Source: Pseudomonadota bacterium (GTDB lineage: Bacteria; Pseudomonadota; Gammaproteobacteria; Pseudomonadales; JAUIET01). Taken from it: 64,000 bases of DNA. Where the stretch lies: NCBI GenBank assembly GCA_039111475.1, contig JBCCIP010000010.1, positions 62,677 through 126,676 on the forward strand. Direction: 5' to 3'. Below the pieces are notes generated by a model. That model searched no databases, was not told the origin of the DNA, and was given only the letters and a program-made list of their open reading frames with translations. Numbering within the stretch: position 1 is the first letter of the stretch; every line of letters begins with the position of its first letter. The position numbers were made by a program, and so were the translations under genes. Of this stretch, positions 1-64,000 are shown piece after piece.

Positions 1-92
1 GCGCGTCTTGGACAAAACAATAGAGCAATAATTTAAACGCTTGAATTGCTAGTTTGCCTAAACACGTTCACCGAGTAGTCGGTAAAACTCCG

Positions 93-851
93 CTAATGAA
101 TATGGTCTGTACTGCAACCATCAACCACAATATGCGCGCCATTGACCAAGCTGGCCATAGGACTTGCGATAAAGCTGACCACGCGTGCAATTTCCTCAGG
201 CGTGCCCAGACTGCCGCGCGGGTTGCGTTGTAGCACCTGCGCAAAGAGCTCGGGCTTATTGATGCGTATTCGGTCCCAGACGTTGCCCTCGGTAATGATG
301 TCACCAGGTGATACGGTATTGACCCGAACGCCCTCATTGACCAAGGTTTTTGCAAGCGTTTTCATATAGTGGTTCATTGCCGCCTTGGCTGCCCCATAGG
401 CTGGCAAGGAAGGCGTAGCAATTATGCCCGCCATCGAGCTGATATAGACAATAGCCCCGTGCGAGGATTCCTTCAGCCTGGGCAGTGCTGCATCTATGCC
501 CCCAACCGTACCTAATATGTCAGCGCTTACAGCGTTCTCCCACACGGTCTTGCCTGTAGGTGGGGCGCCGCCGGTTACATTGGCAACGAATATGTCTATG
601 CCGCCAAGTTCGGCGGCCACAGAGTCCACCCATTGTTGGAAATCTTGCTGATTGTTGACATCAACCGCTGAGCCAATTGCTTTGCCTGGAAGGCTTGAGA
701 ATTGCTCGATTGTAGCGTCCACATTGCCTTGCTGTCTTGAGCATACGGCAACTTGGGCGCCTTCTTCACACAATGTTTGTGCAATAGCTCTGCCTATTCC
801 AGCAGTACTGCCCGTGACAATGGCTCTCAAACCGTTCAATTTTAAATCCAT
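93..851 (-). CDS. Short-chain dehydrogenase/reductase (SDR) family oxidoreductase. The start was trimmed to the MDLKLNG methionine.
   Basis: N-terminal Rossmann motif TGSTAGIGRAIA and an SDR-length protein. The 5' extension of the ORF is low-complexity and unlikely to be coding. Confidence 0.8.
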   Translation of the reverse strand: MDLKLNGLRAIVTGSTAGIGRAIAQTLCEEGAQVAVCSRQQGNVDATIEQFSSLPGKAIGSAVDVNNQQDFQQWVDSVAAELGGIDIFVANVTGGAPPTGKTVWENAVSADILGTVGGIDAALPRLKESSHGAIVYISSMAGIIATPSLPAYGAAKAAMNHYMKTLAKTLVNEGVRVNTVSPGDIITEGNVWDRIRINKPELFAQVLQRNPRGSLGTPEEIARVVSFIASPMASLVNGAHIVVDGCSTDHIH

Positions 852-1101
852 GGTCAATTCCCAATAGCCGCAATAAACACGTAAGAAAAGAAATTTTATT
901 ATACTATTTCTATAGTAAAAATAGGAAGAGCGTAGCATCTGTTGACCGACAGATAATTATGCCCAGCAGAGATGGGGTTCGTATGCGTGACTCGCTTAAA
1001 TGTAAAATAAAAACAATCCAGACTGTTTTATTTAGTCGATCGCGCTATAATGACGGTGCGTGCCAATAATCATACAGTAGCGTTACAGAGGGCTTCTAGC
1101 C

Positions 1102-2565
1102 ATGCAACAACTGAGTGGCCAAGACGCAATGTTCATTCATTCTGAATTGGACGGACTGCCGCAGCATATCACCGGGGTTAACGTTTACGACCAATCCACT
1201 GTACCCAGTGGAGAAAACGTCCGCTTCAAAGACATTCTGTCGATGCTCGATAATCGGGTTCATTTATCGCCCATATTCCGGCGAAAGTTGGTCGAAGTTC
1301 CAAAGAACCTGGGACAACCTTACTGGGTTGAAGATGCGGATTTTGATATTGAGCACCACGTGCGGCACATAGCGCTGCCCAAGCCAGGTGATTGGCGCCA
1401 GTTATGTATCCTCGTATCGCGATTGCACTCGCAACCACTGCGGCGCGACAAACCCGTCTGGGAAATTTACGTGATTGAGGGGCTCAACAACGTAGCGCAC
1501 TTACCGCCAAACTGCTTCGCGGTACTGACCAAGATTCATCATGCGGCAATGGATGGCGCGACTGGGGCTCAATTCACTGGTTGCGTGCATGACCTTACAC
1601 CTGAGACCAAGGTGTTTACGCCCACTGATAAATGGCGACCGGAATCGGCGTCTGTGCCGAAGATGCTGACCAGTGCTTACCTGGATGCCTGGAAGAAACC
1701 AGGTGAGTTCTATCGTTTCGCCAGAGAAGCCGTGCCGGCATTTAGCAGGTTGCGCAAGGGTTTGAAGAATCAGGATTTTCAAACCCTGGACAGTAAGCAA
1801 AAAACGCGCTTCCAGGGTAAATTATCCAGACACCGTGTCGTAGAGTCATTGAAATTTGATTTCGAAACTGTCAGAGCCATCAAGAATACGGTGCCAGGTG
1901 CAACAATCAACGACGTGATGCTTTGCATTATCGCTGGTGGCTTGCACACGTACTTGGACAGTAAAGGGGAGACGCCGGCGAGCACTTTGGTTGCTGGATG
2001 CCCGATTGATGTACGAAGTCCAGAAGAAAAGGCGTCTGGTGGCAATATGGTCGGTATGATGAATGTTGCCTTGTGTTCGAATGTTGCTGAGCCTGTTGAC
2101 AGACTACGCGCTATTCAAAATGCGTCCACTGAAGCGAAGGCCTACGCGCAAGCGCTTGGACCAAGGATGATGTTGGACATCAGTGATCTGCTCCCAGGTG
2201 GCGTGTTGTCGGTGGCGCTGCGTGCGGCTGCGGCCACTGGATTGACGGAAGCAACAGTGGTCCAAAATACCTTTGTTACGAATGTACCCGGCCCGGCAGT
2301 GCAGTTTTACTTTTGCGGCGCGTTGCAGGTTGACTCCATGAGTTTTGGACCACTGATGCCCAATGTGGGCCTCTTCCACGTAGTGTACAGCGCAGTGCAA
2401 AACAAGACAGGCACCATTTCCATCAGTATTACTGCCTGCAGGGATATGCTACCAGACCCTGCATACTATGTTGACTGTTTGCAACAATCCTTCAAACAGT
2501 TGAACGATGCCGCGCTGAGTGTAGGCAAACGCTCTTCGACTAAGCAAACCAAAGGTGCGAAATGA
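1102..2565 (+). CDS. Wax ester synthase/acyl-CoA:diacylglycerol acyltransferase (WS/DGAT family).
   Basis: Catalytic HHxxxDG motif (KIHHAAMDGATG), a length of about 487 aa typical of WS/DGAT, and an AGAGGG Shine-Dalgarno before the ATG. Confidence 0.85.
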   Translation: MQQLSGQDAMFIHSELDGLPQHITGVNVYDQSTVPSGENVRFKDILSMLDNRVHLSPIFRRKLVEVPKNLGQPYWVEDADFDIEHHVRHIALPKPGDWRQLCILVSRLHSQPLRRDKPVWEIYVIEGLNNVAHLPPNCFAVLTKIHHAAMDGATGAQFTGCVHDLTPETKVFTPTDKWRPESASVPKMLTSAYLDAWKKPGEFYRFAREAVPAFSRLRKGLKNQDFQTLDSKQKTRFQGKLSRHRVVESLKFDFETVRAIKNTVPGATINDVMLCIIAGGLHTYLDSKGETPASTLVAGCPIDVRSPEEKASGGNMVGMMNVALCSNVAEPVDRLRAIQNASTEAKAYAQALGPRMMLDISDLLPGGVLSVALRAAAATGLTEATVVQNTFVTNVPGPAVQFYFCGALQVDSMSFGPLMPNVGLFHVVYSAVQNKTGTISISITACRDMLPDPAYYVDCLQQSFKQLNDAALSVGKRSSTKQTKGAK

Positions 2566-3829
2566 ACCGAATCAGATGCCAGACAACGTGAATAGCCGAC
2601 GCACATACATCGATGGGTATTGCCACGAAGATTTTCAAGACGTAGACAGCGAGTTTCTCCGCCAACTAAAACTGACGCCTGGCGGCGCTGCGATATGCGT
2701 TTATCACCACGGCGAGCGCGTGGTGGATTTATGGGGAGGGTACCGTGACGAATCGGGTAGTTTGTGGTTAAAAGACACCATGGCCCCCAGTTTCTCTACA
2801 ACCAAAGGTGTTTGCTCTACTTTGCTGCATATCTTTGCAGATCGTGGTCAGGTGGACTACGACGAACCAGTTGCCAGCTATTGGCCAGAGTTCGGGCAGG
2901 CCGGCAAAGAGAATATAACGGTGCGTCAGGTGATGACACACCAGTCGGGAATGTACCATATTCGACAAATGATCGATTCAGCGTCGAGAATGCTTGACTG
3001 GCAGCATATTATCCGCGCTATCGAACAAGCCTCACCGGTGCACGAGCCCGGCACGCGCGCTGGTTATCACGGCTTAACGTATGGTTTCATTATTGGAGAG
3101 ATATTACAGCGTGTGAGCGGCCAGTTATTTGCTGAGCTCGTGCAACAGGAACTTGCACAACCACTCGGTCTGGACGGCCTTTATGTCGGTGCGCCAGAAT
3201 CCGAGCTGCATCGAGCCGCCAGTCTTTTTAAGCCTCGCGGTCCTGGTAAATACGCGCGACGTTTGGCGGGGCACTACCTGGAGTTTTCCTTATTCGGAGC
3301 TAACACAATATTAAAGGTAGCCGGAATAGACTCGCAGTTAAGCAGTTTTCATGACGCGCTTGCGCCAAAGGGAATGCGTAATTTTGACTTTGGTGCGGCC
3401 GAGACGCTGCGGGTATCAATACCAGCTGGAAACGGCTTGTTCACCGCGCGCTCATTATCTGCCATGTATGCGATGTTGGCCGAAAGTGGCACACTCAATG
3501 GTGTTCGCGTGTTGTCAGATGATACCGCGCAGCAACTGTCTGTTATTCAGCCGGCTCCCGAAAAACTTGCAGTAATGCCCATTAACATGCGGTGGAGACT
3601 TGGCTATCACGGTGTTTATAGCAACCGTGGTTTCCAGGCCAGCGCGTTTGGGCACTTTGGCTGGGGTGGTTCTGGTGCCTGGGCAGACCCTACTCAGAAT
3701 TTGTCATTTGGGATGATTACCAATAGCGGCGGAGGGACACCCTTTGGCGACTCCAGGATTTCCCGCCTGAGCGAAGCGGCTCGTTCTGCCGCAAGGCTTC
3801 GCGAGCCGCCTGCAAGGTTGGCTGGCTAG
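2555..3829 (+). CDS. Serine hydrolase of the beta-lactamase/transpeptidase-like superfamily, esterase type (class C / EstB-like).
   Basis: S-x-x-K active-site motif (SFSTTKG) near the N-terminus and a family-typical length. The start is either the GTG at 2555, overlapping the upstream stop, or the ATG at 2576. Confidence 0.75.
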   Translation: MRNEPNQMPDNVNSRRTYIDGYCHEDFQDVDSEFLRQLKLTPGGAAICVYHHGERVVDLWGGYRDESGSLWLKDTMAPSFSTTKGVCSTLLHIFADRGQVDYDEPVASYWPEFGQAGKENITVRQVMTHQSGMYHIRQMIDSASRMLDWQHIIRAIEQASPVHEPGTRAGYHGLTYGFIIGEILQRVSGQLFAELVQQELAQPLGLDGLYVGAPESELHRAASLFKPRGPGKYARRLAGHYLEFSLFGANTILKVAGIDSQLSSFHDALAPKGMRNFDFGAAETLRVSIPAGNGLFTARSLSAMYAMLAESGTLNGVRVLSDDTAQQLSVIQPAPEKLAVMPINMRWRLGYHGVYSNRGFQASAFGHFGWGGSGAWADPTQNLSFGMITNSGGGTPFGDSRISRLSEAARSAARLREPPARLAG

Positions 3830-3862
3830 CTCAACCGAGAGCCCGACATTGAGGTATTAGCA

Positions 3863-4747
3863 ATGAGTGAACAGCAACAATTTAACAGCGTGTTCCGCGC
3901 TGACCTGTTTGGCGGCCAAGTCATTCTGATCACAGGTGGTGGCACTGGCATCGGCCGTTGCATAGCGCATGAATTGGCTTCATTGGGTGCTACGGCCGTT
4001 ATCAGTGGTCGTACAGAGCAGTCGCTTAAGGACGTTGTCGAAGAGATTAAGGATGCGGGCGGCAAAGCGGACTATGTCGTGTTCAATATTCGCGACCAGC
4101 CGGCGGTGGATCAGGTTGTTGCTGGGCTGGTGGAAAAGTATGGGCGGTTGGATGCGGTAGTGAACAACGCAGGCGGACAATTTCCGGTGCAGGCTGGCGA
4201 GCTGAAACCGAAAGGCTGGTTGGCGGTGATGGATACCAATTTGAACGGCACGTGGTGGGTGACGCAAGCGGCCTATCAACACGCATTCCGCGATCATGGC
4301 GGTGCTATCGTCAATATTGTTGCCGATGTATGGCTTGGCATACCCGGCATGGTGCATTCGGGCGCGGCCAGAGCAGGTGTTATGAATATGACAATGACAC
4401 TCGCCGCTGAGTGGGCGGCTGATGGAGTGCGGGTCAACTCAATCGCGGCGGGTCCTATTCTTTCCAGCGGTCTTGCCACCTATCCTGAGGCCGTGCAAAA
4501 TCAATTTCTAAACGAAGTTCAGGTAACGCCTGCGGCACGGTTAGGCACTGAGAGTGAGATTTCAGCGGCCGTCGTTTTTCTTTTGTCCCCAGCCGCATCC
4601 TTTATCAGTGGCGAGAACATGAAAGTTGACGGCGCATCTCCAATGTTCAAGAACCCTATGGTTCCTATAGGGCATCATGCTGGCACGCCGACCTGGGATG
4701 GATTTCATCTGCGCTCCAAGCTTGGTGGAAAATTTGCCGAAGAATGA
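3863..4747 (+). CDS. SDR family oxidoreductase, 2,4-dienoyl-CoA reductase-like.
   Basis: TGGGTGIGRCIA glycine-rich NAD(P)-binding motif and a SGR..YxxxK-like catalytic region. Confidence 0.8.
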   Translation: MSEQQQFNSVFRADLFGGQVILITGGGTGIGRCIAHELASLGATAVISGRTEQSLKDVVEEIKDAGGKADYVVFNIRDQPAVDQVVAGLVEKYGRLDAVVNNAGGQFPVQAGELKPKGWLAVMDTNLNGTWWVTQAAYQHAFRDHGGAIVNIVADVWLGIPGMVHSGAARAGVMNMTMTLAAEWAADGVRVNSIAAGPILSSGLATYPEAVQNQFLNEVQVTPAARLGTESEISAAVVFLLSPAASFISGENMKVDGASPMFKNPMVPIGHHAGTPTWDGFHLRSKLGGKFAEE

Positions 4748-4760
4748 GTGCCAAAAAGAA

Positions 4761-5930
4761 CTAAATCGTTGATGACTCATTAACATTGGCCGCGACGGTC
4801 ACCGAGTTCTCTTTGCGACTGAAAAGACTTTGGTCGGCAATAAAAGGCGCGATCATTAGGCCGGCCATGGTTTGGGGATAGTCGGGTGAACCACCCAGTC
4901 CAATAGCGTCAATGGGTCGCTTGCCTTTCGGCTTGTGGAATGTCCCAAATACTATGTCCCAGACGATGAACTCGCCGCCGTAATTGGAATCACCCACTTC
5001 TTTGTTGGGGTAATGATGGTAACGATGGTTATCGCCAATAGAGAATATGTACTCCCAGAAGCCCAGTTTGGCGTCTATGTTTGCGTGCTGAAAAATGCCT
5101 ATGGACAAAGCCATGAACACGGCTACCAATGCCACCTCCGCCGGTGGTTGCAGCAGTGCCAGTGGAATCGCGTACACCAGGGTTTGAATGAGGATTTCCA
5201 TTGGATGCGCACGGACACCGTTCAGCCAATACAACCTGTGAGCCGAATGGTGAACGGCGTGCCACCGCCAAAGAAACGGAATTTCATGCAGTGCGCGGTG
5301 ATACCAATAACGAAAAAAATCCTTCAGCAGAACAAACAGCAAAACCTGTATCGCAGCGGGCAGAGATACTGGCCAGATTTGATGACCATAGGGTTCAAGC
5401 CATGCGATCAGAGAGGTGATGAATAGCAGGCTTAGCAGGAATTTGGACAGAACGCCCCAAACAATGCCTGAGAAGAACATCATGATATCAACCGACAAAT
5501 CGTTCTCACCATGCAACCACTTGCGGCTGTAAGGGAATAAGCGCTCAAGCGGCGCAAAAATCAGCCCGTAGATTATCAGCACGAGCGACAGCGCTGAAAC
5601 GGATTGTAGCGACACGCCGTCTCGGGCCAGCGCCAAACCGATGACCATGGTGATTATCAGCGTAGCTGGAAACAACACTCTCGAAAAAATGTCCTTGAAC
5701 AGCGTGCCTTCAATTTTGTGAGAGAGAGCGTCCAGTGATGCGAGCAACTGTTGGGACGGTCTGGTAACGCAGTATAAACCAATGAATTCAATTGCATTGA
5801 ACGGCAGACCTATCCACTTCTCTATCCAGCGACCGAGTTCTACATGGGTTGGTAGTGATTTGTTTGCCCGTGCGAGCGGATCCGATTCCAGGTGTTTTAC
5901 TGTGTTGGTGGTGGGGTTGATAGCGGTCAT
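4761..5930 (-). CDS. Fatty acid hydroxylase / sterol desaturase superfamily integral membrane protein.
   Basis: Multiple hydrophobic segments and histidine boxes (HRALH, HAVHHSAH, HRYHHYPN) characteristic of di-iron membrane hydroxylases and desaturases. Confidence 0.75.
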   Translation of the reverse strand: MTAINPTTNTVKHLESDPLARANKSLPTHVELGRWIEKWIGLPFNAIEFIGLYCVTRPSQQLLASLDALSHKIEGTLFKDIFSRVLFPATLIITMVIGLALARDGVSLQSVSALSLVLIIYGLIFAPLERLFPYSRKWLHGENDLSVDIMMFFSGIVWGVLSKFLLSLLFITSLIAWLEPYGHQIWPVSLPAAIQVLLFVLLKDFFRYWYHRALHEIPFLWRWHAVHHSAHRLYWLNGVRAHPMEILIQTLVYAIPLALLQPPAEVALVAVFMALSIGIFQHANIDAKLGFWEYIFSIGDNHRYHHYPNKEVGDSNYGGEFIVWDIVFGTFHKPKGKRPIDAIGLGGSPDYPQTMAGLMIAPFIADQSLFSRKENSVTVAANVNESSTI

Positions 5931-6108
5931 TGTTTTTGCTCAGTGGCGCGCTGTTCGACTTGGGCGCTGAAACATGTATAGTGAACATGTTCATTATATT
6001 ATTTTACGACGGACTGTCAAGCCGGCTATCTGTCATAATTCGGTTCGCTCGTGGCGGGGCATTGTCGTTCGTACTTGCTCAGTACACGCCAGACGGGAAG
6101 GGGGTTTC

Positions 6109-7185
6109 TTGAAGAAAGTACAGCTTGGTATCTGCTTGTTAGCGTCGTTGCTGTTGATGCAGGCCTACCGCATATCGCAAGACGCCGGCATATTTGTCGA
6201 GATCAGGCCGCTAGCTTACGGTCATTGTGAGAAACTGTCGGGGCCGCCTGGATCTGAAGATATTACGATCGATCGGCGGCAGAAGGTGGCCTTCATCTCA
6301 GCTGCCAATGGCCGAGCGGCGTTGCAACACTATCAAGATGGCACTGCATCGGCGCTAGAGAATGGTGACATCTGGTTGCTGGACTTGTCTGAAAAAGATG
6401 GCCAGCCCTATCCCTTAAATGTGGATATCGATGGCCGCTTTCATCCTCACGGCATTGACTTGCTGACGTTGGATAACGGCCAAAGAGAGCTGTACGTCGT
6501 GAACCATCCCTTCCGCGAACAGCATGAAATACTCATTTTTGACGTTGGTGATAACCATCGCCTGAGTTTCAGACAGCGAGTTAAGTACCCTGAGCTTATC
6601 TCGCCGAATGACATAACCACTCTGCAGCAAGGGCAATTCTTGGTAACCAACGATCATGGCAGCCCACAAACATCATTCATGGCGAGGGTTGAGGAGTACT
6701 TGGGTCTGTCCAGATCCTCGGTCACGTATTACGATGGGTCACAGGGCTCGTTTGTCATTAAAGGCTTAAAGAGTGCCAATGGAATAACGCTGTCTGCTGA
6801 TCAGAAGATGTTGTACGTGGCTGAGGCGATAGGCCGAAAGATCAAGCGATTTGAACGCGGCCAGTCTGTTCGTGAGTGGTTATTGGTAGAGGAGTTGTCA
6901 GTTGGTACGGCTGTCGACAATCTGGAATGGCGTGCCGAAGGATCACTACTCGCAGGAACGCACCCCAAGCTGTTTGATTTTCTCGGGCACGCCGCCAACG
7001 TCGAGCACTTGTCCCCTTCCCAAGTTATCGAAATAGACGTAAGAAATTCACCCATGACGTTTCAAAACGTGTATATGAATGACGGTGAGGAGTTGTCAGG
7101 ATCCAGTGTGGCAACAAGCTATGAGGGTCAGCTGCTGATAGGTGCGGTATTCGAATCACATTTTTTGAGATGCCATGAGGATTAG
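6109..7185 (+). CDS. Secreted paraoxonase/arylesterase-like (SMP-30 / strictosidine synthase-like beta-propeller) hydrolase.
   Basis: Likely TTG start giving the signal peptide KKVQLGICLLASLLLMQA. PON-like motifs are present (HPHGIDLL, LYVVNH). The longer ORF from 5974 is probably non-coding at its 5' end. Confidence 0.55.
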   Translation: MKKVQLGICLLASLLLMQAYRISQDAGIFVEIRPLAYGHCEKLSGPPGSEDITIDRRQKVAFISAANGRAALQHYQDGTASALENGDIWLLDLSEKDGQPYPLNVDIDGRFHPHGIDLLTLDNGQRELYVVNHPFREQHEILIFDVGDNHRLSFRQRVKYPELISPNDITTLQQGQFLVTNDHGSPQTSFMARVEEYLGLSRSSVTYYDGSQGSFVIKGLKSANGITLSADQKMLYVAEAIGRKIKRFERGQSVREWLLVEELSVGTAVDNLEWRAEGSLLAGTHPKLFDFLGHAANVEHLSPSQVIEIDVRNSPMTFQNVYMNDGEELSGSSVATSYEGQLLIGAVFESHFLRCHED

Positions 7186-7251
7186 CAATGTTCGGATTTT
7201 CCACCTTTTGGTTTCTGGCAAGCCATATGGTGCCTCCAGATTGAGAAAACT

Positions 7252-7881
7252 ATGCCCAGACCTCCGGTAACACCGCAACAAAGAACTGAGATGCGACAAC
7301 ACATCCAGGCCTCTGTTGCGCGAATAATTAAACAGCGACAGATAGCGCCAGGAGATGTTCGTGGTTGGGATGACATCACGATTCGTGATGTCATCTCGGA
7401 CGCCGATATCTCAATTGGCACTTTCTACAAGTATTTTGACAGCCGGAGAGAATTGGCGCAGTCAATGTGGTTGGAACCCGTTGCAGAACTCAGGGAGGTC
7501 ATGCAAGTCGACTTTAATCACGCTAAGGGCGCCTCCAGCCGAATTCAAACATTGCTAGAGAATTATGTTCGATTCGCTATTGAGAACCAACGTGTATTTA
7601 GAGGAGCTTTACTGTTCGTCAGGCCGGATAGTGACCCAAAGCCTGAACTAGTCGATCTAGATGAAGAGGCATTCTACGAGAATCTTCGATCTGCCTTCCG
7701 TGAAGGCCAGGAACAAGGTGATTTTAGATCATTTGACGCGCACGAGATGGCGCAGCTTTTCTGGGCCGCCATTCACGGCGCATTGGCGTTGCCCATTCAC
7801 GTGGACCGCTATAAATTTGATCCGCCGCCGGTGCTTAGCGCCAATATGATCAACGCGCTACTCAGTATGATTCGCGCTTGA
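7252..7881 (+). CDS. TetR/AcrR family transcriptional regulator.
   Basis: N-terminal HTH region (ITIRDVISDADISIGTFYKYF) and a size of about 209 aa. Confidence 0.85.
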   Translation: MPRPPVTPQQRTEMRQHIQASVARIIKQRQIAPGDVRGWDDITIRDVISDADISIGTFYKYFDSRRELAQSMWLEPVAELREVMQVDFNHAKGASSRIQTLLENYVRFAIENQRVFRGALLFVRPDSDPKPELVDLDEEAFYENLRSAFREGQEQGDFRSFDAHEMAQLFWAAIHGALALPIHVDRYKFDPPPVLSANMINALLSMIRA

Positions 7882-7927
7882 CTGTGCATTCCGTGATTCG
7901 ATTGAAAGGCAACATCGTCTGGCATCG

Positions 7928-8983
7928 TCACGTAGAACCGTCACTGTCAAAGTTCTGCGATGAAAATATCGATTCATCGCTTATTTTTTGAAAGCCTAGT
8001 AAATTACCGTCTAAGTCTCTGCCAAGTAGTACTAGACCACCGTCCATCTGGCTGGATTCGCTAACAATGGTGCCGCCAGCGGCAAGGAGTTGTTTGCGCG
8101 CCAAGGAAAGATCCTCCACATCGAAGACAATCATCGAAAATCCCGGCGCATCAAACGGCCTGGGTTGGTCTGGCAGGCTGGTTGGGTGGCTAATGTACTG
8201 GGCTATTTCGAGTTCCATATTCCTGACCTGAAAAAAGGCCATTTTTAACTTAGCTCCGCTAAACCCCGATACACTGTCGAAACCCTCACCTTGTAAATTG
8301 ATAAAACGCCCGAGACGACGCGGTTTTTCCTGTTGGAGTAGTATCGAATAAAAATTTACCGCTCGATTGAAATCGGGCGTGGCAAGTGCAACATGTCGAA
8401 TCCTATAGTTGTATTTGGGAGGGGCAACTCGATCGAGTTGGGTAATGTCAACGTGTTCAAACTCATACATAGTGTCGTTAGCATCACGGGCATAGGCATA
8501 AGTGACTGGATTAGCAGCGTTTAGCTGGGTCATTTCTGAAGTACCATTAACGGGTGTGCCGCCGGCCTTCAAGAATCTATCGTAGGCCTTAGTTTCTTTG
8601 TTCACCTGAAAGGCCACATGTGCGATGCCGGGCCCGTTTACTTCAACGCGGGGATAATCTGATCTTTTTGCTGGCAGGTTCTTGAACTGAATAAATCGTA
8701 ACTGCGCATTGCTACTTTTTATCAATCGCGTTTTAGTACTAAATTCATCGCGGCCCAGCAACGCCATGGGCGCCGGCACCTCGTCTATATCGCCTTCGTT
8801 CACTGTCTCAAGATTAACAGCGCCAGCAAGCAGTCTTGTCGACTGATCCAGATCATTCACCGTCACCGCAACATAGTTTATGCCACGAACAATCGCATCG
8901 TTGGCTCGCCTCGATGCGTCGCCAACAATCAGGAAATCGCACGCACTCAAAAGTGGTAACAATACAACGAGCAGCTTACGCAT
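7928..8983 (-). CDS. Lipoprotein with tandem VOC (glyoxalase/bleomycin-resistance/extradiol dioxygenase-like) domains.
   Basis: Lipoprotein signal MRKLLVVLLPLLSAC. Two repeated beta-alpha-beta-beta-beta-like halves, each with an IRHVALA / IAHVAFQ type motif. Confidence 0.6.
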   Translation of the reverse strand: MRKLLVVLLPLLSACDFLIVGDASRRANDAIVRGINYVAVTVNDLDQSTRLLAGAVNLETVNEGDIDEVPAPMALLGRDEFSTKTRLIKSSNAQLRFIQFKNLPAKRSDYPRVEVNGPGIAHVAFQVNKETKAYDRFLKAGGTPVNGTSEMTQLNAANPVTYAYARDANDTMYEFEHVDITQLDRVAPPKYNYRIRHVALATPDFNRAVNFYSILLQQEKPRRLGRFINLQGEGFDSVSGFSGAKLKMAFFQVRNMELEIAQYISHPTSLPDQPRPFDAPGFSMIVFDVEDLSLARKQLLAAGGTIVSESSQMDGGLVLLGRDLDGNLLGFQKISDESIFSSQNFDSDGST

Positions 8984-9081
8984 GTTTTATCCCCTCCTAA
9001 AAAGAATGTCCTAACTGCGCGCAGAGACATCGATACTTCCTGCATTGATTACTCACGTCGCTACTCCACCAGGATGCTCTT

Positions 9082-10887
9082 TTAATCCCTGCAGCCGCTT
9101 TCGCCGAGCGTCTCGTATTCATTCTGAACAAAAGCACGCCGCGTAAACAGCAGTTTGTAAGCCGAACAGTATTCTTCCTGATCAGTGAAGCTGCTATCTG
9201 CAAGAAAACGCCTTTTCAGGTCTTCGAGCTCTATGTATTCAGGCGACATGCGAATTCCGTCATCGAGGCCAGTATCGAAGATCATTAATCGATTAGCACC
9301 GTCGGTATTCTGCCATGCAGTCCATTCAATTTGTTTTCCATCCAAACCAATTCCAGGATTTCCGTTGTGGGCGAAAGCAGCCCAATAAGACATCATGGAA
9401 TCAGACAGGCTGTCTCTCGCCGCGTGATGTGCCGCAGGATGAACAATATTGCTCATTCGGGTTACAAAATTGCCAAATACATAGGGAATTTCAAACCCAT
9501 GTGATGCGCCATACAATTCTTTCAAATCCAAAAATCCGAAGTTTCGCAAATCGTCAGCGTCAAACCGATAGGCAAAGACGCTCTCGCCTTGTGATTCACG
9601 CATAACTGCTGCCAAACTGTCGACGCCATCGATTTTCCACTTATCGCTGGCATAGCGATTGAATTTATCATAGCGTTGCGGGTCCTTAATCCCAATCGGC
9701 AATTTCATAAACGTATTGACGTGATCAGAACTGAAGCTCAGGAATATTTTCATTTCATCGCGATTTGTACCTAGCATTACAGGCACGGCATTGTAATTTG
9801 ACGGATGTGCAAATAATTCTCCGGAGTCCGAGACCTTGGGCAATACGATGCCATCGCCTATAAGGTCCAGGGTATTGAACACCTTGCCTCCCGTATCACT
9901 GCGGAAGGCCCGAAACATCGATTCAGTACTTTGCTCGCGCAGCAATACGCCAAGTTCGTCGTCAGTCATCGCCTCTTGTGCCTTCCTGGCAGATGCGTCA
10001 TCCGTGGCCTTACCTTCTGCGATCAACAATTGGTTTATGAATTGACGAGAACTGTGCTTGTGTCCGCCATCACTTTCATAATGCTCGGCTGTCTCTATGG
10101 ACTCAATATTCAAACCGCCACTTTGAACGATCGCACGGTGAAACAAATTTTTTGCCAGTGGCGATGCCATCAGCGCCAGCACGTTCCAGCCCCCTGCAGA
10201 TTCGCCAAAAATCGTTACCTTATTAGCGTCACCACCAAATTTGGCTATGTTTTTTTGCACCCATTTCAGGCCTTCTATTTGATCTAATGTACCGTAGTTG
10301 CTCGACGCATCACTGGGTATAGCCGGGTTAGCGCGCAATGCAGGATGCGATAGCCAGCCAAAGATGGACAAGCGATAATTGATGGTGACCACCACAACGT
10401 TGAATTTTGCGGCTAAGTTGGAGCCGTCATAGGCCGGGTGACTGCTACTGCCGCCATTATTTGCGCCACCGTGTATCCAATACATAACCGGTCGCTCTTG
10501 CGCGTTTTTAGGCGCGTATATGTTTAAGTATAGGCAGTCTTCAGAGCCATTGAATTCATTGTTTTCCGCAGCGGTCTTATTGTTTTGGCTAGCACACGCG
10601 GGGCCGATATTCAGTGCCGATTTCTGTCCTTGCCAGGGCGTTACGGGACGTGGGGCGCGCCAGCGTAAGTCGCCAACAGGCGGTTGCGCGTAGGGTACAC
10701 CCTCCCAGACCCATGCGCCCATATTGTTTTGGTAACCTATCAGGTCGCCGCTTTCGAGCGTAACGTGCGTCGCATCCGATGCAACAGCTATAGGTTTTCC
10801 GTCTGGCGAAACGTAGGCATACAACATAGCGAAGCAAGAAACCACCAGCACGATGAGAATTAGTGTGAATCGTAAAATAGTTTTCAA
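9082..10887 (-). CDS. Carboxylesterase type B (para-nitrobenzyl esterase-like), secreted.
   Basis: EDCLYLNIYAP and GESAGG nucleophile-elbow motifs. TTG start preceded by AAGGAG, giving the signal peptide MKTILRFTLILIVLVVSCFA. Confidence 0.85.
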   Translation of the reverse strand: MKTILRFTLILIVLVVSCFAMLYAYVSPDGKPIAVASDATHVTLESGDLIGYQNNMGAWVWEGVPYAQPPVGDLRWRAPRPVTPWQGQKSALNIGPACASQNNKTAAENNEFNGSEDCLYLNIYAPKNAQERPVMYWIHGGANNGGSSSHPAYDGSNLAAKFNVVVVTINYRLSIFGWLSHPALRANPAIPSDASSNYGTLDQIEGLKWVQKNIAKFGGDANKVTIFGESAGGWNVLALMASPLAKNLFHRAIVQSGGLNIESIETAEHYESDGGHKHSSRQFINQLLIAEGKATDDASARKAQEAMTDDELGVLLREQSTESMFRAFRSDTGGKVFNTLDLIGDGIVLPKVSDSGELFAHPSNYNAVPVMLGTNRDEMKIFLSFSSDHVNTFMKLPIGIKDPQRYDKFNRYASDKWKIDGVDSLAAVMRESQGESVFAYRFDADDLRNFGFLDLKELYGASHGFEIPYVFGNFVTRMSNIVHPAAHHAARDSLSDSMMSYWAAFAHNGNPGIGLDGKQIEWTAWQNTDGANRLMIFDTGLDDGIRMSPEYIELEDLKRRFLADSSFTDQEEYCSAYKLLFTRRAFVQNEYETLGESGCRD

Positions 10888-11040
10888 GAAAACTCCTTTG
10901 ACTGAGAGTAAGTGCAGATTGGGGGTTGGGCACTGCATTCAGGCGAGCGAGCGGACTAATTATGATGCTTGTCTTTGAACGCTTTTCGAAACTTCAGCTT
11001 CAACTTCAGATGCGTGAACTCCACGGATAAGCAGCAATCA

Positions 11041-11628
11041 TCAGGCCTTCGGAAATAGATTTAAACCGTTGAAAATGAAATCTATTGTAGTGGCCACGTG
11101 TTCCTCTCGGTCCTTGTGATTGAGCGCATAATATTCGGCCGCACCAATGGATGCAGAAGACGCCATGCGAAGGACTCTTCGCGCATCAACCCTTGAGATC
11201 GCATAATGTTCCATGGTTGCTTTGATCAAGAATCGTCCTAGGTTCATTCGCCGTTTTGTTCGAGACGTCTGAAATATGGCAGCAACATCGGGTTGATCTA
11301 CCAATACGGCCCACACATCGCCTTTAGAGCGCTCATCAAAATTATGGTTTACCACAGCCCTGACAATTTGCTCATACCCTTTAGCGCTCGCCAAACTGCG
11401 GCGAAGTTTCGAATACCTGCGTTCATCCTCTCTAGCGAGCAAGGCCTGCAATAGATCAAGTCTGGTATCGAAGTACTTGTACAACAGTGGCTTGCTGACA
11501 TTCGCCTGCCCAGCAATAGATTTCATCGTCAAAGAATTCAAGCCATTATTTACAATACACTGCTTGGCGGCGTCCAGCAGTTGTTCATGCCGGTCTTCGA
11601 CCGACAATCGGGATCTTTTCCGTGTCAT
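11041..11628 (-). CDS. TetR/AcrR family transcriptional regulator.
   Basis: HTH region LTMKSIAGQANVSKPLLYKYF and a size of about 195 aa. Confidence 0.85.
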   Translation of the reverse strand: MTRKRSRLSVEDRHEQLLDAAKQCIVNNGLNSLTMKSIAGQANVSKPLLYKYFDTRLDLLQALLAREDERRYSKLRRSLASAKGYEQIVRAVVNHNFDERSKGDVWAVLVDQPDVAAIFQTSRTKRRMNLGRFLIKATMEHYAISRVDARRVLRMASSASIGAAEYYALNHKDREEHVATTIDFIFNGLNLFPKA

Positions 11629-11748
11629 AATAATCTGATGTCATCAGTGAGGCGTAGGCAATAAAACTAACGTAGAAGATAGAGATAAGCCAGTCCTGAT
11701 TACGCATATTGTATCTATGTCAGCGTTCAAGTCGAATCGTTCAGGTTG

Positions 11749-11771
11749 TTATTATACAGTTGGTATAATAA
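11749..11771. promoter_or_regulatory. Perfect 9-bp inverted repeat TTATTATAC-agttg-GTATAATAA that overlaps TATAAT hexamers on both strands. Candidate TetR operator and -10 element.
   Basis: Read directly from the sequence. It lies about 120 nt upstream of the TetR gene start. Confidence 0.45.
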
Positions 11772-12300
11772 ATGTTCTACACTATTTTTCAATTGATATA
11801 GTTTTACCGCAAGAGTAAGTAGTCGCGGTAATAGGTACTAGCTGCTGTGATTCCATCAATATAAGGTAATCAGTCGGCGCAGGTGGCTATCCTAAAAGCC
11901 GCCAGTTTAACGACGATTGGCCAGCTGATGAATATGTGCCTACTCGCGCATCAAGCCCCGGATATGCTATCGATATCCAAGAGTGGGGTCACAGAGGGGC
12001 TGCATTCGATGAACCCAGCCGCTTCATCGATAGTATTGCCGTTGAGCAAACAAACGCAGCTACAAGCACCGAAAATCAGTGTTCAATAAAAGTTGGCGCC
12101 GCTGCCGAATAAGTCGGTAAAAATGGGCGTTGTCGTTGACATAGGCGAGTTCCTAGATAGGCAAAATGTCAATCTGCAACCGTTAGAACTAATATTGCTC
12201 GCTGTGCAGTGCCGCCTGAACACATCGATATTAGCGAAGCCCAGCCTGCGATAGCGGCAATTACAGAAACCAGACCTATATGGACTGTATTTGAATCCAA

Positions 12301-12355
12301 ATTGGATTTTTATCCAATCTGTTTACAGCGCTTCGTTGACTTGTTATTATAACAA
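12301..12355. promoter_or_regulatory. Cluster of dyad symmetries (ATTGGA-6-TCCAAT and TTGTTAT-t-ATAACAA) plus a direct repeat of TTCGTTGAC, upstream of the TonB-dependent receptor.
   Basis: Read directly. Located 170-230 nt upstream of the receptor start. Confidence 0.35.
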
Positions 12356-12527
12356 AGATATATTAAGGAAAAGCTTTGGAATGTTGTTGTTCGTTGACAA
12401 GGTATTATGTGCCTGTCACCACTCAACGAAAACTAACTACCAGTTCGTTAGCTGCGCGAAAACCTGGTTTCGTCAGTGATTTATAAGGTAAATCAAGGTG
12501 AGAAGTTCGTCGCTTCAAGAGGGAAAG

Positions 12528-14855
12528 ATGATTATGCAAGACATTAAGCTGATTAAAATACTATTTTTGGCAAGTTTCGTTTCTATTACTGTTTCCGCTG
12601 AATCGGCGGCGCAGGAAAATATCGGGTGGCAATTAGAGGAAGTCATAGTAACTGCGAGAAAAACAACTGAATCACTTGTAGATACGCCGATCGCGGTGTC
12701 GGTTTTGAGCACAGAGTTCTTTAAAGAGAGCGGTTTCAATACGATTACTGAAGTTGCAAAATTTGTTCCCGGTTTTGACTATTCGCCAATAACGACCACA
12801 CGCGCAGCTGCGCCATCGATTCGCGGAATTTCAACGTTTAGTTTTAGTGAAGGCTTTGAATCCAGCGTTGCAACGGTCATTGATGGCGTGGTGATGGGCC
12901 GCGAGGCGCAGGGCTTCTTCGATCTTTACGATATTGAGCGTGTTGAAGTGCTCAAAGGTCCGCAAGGCACCTTGTTCGGAAAAAATACATCAGCGGGTGT
13001 TGTCAACGTTATCACTAAAAAACCGGAGTATGATTTCTCGGTAGGTGGTGACGTCTTATTTGGCAGCCATGGAGAATTGCGCTTTCGTGGCTCCGTAACC
13101 GGGCCATTGATTGATGACAAGCTGGCCTATCGAATTACCGGTTCGAAGCACGAAAACGACGGGCTGATCGACAATGTGTTGGCTGGCGAAGACGACGTCA
13201 ATAGTAAGGACACTTGGTCCGTTAGAGCCAAGTTGCTGTTTAACCCAAGCGAACGCTTATCCGCCTTACTGACGCTTGACACTGTGAAAGAAGATCACGC
13301 CTGCTGTGTGGCAACATACAATACGGCCGGTAGTCCTCAAGATCTGGCAAATGGATTGTTATCCGCCGTGTATGGGGGTCTGGATCCTCTGTTGTTCTTG
13401 AACGTACCAGGCAGTGTGCCACACCTTCAAGATGCGCTGGCTGCAGCCGGTGTCACACCGGGTGAAGGCAACCGTTCCGTGGCATTGTTCGAAGATTCCT
13501 TGCGTCATGATTCTGAAGCGAAAGGGGTTGCCTTGGAGATTAATTATGACATTGGTGGCGCTACTCTCACCTCTATTACAGCGTGGCGTGATTGGGATAT
13601 TGATGAGACGAATGATCAAGACTTACTGGGTGAAGCTGACTTCTTTAACTTCAGTGGTGCAATGGCGTCCGCCAAGCAGGTCAGTCAGGAGTTTAGGCTG
13701 GCGGGTAATTGGAACGATTCAATCACCTATGTGGGTGGTCTTTTCTACTTTGACGAAGAGCAAGATGCCGATGGTGGTAATACGCTCAATATTTCACTCG
13801 CACCGGGTTTACTGAATCTGCGAAATCGTTCCATACGCTCTGTCGAGACAACGCATTATGCAATTTTTGGCGAAGTGACATGGGACGTGACCGACCGCCT
13901 ATCTTTAGTCTTTGGTGGCCGTTACACCGACGAGGAAAAGGAAGCGTCAGCAATTTATACAGAGACTGTGTTAGACCCCAGGTTTGGTTTTAACTCACTG
14001 GGTTTAGGTGGCGGTAATTATTCAGGTCGTACCACTGTAGAAGATACTGATTTTTCAGGCCGTGTCATTGGCCGTTACCGTATTTCCGATCAATTCAACA
14101 CCTACCTTACATTTTCGCGCGGTTACAAAGGCGCTGGTCTTGATGTTTCAACTGGGGTTAATCCGGCGAACATCGCCGTGGACGGAGAACTTCCGGTTGT
14201 ACAACCAGAAATCCCAACGCTTATTGAACTTGGTTTTAAAGGCGTTTTTCTGGACAACACCTTGTCGATAAATACGGCAATTTTCCATCAAACAGTTGAA
14301 GATTATCAACGCATAATCCGCAACGATGATCCCACGTTTACGCAAAATCTGGGTGTTGATGAAATTAAATCACAAGGTCTTGAAATTGATGCCAGCTATG
14401 CCACACCAATAGAAGGCCTGAGCCTGTCCGCATCGTATTCGTATATGGACGTCACCTACGAAGATTTTGTGCAGCGGCCAGACTTGGAGGGCACTCGAAT
14501 TACGACCGTACCCGAGATTTCAACTTCCTTCGTAGCGAACTACCGCTTTGATCTTGGCAGCACAGCGTGGAAAGCATTTTCACGGCTTGAGTACACCTGG
14601 CAAGATGATAAGAACACAAATGGAGAAACAAATCCTCGCTTCGACATTGACTCCTATGGTCTTCTTAATGTGCGATTGGGTGCCACGTCGCCGTCCGGGA
14701 AATACAACGCCAGTTTGTCAGTAGAGAATGTGACGGATGAAGACTACGCCCATGCGATTTTCTCTTCGATTTACGGCTTATTGGACAGTACAACGAATGC
14801 ACAGTTTTTAGGACCTGATAGAACTATCCGTCTATCATTAGGTGCCGAATTTTAG
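12528..14855 (+). CDS. TonB-dependent outer-membrane receptor.
   Basis: Signal peptide, a plug domain with a TonB-box-like stretch (EEVIVTARK), ERVEVLKGPQGTLFG, and a C-terminal aromatic residue (terminal F). The ATG at 12528 is preferred because of a GAGGG Shine-Dalgarno. Confidence 0.9.
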   Translation: MIMQDIKLIKILFLASFVSITVSAESAAQENIGWQLEEVIVTARKTTESLVDTPIAVSVLSTEFFKESGFNTITEVAKFVPGFDYSPITTTRAAAPSIRGISTFSFSEGFESSVATVIDGVVMGREAQGFFDLYDIERVEVLKGPQGTLFGKNTSAGVVNVITKKPEYDFSVGGDVLFGSHGELRFRGSVTGPLIDDKLAYRITGSKHENDGLIDNVLAGEDDVNSKDTWSVRAKLLFNPSERLSALLTLDTVKEDHACCVATYNTAGSPQDLANGLLSAVYGGLDPLLFLNVPGSVPHLQDALAAAGVTPGEGNRSVALFEDSLRHDSEAKGVALEINYDIGGATLTSITAWRDWDIDETNDQDLLGEADFFNFSGAMASAKQVSQEFRLAGNWNDSITYVGGLFYFDEEQDADGGNTLNISLAPGLLNLRNRSIRSVETTHYAIFGEVTWDVTDRLSLVFGGRYTDEEKEASAIYTETVLDPRFGFNSLGLGGGNYSGRTTVEDTDFSGRVIGRYRISDQFNTYLTFSRGYKGAGLDVSTGVNPANIAVDGELPVVQPEIPTLIELGFKGVFLDNTLSINTAIFHQTVEDYQRIIRNDDPTFTQNLGVDEIKSQGLEIDASYATPIEGLSLSASYSYMDVTYEDFVQRPDLEGTRITTVPEISTSFVANYRFDLGSTAWKAFSRLEYTWQDDKNTNGETNPRFDIDSYGLLNVRLGATSPSGKYNASLSVENVTDEDYAHAIFSSIYGLLDSTTNAQFLGPDRTIRLSLGAEF

Positions 14856-14870
14856 TTATTCTTGCATTCA

Positions 14871-14937
14871 TTTCCTCGTCCGAAAATAGAATGTACGGAC
14901 AGGAATTAACGAATAGGCTGTTGAGTAAATCAGTTTC
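14871..14937. terminator. Two imperfect GC hairpins between convergent genes. Possible bidirectional terminators, with no clear U-tract.
   Basis: TTCCTCGTCCG...CGGACAGGAA and GCTGTTGAG...CTCTACAGC. Confidence 0.3.
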
Positions 14938-14948
14938 TCTACAGCCTG

Positions 14949-15944
14949 TTATTGGCTTTCCCGCAGGATGATACGATCAATTAGGCTATCCAGCTTTGGA
15001 TCTGGTTGGTAACCTGAACGCATAAGCCGCTCTGTTATTTGCCACGCTTGTGTCATGCCGTCTTGCAAAGAAACGTTACAACGCCAGTCATTGATCAGAC
15101 GCGTGATCTTACGATTATCGAATAGAAGACTGTTGGACTTATCGCCCAGTAGCGGTCCCTCCAATCTAGGTTCATAGCGAACCAGCGTTTTAGACAAGAC
15201 CGGTGTGATGGCAGCTTCTTTTCCCATGGTATTGGCTACGCCGCGGAGTATATTATTCCAGGTGTGCGCCTCGCTGGCGGTGATGTGGATGCATTCCCCA
15301 AGCGATCCCTCCAAACCGCACAAGGCCACAAATGCCCTGGCAAAGTCGGAAGCATGAGTAAGCGTCCAAACCGATTCGCCATCTCCGTGAACGATAACCG
15401 GTTTGTTGTTTAATAGACGCCAGGCAAGATGGTTGCCATCGATGACAGTACTCGGTAGTCGCGCTCTATAGGTATGGCTTGGGCGGACAATTGTTACCGG
15501 TAAAATACCCGCTTCGTGCGCTTCTAGAAGCCGTGTTTCGCAGGCCGCTTTTCGGCGCGAATACTCCCAAAAAGGGTTTGAGATCGCCGTATCCTCGCTA
15601 ATAATGTGGCTGTGTGGCGGCTGTGCCCATTGCGATTTCTCATAGGCTGAGGCCGTGGACACGAAGACATATTGCGCGCAGTGTTTGGAAAAAAGGCCTA
15701 TATCGCGTTCAACCTGCTCGGTGTTATAGGCTAAAAACTGGCAAACAACGTCGAAGTCTTGACTCGCCAGTGACTGGTAGCTGGCGTTATCCAAAAAATC
15801 ACCGACCATCTGTTGAACTTTGTTTGGCGGCGGCGGTTTCGTCAAGCCTCGGTTAAACACGGTGACCTTATGTCCGGCAGCAATCGCTTGTTCCACACAG
15901 GCAAAAGAGATTTCACCCGATCCACCTACGAACAGTATCTTCAT
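14949..15944 (-). CDS. NAD-dependent epimerase/dehydratase family protein (extended SDR).
   Basis: N-terminal MKILFVGGSGEISFA glycine-rich motif and a length of about 331 aa. Confidence 0.8.
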   Translation of the reverse strand: MKILFVGGSGEISFACVEQAIAAGHKVTVFNRGLTKPPPPNKVQQMVGDFLDNASYQSLASQDFDVVCQFLAYNTEQVERDIGLFSKHCAQYVFVSTASAYEKSQWAQPPHSHIISEDTAISNPFWEYSRRKAACETRLLEAHEAGILPVTIVRPSHTYRARLPSTVIDGNHLAWRLLNNKPVIVHGDGESVWTLTHASDFARAFVALCGLEGSLGECIHITASEAHTWNNILRGVANTMGKEAAITPVLSKTLVRYEPRLEGPLLGDKSNSLLFDNRKITRLINDWRCNVSLQDGMTQAWQITERLMRSGYQPDPKLDSLIDRIILRESQ

Positions 15945-15947
15945 GCC

Positions 15948-16976
15948 CTATTCAACGACAGTAAGAGTGTCTTCACTGACCACTCTTGCACCACCAACAA
16001 ATTGCGCATCGAGAAAGTGATTAATTCTCAACGGTTGATCGACAAATCGTATGTTTCGGTCGATGCCATGCAGGTTTCTCGATGCGTCTAATACGTCGCG
16101 CGTGTCTTCTTGAAACACCAATCTGCCGTCGCCCAATTCCCCATTGTCCAATACGCGTAAGTGTGATTTCTGCTCACACTTCTTAAGGTCAATCGGATCC
16201 ATGTCACTCATTAGCAGTCCACGCCAATGCTTGGCTAATCTGGAGTGATAGGTGAGCGCTAGCATAGCACGAGGATTTGCTGAAGGATTGGGCACGCCAC
16301 GGTGCCACATACGTGGGTCCCTGAACACTACGCCGCCAGCGGGTATCAGCATGCGTTGTGGTGGGCCCCACTTTTCAAGCAGCGCGGGATGCGCTTCCAG
16401 GCGGCTACCTTGCAAAAGTTCAATCACTTCCGTTGCATGGTGCGTTCCAGGATAAATTTCCGTGGCGCCGTTATCCAAACTGATTTCGTCAAGGGCGACG
16501 GAACAACTCAAGGTCGTCGTTGGCGGTGGCCAGCTTTGGCCCGCCTGCGCAGCTTCCTCCGGGCTTTTCCAGGCAAAAGGGCGATCCATATGCAAAGGTT
16601 GCGAGGTACTGCCCGGGCAATTCACGTTGCCATTATAAAATCCAAGCCATGCCGAACTGCCCAGCACCGTGGCAACGATGGACTCGATGATTGGATTGGC
16701 GATAAGGTCCGACCTCACGTACGGCGCGTATCGCCTTAACCCCAGTTGCAAATGCCCTTGGCCGGTGTACTGCTCATGCAGCGTCGGTTTGCCAGCTTCT
16801 CGGATTCTAATCACGTCTTCATGTATCGAGTCCGCCAACAGAACGCAGGTGTCCTCCGACACCACACGGCTGACCACAGCGTAGCCGACCGTATGAATTT
16901 GTTGCACAATGCTGTTCAGCGTTGCTTCGTTGGGGGCTCCATCTGTTTTTTCTCGCTCAGAAATATCCACTACCAT
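15948..16976 (-). CDS. Phytanoyl-CoA dioxygenase (PhyH) family Fe(II)/2-oxoglutarate oxygenase.
   Basis: HxD...H-type facial triad context (PLHMDRPF, MWHRGVPN). An internal ATG start was chosen to avoid a 49-nt overlap with the downstream-read gene. The alternative start is at 17060. Confidence 0.6.
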   Translation of the reverse strand: MVVDISEREKTDGAPNEATLNSIVQQIHTVGYAVVSRVVSEDTCVLLADSIHEDVIRIREAGKPTLHEQYTGQGHLQLGLRRYAPYVRSDLIANPIIESIVATVLGSSAWLGFYNGNVNCPGSTSQPLHMDRPFAWKSPEEAAQAGQSWPPPTTTLSCSVALDEISLDNGATEIYPGTHHATEVIELLQGSRLEAHPALLEKWGPPQRMLIPAGGVVFRDPRMWHRGVPNPSANPRAMLALTYHSRLAKHWRGLLMSDMDPIDLKKCEQKSHLRVLDNGELGDGRLVFQEDTRDVLDASRNLHGIDRNIRFVDQPLRINHFLDAQFVGGARVVSEDTLTVVE

Positions 16977-17011
16977 GTTACTTACCTGCTTATCCAGTGC
17001 ATGTTCACCGC

Positions 17012-17515
17012 TTATTTCTCCGAGCCGTCGCGCCAGCGATGAGGTCTGTCTTTGGGCCACAATTGAACCATGACGCCGTTTGCAGAACAGGGAACGATAA
17101 ATACGTTTGGTGTTCCAAGACCTTTCAGTTCAACTCTGGCTTGTTGCAGCGCTTGAGCGCTTTCCTCTAGATCATCAACTCTAAGCGCAAGCACATGCAC
17201 GCCTTCACCGTTAGACTCGATCAAACCGGCAACCGGAGACTGGTCGTGTGCTGGCGCCACAAGCTCTAAAAACGAACCATCGTCCAGCGAAAAGAATGCT
17301 TGTCGAATGCCGACGTCCTCTAATTCGACATGGTGACTAAGTGATAGGCCAAATTGATCTCGCCATCTCGCGATACCGTCGTCAAGATCATTTACAAGAA
17401 TGACAAGGTGATCAAATGCTCGAATGGCCAATACAGCGTTCTCCTCCAATGTAATGACGTAGCTGCAGTGTCGTCTCTGCAGCCGCCTATACCTTAGTTC
17501 GCTCACTAAAAACAC
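17012..17515 (-). CDS. VOC/glyoxalase-family small protein.
   Basis: The IRAFDHLVILVNDLDDGIARW motif is typical of glyoxalase-like proteins. The start is uncertain. Confidence 0.55.
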   Translation of the reverse strand: MFLVSELRYRRLQRRHCSYVITLEENAVLAIRAFDHLVILVNDLDDGIARWRDQFGLSLSHHVELEDVGIRQAFFSLDDGSFLELVAPAHDQSPVAGLIESNGEGVHVLALRVDDLEESAQALQQARVELKGLGTPNVFIVPCSANGVMVQLWPKDRPHRWRDGSEK

Positions 17516-17805
17516 GGCTGTGTCGTTCGCTCCCGATCTACAATCGCTTGCAATTCATCTTCACCGCAAGCCGCTAAATATCGCAAGTCTGAAACGCGAC
17601 CTTAACTTTGTTCATAGCAACTATCGCGCGCACTTAGACCTGAGTGAGTGATAATTCTATTATATCAATGATATAATAGAGGATAAGCTTGGTCAAATGT
17701 TGTTATTGATTGCGCAAAGAACGTATGGAATAAAGGCGATGGTTTATTTCTATTCTATTAAAGTTATAATTAGTCTATGCCTTAATAATTGAGTTTAGTG
17801 CTCCA

Positions 17806-19773
17806 ATGAGCTTTTCTAAGAAAGCGAAATCACCTACTCAGCCACGCGCGTTTTGCAATCGCCGCCGTCTGCTTGCGCTCTTAACGCCAGTGTTCGCAAT
17901 TCAAAGTATGGGCCTGACGGCGTTTGAATCAGTCTGGCCAAAGGAATGGTTTGAGCCTGCCATGACCGCTTCGCAATTGGGTATTAAACGGTTTTACGAA
18001 AGCCCAGTGTTGTCCCCTGATCTGCCTCTGATCACACAGCGACTGCCAAATGATCCTGTCGTTATCGTACCCCTGGACTCAATTGGAAGCTATGGCGGCA
18101 CCGCCCGCATTATTGCTGAAGACTTAGGAATGCTGTTTGGCCGTGAGGGCTTGTTCATCATTTCTGCCGATCATAAAACCATTCTGCCAAACCTGGCGAA
18201 ATCCTGGCACTACAGTGAGGATGGGCGCACGCTTACGGTAAATTTGCGTGAGGGCTTAAAGTGGTCAGACGGACATTCTTTGACTGCGGACGATTTCTTG
18301 TTCGCTACTAACGACTTGTTACTTAACACACAATTCCTGCCGAATACGCCTTCATTGATGCGCGGCTTGACGTTACAGGCGAAAGACGCGTTAACCCTTG
18401 TCTATGGGTTTCCAGAACCACGCCCTCTGTTTATAAATTTTATGGCGCAGTCGCCGGAACTGTTCATGATGCCAAAACACTACTTCGCTGCGTATCATCC
18501 ACGCTATACCACGCCCGATACACTCAAGCAGCGACTGGACAAAATTGGTTTTCTGAATTGGTCGACGTTCATTACCAACACTGGATTGCAACAACGGCGA
18601 ATTCCGGAGCTCGCCAATCAACCATCGATGGGTGCGTTTGTCCCTGTCAGCCTTACCCCCAGCGTTTCTCGCTATGAGCGCAATCCCTATTATTTCAAAA
18701 TAGATCCACACGGCCAGCAATTGCCCTATATTGACGCCATAGATGCGGAAGACGTGCGTGATAACGCGGTGGCGGTCGCCAAGGCGTCCACAGGACAGCT
18801 GGATTTTGCTGGAATCCGCATGCCGACGCAGGACATACCGTTACTGAAACTTGGCGAAAGCAATAGCGGTATCAAAGTCAATATCTGGCGTCGCCTACAC
18901 GGCAATGATGTCGTAATACAAGCCAATTTCAATCACGCTAATGCCAAACTGAGATCGCTGTTTTGGGACATCAGATTCCGCCGTGCACTTTCTTTGGCCA
19001 TAAATCGCGACGAGATGAACGAGATAATTTACTTCGGGAGAGGCGTGCCTCGGCAGGTGACAGTCATTCCGGAAAGTGATTACTTTGAGCCCTATTTTGC
19101 AACGGCGTATGCGAATTTTGATCTGGCGGCGGCGCATAAGCTACTCGATGATATGGGGCTGAAGGACGTCGACGGAGACGGCTTGCGTGAGTACCCTGAT
19201 GGTAGTCGCTTAACCTTGACTGTTGAATTCGTTGCCACAGAAACGCCCAAGCAGATATCCATGGAGTTGGTCATCAGTTACTGGAAGGCGGTTGGTATCG
19301 ATGTGCGCTTGAAACAGATTGATCGTGGTCTGCAGTACGCACGCGCGATCGCGGGCAAGATGGAAATGACCGTATGGCATGCGGATCGTACCACCGACAT
19401 TTTGTTCCCGATCAGCCCTGACTTCTGGGTGCCACGCAAGCTCGCCGCAAGCCTGTCTATGTGGAACCAATGGTCGCTTTGGTATATGAGCAATGGTCAC
19501 CAGGGCGAGAAGCCGCCGGCCGAGATCCGCGACCTTCAGGCTTGGGCGGATCAGTTGGCCACTTCGATGGATCCTGCACAACGCGTACGCTTGGGTAAAA
19601 AGATACTTGGCTCCAACGCTGACAATGTCTGGACAATAGGAACCATCGGCCTGGCGCCACATCCTGTGGTGATATCGGACCGTCTGAAGAATGTGGTGGA
19701 ACGTGGATTATGGGGCTGGGACACGCGATGGACTTCACCCTACCACCCAGCGACCTGGTTTCTCGCGAAATGA
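17806..19773 (+). CDS. ABC transporter periplasmic substrate-binding protein, family 5 (peptide/oligopeptide/nickel type).
   Basis: Size of about 655 aa, general family-5 SBP sequence character, and its position at the head of a five-gene ABC operon. Confidence 0.8.
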   Translation: MSFSKKAKSPTQPRAFCNRRRLLALLTPVFAIQSMGLTAFESVWPKEWFEPAMTASQLGIKRFYESPVLSPDLPLITQRLPNDPVVIVPLDSIGSYGGTARIIAEDLGMLFGREGLFIISADHKTILPNLAKSWHYSEDGRTLTVNLREGLKWSDGHSLTADDFLFATNDLLLNTQFLPNTPSLMRGLTLQAKDALTLVYGFPEPRPLFINFMAQSPELFMMPKHYFAAYHPRYTTPDTLKQRLDKIGFLNWSTFITNTGLQQRRIPELANQPSMGAFVPVSLTPSVSRYERNPYYFKIDPHGQQLPYIDAIDAEDVRDNAVAVAKASTGQLDFAGIRMPTQDIPLLKLGESNSGIKVNIWRRLHGNDVVIQANFNHANAKLRSLFWDIRFRRALSLAINRDEMNEIIYFGRGVPRQVTVIPESDYFEPYFATAYANFDLAAAHKLLDDMGLKDVDGDGLREYPDGSRLTLTVEFVATETPKQISMELVISYWKAVGIDVRLKQIDRGLQYARAIAGKMEMTVWHADRTTDILFPISPDFWVPRKLAASLSMWNQWSLWYMSNGHQGEKPPAEIRDLQAWADQLATSMDPAQRVRLGKKILGSNADNVWTIGTIGLAPHPVVISDRLKNVVERGLWGWDTRWTSPYHPATWFLAK

Positions 19774-19789
19774 TGACGTCACTGGGCTG

Positions 19790-20779
19790 ATGAAGCGCTA
19801 TATATTGCGTCGATTGTTGGGGATGATCCCCACTCTGATCGCCATATCGATCATCGTGTTTATTGTTATTCAGTTACCCGAGGGCGATATTGTTACATCA
19901 ACCCTGGATCAGTTGACAGCAAGCGTTGTTGATCTAAACGATGATCGGGTGAAAAACCTTCGCGCGCAATACAATTTGGATCAGCCCCTGCCACTGCAGT
20001 ACTTAAGCTGGATTGGCAATTTCATCACCGGCGACATGGGTTTTTCGTATTTGTTTTCCAAGCCCGTCAACGAACTTGTGTGGGAACGCATTGGCTATAC
20101 ATTGCTGGTGACCGTGTCAGCGTTGATATTTACTTGGCTTTTGGCCTTGCCCATCGGTATCTATTGCGCGGTTCGTCAGTACTCAGTGGGCGACTATGTG
20201 TTTACCACCATTGGCCTGCTGGGTTTGGCCACGCCTAATTTTCTCATTGCGTTAATTCTAATGTACCTGGGCTACACCTGGTTCGGTTTAAGCTTTGGTG
20301 GATTGTTCTCACCAGAATATCTCAATGCGCCGTGGAGCTGGGCGCGCGTAGGGGATTTAATAAGCCATCTGTGGATTCCTGTGATCGTGCTTGGTACGTC
20401 TGGCATGGCAGTCACCATGCGACTAATGCGAGCCAATCTGTTGGACGAGCTCCAAAAACCCTATGTGACAACGGCGCGTGCCAAGGGCATGGCGCCGGGC
20501 AAGCTGTTATTAAATTACCCGGTGCGTATTGCGATCAATCCATTCATTAGCACGATTGGCTTATTACTGCCGGCGCTATTGTCCGGTGAAGCCATTGTGT
20601 CGGTCGTCTTGAACTTACCCACCACGGGTCCGCTGCTTGTGCAAGCACTGATATCGCAGGACATGTATCTTGCCGGTAGCCTGATTATGCTGCTCAGTGT
20701 GCTCACGGTAGTGGGCATGTTGCTGTCGGATATTTTGCTCGCCTGGGTTGATCCACGGATTCGCTATGGTCGAACCTGA
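19790..20779 (+). CDS. ABC transporter permease (DppB/OppB-like).
   Basis: Typical N-terminal MKRYILRRLLGMIPTLIAISIIVF, multiple TM segments and an EAA-like loop. Confidence 0.85.
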   Translation: MKRYILRRLLGMIPTLIAISIIVFIVIQLPEGDIVTSTLDQLTASVVDLNDDRVKNLRAQYNLDQPLPLQYLSWIGNFITGDMGFSYLFSKPVNELVWERIGYTLLVTVSALIFTWLLALPIGIYCAVRQYSVGDYVFTTIGLLGLATPNFLIALILMYLGYTWFGLSFGGLFSPEYLNAPWSWARVGDLISHLWIPVIVLGTSGMAVTMRLMRANLLDELQKPYVTTARAKGMAPGKLLLNYPVRIAINPFISTIGLLLPALLSGEAIVSVVLNLPTTGPLLVQALISQDMYLAGSLIMLLSVLTVVGMLLSDILLAWVDPRIRYGRT

Positions 20780-21872
20780 ACTTCTATCACCACGCCGAAT
20801 GGCATGGCGGCGGTTTCGCCAGCACCGCCTGGCTGTACTGGGCGGGGCCATACTCATTGCTCTGTATGGCGTAGCGTTATTTTGTGAGTTTATTAGTCCT
20901 TATACGCCAGACCAACGAAACGCCAAGGCCATCAACGCGCCACCGATGAACATTCGAGTCTTCGACAGTGAAGGCCGCTTTCACCTGCGTCCGTTTGTTC
21001 ACGGCTTGGAATTAACCATTAATGACGATACTTGGCAGCGTGAATATTCTGAGGACAAAAACATTCGCTACCCATTGCATTTCTTTACCGAGGCCGAGCC
21101 GTATGAGCTTTGGGGCATTATCCCGGCACGGCTCCGTCTCTTTCAAGTAGAGCCTGGCAGCCAGGGTTACGTGCATTGGTTGGGTACGGATTCCCTGGGG
21201 CGGGATATGCTCTCGCGAATTCTCTACGGCGCTAGAGTATCTTTATCAATTGGCCTCATAGGCGTTGGTCTAACGCTTTTTATTGGCGTTTTGCTAGGTG
21301 GCTTTGCCGGTTATTTAGGAGGCAGGGTGGACAGCCTTGTTCAGCGCAGCATAGAAATTCTGCAATCCATTCCTACCCTGCCATTGTGGATGGCGCTGTC
21401 CGCCGCGTTGCCAGTCGCCTGGTCACCCATCGCGACGTACTTCGGCGTAACCATCATCCTGTCATTTTTCGGTTGGACGACCTTAGCCAGACAGGTACGA
21501 GGGCGCTTCCTATCAATGCGTGAGGAAGATTTCGTGGTTGCTGCCCGACTAATGGGCGCCAGCGATACGCGCATAGTGTTTTACCATATGCTGCCAAGCT
21601 TTAGCAGTCATATCATCACCACGGCTACTCTGGCCGTACCGGCAATGATTCTGGGCGAAACAGCGCTCAGCTTCCTGGGCATTGGCTTGCGCGCGCCAGT
21701 GGTCAGTTGGGGTGTTTTATTGCAACAGGCACAGAATTATCAGGTAATCGTTATGACGCCGTGGCTTCTATGGCCCGGTGCCTTCATTGTCGTCGCGGTG
21801 ATTGCGTTTAATTTGCTGGGGGATGGGTTGCGTGATGCAGCCGATCCTTACAACCACCAAGGCGAACGCTAG
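20766..21872 (+). CDS. ABC transporter permease (DppC/OppC-like).
   Basis: N-terminal extension followed by TM segments. Overlaps the neighbouring genes, consistent with translational coupling. Confidence 0.8.
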   Translation: MVEPELLSPRRMAWRRFRQHRLAVLGGAILIALYGVALFCEFISPYTPDQRNAKAINAPPMNIRVFDSEGRFHLRPFVHGLELTINDDTWQREYSEDKNIRYPLHFFTEAEPYELWGIIPARLRLFQVEPGSQGYVHWLGTDSLGRDMLSRILYGARVSLSIGLIGVGLTLFIGVLLGGFAGYLGGRVDSLVQRSIEILQSIPTLPLWMALSAALPVAWSPIATYFGVTIILSFFGWTTLARQVRGRFLSMREEDFVVAARLMGASDTRIVFYHMLPSFSSHIITTATLAVPAMILGETALSFLGIGLRAPVVSWGVLLQQAQNYQVIVMTPWLLWPGAFIVVAVIAFNLLGDGLRDAADPYNHQGER

Positions 21873-22795
21873 TGTCTGACTGCCTGCTATCCATCAACGA
21901 CCTAAGTGTTGTATTCAAAACCGAGTTTGGTTTTGTCCAGGCTCTCGACCAGGTTAGTTTCAATGTGCCAAGAGAATCCGTCACCGCTCTGGTTGGTGAA
22001 TCGGGATCGGGGAAATCGGTCACAAGCAATAGCATAATGCGATTGCTACCGAGTAATGCAAAATGCGTTGGCGGCATTACGATGTATCCGGCCAACGCTG
22101 ATCCCATACCCATTTCTTCCCTGAAACCCAAGGATGCGCGCTTGCGACGCGTACGTGGTGAACTTGTAAGTATGGTTTTTCAAGACCCAATGACGGCGCT
22201 ATCGCCTGTGCACCGGATTGGCGATCAGGTTGCTGAGGCGATACTTTGCCATCGCAAAGTAAACAATAAAACAGCTTGGAACGAGGCAGCAACCATGCTG
22301 ACGCGTGTAGGCATTCCGGATGTGCAGCAAAAGATGCGTATGTACCCATTCGAATTTTCAGGAGGCATGCGTCAACGCGCCATTATTGCAATGGCATTGG
22401 TGTGTAACCCGCAACTGCTGATCTGCGATGAGCCAACGACTGCGCTCGATGTCACTGTTCAGGCAGAAATTCTGGTACTGATCAAGTCTTTGCAGAAATC
22501 ACTGAAAAATTCTGTGCTGTTCATTACCCACGACCTTGGCGTTGTCGCCCAGGTTGCCGACCGAGTAGTGATTATGTACAACGGACAGATCGTGGAAGAA
22601 GGCAGCGTGCGTAAGATACTGGGGACACCTGAGCATCCCTATACACGCCATTTGCTGACATCATTCCCAGGGGCTCAGCGCAAGCAACAGTCAGGCTCAC
22701 GTCCTGGCAATTTGAAAAAAGCAGCAGCGACGGGCGCTGACACGGAATTAATCTGGACATCTGCTGATCACCGTGTACGCAGGTACATCCAATGA
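21872..22795 (+). CDS. ABC transporter ATP-binding protein (DppD/OppD-like).
   Basis: Walker A GESGSGKS, signature FSGGMRQR and Walker B LLICDEPTTALD. Confidence 0.85.
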   Translation: MSDCLLSINDLSVVFKTEFGFVQALDQVSFNVPRESVTALVGESGSGKSVTSNSIMRLLPSNAKCVGGITMYPANADPIPISSLKPKDARLRRVRGELVSMVFQDPMTALSPVHRIGDQVAEAILCHRKVNNKTAWNEAATMLTRVGIPDVQQKMRMYPFEFSGGMRQRAIIAMALVCNPQLLICDEPTTALDVTVQAEILVLIKSLQKSLKNSVLFITHDLGVVAQVADRVVIMYNGQIVEEGSVRKILGTPEHPYTRHLLTSFPGAQRKQQSGSRPGNLKKAAATGADTELIWTSADHRVRRYIQ

Positions 22796-23607
22796 ACCAA
22801 TTGTTGTCTGTGAATGGACTTTGCAAATCATATTCTGAGCAAATGGTGGTGCGCTCGGTTTCCTTCGACATTAGAGAATCCAGCACCGTGGGTATTGTCG
22901 GTGAATCTGGTTCTGGTAAAACGACCTTGGTGAAGTCTATTTTGCGGGCGATCAAGCCCGACGCCGGGTCGGTGCGCTATCACAGCCGGGCCGGGTGGAA
23001 AAACCTTGATCAACTGAGTTCAAAAGACTTGCTGCCCCTGCGCCGCGAGATTCAGATGATTTTCCAAGACCCATTCGCATCGCTCAACCCGAGGATGACT
23101 GTGCAGGCGATTCTGGAAGAGCCATTGAATATCCACAAGATGGGTAACTCAACCTGGCGCAAACAGCGCGTTGCGGAGATGTTGCAACGCGTGCAACTTG
23201 ACGCCAGCTCAGCGGGCCGTTTTCCGCATGCATTCTCTGGCGGTCAACGACAACGCATTGGCATTGCAAGAGCGCTGATCTTGGAACCCAGGCTGGTGGT
23301 GTGCGATGAGTCGGTGTCTGCGTTAGATGTATCGGTGCAAGCCCAGATTCTGGATCTGCTGAACGATCTGCAAAAAGACCTTGGATTAACCTATCTCTTC
23401 GTTGCTCACGATTTAAGCGTGGTTCGAGAATTCTGCGATGAGGTATTGGTCATGTATAAGGGCCGCCTAGTGGAACAGGGAGCGACAAAGCAAGTCTTCG
23501 ATAAGCCACAACACGACTACACCAGGCTGTTGCTTTCCGCCATACCTTCGTTGAATCCAGATGAACCTCTGCAACCGCTTGATCGCAAATTATTGGATCT
23601 TGATTAG
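22792..23607 (+). CDS. ABC transporter ATP-binding protein (DppF/OppF-like).
   Basis: Walker A GESGSGKTT, signature FSGGQRQR and Walker B LVVCDESVSALD. Confidence 0.85.
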   Translation: MNQLLSVNGLCKSYSEQMVVRSVSFDIRESSTVGIVGESGSGKTTLVKSILRAIKPDAGSVRYHSRAGWKNLDQLSSKDLLPLRREIQMIFQDPFASLNPRMTVQAILEEPLNIHKMGNSTWRKQRVAEMLQRVQLDASSAGRFPHAFSGGQRQRIGIARALILEPRLVVCDESVSALDVSVQAQILDLLNDLQKDLGLTYLFVAHDLSVVREFCDEVLVMYKGRLVEQGATKQVFDKPQHDYTRLLLSAIPSLNPDEPLQPLDRKLLDLD

Positions 23608-23888
23608 AACCTACGGCATCACCGTCAATCGTGAATTCGCAGCAAAGCACGCCATTCGACCGATAGCTATCTTTGCTGATCGGTGAGCAAGCCGTAGACA
23701 TTATTGACGCTTCCCTAGCTGCTTTTCTCCAATCGGTGTGTGAATTGGGAATCTGTGACCCAGCTTGTAGGTCTATATTCCCAGAGCTTATTAAACAAGC
23801 CTTGATAGTACGAGTCGTTCTAAGTGTTTCATTGTATTAGGTCATTTTCAGGCATAGGGTAGGCCATTCAAATAAAAGGAGAGAGGAA

Positions 23889-24683
23889 ATGAAAATACCC
23901 TTAGGATGTTTTTCGATTAAATGTTTGTGTCCCATGGTTATGGCCCTGGCTATCACCGCGAGCTGTTCTTTACGCGCAGACAATCATCCCGCACCGACGT
24001 TTTCGCCGACGGAAATATTTATGTGCAGCTACCGAAAGGGTAAAGATGCCGATGATTTGGCCAAAGCCACTGAGCAATGGAATGAGTGGATGGACGAGCA
24101 GAATGACCATGGCTATCTGGCATTGACCTTAACGCCGTACCTCAATGATCCGGCAGTGGATTTTGACACTTTCTGGGTAGGGTCCTGGAAAGATGGAGCG
24201 GCTATGGCGAAAGCCTTGGACCGTCAGGGCACGGGCGATGGTCCTGAGGTTATCGGTGAATTCTTTGAGGTGGTTGACTGTCCAACGCACGCCGTATTTG
24301 CGGTAGGCACGGTCAAAAAACCGAGCAGGCAAAGCGCTCCGGAAACAGCTATTATGTCGTTTTCTGATTGCTCAATTGCGGAAGACAAATCTACTGGAGA
24401 CGCTGCAAGTGCTTTAGCAGCGTGGGGTGAATACCTGACGTCGGAAGGCCTGAGCGGACCAATTTGGATGTGGTGGCCGGCTTACGGCGGACCAAAGGGC
24501 GATTTCGATTTTAAATTGGTTGAGGGCTATGCAACTAATGCAGAATTTGGCGCGGCGTTTGATCAGTATGGAAATGGCGGTGGCTTTATGAAAGCGGCGG
24601 AGTTGCTAGATGGCACCATAAGTTGCGATGTGCCGCGAGCCTATAATATGGCATTGCAAAGATCGATAAAAGCGCCTGAGTAA
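23889..24683 (+). CDS. Secreted or lipoprotein-like hypothetical protein made of two homologous halves of about 100 aa.
   Basis: N-terminal hydrophobic signal. Internal repeat: DFDTFWVGSWKDGAAMAKALD aligns with DFDFKLVEGYATNAEFGAAFD, and DADDLAKATEQWNEW aligns with TGDAASALAAWGEY. Confidence 0.5.
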   Translation: MKIPLGCFSIKCLCPMVMALAITASCSLRADNHPAPTFSPTEIFMCSYRKGKDADDLAKATEQWNEWMDEQNDHGYLALTLTPYLNDPAVDFDTFWVGSWKDGAAMAKALDRQGTGDGPEVIGEFFEVVDCPTHAVFAVGTVKKPSRQSAPETAIMSFSDCSIAEDKSTGDAASALAAWGEYLTSEGLSGPIWMWWPAYGGPKGDFDFKLVEGYATNAEFGAAFDQYGNGGGFMKAAELLDGTISCDVPRAYNMALQRSIKAPE

Positions 24684-24745
24684 TCGGCCGTAATATACGG
24701 CTGGCCCACACCTCGCAGGAAGAATGGGCCAGCCGGCAAAACGGC

Positions 24746-25627
24746 CTAGCCGACTGCGCGTAATGCATTGTGCAAAGCATTGATTGCCGGCGAAGGAGGA
24801 TTATTCGCGATAGTAAACATCGCCAATTTCACGTCCATATCCAAATCGAAATCGCGCCACTCAAACACTTTTCGCGCTTTTACCAGTGACAGTGGTGCCA
24901 GGCTCACGACGTTGCAGCGTGAGGTAAGGTGCAAACACGAGCCCAAGCTCGCCAAGCGGTACCGCGGGAAACGCAGTGATTGGCTGACGTGACTGGCGAA
25001 ACCTTCAAACAGGCGGTTTTCATTGAAGTAGAGACTGGGTATCGCCCACGAATAATCCTGCAACAGGTCTGCCAGCGGCGCGTTAGTGCCGGGGTGGCCT
25101 TCTCTAAAAACGACCACCAGAGGTTCGTGCTGTAGCGGCACCATGCGCAGGGCAGGGGCATGAGGAGAGGCCTGGAAATTCGCTTCATCGCCAATGGCAA
25201 CGTCGCAACGGCCGGTGGCAAGGTCCTGGTACATATCGTCACTGCCTATCGCCACTTCCACTTCCAGCTCCGGGTGCGTCTCAGACAATACCGTCAGGCA
25301 ATCGGCAACCAGTAAGTCTGCTGCCAGTGCTATTACTCCCAAACGCAGGGCGCCTCTGGCGCCGCCCGCAATTAGCCGCCCCTCTTCCATAAAGTCGTCC
25401 ATCGCCGACAGCGAGGCACTGGCAGAGTCGATCAATTGCCGCGCGTTGTCCGTGGGCTGCACCGCTCGGGTCGTGCGATTAAACAGGCGCAGTCCCATCT
25501 CTTTCTCCAGCCGCTGCACGCCTTTGGTAATGGTGCTCTGTGAAACGCCAAGGGAATCCGCCGCATTTCGAAAGCTGCCCTTCTGATAGACCGCCACAAA
25601 ATATTGCAGCAGCTGAATGTCATTCAT
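24746..25627 (-). CDS. LysR family transcriptional regulator.
   Basis: N-terminal HTH (FRNAADSLGVSQSTITKGVQRLE) and a size of about 293 aa. Divergent from the receptor operon. Confidence 0.85.
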   Translation of the reverse strand: MNDIQLLQYFVAVYQKGSFRNAADSLGVSQSTITKGVQRLEKEMGLRLFNRTTRAVQPTDNARQLIDSASASLSAMDDFMEEGRLIAGGARGALRLGVIALAADLLVADCLTVLSETHPELEVEVAIGSDDMYQDLATGRCDVAIGDEANFQASPHAPALRMVPLQHEPLVVVFREGHPGTNAPLADLLQDYSWAIPSLYFNENRLFEGFASHVSQSLRFPRYRLASLGSCLHLTSRCNVVSLAPLSLVKARKVFEWRDFDLDMDVKLAMFTIANNPPSPAINALHNALRAVG

Positions 25628-25643
25628 TCCAATTCTTCCTTAT

Positions 25644-25664
25644 TTATTTCCACTTTGGAAATAA
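25644..25664. promoter_or_regulatory. LysR-type recognition site: perfect inverted repeat TTATTTCC-acttt-GGAAATAA containing T-N11-A.
   Basis: Read directly. It sits 17-37 nt upstream of the lysR start, in the lysR / receptor divergent region. Confidence 0.5.
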
Positions 25665-25758
25665 TACACGCATTTCTATGGGTTTAGAATGGATGCACTT
25701 CCGAGACTCGGAATACCAACACCTTCAATTATTAAAACAATACAGTGGAGAATGCAGC

Positions 25759-28080
25759 GTGAAGAAGAATCTACGCCACAATCAAAAGACAATCGCCATA
25801 GCACTGGGATTTGCGCTTGCAGCGCCCGCCATATCCTACGCACAAGATTTGGAAGAAATTGTAGTCACGGCGCAAAAGCGCCAGGAAAGTTTGGCTGAAG
25901 TACCGGTAGCTGTGTCTGTTTTGACAGAAGACACGATAGACAACGCGTTTGTATCCAATATGGAAGGCTTGCAAGCGCTAGTGCCTTCGGTGAGCTTCAG
26001 AACGGGTAACACTACTCGTAACAGTGCGCTTACCGTGCGGGGCATTGGTACAATCTCTTTCAGTATTGGTGCCGAGCCCAGCGTATCGACGGTGGTGGAC
26101 GAAGTTGTGCTGGGTCGCTCCGGCCAGGCCTTCGGTGACCTATACGACCTGGAGCGCGTGGAAGTGCTTAGAGGGCCGCAAGGCACACTGTTTGGAAAGA
26201 ACGCGTCGGCGGGGGTCGTTAACCTAACCACACGCAAACCTACAGACGAGTTGGAAGGCTACATAAGCACTACGTTCTACCAGGACAATGAACGTCTTAT
26301 CAAAGCAAGATTGTCTGGACCCATCTCTGATCAGCTGCGAGGCGCTGTTACCTTGATGGATGGCGATTTTGATGGCTATATAAACAATGTTTACAACAAT
26401 GAGACTGTACAAGGTTACGACAAGCGCGGTATTCGAGCCATGTTTGACTACGACGTTAGCGATGTAACCCGAGTTCGCTTCATTTACGAAGATTACGAAG
26501 CAGACAACAATTGTTGTGCCGATCTGGAGGCGCGACCCAGCGGACGCAACCCGGCTTCAGAAGCCGCACCCAATGGAACGGGGCTTGATCTTGATCAGCG
26601 ACAGATTGATCACGATTTCGAGACGCGTACTCTGGATGCAACCACTGCTGTATCAGTACAGATTGAAACCGAGTGGCGCAATCACACAATAACGTCGATT
26701 ACCGCACAACGTAATTGGGATAACACTGAATTTCGTGAAGGTGATTTCACCTCTATTGCCGGTGATAGCAACCTTCCAGTATTTGGCGTGCCGTTCCAAT
26801 TGCACGATGTAGGCCCCCAGGAATGGCGGCAGTTTTCTCAGGAAATCCGCATCGCCTCAAACGGTGACGGCGCCTTGCAATATCAGTTTGGTGCTTTCTA
26901 CTGGGACATTGACTCCGAGCGCAACTTCACTCGTGATGCAAGCTGCCAAAATAACAACGGTCAACTCGACGCCGCCATTGCCAATCATTTGGATTTAACC
27001 CTTGGGCAAGCGAATGGCGCGGCTGATGTTGCGAACTTCATCGCTGCGAACAACGTGACATGCAACGCCAATGACATTGTCTCGGCTACCGCGTTTTTTA
27101 ATACTGAGTTCACCAACCTTGCCTTGTTCGGCCAGGGTAGCTTTGACATTACCGAAGACCTCAGTGTGCTGTTTGGTTTGCGCTGGACAGATGATGAGTT
27201 GTCGTTCAATCACAACCGCATTAACAATGACGAATTTGGTCGTCGCGGTGTTGGTGTTCGACCGCGATTCTCCGATGGCAACAACCAGTTCGACACCAAT
27301 TTCTCAGGTGAAACCGATGAAGACAATGTATCGGGCAAGTTAGGAGTTCAGTGGCAGTTTAGCGATGCCGGCAATTTCTACGCGACCTACGCCACAGGTT
27401 ATAAAGGGCCAGCCTTTAATATCTTTTACAACATGGATGATGACGACCTTACGCCAATTGATGCGGAAGAATCTGACACCATCGAAGTGGGTTTGAAGTA
27501 TGCCTTACCCGGTGGACTGGTCAGCCTTGCGCTGTACAGCACTGAGATTGAAGACTTTCAAGCCAATGACTTCGACACCTCTGACGGCACCACGGTTACT
27601 GGTTTTACCAATGGTGGTGACGTGGAAACGCAAGGTGCAGAAGTTGATTTTATCTGGCGACCGATGGAGAACTGGATGCTCAGCGGTGGTATCGCTGTCT
27701 CCGAAGCTGAGGCTAAAACAAGTGGTGCACCTCTGCCATTTGCGCCTGACCTGAAGTATTCACTGGTCAGTGATTACAGCTTTCCGTTGGCCAGTGGTGC
27801 AGAAATTGGCTTCAATATCAGCTATGTGCATACCGACGAACAGCTCTCTGGCAACATAGGACAGACTGACGCCGACCCGTTTTTGCTGCCTGAATACGAT
27901 ATAGTGAACGCCAGCGTAGGCTACACGAGCGCCGACGGCCGATACAGTGTTAAATTGATCGGCAAGAACCTGGGCGATGAGAGCTACGCCACCACCTTTA
28001 GTGGCGACGGCTTCAGGTACCAGATTCCGCGTTCTGCCGATCGCTATTTTGGCGTAAACGTACGAATCAACTTGTTCTAG
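25759..28080 (+). CDS. TonB-dependent outer-membrane receptor.
   Basis: GTG start preceded by GGAG. Signal peptide KTIAIALGFALAAPAISYA, plug motifs (EEIVVTAQK, ERVEVLRGPQGTLFGKN) and a C-terminal F. Confidence 0.85.
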   Translation: MKKNLRHNQKTIAIALGFALAAPAISYAQDLEEIVVTAQKRQESLAEVPVAVSVLTEDTIDNAFVSNMEGLQALVPSVSFRTGNTTRNSALTVRGIGTISFSIGAEPSVSTVVDEVVLGRSGQAFGDLYDLERVEVLRGPQGTLFGKNASAGVVNLTTRKPTDELEGYISTTFYQDNERLIKARLSGPISDQLRGAVTLMDGDFDGYINNVYNNETVQGYDKRGIRAMFDYDVSDVTRVRFIYEDYEADNNCCADLEARPSGRNPASEAAPNGTGLDLDQRQIDHDFETRTLDATTAVSVQIETEWRNHTITSITAQRNWDNTEFREGDFTSIAGDSNLPVFGVPFQLHDVGPQEWRQFSQEIRIASNGDGALQYQFGAFYWDIDSERNFTRDASCQNNNGQLDAAIANHLDLTLGQANGAADVANFIAANNVTCNANDIVSATAFFNTEFTNLALFGQGSFDITEDLSVLFGLRWTDDELSFNHNRINNDEFGRRGVGVRPRFSDGNNQFDTNFSGETDEDNVSGKLGVQWQFSDAGNFYATYATGYKGPAFNIFYNMDDDDLTPIDAEESDTIEVGLKYALPGGLVSLALYSTEIEDFQANDFDTSDGTTVTGFTNGGDVETQGAEVDFIWRPMENWMLSGGIAVSEAEAKTSGAPLPFAPDLKYSLVSDYSFPLASGAEIGFNISYVHTDEQLSGNIGQTDADPFLLPEYDIVNASVGYTSADGRYSVKLIGKNLGDESYATTFSGDGFRYQIPRSADRYFGVNVRINLF

Positions 28081-28089
28081 ACACAGTGT

Positions 28090-28113
28090 GCGGCGGCCGT
28101 CAGTGGTCGCCGC
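28090..28113 (+). terminator. GC-rich 9-bp stem-loop (GCGGCGGCC-gtcagt-GGTCGCCGC) 10 nt after the receptor stop codon. Candidate terminator, with no U-tract.
   Basis: Read directly. Confidence 0.35.
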
Positions 28114-28210
28114 TACTCGAACAAGAACCAACTCTGTTAGCAAAAGAGTACGCCAGGTTGCTCACCAACCGTGGCGGCGTTTACTTATTTGACACAGTGC
28201 CAGGTGCAAT

Positions 28211-29434
28211 ATGAGCCCACGGAAAGAACACCGACTGCGCTATTTTGAGCAATCAAGCGGTCAGCAACACATCGCGGCCGAAGACAAGTATTTATACCAA
28301 CAGCCACCAACCCAGTTGAATATCGCCGTTATTGGCACTGGAACGATGGGCGTTGAGCACATCCGTATCGCGTGTTTGGCCGGTCGCGCCAGAATCATAG
28401 GCGTGTACGACCCGCATTCTCCCAGCATAGAGATGGCACGCGCCGAGCTTACTCAGCTGAACGCCGAGCCGGCTAAGGAGTATGCCAGCCTTGATGAGGC
28501 AGTGCGTGACGACAAGGTTGACGCTTATATTATTTGCACACCTAATTACACGCACAAGCAGGTAGTTGAGCAGGTCTTGCAGGCAGGCAAACCCATTCTG
28601 TTAGAAAAGCCAATGGCCACTACCGTGGATGACGCATCCGAAATTGTTCGCATGGCTCAAAAGCACAAGTCTGCATTACAAATAGGCCTGCAATATCGTT
28701 ATAAACCTATTTACCAAGAGAGTATTCAAGAAGCCTTGCACAGAGCCACCATTGGTAATGTTTGTACGGTCAACATCAGCGAGCATCGACCGCCGTTTCT
28801 CGACAAGGTGGGTCAGTGGAATAAATTTTCGCAGTATTCCGGTGGCACGCTGGTAGAAAAGTGTTGCCACTATTTCGACTTGATGAACTTGTTTGCAGGT
28901 TCAAATCCCAAGCGAGTCTACGCCAGTGGTGGGCAAGCCGTTAATTTCAGCGAGTTTCAATACAAGGGCCAGAAGTCAGATATCGCTGACCATGCATTTG
29001 TCACGGTTGACTATGAAAACGGGGCAACCGCTGGTTTCAATTTAAATATGTTCAGTCCCAGCTTCACCGAAGAACTGACCGTGGTAGGCGACCGCGGTAG
29101 GATAACAGCGAGCGAAAAGTTCGATTACCTGGACAACGCAAAGCTGGAGCAGTACGTAGACGTTCAATTGGGTGAGCATGGCGCGTCACGTTTGATTGAG
29201 CCTCGATATCCGGACTTTATCGCCAAAAGCGGTCACCAGGGCTCGTCCTATTTCGCGCACCAACAATTTCTGGATGAAATAGCTGGCATCAATTCCCCAG
29301 TTGCTGATGTATACGATGGGTTTTGGTCCATTGTGGTTGGCGTCGCCGCCGAGCGTTCTATGAGTTGTGCAGCACCTGTGGAAATAAGCGCGTTACTGGA
29401 TGAGTACCAGTGCAAGGACCTGATCGTTGACTGA
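28211..29434 (+). CDS. Gfo/Idh/MocA family NAD(P)-dependent oxidoreductase.
   Basis: N-terminal Rossmann IAVIGTGTMGVEHI and the characteristic EKP motif (LLEKPMA). Confidence 0.85.
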   Translation: MSPRKEHRLRYFEQSSGQQHIAAEDKYLYQQPPTQLNIAVIGTGTMGVEHIRIACLAGRARIIGVYDPHSPSIEMARAELTQLNAEPAKEYASLDEAVRDDKVDAYIICTPNYTHKQVVEQVLQAGKPILLEKPMATTVDDASEIVRMAQKHKSALQIGLQYRYKPIYQESIQEALHRATIGNVCTVNISEHRPPFLDKVGQWNKFSQYSGGTLVEKCCHYFDLMNLFAGSNPKRVYASGGQAVNFSEFQYKGQKSDIADHAFVTVDYENGATAGFNLNMFSPSFTEELTVVGDRGRITASEKFDYLDNAKLEQYVDVQLGEHGASRLIEPRYPDFIAKSGHQGSSYFAHQQFLDEIAGINSPVADVYDGFWSIVVGVAAERSMSCAAPVEISALLDEYQCKDLIVD

Positions 29435-31163
29435 TACCGATTTGCTTATCACGCTGCTTACCTGCGTCATGCTGATGGCTCTGGTGGGCTGGGTGTCGTA
29501 CGCCAAGACCAAAGGCTCAGTGGATGATAAAGACGGGTATTTTCTCGCAGGCCGAGGCTTAACAGGCACCTTTATTGCAGGCTCTATGTTGCTGACCAAC
29601 CTGTCGGCAGAGCAACTCATCGGTCTCAATGGCTCAGCCTATGGGTACAACTTATCGAGCATGGCCTGGGAGGTTACCGCGGGCTTCGCCACACTAATTA
29701 TGGCGCTGGTATTCTTGCCGCGGTATTTGGCGGGCGCATTCACTACCTTACCCGAATTTCTCAGTGAGCGTTTTGATGATGACGTGCGTCGCGCCACAGC
29801 GGCATTGTTTTTACTGGGGTATGGATTAATTACGATCCCGTCGGTTTTATACTCTGGCGCGCTGGCGGTTCTACGCTTGTTCAATGTGCCGGAGATGCTG
29901 TCAATTGGTCATTCGGAGTCGTTGTTGGTTACCATTCTGGTGATTGGTATGGTCGGCGGCGTTTATGCGGTATTTGGTGGCCTACGTGCGGTAGCGGTGT
30001 CCGACACCTTGAACGGAGCGGGCATGCTTATCATAGGCATCCTGGTGCCATTGTTCGGATTTGCGGCCCTGGGTGACGGCAGTGTTTTGGAGGGTATAAA
30101 AACCCTTACCAGCACCCATAAGGAAAAACTTAACGCCATTGGCACACCGAGTGACCCCACGCCATTTGCGACCATTTTTACTGGCATGATCTTTGCCAAC
30201 CTGTTTTATTGGGGTACCAATCAATACGTTATTCAACGCACCTTGGGCGCAAAGAATCTGGCCGAAGGTCAAAAAGGCGTGATATTGACTGGGTTTCTAA
30301 AGTTAATCGTTCCTTTTCTGATGATGATTCCAGGCGTCATCGCTTTCCATTTGTACGGTCCGGAACTTGCCACTATTGATTTGGCGTATCCGCATTTAGT
30401 GGCTAACGTGATGCCTGTGTATCTGTCAGGCTTTTTCTTGGCGGTGTTATTAGGGGCCGTTTTTAGTTCGTTCAACTCCTTGCTGAACAGCGCCGCCACC
30501 TTGTTTGTGCTTGATATCTACGCGCCGATGAAAAAGAAAGTCATCGATGATCAAACCCTGATTTCGTTGGCGAAGAAAGCCAGTATTGTCATTGCTTTGT
30601 TTTCATTTGTTGCCGCACCGATGTTGCAATACGCGCCGCAGGGCTTGTGGCAAATCATCCGAATATTCACTGGCTTCTACAACATTCCAATCATCGCCAT
30701 TGTGCTGGTCGGTTTGTTTGCACGGCATGTGCCCGCGCAAGCGGCCAAGATTGCGATGGTCTTTCATCTTGTGGCCTACAGTGTTTATCAGCTGTTTGAT
30801 GACGTAATCACCATCCACTTTATCCATATTTACGCCATATTGTTTGTATTGGAGGTGTCGATCATGCTGTTTATTGGGTGGCGTAAACCGAAAGCAACAT
30901 CTTGGCAGGCCAGCAATCGTCGAGCGGTCGATCTGACTCCCTGGCGCTTCGCCTTGCCATCGGCCATATTGTTGTTGGCCAGCATTGCCCAGCTCTACTT
31001 ATTGTTCTCGCCACTCGGCTTGGCGGGTGAAATGGGCAGCGGTTTTTGGATTGCCAGTGCGCTACTGTCCGTGCTGACTGTTGTGCTGTTTTATCTTGCG
31101 CTCACCCGGTGGAATCGTCGATACGAGAATCAACTGGAAAAAATTCATCTAGGAGAATCATGA
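29427..31163 (+). CDS. Sodium:solute symporter (SSS) family transporter.
   Basis: About 13 predicted TM helices and SSS-like conserved stretches (FLAGRGL, GTNQYVIQR). TTG start overlaps the upstream stop. Confidence 0.8.
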   Translation: MTDTDLLITLLTCVMLMALVGWVSYAKTKGSVDDKDGYFLAGRGLTGTFIAGSMLLTNLSAEQLIGLNGSAYGYNLSSMAWEVTAGFATLIMALVFLPRYLAGAFTTLPEFLSERFDDDVRRATAALFLLGYGLITIPSVLYSGALAVLRLFNVPEMLSIGHSESLLVTILVIGMVGGVYAVFGGLRAVAVSDTLNGAGMLIIGILVPLFGFAALGDGSVLEGIKTLTSTHKEKLNAIGTPSDPTPFATIFTGMIFANLFYWGTNQYVIQRTLGAKNLAEGQKGVILTGFLKLIVPFLMMIPGVIAFHLYGPELATIDLAYPHLVANVMPVYLSGFFLAVLLGAVFSSFNSLLNSAATLFVLDIYAPMKKKVIDDQTLISLAKKASIVIALFSFVAAPMLQYAPQGLWQIIRIFTGFYNIPIIAIVLVGLFARHVPAQAAKIAMVFHLVAYSVYQLFDDVITIHFIHIYAILFVLEVSIMLFIGWRKPKATSWQASNRRAVDLTPWRFALPSAILLLASIAQLYLLFSPLGLAGEMGSGFWIASALLSVLTVVLFYLALTRWNRRYENQLEKIHLGES

Positions 31164-32137
31164 ACAACATTGAATTGTCGAAAGGCACATCGCTGCCGCA
31201 GGTTGGTTTGGGTTTCTGGAAAGTCTCTCCAGAAGACGCTGCGCAAACGGTCATAGCGGCAATTGACGCTGGTTATCGCCACCTGGATAGTGCCGCTGAC
31301 TACGGAAACGAAGCCGCGGTTGGTGAGGGCATTGTGCAAGCAATCCGTGCCGGACAGTGCAGCAGAGAAGAGCTATGGGTCACGTCCAAGCTTTGGAATA
31401 CTGACCATAAAGCCGAGCATGTCCGACCGGCGCTTGAAAGAACCCTGCGTGATCTGCAACTGGATTATCTCGACCTTTATATGATTCATTTCCCTATTGC
31501 GCTGGAATATGTAGACCCGGCACAGCGTTATCCGGCCGAGTGGTTTTTTGAACCGTCCGACCCAAAGCCAGCGATGAAGCCGGCCAAAGTGCCCATTTAC
31601 GAAACCTGGCGTGCCATGGAAGAACTGGTGGATGCCGGTTTGGTAAAACACATTGGCGTCTGCAATTTTGGTGTCAGTTTACTGCGTGATCTGCTCAACT
31701 ACGCGCGCATTCCACCAGCCGTATTGCAAGTAGAGTTGCATCCGCGATTATCGCAACAAAAACTGCTGCGGTTTTGTGCTGACAACGACATAGGTGTTAC
31801 AGGCTTCTCACCACTCGGTGCTCTGTCCTATGTGGACATCGACATGGCGCAACGTGATGATTCTGTATTGGAATTGGAAGTCATCCGCACTATCGCCAGC
31901 AGAGCGCAGCGCAGTCCAGCCCAAGTTGTGTTGCGTTGGGCGATTCAGCGCGGCACGGCGATTATCCCTAAAACGACGCGCCCTGAACGCTTACGGGAAA
32001 ACCTGGCGCTGTTCGATTTTGAGCTCAGCGAGGAAGAGATGAAGGCCATTGATTCCCTAAATGAAGACAGACGCTTTAATGACCCCGGTCACTTTTGTGA
32101 GGCCGCGTTCAATACTTTCTTTCCAATCTACGAGTAA
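31160..32137 (+). CDS. Aldo/keto reductase (AKR) family oxidoreductase.
   Basis: AKR motifs (GLGFWK, YRHLDSAADYGNE, IGVCNF). AGGAG Shine-Dalgarno, and the ATG overlaps the upstream stop (ATGA). Confidence 0.85.
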   Translation: MNNIELSKGTSLPQVGLGFWKVSPEDAAQTVIAAIDAGYRHLDSAADYGNEAAVGEGIVQAIRAGQCSREELWVTSKLWNTDHKAEHVRPALERTLRDLQLDYLDLYMIHFPIALEYVDPAQRYPAEWFFEPSDPKPAMKPAKVPIYETWRAMEELVDAGLVKHIGVCNFGVSLLRDLLNYARIPPAVLQVELHPRLSQQKLLRFCADNDIGVTGFSPLGALSYVDIDMAQRDDSVLELEVIRTIASRAQRSPAQVVLRWAIQRGTAIIPKTTRPERLRENLALFDFELSEEEMKAIDSLNEDRRFNDPGHFCEAAFNTFFPIYE

Positions 32138-32145
32138 GTGACACT

Positions 32146-33156
32146 ATGAACTCATCATCTGCCCCCGCTTTTGTAGATTGTGCTGGAATAGAGACGGCAT
32201 TGCCCGCTACTGCCACGGTGTTCAATTACGATGACTTGCAGTTTCCACTCATCATCGAGAAGCAAGGCAGTGGCGCCGCCAGTCATGACGCCTTGCAACA
32301 ATGGATTGACACTAATTCCGAACAAATTGAATGGCATCACGACCAGGTCGGCGCAGTGTTGTTTCGCAATTTTGATCTGTTTTCCAGCGACGATTTCGAT
32401 CGATTCATTAGAGCCTTCGATCTACCAAACTTCACCTACAAGGAATCGCTGTCAAACGCAGTGCGCGTAAATCGTACAGAACGTGTGTTTACTGCAAACG
32501 AGGCGCCGCCAGACGTGAACATTGTGATGCACCACGAAATGGCTCAAACGCCCATTTACCCCAGTCGCCTATTGTTTTTCTGCGAAAAAGCAGCTGAGAT
32601 TGATGGCGCCACACCGCTTTGCCGTTCGGACGTCTTGTTACAACGACTGGAGGAACAAGAGCCAGAATTGGTGCGAAATTGCGAAGCCCATGGTTTGAAA
32701 TACTCCTCTGAAATGCCCGCCGATTCGGACGAATCTTCCGGCCAAGGTCGCTCATGGTCGAGTACGCTTGGGGTCAGCAATATGAAGGAAGCCGAGCGCA
32801 AGCTGGCAGATCTTGGTTACGATTGGGCCTGGATTGACGGCGATTGCTTACGTGTAACCACACCGGTGTTGCCAGCCATTCGCGAATTAGACAGTGGCCG
32901 CCGCACTTTCTTTAACCAGCTTATTTCGGCGGCGTACGGCTGGAAACCGGTCAACGGAAAACCAGCTGTGTGTTACGGCAATGGGGCGGCTATTCCTGAC
33001 GGCTCGCTCAAGGCCATCGCCGACTGCGTTGAAGCGCTCAGTTTCGATTTGGATTGGCAACAAGGCGACGTTGCGTTGATCAACAACTTCCTGGTGATGC
33101 ATGGACGTCGCTCATTTCAGGGAACTCGCCGAGTTTTGGCTTCTTTGGTTGCGTAA
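32146..33156 (+). CDS. TauD/TfdA-like Fe(II)/2-oxoglutarate dioxygenase (clavaminate-synthase-like fold).
   Basis: HHE...H arrangement (MHHEMAQ ... FLVMHGR) and a size of about 336 aa. Confidence 0.6.
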   Translation: MNSSSAPAFVDCAGIETALPATATVFNYDDLQFPLIIEKQGSGAASHDALQQWIDTNSEQIEWHHDQVGAVLFRNFDLFSSDDFDRFIRAFDLPNFTYKESLSNAVRVNRTERVFTANEAPPDVNIVMHHEMAQTPIYPSRLLFFCEKAAEIDGATPLCRSDVLLQRLEEQEPELVRNCEAHGLKYSSEMPADSDESSGQGRSWSSTLGVSNMKEAERKLADLGYDWAWIDGDCLRVTTPVLPAIRELDSGRRTFFNQLISAAYGWKPVNGKPAVCYGNGAAIPDGSLKAIADCVEALSFDLDWQQGDVALINNFLVMHGRRSFQGTRRVLASLVA

Positions 33157-33225
33157 GGTGTTGCCAGGTCTTAGTGAGACGGGGTTACAAAAGTAGGTAT
33201 TAACAACCGCTAATCATCCGAATGG

Positions 33226-34155
33226 CTATCGCAAAAACGCCGTGTGCTCCAACAGCCAATCCCTCACTAATTGAATTTCCGGGCTAGCTTGCAAGCGCTC
33301 ATTTGGAATGAGCAAATAGTGTTTTCGGTCAATAGCAAAACTTTCCTGCAGCGGACGTACTAAATGCCCTAGTGCCAGCTGTTCATGGACAAGGTGCAGC
33401 CAGCCTATGGCAACACCAACCCCACTGATTGCCGACTGCACCAGCAGAGAATAGTTATCCAATGAGTAGCCGCCTTCTTTTACGGCTTCCGTACAACCCA
33501 GTTCTCTGGCCAACGTTTGCCAGTTAATAGGGCCCCAGCTTAGGTCGCGCCAATGCGAGTCTCGTAGGTGTATCAGCTGTTGACTGGCAATGGCATCGGG
33601 ATCGGTGAATTCTGGGTGCTGCTCCAAATAGGCAGCGCTGCACACTGGAAATACTTCTTCCGAAAACAAAAAGTCGGCATGAATACTGGGCTGAGGTTCA
33701 TGGCCTAACACGATGGCCATATCGGCCGAATCGAGTAAGCTTGTGGGGTTTTGCTCGGTGGTGAGTATGTTCAGTTCTATGTTGGGGTACAGGGTTTGCA
33801 GCGAAGACAACTTTGACGCCATAAACTGGGTGGCAAACGCAAGGCGCATTGCCACCGACACCCGGTGTCCTGCTTCCGAAGATTTAAGCCGATCAGCTGT
33901 ATCGGCAATATAACTCAGGCCCATGGAAACGGCTTTAGAAAACTGCTGTCCGGCATCGGTTAGCGAGACAGAACGCCCTTTGCGATTGAATAGCTTTTGG
34001 CCCAGGTATTCTTCCAGCAGATTCACCTGTTTACTGACGGCAGCCTGCGTAACACACAACTCGTCGGCCGCTTTTGAGAAACTCAGATGGCGGGCGGCGG
34101 CTTCAAACGGCTTAAGGCTGCTCATGGGTGGCAGGCGACTATGGGTAGTTTTCAT
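33226..34155 (-). CDS. LysR family transcriptional regulator.
   Basis: HTH FSKAADELCVTQAAVSKQVNLLE. Divergent from the dapA-like operon. Confidence 0.85.
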   Translation of the reverse strand: MKTTHSRLPPMSSLKPFEAAARHLSFSKAADELCVTQAAVSKQVNLLEEYLGQKLFNRKGRSVSLTDAGQQFSKAVSMGLSYIADTADRLKSSEAGHRVSVAMRLAFATQFMASKLSSLQTLYPNIELNILTTEQNPTSLLDSADMAIVLGHEPQPSIHADFLFSEEVFPVCSAAYLEQHPEFTDPDAIASQQLIHLRDSHWRDLSWGPINWQTLARELGCTEAVKEGGYSLDNYSLLVQSAISGVGVAIGWLHLVHEQLALGHLVRPLQESFAIDRKHYLLIPNERLQASPEIQLVRDWLLEHTAFLR

Positions 34156-34308
34156 GGTGAGATGTTACTGTAAAGGTTGACGTTTTAGTATTACTTCAAG
34201 TTATATCATGATGGAGCAAATGTTGTTGGATTTTTTCGGTTCGCAGGCGTACCTTAAGATATATATAAAAAGAGGTCTCGAGCATGAGGCAAATCACGAG
34301 TAAGCCGG

Positions 34309-35271
34309 ATGAGTAAGCTGAAGGGCATTTTCGGAGCAATGTGTACTCCCTTCGACACCAGCGGCGAACACATTGATGACGCGCGCTACACAGAACACAT
34401 TGATGAGCTGATTGAGGCGGGGCTGCACGGGCTTGTTCTTTGCTCCGGTACTGGTGAGTACGCCTATCTGCGCGAAGAAGAAAAAGCACATTTAATAGAG
34501 CTGGGTGCGCGCCACGTGAATGGTCGCGTTCCTACCATTGCGCAAACCACAGCACTCAGTACCGCCGATTGCATTGAGAAATCTCGCCGCGCCCAAGACG
34601 CTGGAGCCAGTGCCGTGATGGTGTTGCCGCCGTATCTGGAAGCACCGGGTGAGCGCGGTATTATCTATCACTACGAAGCGATTGCTAAGGCCATCAGCAT
34701 ACCGGTGGTGATGTACAACGTACCCGAGCAGTCTTGCGTCACTATTACGCCTCAGTTGTATCGCAAGTTACTGGCCATCGAAAACCTGGACTACATCAAA
34801 GACAGCTCAGCTGACTTCACTGCTGTTCAACAACTGATTGAGGTGGGTGGCGGCGTGCTCTGTGGCATTGATGCCCTGGCGCCATATTCTTTAATGGCGG
34901 GTTGCTGTGGAATGATCTGGGGCGCTGCCAACTTCATGCCGCATGAATGCGCGCGGCTATACGATCTGGTGGCTGAAGGCAATCAGTCGGAAGCCTTGGA
35001 ATTGTGGCAAACCATGCTTGCCATTTCGCTGTGGTTTGGCGCCAATCCGCACGGCGTGGACTATTTAACCGGCGTGAAAGCTGCTGCGCGCTTAACCGGG
35101 CGCGATATGGGGCCGTGTCGCAGACCATTGCCGCCGGTACCAGGCCCAGCGCGCCAGGCCATGCGTTTAGCCTTGGCCAAGCTTCCCATTAACGCACCAG
35201 GAAACGAGCGCTTGGTATGGCGTGATTGGGAAGAAGAGCGTGACTGGCTTGTTCAGTCGTATAGAAAGTAA
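34309..35271 (+). CDS. Dihydrodipicolinate synthase/N-acetylneuraminate lyase (DapA) family enzyme. May be a pyrroline-hydroxy-carboxylate deaminase or KDG-aldolase-type enzyme.
   Basis: DapA-family pattern (GLVLCSGTGEYAYL, VMVLPPYL). Confidence 0.8.
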   Translation: MSKLKGIFGAMCTPFDTSGEHIDDARYTEHIDELIEAGLHGLVLCSGTGEYAYLREEEKAHLIELGARHVNGRVPTIAQTTALSTADCIEKSRRAQDAGASAVMVLPPYLEAPGERGIIYHYEAIAKAISIPVVMYNVPEQSCVTITPQLYRKLLAIENLDYIKDSSADFTAVQQLIEVGGGVLCGIDALAPYSLMAGCCGMIWGAANFMPHECARLYDLVAEGNQSEALELWQTMLAISLWFGANPHGVDYLTGVKAAARLTGRDMGPCRRPLPPVPGPARQAMRLALAKLPINAPGNERLVWRDWEEERDWLVQSYRK

Positions 35272-35301
35272 CGCACAGAGATTGACCCGCAGGCAACGAC
35301 T

Positions 35302-36780
35302 ATGAACAACACAACACCTTTGCCCATTAAATTGTCCACACAATGCGTGATAGGTGGCCGCAGCGTGGATGCGCAAAGTGCCGATACTTTCGACACCATC
35401 AACCCGGCTACCGGGGAAGTTCTGGCCAAAATCGCTCGTGGTGATTCTGCTGACGTAGATGCTGCGGTTGCAGCTGCCAGGCGCGCTTTCGACGAAGGTC
35501 CTTGGCCGCGTCTGGCTCCTGCCGAGCGCAAAGTTATTATGCAGCGATTTGCCACTTTGCTTGAAGCCAACCTGGACGAACTAGCGATGATGGAAGCGTT
35601 GGAAGCGGGTAAGCCGATTACCGACTGCATGGAAATTGATTTGCCAGACACCATCAACACGCTGCGTTGGCATGCGGAGGCTGCAGACAAAATTTATGAC
35701 CAGGTATCGCCGTCGTCACCGGGCGTGGTGTCCATGATAGTGCGCGAGCCTATTGGCGTGGTTGGTGTAATTCTCCCCTGGAATTTTCCGCTTATGATGG
35801 CGGCATGGAAACTTGGGCCCATTCTTGCCAGCGGCTGTTGTGCTGTATTGAAACCGGCTGAGCAAACGTCGCTGTCCACTATTCGACTCGCTGAGATCGC
35901 AACGGAAGCAGGTATTCCCGATGGCGTAGTTAATGTGGTGCCAGGCTTTGGCGAAACCGCGGGACGCGCTATTGGCCTGCACAATGATGTGGATTGCGTT
36001 GGCTTTACCGGTTCAACAGAGACCGGCCGACTGTTCTTGAAGTACTCCGCCGATTCAAATTTGAAGCGCGTATTGCTGGAGTGTGGCGGAAAAAACCCGC
36101 TGATTGTAATGGCAGACGCGGAAGACCTGGACAGTGTGGCTGATCACGCCGCCAATTCCATCTTCTGGAACATGGGAGAGAATTGCTCGTCAAATTCTCG
36201 ATTGCTCGTGCACTCATCATTGAAAGATGAATTGATAGAACGACTTTTGGAAAGAACCCACGATTGGACTGTGGGTGACCCACTGGAGGCTGCGACTCGA
36301 ATAGGACCGCTCATTGAACAAGCGCACATGGACAAAGTGCTTGCTGCAATCAACACTGCGAAAGAGCAGGGGGCTACGTTGGTGTGCGGCGGCAACGCAG
36401 TTCGGGTAGACAGTGGTGGGTATTTTGTCGAGCCGACAATATTTGCTGATGTCACACCCGATATGGCATTAGCGCGCGAAGAGGTGTTTGGGCCAGTGTT
36501 GGCCATTCTCAGCTTCGACACACCGGAGCAGGCCATTGCTTTAGCGAATGACTCTGATTACGGGTTAGCCGCGTCAGTATTCACGGCTAATAATAAAACG
36601 GCACACAACGCAGCGCGCGCAATTCGTGCTGGAACCGTTGCGGTTAACTGCTACGGCGAAGGCGATGTGTCCACGCCTTTTGGGGGCTATAAACAGTCGG
36701 GGTTTGGTGGTCGCGACAAGTCACTTGCTGCACATGATCAGTACTGCGAATTGAAAACAATCTGGATCGATTTGTCGTAA
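35302..36780 (+). CDS. NAD(P)+-dependent aldehyde dehydrogenase.
   Basis: ALDH motifs (catalytic-Glu region LECGGKNP, Cys region GENCSSNSRL, GFTGSTETG). Confidence 0.9.
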   Translation: MNNTTPLPIKLSTQCVIGGRSVDAQSADTFDTINPATGEVLAKIARGDSADVDAAVAAARRAFDEGPWPRLAPAERKVIMQRFATLLEANLDELAMMEALEAGKPITDCMEIDLPDTINTLRWHAEAADKIYDQVSPSSPGVVSMIVREPIGVVGVILPWNFPLMMAAWKLGPILASGCCAVLKPAEQTSLSTIRLAEIATEAGIPDGVVNVVPGFGETAGRAIGLHNDVDCVGFTGSTETGRLFLKYSADSNLKRVLLECGGKNPLIVMADAEDLDSVADHAANSIFWNMGENCSSNSRLLVHSSLKDELIERLLERTHDWTVGDPLEAATRIGPLIEQAHMDKVLAAINTAKEQGATLVCGGNAVRVDSGGYFVEPTIFADVTPDMALAREEVFGPVLAILSFDTPEQAIALANDSDYGLAASVFTANNKTAHNAARAIRAGTVAVNCYGEGDVSTPFGGYKQSGFGGRDKSLAAHDQYCELKTIWIDLS

Positions 36781-36784
36781 CACG

Positions 36785-38101
36785 ATGAAACTGTCGATAC
36801 TTCCGCATAACGATAACAATAACGGTTGGCTGCGAATTCTGCCCGAGCTACCCTTGGCCAATGTGTTACGAGGCGAGCATTCTTTTGACGTAGCTATTGT
36901 CGGAGCAGGGTTTACTGGCTTGGCCGCCGCTCGCAGGCTGGGCGAGTTATGTCCAGATGAGCGCATCGCCCTGATTGACGCTGGAAGAATTGGCAACAAC
37001 GCCGCCGGTCGATGTTCGGGGTTTGCTATTGATCAGGCACACAATATTCGCGCGAAAAGCTTTGCTGATGAGCTGGCGAACGAACGATTTCAGCTGCAAC
37101 TCAATAGGCACGGTCAACAAGCGTTGCGTGATGCTGTTGAGCAACACGCCATTGATTGTGATTGGCAAGAAGCGGGCAAGATTCACGGCGCTGGTACTGT
37201 GAAAGGTCAGCAGCTGCTGCGTGATTTAAGCAAGAACATTGAAGCGCTGGGAAATTCCTGTGAGTTTTATGATGCCGAGAAAATGCAGAGTGTCACTGGC
37301 CTGAGATTTTATCGTGAGGGCTTGTATACGCCTGGTACACAGCAAATGCAACCAGCCGCGCTGGTGCGAGGCTTGGCAAAGACCTTACCTGAAAACGTTG
37401 CCGTGTATGAAGATAGCTTGATTACCGATGTGGAATACGGTGATTCACATCGCTTGATCAGTTCAGATGGTGAATTGCAGGCGAACACTCTGGTGCTGGC
37501 AAATAACAGTTTTGCAGCGGCGTTTGGCTTTTATGAAAAACATCTGATACCGCTGCCCACGTTTGCCAGCATGACGCGTGAACTAACAGCTTCTGAATTA
37601 GATACTTTGGGTGGTGAACAAAGCTGGGGCATTGTGCCGGCGCACCCTTTCGGGTCAACGGTGAGAAGGTTAAACAGCAATCGCTTATTGGTTCGCAATA
37701 TCTACGCCTACTCGCATAAGCACAACCCCACCGAGTCGCAGCGGCAGTGGGCCAGAGGAAAACACATTAAGTCATTCAAAGATCGTTTTCCCATGTTGGA
37801 TAAGGTGGAGTTTGAATACAGTTGGGGCGGTACATTGTGTTTGTCCGATAACGGTAAGCCGGTCTTTGGTGAAGTAGCACCCAGAGTTTTTGCCTCACTC
37901 TGCCACCAGGGTGTTGGTATTGCCAGAGGCACCAGTTGTGGAAAGCTCATTGCCGAAGAAGTGGCAGGCGAAGAGTCTGATCTTCTGAGTGCAATGCGTG
38001 CAGAGGGCAGACCGAACAAGAGTTTTCCTAGCTGGATGATGCGCATAGGTGCGCCGCTGAATCTTGCCAATCGACGCCGAATGGCCGGCGGGGAGTTGTA
38101 G
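36785..38101 (+). CDS. FAD-dependent oxidoreductase of the DAO family (D-amino-acid / sarcosine / N-methyl-amino-acid oxidase-like).
   Basis: N-terminal GxGxxG dinucleotide fold (VAIVGAGFTGLAAA) and a length of about 438 aa. Confidence 0.8.
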   Translation: MKLSILPHNDNNNGWLRILPELPLANVLRGEHSFDVAIVGAGFTGLAAARRLGELCPDERIALIDAGRIGNNAAGRCSGFAIDQAHNIRAKSFADELANERFQLQLNRHGQQALRDAVEQHAIDCDWQEAGKIHGAGTVKGQQLLRDLSKNIEALGNSCEFYDAEKMQSVTGLRFYREGLYTPGTQQMQPAALVRGLAKTLPENVAVYEDSLITDVEYGDSHRLISSDGELQANTLVLANNSFAAAFGFYEKHLIPLPTFASMTRELTASELDTLGGEQSWGIVPAHPFGSTVRRLNSNRLLVRNIYAYSHKHNPTESQRQWARGKHIKSFKDRFPMLDKVEFEYSWGGTLCLSDNGKPVFGEVAPRVFASLCHQGVGIARGTSCGKLIAEEVAGEESDLLSAMRAEGRPNKSFPSWMMRIGAPLNLANRRRMAGGEL

Positions 38102-38102
38102 C

Positions 38103-38870
38103 ATGGCAACGTTGGCATTGTCTGATAAAACGGTAGTAATCACCGGTGCAACGTCCGGTATTGGCGCTGCAACCGCACGCGTGATGGCAGCTCAAGGCGC
38201 GCGTTTGCTGCTACTTGGTCGAAATGCAGAGCGCGCTAAGCGTGTGCAAAAAACCGTTGTTGACGAGGGTGGTGTTGCGGAAACCTTCATTGGAGATGTG
38301 AGCGAATCAACGACTGCGGAGGCAGCGGTTAAGCAAGCGCTGCAGAGTTTTGGCCATCTAAATGCGTTGGTAAACGCAGCCGGTGTCATTTATCGAGGCA
38401 ATGCCGTACAGACCAGCGACCAGCAATGGCGCGACAGTATGTCTGCCAATGTGGATGGCAGTTTTTTCATGTCTCGTGCTGCGGTGAGCGCAATGAAGCA
38501 TGGCGGCAGTATCGTCAATATTGCCTCTACCTGCGGCTTGGTCGGGGCCAAAGATCTTACCGCGTACTGCGTCAGCAAGGGAGCGATTGTGCAACTCACG
38601 CGCGCAATGGCGCTGGATCACGCTGATGAAAACATTCGAGTGAACTCAGTTTGCCCGGGGGCAATTGACACGCCCATGTTGGTATCAGGTCACGAGCGCA
38701 GCGGTGCTTCCGCCGAGCAAGTACTAGCAAACAATTTAGCGGAGATTCCTCAGGGGCGCATACCTGGCCCGGAAGAGGTTGCCGAATTGATTGCGTTTCT
38801 CTGCAGTGATGTCAGTTCTCATATTACCGGCACCAACATACCGATTGATGGCGGGTACACAGCGCAATGA
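38103..38870 (+). CDS. SDR family oxidoreductase.
   Basis: TGATSGIGAATA motif, NAAG, and catalytic YCVSK. The ATG overlaps the upstream stop. Confidence 0.85.
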   Translation: MATLALSDKTVVITGATSGIGAATARVMAAQGARLLLLGRNAERAKRVQKTVVDEGGVAETFIGDVSESTTAEAAVKQALQSFGHLNALVNAAGVIYRGNAVQTSDQQWRDSMSANVDGSFFMSRAAVSAMKHGGSIVNIASTCGLVGAKDLTAYCVSKGAIVQLTRAMALDHADENIRVNSVCPGAIDTPMLVSGHERSGASAEQVLANNLAEIPQGRIPGPEEVAELIAFLCSDVSSHITGTNIPIDGGYTAQ

Positions 38871-39667
38871 GCACGTCTTTACGCAATAAGGTTGCCGTTG
38901 TAACCGGTGGTTCACAGGGCATAGGACGCGGAATTTCTGAGCGTTTAGTGGCTGCGGGGGCCCACGTTGTTGTTGCCGACTTGAAAAAAGCTGATGACTT
39001 TCAGCAATGGCGGAATGCGAGCGACGATCAGGTGAGCTATCTGAAGACCGACGTCACCTCTGGCGAATCGGTACAGTCATTGGCTGAGCAAATCGAGGCG
39101 CAGCAAGGGCGCGTGGATGTACTGGTGAACAATGCAGGCATCATGTTTGAGAAAAGTCTCGAAGAGCAAACAGAAGCCGACTGGGACTTAATGATGGCCA
39201 TCAACGTTAAAGGCCCTATGTTGATGAGCAAATTTTTGTTGCCGCTGCTGCGCTATGGCGCAGCGAAAAACGGTAGTGCAGCTGTAGTAAATATAGGGTC
39301 TATTGAAGGGTTTGCAGTTAACCCCAAGCACACGGCTTACAGCGCGTCCAAAGGCGCGGTACACGGGTTTACAGCGGCACTTGCAGTGGATCTCGGCTTG
39401 GACAAAATCCGCGTTAACGCGATAGCGCCTGGTTGGATCGATACCGACTTAAATCGAGCCTATGTCGAATCGGTTGGCGATGTTGAGCTGGCCAAACAAG
39501 AGTTGGCGAAATTACACCCTATGGGTTCTATTGGCGAACCCTCAGATGTTGGCGATGTTGTTGTATGGCTTGCCAGCGATGAATCGCGTTTCGTGAATGG
39601 GCAGGTCATTACTGTTGATGGCGCGCGCACCAGGAAACTGTCCTTACCTCCTATTTTTCAAACTTAA
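38867..39667 (+). CDS. SDR family oxidoreductase.
   Basis: TGGSQGIGRGIS motif, NNAG, and catalytic YSASK. The start overlaps the upstream stop. Confidence 0.85.
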   Translation: MSTSLRNKVAVVTGGSQGIGRGISERLVAAGAHVVVADLKKADDFQQWRNASDDQVSYLKTDVTSGESVQSLAEQIEAQQGRVDVLVNNAGIMFEKSLEEQTEADWDLMMAINVKGPMLMSKFLLPLLRYGAAKNGSAAVVNIGSIEGFAVNPKHTAYSASKGAVHGFTAALAVDLGLDKIRVNAIAPGWIDTDLNRAYVESVGDVELAKQELAKLHPMGSIGEPSDVGDVVVWLASDESRFVNGQVITVDGARTRKLSLPPIFQT

Positions 39668-39692
39668 CCTTCCAACCTAAAAGGCATCCACT

Positions 39693-41237
39693 ATGAGTGA
39701 AGCGGCGATATCCGGTAGCTCCCAGGGCAGAAGAGGTCGCTCGGCACGTCGCAACGCGCGTCTGGCAACCAGTTTTGATTCACTCCCTGCGTTGGAGAGA
39801 GGGCTGCCGTATCTGGATTTGATGACACCTGCCCAACTCGAGAAAATGCACGATGCGACCATGCGCATACTTGAGAATAAGGGAATAGAGTTTCGAGACG
39901 ACGAATCGGCCGAGCTTTGGAGAGCAGCAGGAGCAACAGTCAACGGCCATCATATTCGCATTCCCCGTGAATTGCTGATGCAGTTAATCAGTACGGTTCC
40001 TAGCAGCTACACCATGCACGCTCGTAACCCGGAGCGTACCGTGAAGTTAGGCGACGGTCATACCTGCTTCGTGCCGGCGTATGGTTCGCCCATGATCATA
40101 GACATGGACGGAAAACGCCGAAACGCCACGCTGGAAGACTTCAACAATTTTGCGAAGCTTGCTTATATGGCACCTGCCATGCACATGACGGGCGGAGTAT
40201 TGGTAGAGCCCATGGATGTGCCGGTACCCAAACGTCATTTGCACATGATGTACAGTTTGTTGAAGTATTCTGACAAGCCGTTTATGGGCATGGTGCTCGG
40301 TCGCGACAAAGCCATCGACAGTATGGAAATGGTTAAGCTTGTATTCGGTGAAGAGTTCCTTGAAACACATACGGTAATGACATCACTGGCTAATGGCAAT
40401 TCGCCGCTAGTGTGGGACGAAACCATGCTGGATGCCGCGAAAGTCTATGCACGCCACAATCAGGCGATGTTGTTTTCACCGTTCGCGTTGTGCGGCGCAA
40501 GCACGCCTGCCAGTGTTGTTGGCACCATGGCGCAGATAAGTGCTGAGGCCTTGGCTGGCGTGGCATTTTCGCAGCTGTGCAGAAAGGGCGCACCGGCTGT
40601 TTACGGACAATGGTTGGCAACAGTGTCAATGCAAAGTGGGGCACCCATGGCCGGCACACCCGAAATTTGCCACATTAACATGTTAATGGGGCAGTTGGCC
40701 CGGTTTTACAAACTGCCCATGCGCTGCAGCGGTATGTGCACCAGTTCTAAAGTGGTAGATACACAGGCTGGCTATGAAGCTGGTAGGAATATGTACGGTG
40801 TTTTGATGTCGGGGGCGAACTTTGTTTTGTCTACCGCAGGTTATATGGAGGGGGCCATGGCACAGAGCTACGCCAAATACGCGATTGACATCGAGCAGAT
40901 GGAGTTGTTTTATCGCCTGGGGAAAGGCCCAGATTTCGACGGGCTTGGTGGTGCGTTAGACGCCATTGATGACGTAGAAATTGGGCATCACTATTTGGGC
41001 AGTGCGCACACGCTTGAGAATTTCCAAACCGCATTTTCCATGCCGAATTTGATGGACCACAACAGTTACGAGCAGTGGGCGGCCGAAGGGGGTAAAGACG
41101 CGAACCAGCGCGGCATAGAGAAGATCAAAAAGATGCTTGGCGATTATCAAGAACCTGCGCTTGATTCGGCTGTTGATGACGCCTTATTGGAATTTATTGC
41201 AAGGCGTGAAGCTGAGATTGGCGATCGAACGCTCTAG
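39693..41237 (+). CDS. MttB-superfamily (trimethylamine methyltransferase-like) corrinoid-dependent methyltransferase of the non-pyrrolysine type. Candidate betaine or quaternary-amine demethylase.
   Basis: About 514 aa, an N-terminal Arg-rich region (RRGRSARRNARL) and overall MttB/MtgB-like sequence character. There is no in-frame amber codon. Confidence 0.75.
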   Translation: MSEAAISGSSQGRRGRSARRNARLATSFDSLPALERGLPYLDLMTPAQLEKMHDATMRILENKGIEFRDDESAELWRAAGATVNGHHIRIPRELLMQLISTVPSSYTMHARNPERTVKLGDGHTCFVPAYGSPMIIDMDGKRRNATLEDFNNFAKLAYMAPAMHMTGGVLVEPMDVPVPKRHLHMMYSLLKYSDKPFMGMVLGRDKAIDSMEMVKLVFGEEFLETHTVMTSLANGNSPLVWDETMLDAAKVYARHNQAMLFSPFALCGASTPASVVGTMAQISAEALAGVAFSQLCRKGAPAVYGQWLATVSMQSGAPMAGTPEICHINMLMGQLARFYKLPMRCSGMCTSSKVVDTQAGYEAGRNMYGVLMSGANFVLSTAGYMEGAMAQSYAKYAIDIEQMELFYRLGKGPDFDGLGGALDAIDDVEIGHHYLGSAHTLENFQTAFSMPNLMDHNSYEQWAAEGGKDANQRGIEKIKKMLGDYQEPALDSAVDDALLEFIARREAEIGDRTL

Positions 41238-42187
41238 TAAGCCTCAGTAAACGCTTTGATAAACGTATCGAGCTCATCGCGCGGCAGTTCGTTAATTCCT
41301 GCCGCCGCAGTACGACCACCACCCGTAGGAAATTGCATGCATAGCTCCGCAGCGCCCTGTCTGTTGCTTAGCGGCGCGCGAACGCTGACCAGATAATTGC
41401 CGTTGTCTTTCTCTGTAACAACCGCATGTGCGCGATTGGGATTTTCGATTGCCAGGTCGTTACCGTACACGCCGCGCACTCTTAACGCCCATGCTGCATT
41501 GGGCAGTTGAAATACGGCGGTGGCTTCCTCACAGTGTATGGGCTTAAGCTCCGCTGCTTTAGCCATATCTTCTGCATAGCCAATACTGAGCTTCTGATAA
41601 TCCGGTGAGCTGGCGATAAACTCCAGGGCGCTGTCTGCCTCGAACAGAGTTTGGTAAAGATCTTTGGGGTTAAAATGCAGATCGTCGATGGATGAACCAT
41701 AACCGTTGTAGTTAACGTAAATGCCAAGCGTCTCCAGAGATTCAAGGTCAACGTCAGACAGGTTCAAAGGTTGAGCTAGCTTTCGAGCGGTTTTTTTGAA
41801 GTTATCACCAAATGCACCCACCACAGCCCAGTCTGAAAATTGACCTTTCAAATGACCATTGATCAATACGGCAGTGCACACCTCTGCACCTTCATTGATG
41901 ATTGCGTGAAGGTTTGCATGCTCAGGAATATCGCCGGCGAAATGATGATCTACATAAAACACAGATGCACCGTGTTCCAGAACACGCTGCAAGTCCTCTT
42001 TGTTTTTGTCCATCGAAACATCCAGCACAGTGATCTGATCCCCAGACGTGGCGTCTACTTTCGCTAACAGATTGATATCACGTTTTACACCTGAGACAAG
42101 AACCGACTCTCTCGGCTCCGCTTTTCGCAACTGGATTAACGCGCAAATACCATCGGCATCTCCGTTGAATACATCGTAATTTGGCAT
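41234..42187 (-). CDS. DHH/DHHA1 family phosphoesterase-like protein.
   Basis: DHH motif (YVDHHFAGD) and a C-terminal GGG(R) motif (FPTGGGRTAAAG). Confidence 0.55.
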   Translation of the reverse strand: MPNYDVFNGDADGICALIQLRKAEPRESVLVSGVKRDINLLAKVDATSGDQITVLDVSMDKNKEDLQRVLEHGASVFYVDHHFAGDIPEHANLHAIINEGAEVCTAVLINGHLKGQFSDWAVVGAFGDNFKKTARKLAQPLNLSDVDLESLETLGIYVNYNGYGSSIDDLHFNPKDLYQTLFEADSALEFIASSPDYQKLSIGYAEDMAKAAELKPIHCEEATAVFQLPNAAWALRVRGVYGNDLAIENPNRAHAVVTEKDNGNYLVSVRAPLSNRQGAAELCMQFPTGGGRTAAAGINELPRDELDTFIKAFTEAY

Positions 42188-42305
42188 GGGGTGATCTGAC
42201 GGTGCTAGATGTTTACCCCATGGTATTGGTAGCTGTTGCTAAAGGGAACAAAAACTGTGTAAAAGTAGATTCTGCTGGTTTATCGTCTATTCAGCTGCGT
42301 AAGTT

Positions 42306-42713
42306 TCATTCGGCAACGTGCAAACTCACGCTGGTTGCACCGCCCATGCGTGCATAATCCAGCACGGGTACAAAAACAGAGGTTGGCGTTGTTTGCTCTG
42401 TACTGACCACAACAGACCGCGCTGGGTCCTGAGCGAGTAGTTGCTCTACATTGGAGCGCACAGACAACTTATCGATGCGTCTTTTCGCCAACCAAATTTC
42501 GCCACTTGCCGTGATGTTGAGCACAATCGGTACAGCGTCAGTGCTACTGGCAGGGCCATATTCCGGGCGTTGCACGTCCAGGCCCTTTTCCATCACGAAT
42601 GTTGCGGTCACCACAAAGAAGATCAGCATGATAAACACCACATCCAGCATGGGAGTGAGTTCAATATCATCGCCGTCATCAACGAGACGTTTTGAGGCAA
42701 TTCGACTGCTCAT
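42306..42713 (-). CDS. exbD: ExbD/TolR family biopolymer transport protein.
   Basis: Conserved N-terminus (IELTPMLDVVFIMLIFFVV), a single TM helix and a size of about 135 aa. Confidence 0.85.
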   Translation of the reverse strand: MSSRIASKRLVDDGDDIELTPMLDVVFIMLIFFVVTATFVMEKGLDVQRPEYGPASSTDAVPIVLNITASGEIWLAKRRIDKLSVRSNVEQLLAQDPARSVVVSTEQTTPTSVFVPVLDYARMGGATSVSLHVAE

Positions 42714-42717
42714 AGAT

Positions 42718-43341
42718 TCACTCCGCTATCTGAAATCGAACACGTGTGGTTACGCCGGCTTTACGAACGGCTTCGCCATTATCAGCAATTTGTGGTCGGT
42801 ACTTCCATTTTTGTACAGCGCGCACTGCGGCGCGGTCAAAAACATTGGCAGGCTCTGCGCCGATTACGCGCACATCTTCGGTAGCACCTGTTACGTCAAT
42901 GGTGAACATCACGTCAACGTAACCGCTAAGGCCTCTTCGTATCGCGATTCCAGGGTAAATAGGTTGTGAGCGAAGGTAAGGGATGGGTTCGCCAGGGGGG
43001 AGGGCCGTCAATGTTGGCCCAGCAGCAGTGGGGTCAACGGGCGGAATGAGAATTGCTTCGGCAGTAGGGCCAACGGCGAATTCCCTTGGTGCTGGTGGCG
43101 CAGTGGGTGGTGCTGCAACTGGCTCTGGCGGTAGCACCTCATCAATTTGAGTTTCTATCACTGTATCATCCGTCATTACAACGGTCGGCATAGGTCGGAC
43201 ATCTCGCGGTACGTACTGATAATCATGCCGAATCAGCAGCAACATGAATAAAAGCAGCGCAAACGTCGCCATGGCTGCAAACATGGCCGATGAAGCCGTG
43301 CGGTAAATATGATCAGTACTTAACAATCTAGAGGTGGTCAT
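42718..43341 (-). CDS. tonB: TonB family energy transducer.
   Basis: N-terminal TM anchor, a Pro-rich spacer (PEPVAAPPTAPPAP) and a C-terminal TonB domain (VDVMFTIDVTG...RAVQKWKYRP). Confidence 0.75.
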   Translation of the reverse strand: MTTSRLLSTDHIYRTASSAMFAAMATFALLLFMLLLIRHDYQYVPRDVRPMPTVVMTDDTVIETQIDEVLPPEPVAAPPTAPPAPREFAVGPTAEAILIPPVDPTAAGPTLTALPPGEPIPYLRSQPIYPGIAIRRGLSGYVDVMFTIDVTGATEDVRVIGAEPANVFDRAAVRAVQKWKYRPQIADNGEAVRKAGVTTRVRFQIAE

Positions 43342-44887
43342 AGCGAACTCCTTGGGCGATTAGAACTTCTGATGAATTATGTTCAGGATTTTCTTCGGGT
43401 GTTGCATTTTGATCGGTATCAGTAAGGCGAAACACATAGCGATTCTCCACGTCTTGCACCTTCACCGCCGTGCCGTTTACCTGGTGCGGCGCATATCGTG
43501 ATTTCCGGATGGCGTTTAGTGCGGCGCGATCAAATATTCGGCCTGGTTTAGAGTGAACCACTCTGGCGTTGGCTACGGTTCCATCAGTCTGTATGTCGAA
43601 TAACACATCGACAAAACCCTCAATGTTGCGGCTTATCGCTCTTAATGGATAAATGGGCATTACAGTAACCGTGGGCATAAAGCCACTGCGACTAATAGTG
43701 GGTGTGGTAGCTGCCGTTAGCTGGCCAGCTAAAATGGCAGGCTCCGGGCCCTGTACTACAACCCTATGCGCAACCGGGCGGGCTGCGGGCTCTGGTAGCC
43801 ACTGCATGCTTCGCGCAGGCGGGTGCGGGAAAGGTCTACTGGGCTCGCCAATTGCTGGCATAGGTGGGAGTTCGTAAATCACAGGCATATACGGCGATGC
43901 GCTCAGACCCATGTTGTCTGGCAATCCTTTTAACTCTGTAGGCTGAACAATTGGCACGGCTCGCAGCACAGTAAAAGGAAGCAGCAATAAAAGAAAAAAG
44001 ACCACGCTTTCAGTGAGACCGAAGCCGTCGTAATAATGTCTTGGTGTTCTTTGTGTTAAGGCGTGAACTCGGTCGGCAAGGCCAGGTCCAAGCATTGCTG
44101 CCCAGAGAGGCATTTTGGTTTTGTGTTCTATTTTGCCCTGTTGTCTGGCGTAGCCTAGCAATACGCCTGCGTAACTCGGTGCCTGTGTACCCGCTAACAC
44201 CACTTCATCGTCTGCTGCAATTTCTGCCTGGTTGCGAAGACCGCGTGCACAAGCATGGACAAGTGGGTTGAACCAGAAAAATGCAACAATCAGTCTAGTG
44301 ATTAACTGGATGACCCAGTCGTGCCGACGAATATGTGCCAATTCGTGCTGCAACGCAGCGTTGATAACGTCGCTCGATTGCGTGAGGAATTCACGCGGTA
44401 AAATAACTTTCGCTGATAATGCCCCGATTGTTATTGGACAGCGCAGGTCGTTCAGCAGCCAAAAACTTATTTTCTGATTGCCTGCAGAAAGCTGTCGCTG
44501 AACTGCAAGCGGCAACGCCGCAACGTTGAATTCAGTGGCATATTTTAACTGACGCCGTAATGCAGCGTAGTCCAGCAAAATCCTTAGCAGACCAACCAAA
44601 ACTCCAACGACATAAATACTGCCTATAACTAGCGCCATATTCGAAGTGACTGGTAACCAACGAGCGGCCGGATCCGGTACCAGTTCTGAAGTAGTCGGCA
44701 GTACCTGAAGCGCTAACTTCGGTGCCATTTCAAGCATGGGCAGTATTAACAGCACTAGCAGCGCAGCGGCCAGCTTGTTGTGCTTAACAGCAGCGGTGTT
44801 GCGCGTGGACCGTTGAACAAACAACAATACCAAGGCCAGAAGCACCGAGCCTTTTACTATTGTATTTAATGCGATATCAAACAGCAT
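43328..44887 (-). CDS. BlaR1/MecR1-like M56 family membrane metalloprotease fused to a C-terminal TonB-like domain.
   Basis: Polytopic N-terminus, zinc motif HELAHIRRHDW (HExxH), a Pro-rich linker, and a C-terminal TonB_C-like domain (VDVLFDIQTDG...NAIRKSRYAP). Confidence 0.8.
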   Translation of the reverse strand: MLFDIALNTIVKGSVLLALVLLFVQRSTRNTAAVKHNKLAAALLVLLILPMLEMAPKLALQVLPTTSELVPDPAARWLPVTSNMALVIGSIYVVGVLVGLLRILLDYAALRRQLKYATEFNVAALPLAVQRQLSAGNQKISFWLLNDLRCPITIGALSAKVILPREFLTQSSDVINAALQHELAHIRRHDWVIQLITRLIVAFFWFNPLVHACARGLRNQAEIAADDEVVLAGTQAPSYAGVLLGYARQQGKIEHKTKMPLWAAMLGPGLADRVHALTQRTPRHYYDGFGLTESVVFFLLLLLPFTVLRAVPIVQPTELKGLPDNMGLSASPYMPVIYELPPMPAIGEPSRPFPHPPARSMQWLPEPAARPVAHRVVVQGPEPAILAGQLTAATTPTISRSGFMPTVTVMPIYPLRAISRNIEGFVDVLFDIQTDGTVANARVVHSKPGRIFDRAALNAIRKSRYAPHQVNGTAVKVQDVENRYVFRLTDTDQNATPEENPEHNSSEVLIAQGVRYDHL

Positions 44888-44900
44888 ATGCGTCTCAATC

Positions 44901-45293
44901 TTACTTTTTGTTTTTGCGAGCTTGTTTTATCTTCTGTTCGAGTGCTTTTAACTCATCGTCGCTCATTTCGTCTGAATGATTGTCGATAAACGCAGTGGCC
45001 GCTCTGAGCGGTGAACCTGAAAAAAACGTGCCCACCAACCGCCTTATGGCGCTCACGCTGGCATTGTCTTTTTCCAGAATAGGCATATAGATGTAACGCG
45101 CGCCTTGCTCGGTATGAGTGATGTGGCCAGCCTCTTCAAGCCGGGCCAGCATCGCTCGTACAGCAGAGTAACCAGGGGGGTTGGGAATATGCTCCTGTAC
45201 GGTCTTTGCGTCTGCACGCTCAAGGCGATACAAGGCATCCATTATTTGCCGCTGTCGGCGACTTAGGTGGGTATGTGGATCATTGCTGGGCAT
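44901..45293 (-). CDS. BlaI/MecI/CopY family transcriptional repressor.
   Basis: Size of about 130 aa. Winged-helix N-terminus with the RRQRQIMDALYRLERADAKTVQE pattern typical of the family. Confidence 0.85.
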   Translation of the reverse strand: MPSNDPHTHLSRRQRQIMDALYRLERADAKTVQEHIPNPPGYSAVRAMLARLEEAGHITHTEQGARYIYMPILEKDNASVSAIRRLVGTFFSGSPLRAATAFIDNHSDEMSDDELKALEQKIKQARKNKK

Positions 45294-45329
45294 GGTTTGA
45301 CTCTCGCAGCGCTGTGGGTTTTCTAGGTG

Positions 45330-45365
45330 TGCTACTTTTATAGCATTATGCTACAAAAATAGCAC
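45330..45365. promoter_or_regulatory. Tandem dyad operator GCTACTTTTATAGC-atta-GCTACAAAAATAGC. The whole 35-bp element is near-palindromic. Candidate BlaI-family repressor binding site.
   Basis: Read directly. It lies 37-72 nt upstream of the blaI-like start, in the divergent promoter region. Confidence 0.45.
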
Positions 45366-45569
45366 CTTTGTGGATTGAATCAACCACTTTCTTACATCAA
45401 GATGAGATAAGCGCTTGGTTTTTATAGAACGGAACGTTATAGAGTTGCTGCTAAGAACACCGAGTACCTGTGCATGCCCGGTAACTGTGGGTATGGCTAA
45501 ATAGTCACTGCATAAAGTGCAGCACTCGCGTTATATTAGCAACCGTTAAGAACTACTCGGAAATAAACC

Positions 45570-46976
45570 ATGCTTGCCACTGAAACCACAAGTTCAGTTA
45601 ATTTCTTTCTCGATGGGAATTTCGCACCTGTTGTTGATGAGCGCGATGCAGATGAAATGGAGGTGCGCGGCCGCATTCCTAAAGACCTGGCGGGGCATTT
45701 CTTGCGGATTGGTCCAAACCCATTGCACATTTTCAGCGAGGAGGCATATCACACCTTCGACGGCGATGGCATGATTCACGCGATTGAGTTTAATGATGGC
45801 GCTGCCCATTATCGAAATCGGTTCGTACAAACGGACGGATTTAAGGTAGAGCAGAAGTTGGGTCACTGGGTGTACAAGGGGATGCTTTCAATGATGGACC
45901 CCACGCCTGCACCCATTCCTGAAGGCGCTCCCGCTGAAAAAAACCGCGCAAATACTGCATTGGCCTATCACAACAATACCTTGTATGCCTTGCACGAGGC
46001 CTCACGCCCGACTGTTATTCGCTTACCTGGATTGGAAACAGAAGGCGAAACAGATTTTAACGGCAAGTTGCAACATCCGTTTACTGCACATCCCAAAGTG
46101 GATCGCAAGAGCGGAGATATGCTGAGCTTCGGTTATGGATTTGAGCCGCCTTTTGTGCACTACTCGGTTATAGATGGTAATGGAGACCTGGTTCATTCAA
46201 CGCCTATCACTATTGAAAAGCCAGTGTTCATGCATGATTTTGCGGCCACTGCGAACTACACATTGGTTCTTGATTTTCCGATCACGCTGGACATTGAGCG
46301 GGCGATGGCTGGTGGCCCTGCACTTGATTTTGAGCCAGAGCATGGGTCAAGAATTGGCGTGGTCCCTCGTTATGGTTCTGACAAAGATGTGCGCTGGTTT
46401 GAGGTGGAAACCTGTTCGGTAATTCATACCGCGAATGCATGGGATGAGGAAGACTGCATTGTTCTGCAAGCGTCAAGAGCTGAAACAACCGATATTGCTG
46501 GCGCAGGTCTGGATGCAGAAAACCTGGAGGATACTCAAGGGCAGCTCTATGAATGGCGCCTTGATTTAAACGCCGGCACTGTTACGGAGCGTATGCTCAG
46601 CGAAGTACATTGTGATTTCTTGCGAGTGAATGACGAGTATGCTTGTCACAAAACTCGTTATATTTACGGCGGAGTATTTAATTCAGAGCGCGCATTCACG
46701 TTCGACGGACTGATGAAATACGACAACGACACCCACATAATCAGCACCTATGACTACGGCCACCAACGCTATGGCGGTGAGGCCGTGTTTGCACCAAAAA
46801 TTGGCGCCGTTGCTGAAGACGACGGTTACCTGATTTGCTTTGTGCACGATGAATCACTAAACCAGAGTGAATGCTTGATTTTGAATGCGCAAGATATAGC
46901 GGGCGGGCCGATAGCAACCCTGTTGATGCCTTACCGTGTGCCGTACGGTTTTCACGCCGGCTGGGTGAGCTCTTAG
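45570..46976 (+). CDS. Carotenoid cleavage oxygenase family protein (RPE65 / lignostilbene dioxygenase / apocarotenoid oxygenase-like).
   Basis: Length of about 468 aa with conserved His-containing blades (HTFDGDG, HPKVD, FMHDF, HTANAW) and acidic second-shell residues. Confidence 0.8.
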   Translation: MLATETTSSVNFFLDGNFAPVVDERDADEMEVRGRIPKDLAGHFLRIGPNPLHIFSEEAYHTFDGDGMIHAIEFNDGAAHYRNRFVQTDGFKVEQKLGHWVYKGMLSMMDPTPAPIPEGAPAEKNRANTALAYHNNTLYALHEASRPTVIRLPGLETEGETDFNGKLQHPFTAHPKVDRKSGDMLSFGYGFEPPFVHYSVIDGNGDLVHSTPITIEKPVFMHDFAATANYTLVLDFPITLDIERAMAGGPALDFEPEHGSRIGVVPRYGSDKDVRWFEVETCSVIHTANAWDEEDCIVLQASRAETTDIAGAGLDAENLEDTQGQLYEWRLDLNAGTVTERMLSEVHCDFLRVNDEYACHKTRYIYGGVFNSERAFTFDGLMKYDNDTHIISTYDYGHQRYGGEAVFAPKIGAVAEDDGYLICFVHDESLNQSECLILNAQDIAGGPIATLLMPYRVPYGFHAGWVSS

Positions 46977-46981
46977 TGTTT

Positions 46982-48106
46982 TCAGTGTTCCATAGAGCGG
47001 TAATGCGCCATGAAATTCTCCACCATGTTTTGCACGTCGAAGCGTTGAGCGGCGTCTCTCTGCGCTTCGTTACCTATAGTCTTAGCCATTTGCGTATGCA
47101 GCATCAATTGCTCGATATTCTCTGAAAGTTCAAGCGCATTACCGGGGCTGAACATCAAGCCGGTTACATTCTGTTTAACCACTTCGGCATTGCCAGGAAT
47201 GCGGGACACAATTACCGCCAACCCGTTCATCATGGCTTCTACCTAGGTGTTGGATATGCCTTCATCTTCGGACGGTAGAATAAGAAAATCAGAGTGATTC
47301 AATAGGGCATGGATATCAGTGCGTTCGCCAATCATTTGTACATTTGACCGCAAACCCCGACGACCAATTTCTTGTCGAATGTCTTTTTCTTCCGGGCCAG
47401 ACCCGGCGATCAGAAAATGAAAGTCATGATCTTTTTGTTTCAGTATCTCAAGAGCCTGCAAGATCACGGGAACATTCTTCGATTTAACCAAGCGTCCAAC
47501 GAACAGGCCAAGCGGTTTATCCTTGTGCTGAGGGCTACCTTCTATCGGTAAAAGAGACTGATCTTGTTTGACCACGCCGTTGTAGATCGTGGCTAACTTT
47601 GGCGCCAATCCTGGCATTTTTTGCAGCGCATATTCGCTGCCTGAGTGCGAATTTGACACCACTGATTTCGACATATGTGTAATGAAACGTTTCAGCAACC
47701 ACTCAGTTGATGTAAACCACTCATACCTTGCGCGAATAGATGTGTGCAAATTCGTTTTTGGACTGAAGAGGTAAGCAACGCAACACCAAAATTCGGCGGT
47801 AAGCGAAAAACAATGTATATGGTCGAACCGCTCTCGCCAGAGAAATCGGGATATACCCAGTAAGAATAACGGGTCAATCTTGAAGTGCTTTGGAATGTGA
47901 GTTACGCGCACGCCACTGGCATGCAATTCCTCAAGCAAGTAAGAGTGCTTTCGAAAGTACAACAGATGTGGCTCAAATTGCCGCCTGTCTATATTTTTTA
48001 CCAGATTGACAATCTGCCGCTGAGAGCCTCCAACCTCCATCTCATCGCAAACAACGAGTAGTTTTTTCTTTGCGCGCGTGGGCAGCGCATTGTCTACGGA
48101 TTTCAT
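46982..48106 (-). pseudogene. GT4 (GT-B fold, family-1-like) glycosyltransferase interrupted by a single in-frame TAG at 47243-47245.
   Basis: The two adjacent ORFs are in the same frame. The sequence reads ...LPSEDEGISNT-TAG-VEAMMNGLAVIVSRIPGNAEVV, which matches the canonical GT4 PSxxEG...EAM core. The TAG sits where Leu, Val or Ile is normally found. Confidence 0.7.
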
Positions 48107-48664
48107 CAGACTGCGGTCTCAATATTTCAAGGCAACGTTGCTGTGGCAACATAGTGGGCCGTTTGTAAAACTACAGAATACGTCGTCAATAGCCGTGCAA
48201 GCTAGACCGCTCAGCGAAGTGTTATGCAGTTTAACATTTGACCAATCTCTCACGTATTTGTTCAATCTCAACATGATATTCATGAGGCGAAACTACGTGA
48301 GCGATGCTTCAGTGACAACTGCACAGGGACCGGTGGCGATTTATCGATACTCAGCGCATAGGGTGAACGGTCGGGGATACAGTCGCTATTGTTTCGGCTC
48401 GCAGAGTGACGAGAAAATTTACAATTTTATGGGTGGTGCATGCGACTATGTTCTAAAACCAGCAATGCGGCGATTGCCTAAACAGTGGGATTTTTGACGT
48501 CCGTTCATCGAACTAATCTCTAGAGTGAGAGTAAGCGGACGCCTTGCAGACCGGCGCGGGGCTGGCCAGAATTGACGGCTTGTTGCTTAGCCTTAGTTTG
48601 AACGTTTGTCGACGTAGGAGCGCCTATATACTTGGAGTATTACTGCATACTTTAGTGGAAAGCA

Positions 48665-49630
48665 TCATTCGTAAAACTGCGAAAACCATTTTCGATGTTT
48701 TGCTATCGGTCCATCACCATCACAGAGAACCGGGTTCGCCTGATATTTCTTTTCCTGCCAAATCGGTATATCCGCCAAGACCCCTTCGGGATAGGACTGC
48801 AACATGGTTTTGCCCATATCGTCTTCTGCCAGATCGTTGGTAACGGTCATGCTCCAGCGCAGAAGCGTACGGTCTTCTTCCACGGGCGTTGAAACGCTGT
48901 ACAGAAGAAACTCACCCATCACGCCAGGTTTTACACCAACAATATTTTTTGACCACACGCTGACATGTCCCGGCCCATGTGACTCCCTGAACGACATGTA
49001 TTCGGTGCCTTCTTCTACCTCACCAACTGACATTTCTTCGCGGGTTTGAAACGCCTGTGTGGTTTTCTTGATGGGACCGTCAATAATGGATTCAGCCTCC
49101 GTGAAACTTGGCATACCATGCAAGTAGGGAAAATGCGCTGTATCAACATCATTTTCCGAAATTTCTTGTACGCAGGTCGGTAAGTCATGTACCAGAAACT
49201 CGGCAGGAATCCAGCCTTCGGCAGCACCATTGAAAGGAGCCAGTTCGGGCACTTCGAAATACGGTGGCTTTCCCTCGCGATCGTGCCAAGCCATGATCAT
49301 GCCATTCACCTCGCGTACATGAATGCTTTCAATCACTGCTCGCTCAGGTATTTTCTTCGCATACGGAATATGTTCGCATTGGCCATCGCCATTCCACTGC
49401 CAGTGATGAAACGGGCAGCGAAGTGTTTCACCAATTACACAGCCTTGACTAAGCGGAGCGCCGAGATGTGGGCAGTAGTTATCAAGCGCAGCTGCTTTGC
49501 CCGACTCAGTTCTAAATGCAACAAGGTCGCGACCACAAAAGCGCACTTTTTTGACCTCGCCTTTTTGTAACTCGTGGGCGAAGCACAGGCCAAACCAGCC
49601 GTGGGGCAATGGGAAGGGGAATTTACTCAT
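48665..49630 (-). CDS. Rieske [2Fe-2S] non-heme iron oxygenase, small alpha-subunit type (VanA/PDO-like).
   Basis: Rieske ligands CPHLGAPL...CPFHHW and mononuclear-iron motif D-x2-H-x4-H (DTAHFPYLH). Confidence 0.8.
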   Translation of the reverse strand: MSKFPFPLPHGWFGLCFAHELQKGEVKKVRFCGRDLVAFRTESGKAAALDNYCPHLGAPLSQGCVIGETLRCPFHHWQWNGDGQCEHIPYAKKIPERAVIESIHVREVNGMIMAWHDREGKPPYFEVPELAPFNGAAEGWIPAEFLVHDLPTCVQEISENDVDTAHFPYLHGMPSFTEAESIIDGPIKKTTQAFQTREEMSVGEVEEGTEYMSFRESHGPGHVSVWSKNIVGVKPGVMGEFLLYSVSTPVEEDRTLLRWSMTVTNDLAEDDMGKTMLQSYPEGVLADIPIWQEKKYQANPVLCDGDGPIAKHRKWFSQFYE

Positions 49631-49911
49631 AGACAGTAAAACGATGTGGTTGTGGATTCATTTCTCAATAGTACCTTGTTGGCCGTAGGCATGTATTTCA
49701 ATTCGTATATGTGGGCAAGACTTGAGCCAATCCTACGTTGCTAATCAGCGCTGCAAGAAAACAGACATTGAACGCGGCGCCAACGCAGCTCCGCAGTTGC
49801 GACGAACTACACCTTTGCTGCGGTAACTGACATTGCGCGTTGCTTTCGCGGCATTGTAGTGTGCTAGTGCCACGACACAGAGGTACTAGTTCGCAGCTAA
49901 TGTACACGCTA

Positions 49912-50379
49912 ATGATCTCACTACTTATAAATGAAAAGCCGGTAACACTTGAATTGGAGCCCAACATGCCGTTGCTGTGGGCCTTGAGGGAGCACCTCAA
50001 CTTAACCGGGGTAAAGTTTGGCTGCGGAATAGGCCAGTGCGGTTCATGCACAGTGCACGTTAATGGCGTGGCACAACGAAGCTGCGTAACACCTGTGGCA
50101 TCTGTTGCGGGTAAGCGTGTTACCACGATCGAAGGTTTGGCGGCGTCAGAGCAACAATTGCATCCCGTGCAGCAGGCGTGGATGGCCAATGATGTGCCGC
50201 AGTGCGGCTACTGCCAGGCAGGGCAAATAATGGCCGCCGCGCATTTTCTGCAGAATTTTCCGGAACCCACTGATGAAGACATTGACACCCACATGACCAA
50301 TATTTGTCGCTGTGGGACTTACGTGCGCATTCGAAAAGCAATTCATGACGCAGCACAATTAATTGCCAAGGAGTCTTGA
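49912..50379 (+). CDS. (2Fe-2S)-binding small subunit of a xanthine dehydrogenase / aldehyde oxidoreductase-family molybdoenzyme (IorA-like).
   Basis: Two cluster motifs ([11 protein letters not shown] and CGYCQAG...CRCGTY). The start is uncertain (49900 or 49912). Overlaps the large-subunit start. Confidence 0.8.
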
Positions 50380-52652
50380 ATATGTCTTCGTTATCCAGCT
50401 CCCAACTTTCCAGTTCCAGACTGCGCCGCCGGCAATTTCTGATAGCCGGTGCTGGATTGTCGGGCTCGTTTGTTCTGGGGTTGCCGATGCACTTATTGGC
50501 AAAGCCAAGCCAGGACGCGGAACCCGTTGATGCCCATGGAACACTGGGCTTCTTTATCGAAATTGACAGCGAAGGTGTGATTACAATTGGCAGTAATCAG
50601 CCAGAAATTGGACAGGGTGTGAGAACCGCTCTGCCAATGCTGGTTGCCGAAGAGCTGGATGCCGACTGGAAAAACGTACGTGTGACGCAAATGCCGCTGG
50701 GCATTGTCAAAACGGCTGATGGCTTCGCCTGGAAATATGGTGGCCAGGGCGTTGGTGGCAGCACCGGCCTGACCAGCAATTGGGAGTTTATGCGCCAGGT
50801 CGGCGCGCAAGCACGTGCTCAACTGATGTCGGCAGCAGCCCAGCGCTGGAATGTGCCAATACAGGAATGCGGTACTCGCCCAGGTTATGTGATTCACCAA
50901 GGTGGCCAGCGAGAGCTAAGCTATGGTCAACTTGTCGGAACGGCCGCGCGGTTGCGACTACCGGGTGAGACCGCGCCGCTAAAAAAACATCAAGACTATC
51001 GAATTATTGGTAAACCAACGGCCAGCGTTGATACGAAAGACGTTGTAACGGGAACCGCTATCTATGGCATAGACAGTGCTGTCGAAGGAATGCGCTACGC
51101 TGTTGTTGCGCGTTCTCCAGTTTTGAATGGGCGAGTGAAAGCATTTGATGCCAAAGATGCGTTGAAGATTCCAGGTGTTTTGCAGGTCTTTCGATTGGAA
51201 GGCCCTAAGCCAGGCGACCCTTACCGGATTCTGGCGGATGGCGTGGCGGTGGTGGCAACATCAACGTGGACGGCCATGAAAGCCCGGGAGGCATTGCGCA
51301 TTGAGTGGGCTTCAAACCCCAATGCAAACGACAACAGCACCGATTTCTGGCAAGACAATCAGCAGATGTTAAAGGCGAAAGGACAAGTAGTTTTGGAGGA
51401 CGGCGATTTTGATCTAGCCGTGTCGAATGCTGCACGTCGTATGGTTCGCCAATACAAAGTGCCGTTTGTATCTCACGCGCCATTGGAGCCACAGAACTGT
51501 ATTGTTCATGTAAAAGAAAACTCCGCGCACGTGATTGCGCCAACCCAAATGCCCAGCGGCGCATCTCGCGCCGTGAACGCAGTGACTGGCATAGAGCGTG
51601 AACACATTAGTGTTGAGATGACCAAGGTGGGTGGCGGCTTCGGTCGCCGCCTGAGCAATGATTACGTCGCGGAAGCGGCCATGATTTCACAGCAAAGCGG
51701 CCTGCCAATCAAGCTGCAGTGGAGCCGTGAAGACGACATCAAAAATGACTTCTATCGGCCCGCCGGTTTGCACGAAATGCAGGCGGGTTTAGATGCACGT
51801 GGCCGGGTCATTGCCTGGGCGCAGCGACTGGCAAGCGCGAGCAAATATTACCGGCGACCCAACATGCCCGATGAGAATCTTTGGGAAGCAGAACTCTATG
51901 TTGATGACTTCCCAAGAAGGCGAGTTGAGAACGTACGGCTGGAATATTTTCACAACGCTATTGGCCTGCCACGTGGCTCCTGGCGCGCACCAGCGCACAC
52001 AGCCAATGCCTTTGTTGTGCAAAGCTTTATCGATGAAATTGCGCACGCGAGCGGGCAAGATCCACTGCAACTGCAGCTGGATCTGTTAGGCAAAGAGGAG
52101 GATCTGGAGTACTCAAATCATGGCGGCCCGGTATTTAATCCAGGCCGGCTCGCCAAACTTTTGAAGTTTGTTGCCCAGCAAATTGACTATAAGCGGAGCA
52201 GACCGGAAGGCGTTGGTGTAGGACTGGCAAGCCATTTCACCTTTGGTGGCTATGCGGCGCACGCAATAGAAGTGTCGGTAAACAACGCAGGTCGATTGAC
52301 TATTGAGAAAATTGTTGCAGCCATTGATTGCGGGCTGGTGGTTAATCCACAGTCCGTCAGGGCTCAACTGGAAGGCGGCACCATCGATGGCATTAGCACT
52401 GCGTTGGGTCTGGAGATTACTGTCAAGGATGGTCAGGTGCAGCAAAGCAATTTCCATGACTACCCATTAATGCGGATTGCACAAGTGCCTGAACAATTTG
52501 AGACACACATTCTGCCTTATGACGACGTGCCGACAGGCGTGGGAGAAATGGGCATACCGTCTGCAGCCCCTGCGCTTACCAATGCAATCTTTGCGGCCAG
52601 TGGTCAGCGAATTAGAGCGCTACCTATTAAGGATCAGCTGAAAAAGTCTTGA
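50376..52652 (+). CDS. Molybdopterin-binding large subunit of an IorB-like aldehyde oxidoreductase or isoquinoline 1-oxidoreductase, Tat-exported.
   Basis: Twin-arginine signal [14 protein letters not shown], a length of about 758 aa and family-typical sequence character. Confidence 0.85.
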
Positions 52653-52658
52653 AGCTCC

Positions 52659-53354
52659 CTAGCTACCAGCATCTTGCAAAATACCTTCTCCTTTCACGAA
52701 CCATGAAACACCAAAAGCGACAATAGCTAACGCTTCCAACCAAAACACGAACTCAAGCTCATTCTGCCAATCCAATTGAACAAGCGCATATTGAACACCA
52801 ATCAGCACAACAGAGCTGACAATCGCATAACCACACACGGTGTACACTTTGTTGCGTTTGATTTTCGCTGCCGTAGGTTCTTGATCCGGACTGAATTTCT
52901 TGAACAGCACCAGGCAAAAATAGGCTAGGGCAAAGAAGAAAAACGCGGCAAACGTCGCGTGCAATAGATCGCAGACTATTTGAGTCGGCGTTAAGGTTTC
53001 TAATTCGGGTGCTACCGGAAACAAAGCAACCCCAATCGCGCTAATGCCGGCAACATCGCCCGCTAGATTGTCTCGCCAGTCCCACCCTTGATACGTCATC
53101 AGAAAAACGGCTATCGCAAACAAGCTGCCTACAAACACGTCACCCATACGGGTGTAGTAGTAGGCGCTCATGGTTTTCTCTATGCCTTCTGCACCGAGTA
53201 ATAGATTGCCTATCGCCAGTACGAAGGGCAGAGAGATGCCTATTACGCCGACTATGCGTCGGAGAGATAAATAGGAGATAACCATGGAGGTGCTAGGCAT
53301 TTGCAGGGATCGTATGCATTGTCGGCTGGCGAGTATAAATGAAGTCTGTACCAC
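52659..53354 (-). CDS. Hypothetical integral membrane protein.
   Basis: Five or six hydrophobic helices with no recognisable motif. The start is uncertain. Confidence 0.45.
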   Translation of the reverse strand: MVQTSFILASRQCIRSLQMPSTSMVISYLSLRRIVGVIGISLPFVLAIGNLLLGAEGIEKTMSAYYYTRMGDVFVGSLFAIAVFLMTYQGWDWRDNLAGDVAGISAIGVALFPVAPELETLTPTQIVCDLLHATFAAFFFFALAYFCLVLFKKFSPDQEPTAAKIKRNKVYTVCGYAIVSSVVLIGVQYALVQLDWQNELEFVFWLEALAIVAFGVSWFVKGEGILQDAGS

Positions 53355-53481
53355 AGTTGTGGGAGCGGTGGCTCAAAGTCAGGCCTGCGGATGCTCAAAA
53401 TTGCAAAAATCATGGTTTTTCTGTCACCACTGGTCTGAATCTGGATGTTAATTGAGGCCATTCATTCAATAAGTTCTTTAA

Positions 53482-53551
53482 TTACAGTAGGTTACAGAAA
53501 TTACAGTTTCAGTTATTGTTACATGTAATAATTTGATATATCACATGTAAG
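53482..53551. promoter_or_regulatory. AT-rich control region. Three TTACAG repeats phased at about 10 bp, then the perfect palindrome TTACATGTAA and a second ACATGTAA copy 23 bp downstream.
   Basis: Read directly. Immediately upstream of the pspA-like operon. Confidence 0.4.
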
Positions 53552-53567
53552 TTGTTAGGATATGTGC

Positions 53568-54188
53568 ATGGAAAAGAAAACATCAGCCCACTATCAGCGC
53601 GAGTTCCGAAGAAGGCTCAGAGAACAAGGACTGATAAAGAAAGAGGTCTGGATTCACCCTGAACGTGCTTCACAGCTTAGGGAGATCGAGAAACGACTGA
53701 GATTTAGTGGCGAAAACGTATTAACGGACGGAGAAAATAGCATGACGAGTAGAACCAACGGCACATGGCATACAACGGATCTTTACACTGAGATTGAGAA
53801 GTCGGAGCTGATCAGTTCTGGCGCCGCGAGCGTCGAACTTATAGAAGGCGTGGATCCCAGTATTCATCTCGAGATGCGCGACTACGGCGACCTGCCTATT
53901 TTTGTCACGGTTGCCGGCGAGCAAATAACGGCCGACGCTGTTTTATGGCCGAAATCAGCCGTTTCAAATGCAGCGGGCTTTAATGACGCAGTACTGCGAA
54001 CACACAAGTACTTCCCGTTATCCACGATCAGTTTGGAAACGGTGAATGGCGAAGATTATTACTACATGTTTGGCGCATTGAGCGCGGCATCGGGTCTGGA
54101 TGACGTGCTGGTAGAAATAGACGCGCTGGCTTCAAACGTAATTAACGCGACTGAAGCTTATGGCGAGTTTCTGAAGTTTGATTCGTAG
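53568..54188 (+). CDS. Hypothetical protein with a basic N-terminal extension and a C-terminal domain resembling YjfI/DUF2170 (assigned by gene-order analogy).
   Basis: It is the first gene of the operon directly preceding a PspA/YjfJ-like gene, as in E. coli yjfI-yjfJ. N-terminus KKTSAHYQREFRRRLREQGL. ATG at 53568 has an AGGA Shine-Dalgarno. Confidence 0.45.
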   Translation: MEKKTSAHYQREFRRRLREQGLIKKEVWIHPERASQLREIEKRLRFSGENVLTDGENSMTSRTNGTWHTTDLYTEIEKSELISSGAASVELIEGVDPSIHLEMRDYGDLPIFVTVAGEQITADAVLWPKSAVSNAAGFNDAVLRTHKYFPLSTISLETVNGEDYYYMFGALSAASGLDDVLVEIDALASNVINATEAYGEFLKFDS

Positions 54189-54223
54189 TTAGATACACAT
54201 ACGCATATCCAAAGGAGAGAGTT

Positions 54224-54937
54224 ATGAATATTTGGGCAAAGATGATCACAGCACTTCGCGGAGGTGTTAATGAAGCCGGAGAGGCGATAGTTGACACTCA
54301 AGCACTGCGAATACTTGATCAAGAAGTGCGCGACGCAGCTGAAGAGCTGAAGCAATCGAAAGACGGTTTGGCTAACATTATTGCACAGCAAAAATTGGCG
54401 GAGGAGAAGGTCGCTAAGTTAGAGAGTGAGATAAAAGCTCATGAAGGCTATGCTGTGAAAGCACTTGAGAAGGGCGATGAAGTGCTTGCGTTAGAAGTTG
54501 CCGAAAAAATCGCCAATATGGAAGTTAGTTTGGCGACGGAACGGAATTCTGCCAATGAGTTTGCGGCCAGCGCTGCTAAACTTAAGTCAGCTATCAAGCA
54601 TGCTGAAAGTAATATAAGGCGTTTGAAGCAGCAGGTTGATACAGTTCGTGCCACCGAGAGCGTACAGCGCGCCCAAGCGGCAGTGTCAGAACGGCACAGC
54701 GGTTCAAACTCAAAAATGCGCACTGCCATGGATTCCCTTGAAAGAATCAAGGAAAAACAGGCCCTGAATGAGGCAAAAATGAACGCCGCAGAAGAGCTAA
54801 GCGAAGAGCTTGGGGAAGAATCTTTACAGGCAAAATTGGCGGAAGCGGGAATTACTGGGTCTGAGCGAAGTGCCGAAGACATTTTGGCAAAATTGAAGCC
54901 AAAGGTGAAAAAGGCAACGACTAAGCGTAGCAAATAG
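54224..54937 (+). CDS. PspA/IM30/Vipp1 family protein (YjfJ-like), a member of the ESCRT-III superfamily.
   Basis: All-helical, coiled-coil-rich protein of 237 aa. N-terminus MNIWAKMITALRGGVNEAGEAIVDTQALRILDQEV matches the PspA-family amphipathic helix and core. GGAGAGAG Shine-Dalgarno. Confidence 0.8.
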   Translation: MNIWAKMITALRGGVNEAGEAIVDTQALRILDQEVRDAAEELKQSKDGLANIIAQQKLAEEKVAKLESEIKAHEGYAVKALEKGDEVLALEVAEKIANMEVSLATERNSANEFAASAAKLKSAIKHAESNIRRLKQQVDTVRATESVQRAQAAVSERHSGSNSKMRTAMDSLERIKEKQALNEAKMNAAEELSEELGEESLQAKLAEAGITGSERSAEDILAKLKPKVKKATTKRSK

Positions 54938-54974
54938 AATCTCGGCAACAATAGGCTAGAGGAGAGGGAGAAAG

Positions 54975-55679
54975 ATGTTCGCAATTCTGTTAAGTGACAA
55001 GATGAATCCGTTCTACGAGAACATTGCGTCCTTTCCTACCGTTGTATTCACGTTTCTTCTGGTGCTGTGCACGCTCTATTGGCTTACTGCCATATTGGGA
55101 TTAGTCAGCGTCGACATGCTTGATTTTGATCTGCCCGAAATGGCCGGCCTCGAAGATCTAAATGCTGACGTTGATTCTACCAATCCTGATGTGCTTGCGG
55201 GTTTGATGTTGCGATATGGCCTACACGGTGTACCAGTAACCATCATAGTCAGCTTGTTAGCCATGATTGGCTGGATCGTTTGTTATTACCTGGTGCACTT
55301 CGGCTTCAGTTACACTCCCGATTGGATATCAGATAGCTTTGTTCGTTATCTGGTCGGAATACCGATATTCCTCGTTTCGCTCTACCTGGCTGTGCTTGCC
55401 ACCGCTGTGCTTATAAAACCGCTTCGACCGTTCTTTCTTCGGGCAACGCAAGAAACCACAAAATATGTGATAGGTCAGACGGCGGTAGTTCGAACTTCCA
55501 GAGTGGACAACGGATTCGGTGAGGCGCTGTTGGATGACGGTGGTGCCGGGTTGATTCTGAAAGTGCGTTGCACAGATGGGGAAACGTTTGAGAAGGGAGA
55601 TCGTGTAGTGCTGATCGACCAAATTGAAGGTACCGATTTTTATCGAGTGATCTCTGAAGCAGAATTCACTGATTCCTAG
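54975..55679 (+). CDS. YqiJ/DUF1449-like inner membrane protein with a C-terminal NfeD-like OB-fold.
   Basis: N-terminal TM helices, then a soluble C-terminus (GQTAVVRTSRVDNGFGEALLDDGGAGLILKVRCTDGETFEKGDRVVLIDQIEG) typical of short NfeD proteins, which partner with SPFH proteins. Confidence 0.65.
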   Translation: MFAILLSDKMNPFYENIASFPTVVFTFLLVLCTLYWLTAILGLVSVDMLDFDLPEMAGLEDLNADVDSTNPDVLAGLMLRYGLHGVPVTIIVSLLAMIGWIVCYYLVHFGFSYTPDWISDSFVRYLVGIPIFLVSLYLAVLATAVLIKPLRPFFLRATQETTKYVIGQTAVVRTSRVDNGFGEALLDDGGAGLILKVRCTDGETFEKGDRVVLIDQIEGTDFYRVISEAEFTDS

Positions 55680-55732
55680 CGAGTGCTGGTAGCTCGTTAC
55701 AAACAAAAAGGACACTAACTAAGGAAAATACT

Positions 55733-57643
55733 ATGGCTGATTTATCGATTTTGATGCCGATTCTCGTATGGATAGGCGTGGCATTCGTAACATTGCTTGG
55801 TCTGGCGGGTTTGTTCAAAGCGTTTTACTACAAAGTAGAGCAGGGCACCGCGCTTATCGTCAATGACATGAGCTCAACACCCAAGGTCCATTTTACCGGC
55901 GCTCTGGTGTATCCAATCATCTACAAAAAGGAGCTGATGAAAATCTCCTTGATAACCCTGGAGGTTGATCGCAGGGCTAAAGACGGCCTGATTTGTAATG
56001 ACAATATGCGTGCAGACATAACGGTAGCGTTTTATTTGCGGGTTAATGAAACCGCTCAAGACGTGCTAAAGGTTGCAAAGTCGATAGGTGCTGAACGAGC
56101 TTCTGATCGTGAAGCAGTTCATGACTTGTTTGCCGCCAAGTTTTCTGAAGCACTGAAAACCGTGGGCAAGCAGATTGACTTTGTACAGTTGTTTGAGAAT
56201 CGCCAGCAATTTCGTGAAAAAATCATCGAAGTTATTGGCGAAGATTTGAATGGTTATGTACTGGAAGATGTTGCAATCGACTATCTGGAACAAACTCCAA
56301 AAGAACATTTGGACCCAAGTAATATTCTCGACTCAGAAGGCATAAAGAAGATTACGGAGTTAACCGCTGAGCAGAACGTTCGAACCAATATCCTTGAACG
56401 GGACGAAGAACTTGCGATCAAGAAGAAAAATGTAGAAACAGTGGAAGCAATGCTAGAGCTTGAACGCCAGCAAGCAGATGCCGAAGCGCGACAAGAAAGA
56501 GAAGTGCTGACCATACGCGCTCGTGAAGAAGCAGAAACGAAAAAAGTGCAGGAAGAGGAGCGTCAAAAAGCTGAGCAGGCGACGATTACTGTAGATCAGG
56601 AGCTGATGGTACAAACAGAAAACCAGAAGCGCGAAGTAGAGGTAGCGGAGCAAAACCGTCAGCGCGCTGTTGCGGTAGAAGAAGAAAAGGTCACACGTGC
56701 TCGTGACCTGGAGATAGTATCCAGGGAAAGAGAAGTTGACGTAGAGCGCGTGCTTGCAGAGAAAGCCGTGGAAGTTGAGAAGAAAGAAATCGCCAACGTA
56801 ATTCGTGAGCGAGTCGCCGTCGATAAAACAGTGGCCATTGAGGAAGAGCGAATTAAGGAAGTGAGAGAAGTATCAGATGCTGACCGTAAGAAGCAAGTGC
56901 AGGTACTCGCTGCTGAGGCAAATGCTCAGGAAGGCAAGGTGAAAGAGGTCACAGCTGCGGCCGCTGAAGAAGAAGCTGCGAAACACAAAGCAGCTGAAAT
57001 CACTACAATTGCGGCGGCAAACCTTGATGCTGCTGATATGGAAGCCAAAGCACAAATCCGCTTGGCCGAAGCCATTCAGGCTGACCAAGCGGCACCGGGT
57101 CTTGCGGAAGCTCAGGTACAAGATGCGAAAGCAGACTCTTTGCAGAAAGAAGGTCTTGCTGAAGCTGCTGTGATCAATGCCAAAGGCGACGCCGAAGCCA
57201 GTGCCTCGAAAGAAATTGGAATGGCCGGAGCGGAAGTCACTCGCCAGCAATTCAAGGCTGAGGCCGATGGCTTGGTGGATAAGTTCGATGCTATGAATTC
57301 AATGAGTGATAATGCCCGCGAGCATGAGGAATTCCGCATGGCGCTTGAAACAGCCTTTAAGGAAGCCATTGCCGCGATTGAAGCAGGTAAGGAAATCGCC
57401 AAAGAAAACGCTGAAGTGTTGGGTACAGCGCTGGAACGAGCGAAGATCGATATTGTGGGTGGAGAAGATCACTTCTTCGACAACTTCGCCAAGTCTTTGT
57501 CCATTGGCAAAGCCGTGGATGGACTGGCCAACAAGAGCGACACACTTGGCTTGATCCTCGACTCTGTGCTCAAGCGTGCAAGCGGTGACGTGGTTGCTGT
57601 AGACCCGGAGCAAGAAGCGCCCGCCTCCGAGCCGGCCGCCTAA
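55733..57643 (+). CDS. Flotillin / SPFH (band-7) domain protein, YqiK-like.
   Basis: N-terminal TM helix, an SPFH domain (VEQGTALIVNDMSSTPKVHFTGALVYPIIYKKELMKISLITLEV), then a long EA-rich coiled-coil flotillin tail. Confidence 0.85.
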   Translation: MADLSILMPILVWIGVAFVTLLGLAGLFKAFYYKVEQGTALIVNDMSSTPKVHFTGALVYPIIYKKELMKISLITLEVDRRAKDGLICNDNMRADITVAFYLRVNETAQDVLKVAKSIGAERASDREAVHDLFAAKFSEALKTVGKQIDFVQLFENRQQFREKIIEVIGEDLNGYVLEDVAIDYLEQTPKEHLDPSNILDSEGIKKITELTAEQNVRTNILERDEELAIKKKNVETVEAMLELERQQADAEARQEREVLTIRAREEAETKKVQEEERQKAEQATITVDQELMVQTENQKREVEVAEQNRQRAVAVEEEKVTRARDLEIVSREREVDVERVLAEKAVEVEKKEIANVIRERVAVDKTVAIEEERIKEVREVSDADRKKQVQVLAAEANAQEGKVKEVTAAAAEEEAAKHKAAEITTIAAANLDAADMEAKAQIRLAEAIQADQAAPGLAEAQVQDAKADSLQKEGLAEAAVINAKGDAEASASKEIGMAGAEVTRQQFKAEADGLVDKFDAMNSMSDNAREHEEFRMALETAFKEAIAAIEAGKEIAKENAEVLGTALERAKIDIVGGEDHFFDNFAKSLSIGKAVDGLANKSDTLGLILDSVLKRASGDVVAVDPEQEAPASEPAA

Positions 57644-57664
57644 GCCGGCGCGGAGCACAGCTGA

Positions 57665-60600
57665 ATGGCTGAAGAACACGAAGAACACGCATCGCTAGTT
57701 GAGGCTGCTGTAGCCGAAGGAGGCGCTTATGAAATTATTCGCAAGCGCTTGGAGGCACAAGGTCTTACGCTGGAAGAGAAGACGCTCGCCCTGAATGCTG
57801 CGCGTACAGAGGAGATTGGCAGTACCGATCTCGAAACTATTGCGCGAGTGCGGGTGAGAACGGAAAACAATTGCATTGCCAGAGACCTGGTTCAGGTTGG
57901 CGACTGTTTGCTGTTTGGCTACAACGTCTTCATTGGCCTTAAAAAACAGACAAAGGTTGAAGACGTATTTGCGTTATTCAGGCTGTCTGACAAAGAAGAC
58001 GGCCATGGCATAGAACCGGCAGAGCATCAATCAAACTTCCTGACACAGCCGCGTTTTCTCAATGATTTTCGCGAGCTGTATGAATACTACAAAAATGCCC
58101 GCCTGATTCAGCTGACTGTTAACAATGGTAAGTTGCTGGCCGGGTTTCAGATAGGGGAAAAGCACACTGATATTCGTGTATTCCGATGGAGTGTTGGCGC
58201 TGATGGAAGCCGTGTGGAATACATTGATAATCGTGGGGAGCGCGATATTCAATTGCCACCAGCCTTTGATTTTGAATGGCAGGCCAGCAGCAGAGAAGAT
58301 TTTGTGAATGGCCGCCATCCGCACATCAATATTCTGGATACCTTGTTTGTAGACAACCTTGATGGTTCAATCGGCTTTAAAGTAGAAAACAACACAGAAT
58401 CAGGTCTGGGTGTTTTCAGCGAGCCATTGGCAGAAAGCAATCAATCACTCGATGATCTTGACGTATTTTTCGCGAAACTGGGCGATTTGCTGTTACTTCG
58501 CGTGCTTCCGTACCGCGAGGAAGACTGGCGCCATTATGTGTTCAATAGTAATACGCAACTTATTGAGCGAATAGATTCGATTGGCGAGTCTTGCGTTCAA
58601 TTGCCGGAGGATCACGGTTTAATCTACCCCGACGGTTACTATCTGCAAAGCGGTGAGTCAAAGAACTTTGGTGAAATGACCAAAGGCTTTAAGTTCAAGC
58701 GCAGTGTGCGCTCACCCAATGGCGAAGACTACCTGTTTGTGTTCTATGAACCGGCTGCCGGCCGCGTAGCCTTGTTTTCTTACAATCTGATCGAACGGAG
58801 TTTGCAAAACCCTATTTTTGGAAACGGTTATGCAAGAGCTGAAAATGGCAAACTGGTGATTTTTACCTCCGAGGATGAGCCTACCCGTGTTCACCCCATG
58901 CAAGTCTGGCAAACGCCATTCACATCACAGGAATTTGCAGACCAGGAACCAGCGGCACAGACCTTCTTCGGTAAGATAGGCAACTCCGCGCTGGTTCGTG
59001 GGGTATCAGATTTGTATCGAGTGTGTAAGCAAATCCGCCAGCAGCAAGTAACAGCTGTGCATTACGAACGCCTTCAAAAAGACATTGCCAAGGTCTTTGA
59101 TGCTCATTACTGGTTGACCAGCGACGAGCTGGATGGCTTGGACACGGTACTTAAAAGTATCGCTGATACCTCCGAACTTATTATCGATGAATTCGAGAAA
59201 GTGACAGCGATACGGGAACAATCAAGCCTGGCTATTGAGGATGCTGTGCGTAGCCAGGGCAACTTGATTGGCGAGATAGACAACGCCAGTCTGGAGCAAG
59301 TCGCTGACTTTGTGAGTTTTCTCGATCAAATTCGCCACCAGCGTGGACATCTAGCCACAATTGCTGAATATCGATACATTGATGCTGAGCGAATTGCCAC
59401 TCTGGATCAAGCGCTTAAACAGAGAGCGGACGAATTAGGTAAGAAGACTATTGAGTTCCTCGCTGAAGAGCAAGCACTAGTACCTTACACCGAGAAAATA
59501 AAGGCGTTGGAACAGCAGCTGGATGGCGCCAAAACAGCAACTCAATTTGAGCCCTTTATTAATGAAATAGAATCAATAGCGGGCAGTCTTGATCTACTGT
59601 CCGAATTGGTTACCACGCTTAAAGTTGACGATGCAACGGTTCGAACGAAAATCATTGATGGAATATCAGCCGTTTATGCGCAGCTTAACCAAACGAAGGC
59701 AAGCGCCGAGATTAAAAAATCTGACCTAACGTCAGAAGAGGCTGTTGCCCAGTTTGCGGCGCAATTCAAATTACTTTCCCAGAGTGTTAATAATGCGCTC
59801 AGTCTTGCGACTGACCCGGAAAAGTGCGACGAACAGCTGTCGCGGCTGCTGGTTCAGCTTGAAGAACTGGAAAGTCAGTTTGGCGAGCACGACCGCTTCC
59901 TTGGTGACATTGTAGACAAGCGGGAAGAAATCTATGACAGCTTTGAATCGCATAAGCAACAACTGGTAGAAGGCCAGCAAAGGCGCATTGCTGCCTTACA
60001 AAGCGCTGCCGAGCGCATGCTAAACAGCATTGATAAGCGAAGTATCAAGTTCAATGACGCAGATGAACTTAATACCTACCTGGTGTCAGATGCACTGGTG
60101 CTAAAGATCAGCGACCTCACCGATCAACTCAGTGCAATTGGTGGGGATTTGCAAGCAGATGATATTGGCGCACGCCTGAAACTCATCAAAGATCAGGCCT
60201 TGCGTTCTCTGCGAGATAAGTCTGATATTTTTGAATCTGGCGGCAAGGTTATCAAGCTGGGTGACAAGCACAGGTTTACTGTGAATACGGAAGAGCTTGA
60301 CCTAAGCATTATTCCGATTGATGAGCATTTGTCTGTGCATCTAAGTGGTACACAGTATTTTGACAAAATTGAAAACGATGATCTTGAAATACGACGACCC
60401 TATTGGGATGTTGTTCTTGAGTCTGAAAGCAACACCGTTTCCCGGGCAGAGTATCTCGCGTACCAGTTTGCGCTCGCGCTGAGAGCGGGCGATATAGCAA
60501 CTGATGAGCTAGGCAAAGAGCCGTACAGTCATGAGCAGCTGTATCCACTAATTCAAAAGTTTGCGGCACCACTCTATAAGCACGCTTACGAGAAAGGCAT

Positions 60601-62884
60601 ACACGACCATGATGCAGCTCGAATTACCGAGAACTTGCTGCCGATTCTAAAGACGGCTGGCCCGCTGGTGTACTCACCTGAGAGCCGCGCGCTCGCGATG
60701 TCGTTCTGGTACCAGCAAGCGCAGGTTGATACCGATGGGAAGCTCATCGACGTAATCACTCAGAGAGCAAAGTCAGCGTTCGCGCTGAAGAAAGCGCTTA
60801 ACAGCAATAATAGTCTGGACATTTTAATCGCTGATGTCTTGGAACTGATTTCGGAGTATCAACAAGATAAAGGCATAGATGTATCCAGCCAGACGATGAG
60901 TCAAGCTGCCAGCTACCTACTGGCGGAGTTGGAAGAAGGCAAGCCGGAATTCTCAGTGAGCCCCGCAGGGCAAGAGTTGCTGGATCTGTACCATCGCAAG
61001 CTTGGCAAGCGAGCGGTTCAGGGTCATACGAAGTCTATTGCCGGCATGCGGGGCGATCCAATGAGGCAATGGTCACTGAGCCGCGCCTGGTTGCTGGCCC
61101 TTCTGGATGAAATTAAAGACGAGAGCAAGCGAGCGGTGCTAAACGTGTTCGTTGACGAAGCTGTTGCAGTGTTGAATTGGGGCGAAGGTATCGATACTCG
61201 TTGCAGCAACGCGGAGCTGCGCATGTCTGTGGATGGCTTGCTGAGTTCGCATGAGAGAATCTCAGATCAGCGACTGAATTTTACGCTGGATGATTTCATG
61301 CATCGAATGCTACACCATCAGGAAATCTTTATTCCAGAGTACAAACATTTCATTGAACTCAAGCAGCAGATCGCGGCCCAGCAGCGTTCGGATCTTCGCC
61401 TGGAATCCTTCAAGCCAAGACCGCTTAGCTCATTCGTTCGAAACAAACTAATAGATCAGGCCTATCTTCCTATTATCGGCGACAATCTTGCCAAGCAAAT
61501 GGGGACTGTGGGTGACAGCAAGCGTACCGACTTGATGGGTTTACTGATGATGATTTCCCCACCGGGTTATGGCAAAACCACTTTGATGGAGTATGTTGCC
61601 AGTCGACTAGGCTTAATCTTCATGAAAATTAACTGCCCGGCATTGGGGCACGATGTGGTTTCAGTTGATCCGCAACAGGCAAGTAATGCCACTGCACGAC
61701 AGGAACTCGAGAAGCTCAATTTGGCATTTGAGATGGGCAACAACGTGATGCTATATCTGGACGATATCCAGCACACGAATTCCGAGTTTCTGCAAAAATT
61801 TATTTCACTGTGTGATGCGACGCGCCGGATAGAGGGTGTGTGGCGGGGTGATGTAAAGACCTATGACTTACGCGGCAGGCGATTCTGCGTAGTGATGGCT
61901 GGTAACCCGTATACGGAATCTGGTGAGAGCTTCAAAGTGCCAGACATGCTGGCCAATCGTGCCGATATTTACAATTTGGGTGACATACTCAGTGGCATGG
62001 ATGAGGTATTTGCGCTCAGCTACATAGAGAATTGCCTGACGTCCAATTCAACGCTCGCACCGTTAGCGGCCAGAGATATGCAAGATGTATATCGCTTTAT
62101 TGATATGGCCAAAGGGCGTGAAGTGCCGACTACTGACTTGAGTCATAGCTACAGTGGCGCTGAAGTTTCCGAGATTGTGGGTGTTTTGAAAAAGCTGTTT
62201 GTCGTGCAGAACGTTATTCTGCGAATCAATCAGCAATACATTGCATCCGCAGCACAGGAAGATAAGTACAGAGTTGAGCCGCCTTTTTTACTGCAAGGCA
62301 GTTATCGAAACATGAATAAAATGGCTGAAAAAATCTCGGCTGTTATGAATAGCGAAGAACTTGAGCGGCTCATCGATGATCACTATCTAGGCGAAGCTCA
62401 GTTGCTCACAACGGGTACAGAAGCTAATCTGCTCAAACTCGCTGAATTGAGAGGCGGTCTGGATGACGAGCAGGAACAGCGTTGGCAGCAGATAAAAGAC
62501 GATTTCTTGCGCAATAAATCGCTGGGTGGTGATGCAGATGACGTAGGTAATCGAATAGCGACACAACTGGCAGACCTGGTCAACAGCGTCAGTGATCTTG
62601 ATCGGGGACAAGCTGAGCATGATTCAAACTATCTTGCGAAGCTTGCGGCCAGTGCTGAAAAAATTGCTGAAGGACACCCCAGACAGGAACCAAATATAGA
62701 AGTGGTAAACCAGGCCAACCCGGAATTGGCTAATGCAGTGGGTGTACTGACCAACACGATTGAGAGCACTTTGTTCCCAATTCTTCGATCAATGGACAAG
62801 AAATTGGATATTGATTTAAGAACGCAGGAAAAGATGCACGCTATCTCAGAGCAATTGCGCGCGCTTCAAAAAAGCGTCGAGTAA
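57665..62884 (+). CDS. Giant (1739 aa) cytoplasmic protein with a C-terminal MoxR/AAA_5-type AAA+ ATPase module. The N-terminal 1300 aa or so are unassigned.
   Basis: Walker A PPGYGKTT (around 61559-61582), Walker B MLYLDDIQH (around 61748-61771), and a sensor/Arg region VVMAGNPYTESGESFKVPDMLANRADIY that matches the MoxR pattern NPxExxG...DRF. Long helical or coiled-coil segments upstream. No signal peptide or TM segment. Starts 21 nt after the flotillin gene. Confidence 0.8.
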   Translation: MAEEHEEHASLVEAAVAEGGAYEIIRKRLEAQGLTLEEKTLALNAARTEEIGSTDLETIARVRVRTENNCIARDLVQVGDCLLFGYNVFIGLKKQTKVEDVFALFRLSDKEDGHGIEPAEHQSNFLTQPRFLNDFRELYEYYKNARLIQLTVNNGKLLAGFQIGEKHTDIRVFRWSVGADGSRVEYIDNRGERDIQLPPAFDFEWQASSREDFVNGRHPHINILDTLFVDNLDGSIGFKVENNTESGLGVFSEPLAESNQSLDDLDVFFAKLGDLLLLRVLPYREEDWRHYVFNSNTQLIERIDSIGESCVQLPEDHGLIYPDGYYLQSGESKNFGEMTKGFKFKRSVRSPNGEDYLFVFYEPAAGRVALFSYNLIERSLQNPIFGNGYARAENGKLVIFTSEDEPTRVHPMQVWQTPFTSQEFADQEPAAQTFFGKIGNSALVRGVSDLYRVCKQIRQQQVTAVHYERLQKDIAKVFDAHYWLTSDELDGLDTVLKSIADTSELIIDEFEKVTAIREQSSLAIEDAVRSQGNLIGEIDNASLEQVADFVSFLDQIRHQRGHLATIAEYRYIDAERIATLDQALKQRADELGKKTIEFLAEEQALVPYTEKIKALEQQLDGAKTATQFEPFINEIESIAGSLDLLSELVTTLKVDDATVRTKIIDGISAVYAQLNQTKASAEIKKSDLTSEEAVAQFAAQFKLLSQSVNNALSLATDPEKCDEQLSRLLVQLEELESQFGEHDRFLGDIVDKREEIYDSFESHKQQLVEGQQRRIAALQSAAERMLNSIDKRSIKFNDADELNTYLVSDALVLKISDLTDQLSAIGGDLQADDIGARLKLIKDQALRSLRDKSDIFESGGKVIKLGDKHRFTVNTEELDLSIIPIDEHLSVHLSGTQYFDKIENDDLEIRRPYWDVVLESESNTVSRAEYLAYQFALALRAGDIATDELGKEPYSHEQLYPLIQKFAAPLYKHAYEKGIHDHDAARITENLLPILKTAGPLVYSPESRALAMSFWYQQAQVDTDGKLIDVITQRAKSAFALKKALNSNNSLDILIADVLELISEYQQDKGIDVSSQTMSQAASYLLAELEEGKPEFSVSPAGQELLDLYHRKLGKRAVQGHTKSIAGMRGDPMRQWSLSRAWLLALLDEIKDESKRAVLNVFVDEAVAVLNWGEGIDTRCSNAELRMSVDGLLSSHERISDQRLNFTLDDFMHRMLHHQEIFIPEYKHFIELKQQIAAQQRSDLRLESFKPRPLSSFVRNKLIDQAYLPIIGDNLAKQMGTVGDSKRTDLMGLLMMISPPGYGKTTLMEYVASRLGLIFMKINCPALGHDVVSVDPQQASNATARQELEKLNLAFEMGNNVMLYLDDIQHTNSEFLQKFISLCDATRRIEGVWRGDVKTYDLRGRRFCVVMAGNPYTESGESFKVPDMLANRADIYNLGDILSGMDEVFALSYIENCLTSNSTLAPLAARDMQDVYRFIDMAKGREVPTTDLSHSYSGAEVSEIVGVLKKLFVVQNVILRINQQYIASAAQEDKYRVEPPFLLQGSYRNMNKMAEKISAVMNSEELERLIDDHYLGEAQLLTTGTEANLLKLAELRGGLDDEQEQRWQQIKDDFLRNKSLGGDADDVGNRIATQLADLVNSVSDLDRGQAEHDSNYLAKLAASAEKIAEGHPRQEPNIEVVNQANPELANAVGVLTNTIESTLFPILRSMDKKLDIDLRTQEKMHAISEQLRALQKSVE

Positions 62885-64000
62885 TCAAGCCAATGCAAAA
62901 ACGGTAGCCGTCCAAAGCAACGCTGCCATACCTGCGGCAAAACTTGCCGGTACGATCTGTGTTTTCACGTGATCTGTTAAATCGCAGCCTGTGGTCATTG
63001 CGCTAAGTATCGTTGTATCGGATATTGGGGAGCATTGATCACCGTAAACGCTGCCATTGAGAACCGTCGCAAAACAAACACCCATATACAGCTCTGGATT
63101 CGATAAGCCTTGCGAATGTGCGACAGCCCATGCGAGTGGCATCGCGAGTGGAAAGGCTATTGCATAAGTGCCCCAACTGGTGCCCGTCGAAAAAGCCGTG
63201 ACCATGGTTATTAGCAGCAGGCAGGCCGGCAGAATCCAGTAGGGTATTGTTTGTCCGAGCAGTTCTACCAAATACAGACCGCCTCCTGCTTCCTTGCTAA
63301 CCGAGCCAACCGTAATCGCGAGCATAAGTATTACTGAGGCAACTACCACGCCTTTTAGCCCATCTCCGAAACCTTCCATAAGATCGGAAAGGCTCATTCC
63401 TTTTATCAAAGCAACACCGGCTGAAGCAAGTAAGGCAGCACCAAATGCCCAGTTGACCCGCGGTGTGCCAGTGACTACAAAAGTGCCTACGGCAAGCCCT
63501 AGAATAAGTAGTAGTGGCAGAAAGAATTCGAATACCTGTGGTGAGTAATAGTCCGGAACGCGATTTAGTTCAAGTTCCTTGGCGCTTAGTGGTCTGGCAC
63601 CTGGCGCATCTAACTGACCCGTTTCCTGCGCGCGTTGCATGGCATTTCGAATACCGCGGCCGCTGAATCGAGTGATCCCCAGACTGACCAGAAGTGTGCC
63701 AAGCACTGCAAAAATACTGTAATAACTGAATACTACGCTGCTGAAAAAGAAGGCAATTCGATCGGTCTCAGTAGCCAGAAAAGCAACGCCAGGTACAAAA
63801 ATTAGTGCCTGTATGTAGGCTGGCCATGCATTGAATGCCAGTAGAGAGGCAATGGGCGACGCCGTTGAATCTACGATGTAACTCATTTCCTTGCAATTTG
63901 TAGGCACGTCGCTTTCCTGAAGCCCGAAGCTTTTGCATAGTACGTTGGCGAGGGTTCGATCAGCAAACCAGTCCAGCCGCGCATCATCTCGAAAAACAGG
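62885..64000 (-). CDS. NhaC family Na+/H+ antiporter. 5'-partial: the reading frame stays open to the window edge.
   Basis: Polytopic membrane protein with the NhaC-like stretch [20 protein letters not shown]. The frame continues without a stop beyond 63907 to position 64000. Confidence 0.7.

Follow-up and report, generated by a model that had tools for sequence, protein, structure and literature searches.

A LysR-linked operon conserved together with a non-pyrrolysine MttB methyltransferase suggests catabolism of a proline-derived betaine

In its canonical form, the hydroxyproline pathway (LhpA-C, LhpG / Hyp) comprises 4-hydroxyproline 2-epimerase, D-hydroxyproline dehydrogenase, Pyr4H2C deaminase and 2-oxoglutarate semialdehyde dehydrogenase. 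For proline-derived betaines, Picking et al., a study cited in PMC13080624, are said to have described, in 2019, a proline betaine:corrinoid methyltransferase (MtpB) in the anaerobe Eubacterium limosum. The hpb pathway of R. sphaeroides and P. denitrificans instead relies on a Rieske enzyme (HpbBC) for the first demethylation and a flavoenzyme (HpbA) for the second, and leads to 2-oxoglutarate. In R. sphaeroides, the best substrate of its hydroxyproline/proline betaine 2-epimerase (rsHpbD) is trans-hydroxyproline betaine, and proline betaine induces hpbHIJ (Kumar et al. 2014 mBio, PMC3950512). Glycine betaine is demethylated in a cobalamin-dependent manner by MtgBCD(E) in aerobic marine bacteria and S. 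meliloti, and a shared MtgC/MtgD core that serves MttB paralogues has been described (PMC12478193); D. hafniense MtgB is represented by PDB entries 2QNE and 9YCE (PMC13080624).

The locus considered here occupies positions 33226-41237 of the window (i.e., the whole 64-kb stretch of DNA that was analysed) and consists of a divergent LysR gene and a compact operon; its seven genes, and their positions, agree with the preliminary description. The limits of the unit that is conserved in other genomes fall exactly at the ends of this interval, and none of the window's flanking genes recurs in any related locus. The LysR-family regulator (33226..34155, minus strand; HTH_1 1e-21, LysR_substrate 8e-28) is GcvA-like but scores under the GcvA model's cut-off, and orthologues with 50-66% identity adjoin the cassette in loci L002, L006, L007, L013-15 and L023. 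From its layout, the 153-bp divergent intergenic region (34156..34308) is presumed to hold the LysR operator and the promoters, and a consensus scan of it returned no convincing sigma-70 site. The operon, all on the plus strand, encodes a Schiff-base enzyme of the DapA/DHDPS family, though not a true DapA (34309..35271; PF00701 3e-56), an NAD(P)-dependent aldehyde dehydrogenase (ALDH) of the PuuC/KauB/AldA group (35302..36780; PF00171 5e-175), a DAO-family FAD oxidoreductase (36785..38101; PF01266 8e-42), two SDRs and a non-Pyl MttB-superfamily methyltransferase (39693..41237), whose uninterrupted reading frame matches profile positions 2-500 of 500 in PF06253 (4e-194). SDR1 (38103..38870; adh_short_C2 1e-62) was listed as an open reading frame from a TTG at 38064, and its true start is likely the ATG at 38103, which has a GGGGAG ribosome-binding site ahead of it; the start of SDR2 (38867..39667; adh_short_C2 4e-61) overlaps the SDR1 stop by 4 bp. 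The spacing between successive genes (+30, +4, +1, -4 and +25 bp) fits a single operon.

The locus shares features with each of the described systems. With the hpb pathway it has in common an FAD oxidoreductase, a DHDPS-family enzyme, an ALDH and a LysR-type regulator, and the hpb locus of R. sphaeroides (MttB-HpbD-SDR-SDR-FADox-ALDH-DHDPS-GntR-ProVWX, in that order) contains the same six families, its MttB homologue and two SDRs never having been assigned a role. The identity of rsHpbD and pdHpbD was confirmed against PDB 4E8G, 4IZG, 4J1O and 2PMQ. Unlike the hpb pathway, the cassette lacks both HpbBC and HpbA and has an MttB-family gene instead, and neither HpbD nor HpbHIJ is encoded in the window. 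The trio of FAD oxidoreductase, DHDPS-family enzyme and ALDH is also that of the canonical hydroxyproline pathway, but neither the window nor the cassette loci have a proline-racemase-family epimerase, the MttB and two SDRs are additional, and the transport systems found with the cassette are ABC systems of the betaine type, not amino-acid transporters. Among window open reading frames of at least 150 aa, we found no proline-racemase-type gene, as had been noted before, and no HpbD or ProX.

A third arrangement occurs on rhizobial plasmids (S. americanum plasmid A and A. tumefaciens pAt1D1609a), where LysR, FAD oxidoreductase, DHDPS-like, SDR and ALDH genes accompany an 815-aa DMGDH-like flavoenzyme. 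These clusters join the same skeleton module (40% identical to the cassette for DAO, 41-45% for DapA-like and 42% for ALDH) to an enzyme of N-demethylation and to an ABC transporter of the glycine-betaine type. They differ in having, as demethylase, a flavoenzyme of the DMGDH/GcvT type in place of an MttB, with ETF and purU close by, and in that their SDRs are not orthologous to those of the cassette (25-30% identity).

The individual enzymes of the cassette are consistent with a hydroxyproline-type module. The DapA-like protein scores 175 bits against the dapA equivalog (cut-off 206); it retains the Schiff-base Lys and the Tyr (equivalents of Lys161 and Tyr133), and has G, L and Q in place of the DHDPS-specific residues T44, Y107 and R138. 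Its motifs recur in the DHDPS-like gene that adjoins a proline-racemase-family gene in the hydroxyproline cluster of Mesorhizobium amorphae (40% identity), and we propose that it may be a pyrroline-4-hydroxy-2-carboxylate-type deaminase/dehydratase that yields 2-oxoglutarate semialdehyde. The ALDH (best PDB match 7UYY, 621 bits) is 56-57% identical to its counterparts in the M. amorphae cluster and the hpb locus of R. sphaeroides, and is a candidate 2-oxoglutarate semialdehyde dehydrogenase. The DAO protein is 35-37% identical to the FAD enzymes of those two loci; like them, it has only weak NCBIfam matches (AmaA and Phn_aa_oxid, about 135 bits), and no PDB relative scores below 1e-10. Its proposed substrate would be N-methyl-hydroxyproline or hydroxyproline.

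If these genes belonged to a sugar-acid or uronate pathway, the DapA-like protein would act as an aldolase of the KDG type or a dehydratase of the KdgD type, the ALDH would still be a 2-oxoglutarate semialdehyde dehydrogenase, and the SDRs would be sugar dehydrogenases. The SSS, GFO and AKR genes upstream would then feed the pathway, and MttB would be incidental. DapA-family, SDR and ALDH genes do occur together in non-phosphorylative sugar-acid routes, there are weak NCBIfam matches to the KdgD and NanA models, and the upstream operon carries a YidK-like SSS, a GFO/IDH/MocA protein and an AKR. Nevertheless, we regard this explanation as highly improbable: It leaves the DAO and MttB proteins with no role, none of about 35 loci keeps the upstream operon alongside the cassette, and the neighbours that recur encode betaine-type ABC transporters and HpbD rather than sugar transporters or dehydratases. 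The earlier suggestion that the SSS symporter could supply uptake is not supported, in that the symporter is YidK-like and lies in a separate, non-conserved operon.

Examination of MttB relatives showed how tightly the methyltransferase is tied to the other genes. Of the 35 assessable loci that reach 59% MttB identity, 33 have the cassette within 10 kb of MttB (these loci are phylogenetically related, such that the count overstates their independence), and the cassette is absent from all 16 loci with MttB at or below 53%. The loci span the Gamma- and Alphaproteobacteria (Arenicellales, Granulosicoccaceae, Paracoccaceae, Rhodospirillales and single-cell genomes), and the physical link is kept across classes and differing gene orders. 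In a census of neighbours, betaine-type ABC transporters and MR_MLE genes recurred most commonly, and no Rieske genes were found. Orthologues of the HpbHIJ betaine transporter occur beside the cassette at 48-68% identity; in close gammaproteobacterial relatives (MttB 82-84%), the ABC transporter precedes the cassette and is 61-68% identical to R. sphaeroides HpbHIJ. HpbD orthologues (57-71% identical to the R. sphaeroides enzyme) were present in 10 distinct loci of the MttB clade, including L002, where an alcohol dehydrogenase and an HpbD orthologue (71%) follow the cassette. This conservation, together with the family composition of the R. sphaeroides locus, supports the view that the genes form a catabolic cluster for a betaine or N-methyl amino acid, most plausibly (hydroxy)proline betaine.

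The MttB protein itself scores 296 bits against the Pyl-type model TIGR02369 (cut-off 525), and is therefore a non-Pyl member of the superfamily. Its PDB matches are 4YYC (510 bits), identical to S. meliloti MtgB and 48% identical to the window protein, and D. hafniense MtgB (384 bits, 40%). Residues Y97, R312, H348 and F356 of D. hafniense MtgB correspond to Y130, R344, S380 and A388, such that the Tyr and the carboxylate-binding Arg are conserved and two of the four glycine-betaine-binding residues are replaced (H348 by Ser, F356 by Ala), which favours the (hydroxy)proline betaine reading. This Y-R-S-A pattern is invariant across 160 clade members, versus Y-R-H-F in glycine betaine MtgB, and 10 positions discriminate the clades; the sister clade, to which S. 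meliloti MtgB belongs, is Y-R-H-G. By description rather than sequence, MtpB is also similar, being a non-Pyl superfamily member that converts a proline-derived betaine to N-methylproline (i.e., the chemistry proposed here), but it belongs to a Gram-positive acetogen, is not known to have a linked carbon-skeleton pathway, and feeds the Wood-Ljungdahl pathway via MtqC and MtqA.

A possible alternative is that MttB acts on glycine betaine (as does MtgB) or on an acyclic betaine such as carnitine or gamma-butyrobetaine, and that the five upstream genes are an unrelated hydroxyproline or amine pathway sharing its transcript. The conserved acid-binding Arg and the membership of the ALDH in the aminoaldehyde (PuuC, KauB, BADH) group would suit such substrates. 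The two replaced residues, however, are among the four on which glycine betaine binding was shown to depend; the MttB-cassette link withstands changes of class and gene order; HpbD and HpbHIJ are adjacent in relatives; and genes of the Y-R-S-A clade never adjoin MtgC, MtgD, RamA, dimethylglycine or sarcosine genes, unlike those of the Y-R-H-G clade. We consider this alternative improbable, and propose that MttB is a betaine:corrinoid methyltransferase whose substrate is a betaine derived from proline.

The 64-kb window contains no betaine transporter and no corrinoid partner, and no B12-binding protein or pterin-binding methyltransferase appears among its open reading frames of at least 150 aa. 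The partner is missing from the window because it is unlinked for the whole Y-R-S-A clade, whereas it is linked in the sister clade, which supports the earlier idea that it is encoded elsewhere. Like MtgBCD(E), the window MttB belongs to an aerobic host, and its unlinked partners fit the shared-core model proposed for accessory paralogues (PMC12478193).

We therefore favour, with a probability of roughly 0.6 and on the strength of sequence comparisons, a LysR-controlled catabolic route for a betaine derived from proline, with 4-hydroxyproline betaine (betonicine or its 2-epimer) as the most likely substrate. Judging from its family, active-site pattern and context, MttB would move one N-methyl group of the betaine to the Co(I) form of an MtgC-type corrinoid protein, giving N-methyl-4-hydroxyproline and methyl-THF and taking over the role that HpbBC, an O2-dependent Rieske demethylase, has in the known pathway; the MtgC-type protein, MtgD (methyl-corrinoid:tetrahydrofolate methyltransferase) and the reductive activase would be encoded elsewhere and be common to other MttB paralogues. 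The DAO flavoenzyme may then oxidise N-methyl-hydroxyproline, either removing the second methyl or oxidising the ring C-N bond; the DapA-like enzyme may dehydrate and deaminate the resulting 4-hydroxy-pyrroline-2-carboxylate-type product to 2-oxoglutarate semialdehyde; and the ALDH may oxidise this to 2-oxoglutarate, with uptake (HpbHIJ) and 2-epimerisation (HpbD) encoded outside the window. If so, an aerobic marine bacterium would consume the osmolyte hydroxyproline betaine via a B12-type methyltransferase rather than an oxygen-dependent demethylase, a route not previously described.

Several observations count against the hydroxyproline-betaine reading. Between the DapA-like and DAO proteins and the corresponding proteins of the hpb and hydroxyproline loci, identity is only 30-40% (30-37% for R. 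sphaeroides), at which level orthology is not established; HpbD, a betaine transporter and a corrinoid partner are all missing from the window; an HpbA-type second demethylase is absent from the cassette; and the Rieske double mutant of P. denitrificans fails to grow on proline betaine. Moreover, RSP_4008, the MttB within the hpb locus, is 49% identical and belongs to a different clade (T-R-H-G), and the pairing of clade with betaine is thus ambiguous. The same architecture might accordingly serve another cyclic or hydroxylated betaine (e.g., proline betaine, 3-hydroxyproline betaine or pipecolate betaine, also called homostachydrine), leaving the hpb-locus clade specific for hydroxyproline betaine. 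Proline betaine is also racemised by HpbD, the nearest named model to the DAO protein is, weakly, L-pipecolate oxidase, and a second MR/MLE subfamily in L002 and Mesorhizobium lies nearest to the NCBIfam model for cis-3-hydroxy-L-proline dehydratase. But proline betaine is degraded via proline and PutA, with no need for the DapA-like enzyme and ALDH; the cassette ALDH is 56% identical to that of the hpb locus; and the adjacent HpbD orthologues resemble an enzyme whose best substrate is trans-hydroxyproline betaine. We hold a different cyclic betaine to be unlikely, though a less distant prospect than the acyclic and sugar-acid explanations.

The SDR pair is a further difficulty for hydroxyproline betaine, since the canonical pathway needs no SDR and the cassette conserves two. 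SDR1 orthologues are 53-72% identical across cassette loci, and one in M. amorphae is 53% identical. For SDR2 the range across cassette loci is 45-74%; its identity to RSP_4005 of R. sphaeroides is about 44-52%, and that to the M. amorphae SDR is 51%. The idea that the pair replaces the missing epimerase is not supported, in that the SDRs co-occur with HpbD; they are conserved accessories that possibly act on the 4-hydroxyl via a 4-oxo intermediate. In favour of the hydroxyproline-betaine reading, further proline-betaine genes accompany this MttB: In locus L005 (MttB 87%), MttB is paired with a flavoenzyme of StcD/HpbA architecture, and on Mesorhizobium plasmids a Y-R-S-A-clade MttB occurs with ProVWX, an SDR pair, and HpbA-like, MR/MLE and proline-racemase-family genes.

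The DNA between window positions 33226 and 41237 forms a conserved unit, and its limits are exact, in that no other gene of the window recurs in any related locus. The ORF map agrees with the gene placement of the preliminary description: a LysR-type regulator on the minus strand (33226-34155; Pfam HTH_1 and LysR_substrate) is followed, after a gap of 153 bp, by six genes on the plus strand. These encode a DapA-like protein (34309-35271; DHDPS, 3e-56), an aldehyde dehydrogenase (ALDH, 35302-36780; Aldedh, 5e-175), a DAO-family protein (36785-38101; DAO, 8e-42), two SDR proteins, SDR1 and SDR2 (adh_short_C2, 1e-62 and 4e-61), and an MttB-family methyltransferase (39693-41237; MTTB, 4e-194, full length). 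The likely start of SDR1 is an ATG at 38103, preceded by a GGGGAG site; using this start for the third value, the six genes are separated by 30, 4, 1, -4 and 25 bp, distances short enough to suggest a single transcript. Nothing was gained from a search for consensus promoters and terminators, whose counts were no higher than expected from shuffled sequence, and no gene of the cassette falls within any curated NCBIfam equivalog. The host belongs to the uncultured Pseudomonadota, and a MAG of this kind carries an identical MttB. It is evidently an aerobe, since several O2-dependent enzymes are encoded in the window, and the nearest relatives of its MttB come from Arenicellales (including Ca. Poriferihabitaceae) and Granulosicoccaceae.

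When one genome per species was scanned, 55 loci with MttB relatives came up, and the window proteins were run against these by tblastn. Homologues of the DapA-like, DAO and SDR proteins, and usually of ALDH, lay within 10 kb of MttB in 33 of the 35 assessable loci with an MttB that shares 59% identity or more with that of the window (cassette homologue identities, 45-85%), whereas no cassette homologues were found in any of the 16 loci where this identity is 53% or less (Fisher's exact test, p = 2e-11, on loci that are not phylogenetically independent). Gene order is the same in Gammaproteobacteria and Paracoccaceae, and in other Alphaproteobacteria the genes are rearranged yet linked. Because ALDH is missing from five loci (L013, L014, L019, L021 and L024) and the SDRs from another (L007), the minimal core consists of MttB, DAO and the DapA-like protein.

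The methyltransferase had been described as a non-pyrrolysine MttB, and this is borne out both by its ORF, which runs for 514 codons with no in-frame UAG (pyrrolysine) codon, and by its score of 296 bits against the Pyl-type model TIGR02369, well under the cut-off of 525. It matches the PF06253 profile over positions 2-500 of 500 (645.7 bits); among proteins of known structure it scores 510 bits against the glycine betaine methyltransferase (MtgB) of S. meliloti (4YYC), 384 against that of D. hafniense (2QNE, 9YCE), and 126 against the Pyl-type MttB 7XCL. In MtgB, as mutagenesis and a liganded crystal structure have shown, glycine betaine is bound through its quaternary nitrogen by Y97 and F356 and through its carboxylate by R312 and H348, with R312 kept in every characterised enzyme acting on acidic betaines (Picking et al. 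2026, PMC13080624). By HMMER alignment these residues correspond to Y130, R344, S380 and A388 of the window protein, such that two of the four have been replaced. In an alignment of 173 sequences, the resulting pattern, Y-R-S-A, is common to all 160 sequences that are at least 59% identical to the window MttB, including that of M. amorphae; the sister clade, at 53% identity or less, has Y-R-H-G, as does 4YYC, while RSP_4008 of R. sphaeroides has T-R-H-G and D. hafniense MtgB has Y-R-H-F. Ten alignment columns distinguish the Y-R-S-A from the Y-R-H-G clade, and several of these (346, 380, 384 and 388 in window numbering) are situated around the pocket.

The two clades also differ in their association with corrinoid partners. 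A chromosomal cluster of S. meliloti encodes a cobalamin-binding protein, a methyl-THF:cobalamin methyltransferase, an ASKHA activase and bmt (PMC12478193), and the MttB of this cluster, with the pattern Y-R-H-G, is 100% identical to 4YYC. Homologues of the S. meliloti corrinoid protein MtgC (61-81% identity) lie beside MttB in eight loci of the lower-identity clade, five of which also carry homologues of the methyl-corrinoid:THF methyltransferase MtgD (60-65%) and of the activase RamA (59-60%), but none of the three has a homologue in any Y-R-S-A locus or in the window, where the lack of an adjacent corrinoid partner had already been remarked upon. There are, then, two kinds of MttB: a core MtgB linked to corrinoid partners, and an accessory clade linked to the catabolic cassette. 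Glycine betaine was rejected as the likely substrate of the window enzyme, given both its pocket pattern and, unlike the 4YYC clade, its lack of linkage to MtgC and MtgD. In aerobic marine bacteria, several MttB paralogues have been proposed to share one unlinked MtgC/MtgD core, and adjacency to these genes is not obligatory in aerobes (PMC12478193). Because the split between the clades fits such a shared core, a missing partner would be expected rather than anomalous.

Which compound the Y-R-S-A enzymes act upon is best judged from an hpb locus that has been studied experimentally, namely that on a plasmid of Cereibacter (Rhodobacter) sphaeroides 2.4.1, which holds all six families of the cassette. 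An MttB-family gene, an enolase and two SDRs are encoded on one strand and an FAD oxidoreductase, an ALDH, a DHDPS-family protein and a GntR regulator on the other, followed by ProV, ProW and ProX. Kumar et al. (2014, PMC3950512) assigned hpbJ, hpbI and hpbH, the genes of the ABC transporter, to RSP_3998-4000 and hpbD, that of the 2-epimerase, to RSP_4007; counting genes from ProX reproduces these locus tags, and the enolase scores 671 bits against pdHpbD. Both proline betaine and hydroxyproline betaine are substrates of the R. sphaeroides enzyme, which racemises the former, epimerises the latter and reaches its best kcat/Km with trans-hydroxyproline betaine; proline betaine induces hpbHIJ (PMC3950512). 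Directly beside hpbD lie an MttB-family gene and two SDR genes, by gene count RSP_4008, RSP_4006 and RSP_4005 (positions 13917-18150 of this locus, L065), and the same study gives none of the three a role, the word "methyltransferase" being absent from its text (PMC3950512). Identity between the window proteins and their counterparts is highest for ALDH (56%), followed by MttB (49%) and SDR2 (about 44-52%), and lower for DAO and SDR1 (37% each) and the DapA-like protein (30%). The cassette holds co-linear homologues of the trio of FAD oxidoreductase, DHDPS-family protein and ALDH, with the same NCBIfam patterns, but at 37% and 30% identity DAO and the DapA-like protein are no more than candidate orthologues.

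The neighbours of the cassette in other genomes point in the same direction. In two complete gammaproteobacterial contigs (MttB 82-84% identical), an OpuAC-type ABC transporter directly precedes the cassette in the precomputed annotations. When Pfam families were counted among 132 flanking ORFs (21 loci), once spurious antisense ORFs arising from ORF clustering in GC-rich loci had been removed with a GC3 filter, the most recurrent neighbours were components of betaine-type ABC transporters (six each), followed by MR_MLE genes (five); recurrent Rieske, Oxidored_FMN, B12-binding or pterin-binding genes were not found among these ORFs. Both of the recurrent kinds are related to proteins of the Hpb pathway. 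HpbHIJ orthologues flank the cassette in L002, L003/L008, L013-15, L021, L022 and L045, the transporter being 61-68% identical to rsHpbH/I/J in gammaproteobacterial relatives and 48-63% in alphaproteobacterial loci. The MR_MLE gene adjoining MttB in L060 matches the P. denitrificans HpbD structures 4E8G, 4IZG and 4J1O at 531 bits and those of P. bermudensis HpbD (2PMQ, 4H2H) at 420 bits. In L002, where a zinc alcohol dehydrogenase and two MR/MLE enolase-superfamily genes come after the cassette, the second of the two is 71% identical to rsHpbD, and MR_MLE genes in nine further loci of the window MttB clade are 57-67% identical to it, for ten loci in total. The 64-kb window itself contains neither HpbD nor homologues of ProX or ProW. 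In the alphaproteobacterial loci L019 (17219-18175), L045 (17922-18878), L021 and L022, a gene with a homocysteine S-methyltransferase domain (PF02574) lies 7-8 kb from MttB; its identity to S. meliloti Bmt/MtgE is about 29%.

A second MR/MLE subfamily accompanies the cassette or its MttB clade in L002 (12719-13843) and in L068 (4239-5354), the latter copy being placed in it solely because its identity to rsHpbD is as low as 34%. The L002 copy has 2PS2 and 2PCE as its best PDB matches and cis-3-hydroxy-L-proline dehydratase as its nearest NCBIfam model (320 bits, cut-off 500), which hints at further substrates of the hydroxyproline type. An SSS symporter had been suggested as a possible means of uptake in the organism studied here, a proposal that does not survive: the symporter is YidK-like, recurs in no related locus and belongs to a separate operon (24746-33156) with its own LysR regulator (24746-25627, minus strand), a TonB-dependent receptor, a GFO/IDH/MocA protein, a DkgA-like AKR and a TauD-family dioxygenase, the last of which has no NCBIfam match.

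The DapA-like protein scores 175 bits against TIGR00674 (dapA), under the cut-off of 206. Its Schiff-base lysine (in IKDSS) and Tyr133 (in YNVP) are kept, and T44, Y107 and R138 have been replaced by G, L and Q; these five positions (T44, Y107, Y133, R138 and K161 in E. coli numbering) are the catalytic residues of DapA. Retention of the lysine and tyrosine together with the loss of DHDPS-specific residues marks it as a class I aldolase-fold enzyme other than the DapA of lysine biosynthesis, and a true DapA function was rejected on the basis of the sub-cut-off score and the three replacements. The M. amorphae hydroxyproline cluster has a DHDPS-like gene with the same motifs; a PDB search brought up true DHDPS enzymes (about 125 bits), which gave no clue to the substrate. 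ALDH, whose nearest NCBIfam models are PuuC and BADH (both below cut-off), belongs to the PuuC/KauB/AldA group and shares 56-57% identity with the ALDHs of the hpb and hydroxyproline loci, which fall in that group too. DAO has weak NCBIfam matches to L-pipecolate oxidase and aminophosphonate oxidoreductase, a pattern equal to that of the FAD enzymes in the R. sphaeroides and M. amorphae loci, and no PDB match below 1e-10.

The SDRs have generic relatives only, and the PDB search with SDR2 (about 155 bits) gives no substrate information. No proline-racemase-type epimerase occurs among the window ORFs scanned, as had been noted previously, but the suggestion that the SDR pair stands in for the missing 2-epimerase is contradicted by the co-occurrence of the SDRs with HpbD; two Mesorhizobium plasmids do carry a proline-racemase-family gene close to an MttB of this clade. 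On Mesorhizobium plasmids, the SDR pair is also found beside hydantoinase/oxoprolinase-family genes and prolidase/creatinase-fold 'Xaa-Pro peptidase' genes (L064, 15623-21182; L068, 12362-17682), and the M. amorphae neighbourhood of the pair includes a 4-oxalocrotonate tautomerase gene. These neighbours may offer a clue to SDR function, e.g., lactam chemistry.

Judged from sequence and gene context, the most likely substrate of the Y-R-S-A clade is a proline-derived betaine, foremost hydroxyproline betaine. The reason for preferring a hydroxylated skeleton is that PutA would suffice for proline betaine, with no call for a DapA-like enzyme and an ALDH. Through MttB, 4-hydroxyproline betaine would lose one methyl group to a shared corrinoid protein, DAO would oxidise the resulting N-methyl-hydroxyproline, the DapA-like enzyme would form 2-oxoglutarate semialdehyde, and ALDH would convert this to 2-oxoglutarate.

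Several features set the cassette apart from the known system: the MttB of the R. sphaeroides hpb locus comes from another clade (T-R-H-G), the canonical Hpb pathway has no role for the SDR pair that is conserved in the cassette, and the second, HpbA-type demethylase of that pathway is missing from the cassette, which contains neither a Rieske nor an Oxidored_FMN gene. Such differences, along with the divergence of DAO and the DapA-like protein, make it conceivable that the substrate is a related one or that the route releases methylamine. One version of the latter, to which we would give about one chance in five, is that hydroxyproline-betaine catabolism has an undescribed, oxygen-sparing branch, constituted by the cassette, in which just a single methyl group would be removed as a C1 unit, passing from MttB to THF via the shared B12 protein. 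DAO would then oxidise the ring C-N bond of N-methyl-hydroxyproline directly, the DapA-like enzyme would free methylamine instead of ammonia while forming 2-oxoglutarate semialdehyde, and the SDRs would interchange C4 epimers through 4-oxo intermediates. Release of methylamine would account for there being no HpbA-type second demethylase; and, if correct, RSP_4005, RSP_4006 and RSP_4008 would represent an overlooked, B12-dependent parallel route in R. sphaeroides.

Several other loci tie the MttB clade or its skeleton module to proline-derived betaines independently. Architecture like that of HpbA adjoins the window MttB clade solely in L005 and L068. L005 (10001-13965) holds the closest relative of the window MttB (87%), though with no cassette nearby; the MttB gene is followed, convergently, by a 665-aa Oxidored_FMN + Pyr_redox_2 flavoenzyme, with a molybdopterin oxidoreductase upstream. 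StcD and HpbA, which demethylate N-methylproline, have this architecture. A copy 66% identical to this flavoenzyme is present in a cluster on a Mesorhizobium sp. NZP2077 plasmid, which also includes an MttB of the same clade (62.5%), ProVWX, the SDR pair, an MR/MLE gene and a proline-racemase-family gene. Plasmid pM0123d of Mesorhizobium amorphae carries LysR, ProVWX and MttB (64%) and, nearby, a proline-racemase-family gene, an FAD oxidoreductase, DHDPS-like and ALDH genes, a GntR regulator and the SDR pair at 51-53%. In S. americanum plasmid A (L066) and A. tumefaciens pAt1D1609a (L067), LysR, FAD oxidoreductase, DHDPS-like, SDR and ALDH genes are joined by one for an 815-aa DMGDH-like flavoenzyme, with a glycine-betaine-type ABC transporter added in the former and ETF and purU in the latter; this predicted module probably acts on N-methylated hydroxyproline-like compounds. 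The rhizobial pairing suggests that the skeleton-degrading module has repeatedly partnered with N-demethylases.

Aerobic marine and soil Proteobacteria possess up to seven MttB paralogues whose substrates have been left open (PMC12478193), and one large clade of these now has a signature (Y-R-S-A), a conserved operon context and a concrete substrate prediction. The MttB superfamily, the enzymes of the Hpb and hydroxyproline pathways and the MtgC/MtgD core were already known; what is new is their combination and the clade-specific signature, and none of the papers searched links MttB homologues with hydroxyproline betaine, betonicine, stachydrine or hpb loci in aerobes. If the prediction is true, the oxygenase step of the Hpb pathway has a cobalamin-dependent counterpart, in which the methyl group is kept as methyl-THF and not released as formaldehyde; one more abundant osmolyte joins those whose use depends on B12; the R. 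sphaeroides hpb genes that lack an assignment acquire roles; and a betaine is indicated as a source of carbon and nitrogen for Arenicellales-type bacteria, sponge associates among them.

Other parts of the window deserve mention in their own right. A 317-aa ORF (41234-42187, minus strand) is convergent with MttB, their stop regions overlapping by 4 bp; it has a weak, below-cut-off match to a DHH domain (5e-05) and no NCBIfam match, and was met only on contigs of the same organism. Beyond it (42306-45293, minus strand) is an unusual mixture of sensor and TonB functions: ExbD, TonB, a BlaR1-type M56 peptidase fused to a TonB C-terminal domain, and a BlaI-type repressor. At 48665-52652, a KshA-like Rieske oxygenase (321 aa; ORF 48665-49630, minus strand) adjoins [2Fe-2S] and molybdopterin-binding subunits of the aldehyde oxidase/xanthine dehydrogenase type; it is unlinked to the cassette, 7 kb away, and there is no reason to connect it with betaine demethylation. 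The interval 53562-62884, which may be a stress or defence module, encodes DUF2170, PspA/IM30, two ORFs without Pfam match and then a 1739-aa protein with DUF3686 ('ATPase involved in DNA repair', 625 bits), DUF7902 and AAA_5 domains. At the opposite end of the window, positions 93-11628 are devoted to lipid and ester metabolism, with a WS/DGAT wax-ester synthase, a beta-lactamase-fold esterase, SDRs, a fatty-acid hydroxylase, an arylesterase, a carboxylesterase and TetR regulators.

Follow-up and report, generated by a model that had tools for sequence, protein, structure and literature searches.

A BlaI/BlaR-type operon with a TonB C-terminal domain at the sensor position and tonB and exbD as cargo

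What does a BlaR1-like protease respond to when the position of its penicillin-binding sensor is taken by a TonB C-terminal domain, and why would such a protein be encoded together with tonB and exbD? The question is raised by a tightly packed four-gene operon on the minus strand, at 42306-45293 of the window (the whole stretch of 64,000 nucleotides that we analysed). In operon order, the genes encode a BlaI-like repressor, an M56 membrane protease ending in a TonB_C domain (M56-TonB_C), and paralogues of TonB and ExbD (Table 1). The four co-directional genes named in the initial annotation are all present, and their products score well above the Pfam thresholds for the families proposed. In the same order, the genes are separated by 13 nt, by a 14-nt overlap in which tonB starts within the M56 gene, and by 4 nt. 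To judge from the sequence, blaI, M56-TonB_C, tonB and exbD form one operon with a single promoter. Searches inside the gene cluster gave no clear promoter or terminator calls either way, and no convincing terminator was found downstream of exbD. The gene beyond exbD, previously described as the next gene and as a cytoplasmic DHH phosphoesterase, scores under the Pfam cut-offs. In two of the relatives in which that side is visible, it is set apart from exbD by intervening genes, and we therefore place it outside the cassette.

Table 1. Positions in the window of the operon's genes, protein regions and promoter elements
Feature	Position	Strand	Details
exbD paralogue, 135 aa	42306..42713	-	PF02472 E = 3.8e-22; transmembrane Asp in TPMLDVVF
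tonB paralogue, 207 aa	42718..43341	-	PF03544 E = 2.3e-18; N-terminal transmembrane helix, Pro-rich spacer, TonB_C
M56-TonB_C gene	43328-44887	-	PF05569 E = 4e-24 (residues 32-252) and TonB_C PF03544
30-residue C-terminal tail of M56-TonB_C protein	43331..43420	-	final 14 residues (SEVLIAQGVRYDHL) conserved
TonB C-terminal domain, residues 402-489	43421..43684	-	PF03544 E = 3.7e-18 (residues 411-487)
Pro-rich periplasmic linker, predicted disordered, residues 311-401	43685..43957	-	pLDDT <50 throughout
M56 membrane zinc-protease module, residues 1-310	43958..44887	-	PF05569; last transmembrane helix at residues 291-307
blaI-like gene, 130-aa winged-helix repressor, BlaI/MecI/CopY family	44901..45293	-	PF03965 E = 2e-20, residues 10-124
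operator box 2	45330..45345	.	TGCTATAAAAGTAGCA on minus strand; 19 nt start-to-start from box 1
operator box 1	45349..45364	.	TGCTATTTTTGTAGCA on minus strand; includes candidate -10 TATTTT (45356-45361)
candidate -35 hexamer TTGATT	45378..45383	-	read from sequence; 16-nt spacer, then TATTTT

In the M56 protease, the HEXXH...E site is intact and the membrane fold resembles that of BlaR1. HELAH occupies residues 181-185 (44333-44347) and the third-ligand Glu222 is encoded at 44222-44224; H181, E182, H185, E222 and D226 are invariant across 40 homologues. The AlphaFold2 model has a pLDDT of 80-94 over the M56 module, and the Foldseek matches are S. aureus BlaR1 (8exq, 8exr). These results agree with the earlier description of a polytopic M56 protease with a HELAH motif. 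The score against the NCBIfam model blaR1_generic is 59 bits, with a cut-off of 400. At the sensor position, Pfam finds TonB_C and no PF00905 or beta-lactamase match, as expected if a TonB_C domain stands in place of the penicillin-binding sensor, which in BlaR1/MecR1 is of the class D beta-lactamase type. The C-terminal part of the AlphaFold2 model matches TonB in the BtuB complex (2gsk_B) with a TM-score of 0.90. Among solved structures, the best sequence match is the C-terminal domain of Vibrio anguillarum TonB2 (2k9k, E = 1.7e-14), and the domain shares 39% identity with the corresponding domain of the adjacent TonB. Whether the domain would score as TonB_C had been set as a point for checking; Pfam and the fold match both say that it does, and on sequence and predicted fold we consider the sensor a genuine TonB C-terminal domain.

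The alignment of the BlaI-like repressor with MecI (1sd6/1okr) covers the whole protein, in keeping with the plan of the family, whose members have ~120-130 aa with an N-terminal winged-helix DNA-binding domain and dimerisation helices at the C-terminus. It is not CopY-like, because it is without the C-terminal Cys motif. BlaR1 and MecR1 cut themselves and their cognate repressors in response to a signal, and from homology it is reasonable to infer that the M56 protease would cleave the repressor here. The scissile bond of BlaI/MecI, N101-F102 in the dimerisation domain, is an Asn-Phe pair, whereas the pair aligned with that of MecI is Ala-Phe here (TAF versus LNF). Several observations speak against a BlaI/BlaR-type switch: this Ala-Phe pair, the missing TonB-type N-terminal anchor, without which the M56 protein probably cannot be energised, and the ~90-residue disordered linker through which binding at the sensor would have to act on the protease.

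Two tandem 16-nt palindromes of the BlaI/MecI type, with the pattern TGCTAY-N4-RTAGCA, overlap the promoter of the operon. The GCTAC-N5-ATAGC operator that had been noted is thus present, but its spacer is N4, not N5, and there are two tandem boxes. The classical BlaI/MecI operator has a TAC-N4-GTA core (TACAnnTGTA type), often as two dyads, at the repressor's own promoter. The counterpart of the candidate -35 hexamer in L001 and L085 is TTGACT, and the scan tool proposed TCCACA-18-CATAAT as an alternative promoter; the predicted operators overlap both promoter candidates. The tandem operator is 100% identical in three genomes (the window, L001 and L085) whose proteins are ~71-85% identical. 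The same box is found upstream of blaI in distant phyla and is enriched there across 79 loci, and 23 of the 41 core matches in 1.42 Mb lie upstream of a blaI start at a distance of 250 nt or less. Within the 64 kb, the boxes at 45330-45364 are the sole matches at one mismatch or fewer. A wider regulon within the window was rejected for this reason, and the only targets of the operator visible there are the cassette's own four genes. At two mismatches there are six further sites in the window, which are degenerate, and none is close to a receptor promoter. No Fur-like box was found at the promoter (the best site matches 10 of 19 positions of a Fur consensus, which is background level), and we rejected iron regulation of the operon on these grounds.

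L001, L084 and L085 have the cassette as well, and L088 has part of it, in each case between different flanks; the cassette is thus inherited as a unit. In L082, the next-closest relative, blaI and M56-TonB_C are divergent from DUF3450, the first gene of a TonB2-type operon, and variant operator boxes lie near both divergent promoters. The linkage of tonB-exbD to blaI/M56-TonB_C is limited to one small Pseudomonadales clade. At 12 distant M56-TonB_C loci, blaI is the only recurrent neighbour (phmmer and Pfam census, 109 neighbours); no receptor or Ton gene recurs beside these loci, and a general linkage of M56-TonB_C to such genes was therefore rejected. Because it is restricted to the clade and absent at the 12 distant loci, a tonB-exbD output cannot be the logic of the whole family. 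Of M56 proteins generally, 96% have a BlaI neighbour (PMC13492132).

The TonB paralogue was first called canonical. Its domain layout fits that description, but in an alignment with an E. coli TonB sequence the SxxxH His appears to be missing from the transmembrane helix of all four TonB orthologues, which are 74-85% identical. The ExbD paralogue had been recognised correctly and has the essential transmembrane Asp; among named proteins, its closest relatives come from TonB2-type systems, e.g., Cellvibrio japonicus 'ExbD2'. Pfam found no member of the MotA_ExbB family among the scanned longest non-nested window ORFs of at least 120 aa. Two Pfam-verified Cellvibrio MotA_ExbB queries (E <= 10) likewise found none in six-frame segments of at least 40 aa from the window, L001, L084, L085 and L088. 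The reported lack of an ExbB/TolQ/MotA-like gene in the cluster therefore holds for the 64-kb window and beside the cassette in four related contigs. However, a 54%-identical exbD stands wholly alone in a related Pseudomonadales genome, and since orphan exbD genes occur in this clade, the absent exbB is less remarkable than was implied.

A further suggestion in the initial annotation, cell-surface signalling from a TonB-dependent transducer, is not borne out in the window. In the two receptors encoded there, Pfam finds Plug and barrel domains only, and their TonB boxes (EEVIVTA and EEIVVTA) follow directly on signal-peptide-like N-termini (likely mature forms). The receptors lie 17-30 kb from the cassette and have TetR and LysR regulators of their own as neighbours; no operator was found at either receptor, even at two mismatches. 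Among the window ORFs scanned there was no ECF sigma factor or anti-sigma factor. The wider idea of receptor-linked signalling loses ground as well, given the missing Fur-like box and distant loci that share blaI alone. That no receptor, operator or Fur-like box in the window ties the cassette to a transporter also counts against a switch.

We nevertheless read the cassette as a self-contained, autoregulated BlaI/BlaR-type proteolytic switch with a TonB_C input and a tonB/exbD output, a reading that we think has about an even chance of being right. It is based on the domain calls, the catalytic residues, the BlaR1 and TonB fold matches, the tight gene spacing and the conserved operator overlapping the promoter, and on the cassette staying together, the full-length MecI alignment, the BlaI neighbours, the recurrence of the box before blaI in other phyla, the arrangement in L082 and, as a precedent for an accessory ExbD that serves trans-envelope signalling, Xanthomonas ExbD2 (PMC3551730). 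By homology, BlaI dimers would repress the operon, and the activated M56 protease would cut BlaI in the cytoplasm and so derepress it. The gene content suggests that the output would be more dedicated TonB and ExbD, which would have to plug into ExbB, or into TtpC/ExbB of a TonB2-type system, encoded elsewhere. The input to TonB_C would most plausibly be an exposed TonB box. In the most speculative step, the tethered TonB_C would bind the exposed TonB box on substrate-loaded outer-membrane transporters, and the switch would read unmet demand for TonB and raise the supply of TonB and ExbD. Organic nutrients are more likely than iron as the substrate class. Direct sensing by M56-TonB_C of TonB boxes that are exposed but unserviced by energised TonB, with cleavage of BlaI tuning the TonB/ExbD supply, is possible, although we regard it as rather doubtful.

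The sensor could instead read the state of the Ton motor. Periplasmic contacts between ExbD and TonB are established in E. coli. Here, the periplasmic domain of ExbD, TonB, or both would contact TonB_C, and pmf-dependent cycling or stalling of the ExbB-ExbD motor would control the protease; the presence of exbD in the cassette would be explained by the specific periplasmic contacts being made by ExbD and not by ExbB. Consistent with this, the sensor is invariably inherited together with exbD and tonB and never with exbB, and the divergent TonB transmembrane helix without the His suggests a dedicated partner set. There is also a precedent for an ExbD that acts in signalling and not in transport: the accessory ExbD2 of Xanthomonas campestris is dispensable for bulk transport and needed for substrate-induced trans-envelope signalling (PMC3551730). 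Unlike the cassette exbD, however, it is encoded in tonB-exbB-exbD1-exbD2, and no BlaI/M56 pair is described there. Distant M56-TonB_C systems without linked exbD or tonB indicate that a private ExbD is not generally needed, and we consider motor sensing unlikely.

M56-TonB_C might also function chiefly as one more TonB, transducing energy or competing for TonB boxes; the M56 part would then be an anchor or act on another substrate, and BlaI would respond to an unrelated cue. Such proteins are listed as TonB homologues in the literature (PMC10350073), and the Pro-rich spacer and the C-terminal domain, which has the TonB_C fold with its YP motif, are TonB-like. However, the protein is without the single N-terminal TonB-type anchor (SxxxH). 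Its first 310 residues are a multi-helix, BlaR1-like module, polytopic and with no N-terminal anchor to sit in an ExbB pentamer. The catalytic HEXXH...E, invariant in the 40 homologues, and the almost universal blaI partner likewise make this explanation quite improbable.

Of similarly low probability is a general sensor of envelope state, in which TonB_C would bind peptidoglycan or another envelope feature and tension on the tether, or its detachment, would activate the protease upon envelope stress or altered periplasmic width. The disordered Pro-rich tether is long enough that it could reach across the periplasm, and a generic cue would fit the distant members that are unlinked to transporters. 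Yet what this clade's cassette regulates is tonB and exbD in particular, the neighbour in L082 is a TonB2-type operon, and the domain is closest to the C-terminal domains of transport-active TonB2/TonB proteins. It is very improbable that the blaI/M56 and tonB/exbD pairs are adjacent by chance and not co-regulated: the lack of clear internal terminator or promoter calls either way would allow this, but the 14-nt overlap with its embedded Shine-Dalgarno, the 4-nt gap, and the genes remaining together in four other contigs (partly in L088) while both flanks change all argue against it.

As a BlaI/BlaR-type switch, the cassette can be compared with several known systems. It resembles BlaI/BlaR1 and MecI/MecR1 of S. 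aureus in the order of repressor and M56 protease, in the PF03965 domain, the BlaR1 cryo-EM fold and HEXXH...E, and in the predicted autoregulation via tandem TAC-N4-GTA-core palindromes overlapping the promoter. Unlike the beta-lactam-induced BlaR1/MecR1, it has as sensor a TonB_C on a ~90-residue Pro-rich tether instead of a penicillin-binding domain, and its cargo is tonB and exbD rather than beta-lactamase or PBP2a. Because the host is Gram-negative, the sensor would be periplasmic, unlike that of S. aureus. Other M56+TonB_C proteins have the same two domains, the blaI partner, the conserved catalytic motif and the TonB_C YP motif, but are only ~22-31% identical to this one. Many of them have an extra CarboxypepD_reg or a second TonB_C, none of the 12 loci has tonB/exbD, and the 30-residue C-terminal tail is specific to this clade.

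The Vibrio/Cellvibrio TonB2-type systems are similar in other respects. The cassette ExbD is 47-53% identical to theirs, the protein sizes match (135 and ~207-210 aa), the sensor TonB_C is nearest V. anguillarum TonB2, and the pair in L082 adjoins such an operon. In contrast to those systems (TtpB/DUF3450, TtpC, ExbB, ExbD, TonB2, TtpD), there is no DUF3450, TtpC, ExbB or TPR gene here, the order is tonB-exbD rather than exbD-tonB, and the TonB C-terminal domains are only ~38% identical. Conceptually, the cassette is like FecA/FecR/FecI in that both could use proteolysis to carry a signal of transporter occupancy across the periplasm and on to transcription. It differs in that no sigma/anti-sigma pair is found among the scanned ORFs, the receptors have no N-terminal signalling domain, an inner-membrane partner would read the TonB box, and a repressor would be destroyed rather than a sigma factor released.

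The M56+TonB_C architecture is common and has been on record since 2007, and among M56 architectures in InterPro it ranks second in frequency (PMC13492132). B. thetaiotaomicron TonB1 and TonB10 are examples (PMC10350073). The latter source notes it as uncharacterised, citing a 2007 TonB survey in which 9 of 263 TonBs were of this kind, with examples from Xanthomonas and B. fragilis. Our full-text literature search found no functional study of any M56-TonB_C protein, in line with the initial view that the architecture is catalogued but not functionally described. Among BlaR-like proteases in databases, M56-TonB_C proteins outnumber true beta-lactam sensors, and most genomes have the blaI/M56-TonB_C pair by itself, so that its surroundings say nothing about its targets. 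The operon of this small Pseudomonadales clade, under its clean operator, points to an output through its own genes, namely a dedicated TonB and ExbD. The cassette thereby gives a loosely defined architecture the form of a specific circuit of transporter demand, repressor proteolysis and Ton-motor supply that can be tested. If TonB boxes are indeed sensed, this would be a third route for reporting from the outer membrane to the cytoplasm, besides sigma/anti-sigma pairs and hybrid two-component systems. Such signalling would need neither a receptor signalling domain nor a sigma/anti-sigma pair, and the second largest class of BlaR-like proteins would gain a function. If TonB-box sensing fails, the cassette would still be a compact model for non-beta-lactam BlaIR signalling.

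The C-terminal tail of the M56-TonB_C protein is a minor feature of the locus. Its last 14 residues are near-invariant in five orthologues and similar to the TonB boxes of the window receptors. The tail is disordered in the full-length AlphaFold2 model; a fragment model, inconsistent with it, forms a beta-strand at residues 506-514 with a pLDDT of only ~56. The DNA that encodes the tail hardly varies, third codon positions included, and the region embeds the tonB start codon and the tonB Shine-Dalgarno AAGGAG (43348-43353). We set aside the tail as a pseudo-TonB-box, since the models disagree and since much of its conservation can be accounted for by translational coupling to tonB, to which the embedded Shine-Dalgarno, the start codon and the third-position invariance point.

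The cassette, in which blaI is followed by the genes for a membrane zinc protease (M56) with a C-terminal TonB_C domain where BlaR1 has its penicillin-binding sensor (M56-TonB_C), for TonB and for ExbD, could be an autoregulated BlaIR-type switch with TonB_C as its input and TonB/ExbD as its output. We consider this reading as a whole to be about evenly balanced; our confidence is high as regards the circuit and low as regards the kind of signal. The cluster itself is real, because all four genes have the expected domain matches, share the minus strand and are tightly spaced (from blaI to exbD, 13 nt, a 14-nt overlap and 4 nt), and because a perfect tonB Shine-Dalgarno sequence, AAGGAG at 43348-43353, is embedded in the 3' end of the M56 gene. 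The four co-directional genes of the initial annotation thus hold at 42306-45293.

Coordinates and matches of the cassette genes and of the BlaI-type boxes (window positions, except for the boxes of L082)
Feature	Position	Strand	Match or location
BlaI/MecI-family repressor, 130 aa	44901-45293	-	PF03965, E = 2e-20
M56-TonB_C, 519 aa	43328-44887	-	N-terminal PF05569, E = 4e-24; C-terminal PF03544, E = 3.7e-18, residues 411-487
TonB-family protein, 207 aa	42718-43341	-	TonB_C, E = 2e-18
ExbD, 135 aa	42306-42713	-	PF02472, E = 4e-22
Tandem 16-nt palindromes TGCTAY-N4-RTAGCA	45330-45345 and 45349-45364		Upstream of blaI; 19 nt start to start
L082 variant boxes GGTGTTATTTTTATCGCAC and GGTGTTATAAAAATAACAG	about 939-957 and about 1126-1143		Flanking DUF3450 (TonB2-system) and blaI promoters

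The cassette behaves as a unit. The four genes occur with the same overlaps in three related contigs (L001, L084 and L085, the last from a 'Pseudomonadales bacterium' MAG) and partially in a fourth, L088. In a collection of 5.8 billion proteins, only four protein clusters exceed 70% identity to the M56 protein, and the next relative stands at 31%. The flanks vary: a 616-aa gene sits between exbD and the DHH-like gene in L001, and L085 has MarR, CopB and multicopper oxidase genes in the place of that 616-aa gene and TetR, GST and HD genes upstream of the cassette. The DHH-like gene and the divergent RPE65-family dioxygenase gene are therefore neighbours and not cassette members. The former, taken previously for a DHH phosphoesterase, does adjoin the cassette, but it scores under the Pfam cut-offs.

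The predicted operator is well supported, since its boxes are conserved, overlap the promoter, are unique in the window and are linked to blaI across phyla. The two tandem palindromes upstream of blaI have a spacer of N4, one nucleotide shorter than first described, and they share the TAC-N4-GTA core of the classical BlaI/MecI/CopY box. They overlap both candidate promoters, TTGATT-16-TATTTT (read by eye) and TCCACA-18-CATAAT (from a promoter scan); the TTGATT -35 is conserved as TTGACT in relatives. L001 and L085 have both boxes unchanged, and only in L085 does the 3-nt inter-box spacer differ, by one base. This contrasts with the intergenic DNA around them, which has diverged among these two contigs and the window, and with the upstream neighbours, which are not the same. 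The core has 41 matches in 85 sequences (1.42 Mb) that carry M56 genes of many phyla; 23 of these matches, often tandem pairs, lie upstream of a blaI start at a distance of at most 250 nt. No other site was found in the 64-kb window at up to 1 mismatch, so that here the predicted operator points only to the operon itself. Outside it, a stretch of about 65 nt that lies upstream of the blaI -35 and includes the blocks CTATAACRTTCYGTTCTAT and CTTATCTCWTCTTGRTGTAA (45386-45440, minus strand) is conserved in three genomes; the blocks may be a second-regulator binding site or an UP-like element. Iron is not indicated as the signal, since the blaI promoter has no Fur-like box and the genes around the cassette are catabolic.

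The sensor protein resembles BlaR1 at one end and TonB at the other. In an AlphaFold2 model built on 40 homologues, the membrane and protease module (pLDDT 80-94) and the TonB_C domain are confidently modelled, and residues 311-401 form a disordered, Pro-rich linker. Foldseek matched the N-terminal part to the S. aureus BlaR1 cryo-EM structures 8exq and 8exr and the C-terminal part to TonB C-terminal domains, including 2gsk_B (TonB on the BtuB TonB box; TM-score 0.90). By sequence, the nearest solved structure for the C-terminal domain is that of Vibrio anguillarum TonB2 (E = 1.7e-14), and its proposed identity as TonB_C is borne out by both profile and fold. The protease looks active, because H181, E182 and H185 of the HELAH motif (residues 181-185), E222 and D226 are unvarying in the 40 homologues. 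The two TonB_C domains of the cassette are 39% identical and so do not stem from a recent duplication. After the TonB_C domain, the M56 protein has a 30-residue tail, for which the AlphaFold2 models disagree, ending in a TonB-box-like motif, SEVLIAQGVRYDHL, that is near-invariant in five orthologues. The DNA encoding the tail end, which includes the tonB ribosome-binding site, likewise shows almost no variation.

The absence of exbB from the cluster was upheld. MotA_ExbB was not found by a Pfam scan of the window's longest non-nested ORFs of at least 120 aa, and six-frame searches of the window and the four related contigs with two Pfam-verified Cellvibrio japonicus MotA_ExbB proteins gave no match at E <= 10. 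A 54%-identical exbD stands without partner genes in another Pseudomonadales MAG; orphan exbD genes thus occur in the clade, which makes the lack of exbB less strange than it seemed at first. The cassette ExbD keeps its transmembrane Asp and shares 47-53% identity with the ExbD proteins of TonB2-type systems, which in Cellvibrio japonicus have the gene order DUF3450, TtpC-like, ExbB, ExbD, TonB, TPR. Aligned with E. coli TonB, the TonB paralogue appears to lack the His of SxxxH in 4 of 4 orthologues. An accessory ExbD that is dedicated to signalling across the envelope has a precedent in ExbD2 of Xanthomonas (PMC3551730).

The initial interpretation is supported in part; we found no sign of the signalling route through an outer-membrane transducer that was proposed at first. 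Pfam gives only Plug and barrel domains, and no signalling extension, for either TonB-dependent receptor in the window; each lies beside a TetR or LysR regulator of its own, and the operator is missing from both. Their TonB boxes directly follow signal-peptide-like N-termini, at the start of the likely mature forms. The signal peptide of the second receptor begins near 25759, as had been assumed; the mechanical ORF (25540-28080) has its start about 73 codons too far upstream.

By homology with BlaI/BlaR1, BlaI would repress the cassette operon, and the activated M56 protease would cleave BlaI and relieve repression. BlaI aligns full-length with MecI, although Ala-Phe stands opposite the Asn-Phe scissile pair. 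The visible output would be the sensor pair with a private TonB and ExbD, which would have to join an ExbB encoded elsewhere. As for the input, the most economical guess has the tethered TonB_C domain binding to TonB boxes that are exposed. The switch might then sense unserviced, substrate-loaded transporters and raise the supply of TonB/ExbD.

Linkage to tonB and exbD is a clade-specific elaboration and not the general logic of the M56-TonB_C family, since the distant loci examined lack exbD and only Penicillinase_R recurs. Such proteins are encoded in 11 of 80 distant M56 loci from genomes; none of the 11 has an exbD neighbour, and free TonB_C-containing ORFs lie close to just one of them (L075). 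In a Pfam census that took in 109 neighbours at 12 distant M56-TonB_C genes, Penicillinase_R, present at 9 of the 12, is the sole family that recurs. In four Acidobacteriota loci (L005, L019, L049 and L079; at about 11.6-13.8 kb in each), a 480-720-aa co-directional ORF directly follows the M56-TonB_C gene. In L082, the next-closest relative, blaI and M56-TonB_C are oriented divergently to a DUF3450 gene. Compared with the gene that opens the Cellvibrio TonB2-type operon, this DUF3450 gene scores 166 bits, and variant BlaI-type boxes (GGTGTTAT...) lie near both divergent promoters. As judged from gene order and boxes, this is a second, independent hint that gammaproteobacterial sensors of this type may control Ton-system genes.

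The M56+TonB_C architecture itself is not new. In a 2007 survey, 9 of 263 TonBs carried M56 extensions; TonB1 and TonB10 of B. thetaiotaomicron have this architecture and are described as uncharacterised (PMC10350073). In a 2026 study it is the second commonest M56 architecture, exceeding true beta-lactam sensors, and BlaI is a neighbour for 96% of M56 proteins (PMC13492132). Full-text literature searches found no functional study of these proteins, in agreement with their earlier description as catalogued but functionally undescribed.

Several other genes of the window deserve mention. Genes for an RPE65/lignostilbene-type dioxygenase, a KshA-like Rieske oxygenase and a two-subunit molybdopterin hydroxylase adjoin the cassette (45570-52652), and RPE65 and Rieske genes likewise flank it in L001, which suggests an aromatic or isoprenoid cleavage pathway. 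The block at 34309-41237, partly syntenic in L001 (15653-21278), encodes a DHDPS-family protein, an aldehyde dehydrogenase, an FAD oxidase (DAO), two short-chain dehydrogenases and an MTTB-family methyltransferase without an in-frame stop. This set of genes resembles a pathway for demethylating quaternary amines or betaine. A GT4-family glycosyltransferase gene (46982-48106, minus strand) has a single in-frame TAG at 47243-47245, within the conserved EGxxxxxxEAM motif (…EGISNT*VEAMMNG…). The gene may be a pseudogene, or the TAG a sequencing error or a site of read-through. Lastly, co-directional genes at 53562-62884 (plus strand) encode DUF2170, PspA/IM30, 234- and 636-aa proteins without a Pfam family, and a 1739-aa protein with DUF3686 ('ATPase involved in DNA repair'), DUF7902 and an AAA domain, a predicted and unusual PspA-linked giant ATPase.

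Follow-up and report, generated by a model that had tools for sequence, protein, structure and literature searches.

A premature TAG within the EX7E motif of an orphan GT4 glycosyltransferase gene from an uncultured gammaproteobacterium, and the state of the gene in related lineages

On the minus strand of the 64-kb stretch of DNA analysed here (the window), a single TAG codon divides what resembles one glycosyltransferase into two open reading frames (ORFs). Is this TAG a recent mutation that has disabled the gene, an error of sequencing or assembly, or a codon that is read as sense? The initial annotation of the locus named these three possibilities and doubted the last. As set out below, the gene is very probably a real and very young null allele, or pseudogene, of an orphan glycosyltransferase of family GT4. 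The features of the locus are collected in Table 1.

Table 1. Features of the glycosyltransferase locus, in window coordinates
Feature	Coordinates	Strand	Basis
GT4 (GT-B fold, retaining-type) glycosyltransferase frame; 375 codons including terminal TGA, one interruption	46982..48106	-	Translation, Pfam, AlphaFold2, PDB fold matches
Premature TAG, codon 288; predicted inactivating lesion	47243..47245	-	Sequence; ortholog CTG; homologs I/L/V; Logan contig L001
EX7E motif, E282-G-I-S-N-T-stop-V-E290; GT4 nucleotide-sugar binding signature	47237..47263	-	119-homolog alignment; Glu roles from PMC8760489
5′ fragment, 287 codons; N-terminal Rossmann domain and part of C-terminal domain	47246..48106	-	ORF list
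3′ remainder, codons 289–375; strands 297–301 and 316–319, helices 304–371	46982..47242	-	ORF list; model secondary structure
Promoter-like site (TTGCCA, 17-nt spacer, TG-AATATT), 15 nt upstream of the glycosyltransferase ATG	48121..48149	-	Consensus scan
KshA-like Rieske oxygenase; upstream neighbour, syntenic anchor and not functional partner	48665..49630	-	Pfam Rieske and KshA_C
Carotenoid-oxygenase-type (RPE65) gene; convergent downstream neighbour, second syntenic anchor	45570..46976	+	Pfam RPE65, 1e-135

The interrupted frame and the enzyme it specifies

Translation of the minus strand yields a frame that opens with an ATG at 48106 and closes with a TGA at 46982–46984, and within which the TAG is the sole internal stop. 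The residues on either side of codon 288 read ...ILPSEDEGISNT-stop-VEAMMNGLAVIVSRIPGNAEVV... or, in longer context, ...LILPSEDEGISNT-stop-VEAMMNGLAVIVSRIPGNAEVV... The ORF list gives the pieces as 47243..48106 (287 aa) and 46982..47233 (83 aa) in the same frame. This list and the translation together bear out the statement of the initial annotation that two minus-strand ORFs share a frame and have only the TAG at 47243–47245 between them. The two ORFs are one gene and not a chance juxtaposition, since in the read-through translation a single match to the Pfam family Glycos_transf_1 (PF00534) extends over residues 193–350, across the stop, with E = 8e-38 and 130 bits against a cut-off of 26.4. 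The N-terminal half matches Glyco_transf_4 (PF13439; 4.5e-13, 50 bits against a cut-off of 28.5). Other same-frame ORF pairs with one stop between them, at 3827, 7183, 15948 and 35269, proved to be separate adjacent genes of different Pfam families, and no other split gene was found among the ~50 ORFs of the window.

An AlphaFold2 model of the read-through protein (pLDDT 90, pTM 0.84) consists of two Rossmann-like domains, and a Foldseek comparison with the PDB identified the GT4 enzymes HepE (4xsp), BshA (5d00) and PglA as the best matches (E = 1e-19 to 1e-24, TM ~0.8). Both Pfam domains, the fold and the glutamate pair of the EX7E motif are those of a GT-B enzyme of family GT4; the uninterrupted frame of such an enzyme is missing. 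With a TAG at codon 288, the gene is therefore a GT4 pseudogene and not a working member of the family.

The TAG occupies the seventh position of the EX7E motif. Of the two glutamates that this motif has in GT4 enzymes, the first touches the donor sugar and the second the ribose hydroxyls, and mutation of either abolishes the activity of TviE (PMC8760489). Across an alignment of 119 homologs, E282, G283, N286 and E290 are invariant, and the column interrupted by the stop holds isoleucine (50), leucine (44) or valine (25); the stop had been assigned earlier to the conserved EG...E core, at a position normally held by Leu, Val or Ile, and the alignment upholds the assignment on both counts. In the model, codon 288 falls between the strand formed by residues 274–277 and the helix formed by residues 290–293. 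The 287-residue product, which is also called on a Logan contig (L001, as P0001; see below), is without E290, strands 297–301 and 316–319 and all of the helices from 304 to 371. Because E290 and these strands and helices of the C-terminal Rossmann domain are missing, we infer that the product should be inactive.

An ATG–ATG pair follows closely on the TAG, with an AGG-containing stretch ahead of it, and this raises the question of whether the enzyme could function in two pieces. Split GT-B enzymes occur in nature, as in Alg13/Alg14, and termination at the TAG with re-initiation at the ATG at 47233 would give fragments of 287 and 83 residues that might reassemble. That ATG, the first past the TAG and 9 nt downstream of it, encodes M292, so the re-initiated 83-residue peptide would lack the invariant E290. 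The break lies, moreover, within a Rossmann domain and not at the interdomain linker, and the arrangement is found in no ortholog. A functional two-piece enzyme is therefore extremely improbable. On the 5′ side of the gene, the promoter-like site listed in Table 1 is a possible promoter; the scan for promoters and terminators gave a site count in the region no higher than in shuffled sequences.

Without the stop, the protein would be a GT-B enzyme of the cytoplasm, moving a sugar from a nucleotide-sugar donor. Its closest relatives with an informative genomic context are glycosyltransferases of exopolysaccharide (EPS) loci of the exosortase (PEP-CTERM/XrtA) type. Its best NCBIfam match, over residues 19–370, is TIGR03088 (stp2, PEP-CTERM/XrtA system glycosyltransferase); the score of 149 bits is far short of the family cut-off, 409. 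The homolog P0004, with 48% identity, resides in a typical exosortase-type EPS locus together with GT2 and GT4 genes, a FemAB-like gene, two genes each of the asparagine-synthase and polysaccharide deacetylase types, and a two-component pair made up of a GAF kinase and a sigma-54 regulator. Taken together, this homolog and the sub-threshold TIGR03088 score point to a putative role in polysaccharide or EPS formation. In the window, the gene is an orphan lying outside any polysaccharide locus: no EPS, exosortase, PEP-CTERM or polysaccharide genes are present within the 64 kb. The TAG stop of the convergent RPE65 gene is 5 nt from the stop of the glycosyltransferase gene, the Rieske protein is 97.5% identical to a relative's copy and identical to NCBI entry MEM8498023.1, and a BlaI/BlaR–TonB cluster adjoins the locus. 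PADLOC, applied to the 9.5-kb segment that is specific to the window, returned nothing significant.

Reality of the TAG codon and how it is read

Support for the base itself comes from Logan contig L001 (run SRR22824298; 11,038 bp), which is 100% identical to window positions 45253–56290, TAG included. The contig is a k-mer-based assembly and possibly derives from reads shared with the metagenome-assembled genome (MAG) that contains the window, and the two assemblies therefore do not count as independent samples. When the 83-aa fragment and the Rieske and RPE65 proteins were looked up as exact sequences, only the SRR22824298 contig was retrieved, with no second sample of the species; look-ups of P0008 and P0241 gave no record. 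A protein search of JGI metagenome contigs found only distant GT4 proteins (24–28% identity) and no other alleles of the species; among GTDB species genomes, only a sister MAG (contig L004, below) and an unrelated actinomycete matched. None of the collections searched holds an intact allele of the window species, and nothing was found in the literature on ERP117304 or SRR22824298.

Another account of the TAG is that sequencing or consensus calling introduced it, or that the assembler settled on a minority allele, and that the population carries a sense codon and an intact gene. The window genome is very probably metagenome-assembled, its Rieske protein being identical to MEM8498023.1, an entry from a MAG. 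The window allele is present in only one sample (SRR22824298), and near-identical assemblies from a sister species disagree as to TGA or TGC at another codon of the same gene, which shows that single-base differences do arise between assemblies of populations like these. Against this, the same base emerged from two assembly procedures within 11,038 identical bases, k-mer assembly requires repeated exact reads over the site, and substitution errors rarely reach the consensus. No other gene in the 64 kb looks damaged, and the copies of this gene in relatives are broken in other ways, including a 1.2-kb deletion that is impossible as a base-calling error. The identical 11-kb Logan sequence thus makes the sequencing error raised in the initial annotation unlikely, but the possible sharing of reads preserves some small probability for it.

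If the base is real, the codon might still be decoded. A suppressor tRNA, pyrrolysine insertion or programmed read-through would allow the full-length enzyme to be made, and the 86 codons past the stop are indeed still in frame and perfectly conserved, with an MttB-family gene only 6 kb away. The use of stop codons in the window is difficult to reconcile with any of these mechanisms: among 50 genes, TAG is the commonest terminator (20, with 18 for TGA and 12 for TAA), and it ends the RPE65 gene and the MttB homolog itself. We conclude that there is no recoding, because this genome uses TAG as an ordinary terminator. The MttB homolog (39693–41237) has a full-length Pfam match with zero internal stops, and hence no in-frame TAG, and neither pyl-type genes nor tRNA genes are present within the window; the two arguments previously made against pyrrolysine, an MttB neighbour lacking UAG and a window lacking pyl genes, are therefore sound. 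A search of the whole window against Rfam gave no match, and so no known recoding or regulatory RNA. In orthologs the stop is absent and its place is taken by Leu, Ile or Val, and the lesion of a relative, which is polymorphic, is another stop codon elsewhere in the gene. UAG is thus neither rare as a terminator nor conserved among orthologs, two of the three properties that would mark an amber-decoded site; the third, pylTSBCD or a tRNA(CUA), was looked for within the window, where none is present. With TAG ending 20 of the 50 genes and the stop not conserved, we reject amber suppression and pyrrolysine insertion, which had already been doubted; that the full-length enzyme is made by decoding of UAG has next to no likelihood.

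Age of the lesion and losses in related lineages

The closest ortholog, found on contigs L002 and L004 (MAG 'uncultured Pseudomonadales bacterium' ERP117304_co3_188), is collinear with the window gene over 1125 nt with zero indels, at 76% nucleotide and 85% protein identity. Intact orthologs of 374 residues are represented by L004/P0248, at 85% identity, and by P0002–P0010, at ~50%. Codon 288 of the closest ortholog is CTG, and since this specifies leucine, the simplest one-step route to the TAG is from TTG. The ancestral codon of the window lineage was thus presumably TTG (Leu288), converted by a T-to-A change; the single TTG-to-TAG change proposed in the initial annotation fits the comparison, with CTG observed in the relative and TTG an inferred ancestor.

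Between the window gene and this ortholog, dN is 0.090, 0.089 and 0.088 for codons 1–108, 110–287 and 289–374, respectively. Because the NG86 estimate of dS was saturated, divergence at four-fold sites was used in its place; this is 0.61 (Jukes–Cantor (JC) 1.24), giving dN/dS of ~0.07. In relative-rate tests with eight outgroups, seven gave no significant acceleration of the window lineage, and at conserved sites the window lineage has four derived changes, all of them conservative (V/I, F/L, T/S and I/L). The absence of indels, the low and uniform dN/dS and the lack of acceleration lead us to conclude that purifying selection acted on the gene until a very recent time. A lesion set among intact orthologs, with no secondary decay and with two assemblies in agreement, is in keeping with a young pseudogene, and the possibility that the initial annotation listed first, a nonsense mutation of very recent date (a pseudogene in statu nascendi), is supported by the leucine in the ortholog together with the indel, dN/dS and relative-rate results.

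The gene has also been damaged in relatives. Logan contigs L002 (ERR3534965) and L003 (ERR3534971) read TGA, not TGC, at codon 109, whereas the copy on MAG contig L004, which is 99.98% identical to L002 (3 mismatches in 14,061 bp), is intact, and the corresponding intact 374-aa protein, P0248, is recorded in both NCBI and Logan. A second lineage, L017 (SRR23272322), is 94–96% identical to L004 and lacks 1229 bp (L004 positions 9666–10894) comprising the upstream region and codons 1–298. Its remaining 231-nt 3′ remnant has 14 differences from L004, 10 of them nonsynonymous (including Q354stop and E308K) and 4 synonymous, and to judge from these substitutions it is under neutral decay. In a third, L016 (ERR13847226), the Rieske and RPE65 genes are 48 nt apart with no glycosyltransferase gene between them.

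As an observation on the sister species more generally, two of the three differences between L004 and L002 are nonsense mutations, one in the glycosyltransferase gene and the other in a neighbouring hybrid histidine kinase. The positions concerned in L004 are 10327 (TGC/TGA) and 6864 (GAG/TAG).

The decaying remnant of L017 provides a measure of what long inactivity looks like in this gene. One might suppose that the window copy too is an old pseudogene, long dead and awaiting deletion, as this orphan gene stands apart from any polysaccharide locus and advanced stages of loss are seen in relatives. The window copy nevertheless carries a single lesion and no indels, its dN/dS of ~0.07 is uniform along the gene, the part past the stop included, and the few specific changes it has at conserved sites are of a conservative kind; the remnant of L017, which is truly old, shows in contrast 10 nonsynonymous and 4 synonymous differences and a second stop within 231 nt. 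In the comparison of orthologs advised in the initial annotation, a stop common to all of them with decay downstream was to signify an old pseudogene; the stop is not shared and there is no downstream decay. Great age for the lesion can accordingly be dismissed with near certainty, and the TAG is best regarded as very young.

Whether L016 lost the gene or never possessed it bears on how many times inactivation has occurred. In RPE65 distances, the window is the outlier (0.17–0.18), L016 lies at 0.145–0.15 and L004–L017 at 0.033, and L016, L004 and L017 have a kinase/Crp neighbourhood in common. From these distances and the shared synteny, the absence in L016 is probably a loss and not ancestral, with the qualification that the rooting is not secure and ancestral absence is possible. 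The outgroup context available for rooting (P0122) has a different neighbourhood and was uninformative. The Rieske gene was rejected as a phylogenetic marker since it is mosaic, the L004–L017 distance being 0.146 in this gene as against 0.033 in RPE65. Overall, the glycosyltransferase gene has been inactivated independently no fewer than three times, and probably four, among the five lineages sampled. This recurrence within the clade was not part of the initial annotation. A phase-variable surface-glycan gene was considered and set aside, the lesions being substitutions or a deletion in non-repetitive sequence; neither a homopolymer nor a short tandem repeat is present at 47243–47245 or at codon 109 of the relative.

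Meaning of the lesion and comparison with known systems

The events at this locus may be pictured as follows. One base change, most simply TTG (Leu288) to TAG, would terminate translation inside the EX7E motif, leaving a product of 287 residues that, deprived of E290 and of parts of the C-terminal fold, would have no activity, and re-initiation at M292 would provide no rescue. Purifying selection kept the gene for the greater part of its history; on this view it is now conditionally dispensable and is undergoing repeated loss. As to the reason, the losses may be tolerated, a partner pathway having gone, or they may be favoured, through a change of surface glycan under pressure from phages or grazers. 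Because the gene has been hit more often than expected for a random gene, dispensability specific to this gene, or selection for its loss, is indicated. Purifying selection on the deep branches combined with varied lesions at the tips would fit fluctuating or local selection somewhat better, without amounting to proof.

A bolder proposal is that selection has repeatedly favoured loss of function of the orphan gene, making it a hotspot of such losses among the natural populations of this uncultured group of Gammaproteobacteria. In that case, null alleles would recur and reach detectable frequency, for example by conferring escape from glycan-recognising phages or grazers, and intact alleles would persist in the long term, which would account both for the deep purifying selection and for four different lesions at the tips. 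The paired nonsense differences in the glycosyltransferase and the hybrid histidine kinase hint at selection for loss of a trait combining signalling and a glycan. We advance the hotspot tentatively and consider it rather doubtful, in contrast to the youth and reality of the null allele in the window, which we regard as well founded.

In an annotation, the two ORFs belong together under a single label, that of a glycosyltransferase pseudogene, and the site at codon 288 is unfit as evidence for amber recoding. The phenomenon is a known one of which this is a new instance, and the pattern of parallel losses is modestly interesting. The window represents the earliest stage of gene death, and its relatives the later ones, namely a nonsense allele that is polymorphic, a partial deletion that has left a decaying remnant, and a complete loss, forming a small natural time series of the disappearance of a bacterial accessory gene. 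If reads and population data were to reveal selection behind the losses, the gene would become a candidate marker for surface variation driven by phages or predators in an uncultured lineage of marine type; failing that, this is a young pseudogene of the usual sort.

The comparison with known systems can be made at several levels. With the solved GT4 enzymes HepE (4xsp), BshA (5d00) and PglA (8dqd), the window protein has in common the two Rossmann-like domains, the EX7E motif, both Pfam domains and a fold that matches over its full length at TM ~0.8; it differs in being only ~20% identical to any of them and in its interrupted frame. Its likeness to the stp2 enzymes of TIGR03088 consists in the best full-length NCBIfam match and in the EPS locus of the 48%-identical homolog, but the window gene falls far under the family cut-off and stands alone, the 64 kb being devoid of EPS genes. 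The presence in one window of an MttB-family gene and an in-frame UAG recalls the decoding of pyrrolysine in MttB-type methyltransferases. Here, in contrast, it is not the MttB gene that contains the UAG, the window has no pyl genes, and its genes end in UAG more often than in any other stop codon; orthologs do not have the UAG, which stands where a hydrophobic core residue belongs.

The closest parallel is with the young, strain-specific pseudogenes of bacteria, whose appearance and later removal by deletion are known from the work of Kuo and Ochman (2010; PMC2916853). As in those cases, one lineage-specific point mutation has disabled a conserved gene, and the relatives show deletion followed by a decaying remnant. 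The difference is that here one and the same gene has been struck independently in at least three related lineages.

Nonsense differences and deletion of the glycosyltransferase in relatives

Comparison of L002, a Logan contig from the sister species (run ERR3534965), with L004, a MAG contig of the same species in which the orphan GT4 glycosyltransferase is intact, revealed mismatches at three of 14,061 positions. Two of these create stop codons in L002, one in the glycosyltransferase and the other in a hybrid histidine kinase, which is shortened by its TAG from 691 to 579 residues; the third falls in a BlaR-like gene. Both nonsense differences are G:C to T:A changes, and the probability of encountering at least two nonsense changes among three random substitutions is approximately 0.003–0.004. 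The pair could represent selected loss of function, or it could be a library artefact of oxidative damage.

Positions of the L002–L004 differences and content of the window-specific block
Feature	Position	Detail
Glycosyltransferase nonsense difference	L002 9847 / L004 10327	TGC (L004) to TGA (L002)
Hybrid histidine kinase nonsense difference	L002 6384 / L004 6864	GAG (L004) to TAG (L002)
BlaR-like gene difference	L002 13055 / L004 13535	GCG/GGG, missense
9.5-kb block content	window 53355-62884	DUF2170; PspA/IM30; two proteins without Pfam match (234 and 636 aa)
9.5-kb block content	window 53355-62884	1739-aa protein with DUF3686 ('ATPase involved in DNA repair'), DUF7902 and AAA_5 domains

On a further Logan contig, L017 (SRR23272322), the glycosyltransferase is truncated by a deletion of 1229 bp (L017 5040-5300), the missing DNA being equivalent to positions 9666-10894 of L004. 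The deletion junction lies within a short similar stretch, TGAACGGC, that is found both upstream of and inside the gene. What is left of the gene is a 3' remnant of 231 nt, which carries a second stop (Q354*) together with the substitution E308K.

Composition and upstream flank of the glycosyltransferase gene

Between the window and L004, the glycosyltransferase shows about twice the synonymous divergence of the flanking genes (0.61 versus 0.44 at four-fold sites). The GC content of the gene (window 46982-48106) is also lower, at 46.5% versus 50%. A possible cause is that recombination has maintained older alleles; another is a weaker constraint on codon usage. At the stop itself, the nonsense change gave rise to the palindrome ACCTAGGT (window 47240-47247). 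Across the window, CTAG is much rarer than chance would predict, with 66 occurrences against the approximately 250 expected if equal base frequencies are assumed, and CCTAGG occurs just twice.

The start of the glycosyltransferase is separated from the neighbouring Rieske gene by an unusually long non-coding gap of 558 nt (window 48107-48664), in which no match to an Rfam family was found. Over the 160 nt closest to the glycosyltransferase, the gap sequence is shared with the sister species, with a BLAST match that reaches position 48267.

Recombination and gene content around the locus

The Rieske gene (window 48665-49630) is mosaic when compared with its homologues in L004, L017 and L016, a contig (ERR13847226) lacking the glycosyltransferase. 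The distance between L004 and L017 is 0.146 for this gene versus only 0.033 for the RPE65 gene, located 1–2 kb from it, and the Rieske gene of the window is closer to that of L004 (0.11) than is that of L017. We take this mosaicism to indicate recombination across the locus.

Gene content here is also fluid, because a 2Fe-2S/molybdopterin-binding oxidoreductase pair lies 5' of the Rieske gene in the window (49840-52652), whereas the three relatives have in its place a response-regulator guanylate cyclase, a hybrid histidine kinase and a Crp-type regulator (L002 3594-7408).

Further along, a block of approximately 9.5 kb is missing at the matching place in the sister genome, where a Na+/H+ antiporter gene adjoins the homologue of window 52659-53354. 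PADLOC returned no significant match on this block, which may be a mobile or a stress- or defence-related island.

The MttB-family gene and its cluster

A same-strand cluster (window 34309-41237) encodes a DHDPS-family protein, an aldehyde dehydrogenase, an FAD oxidoreductase (DAO) and two SDR proteins, with the MttB-family gene (39693-41237) last. This gene, weighed earlier in connection with UAG decoding, contains no in-frame TAG and terminates at TAG. It appears to be a non-pyrrolysine MttB belonging to an operon for the catabolism of a methylated amine.
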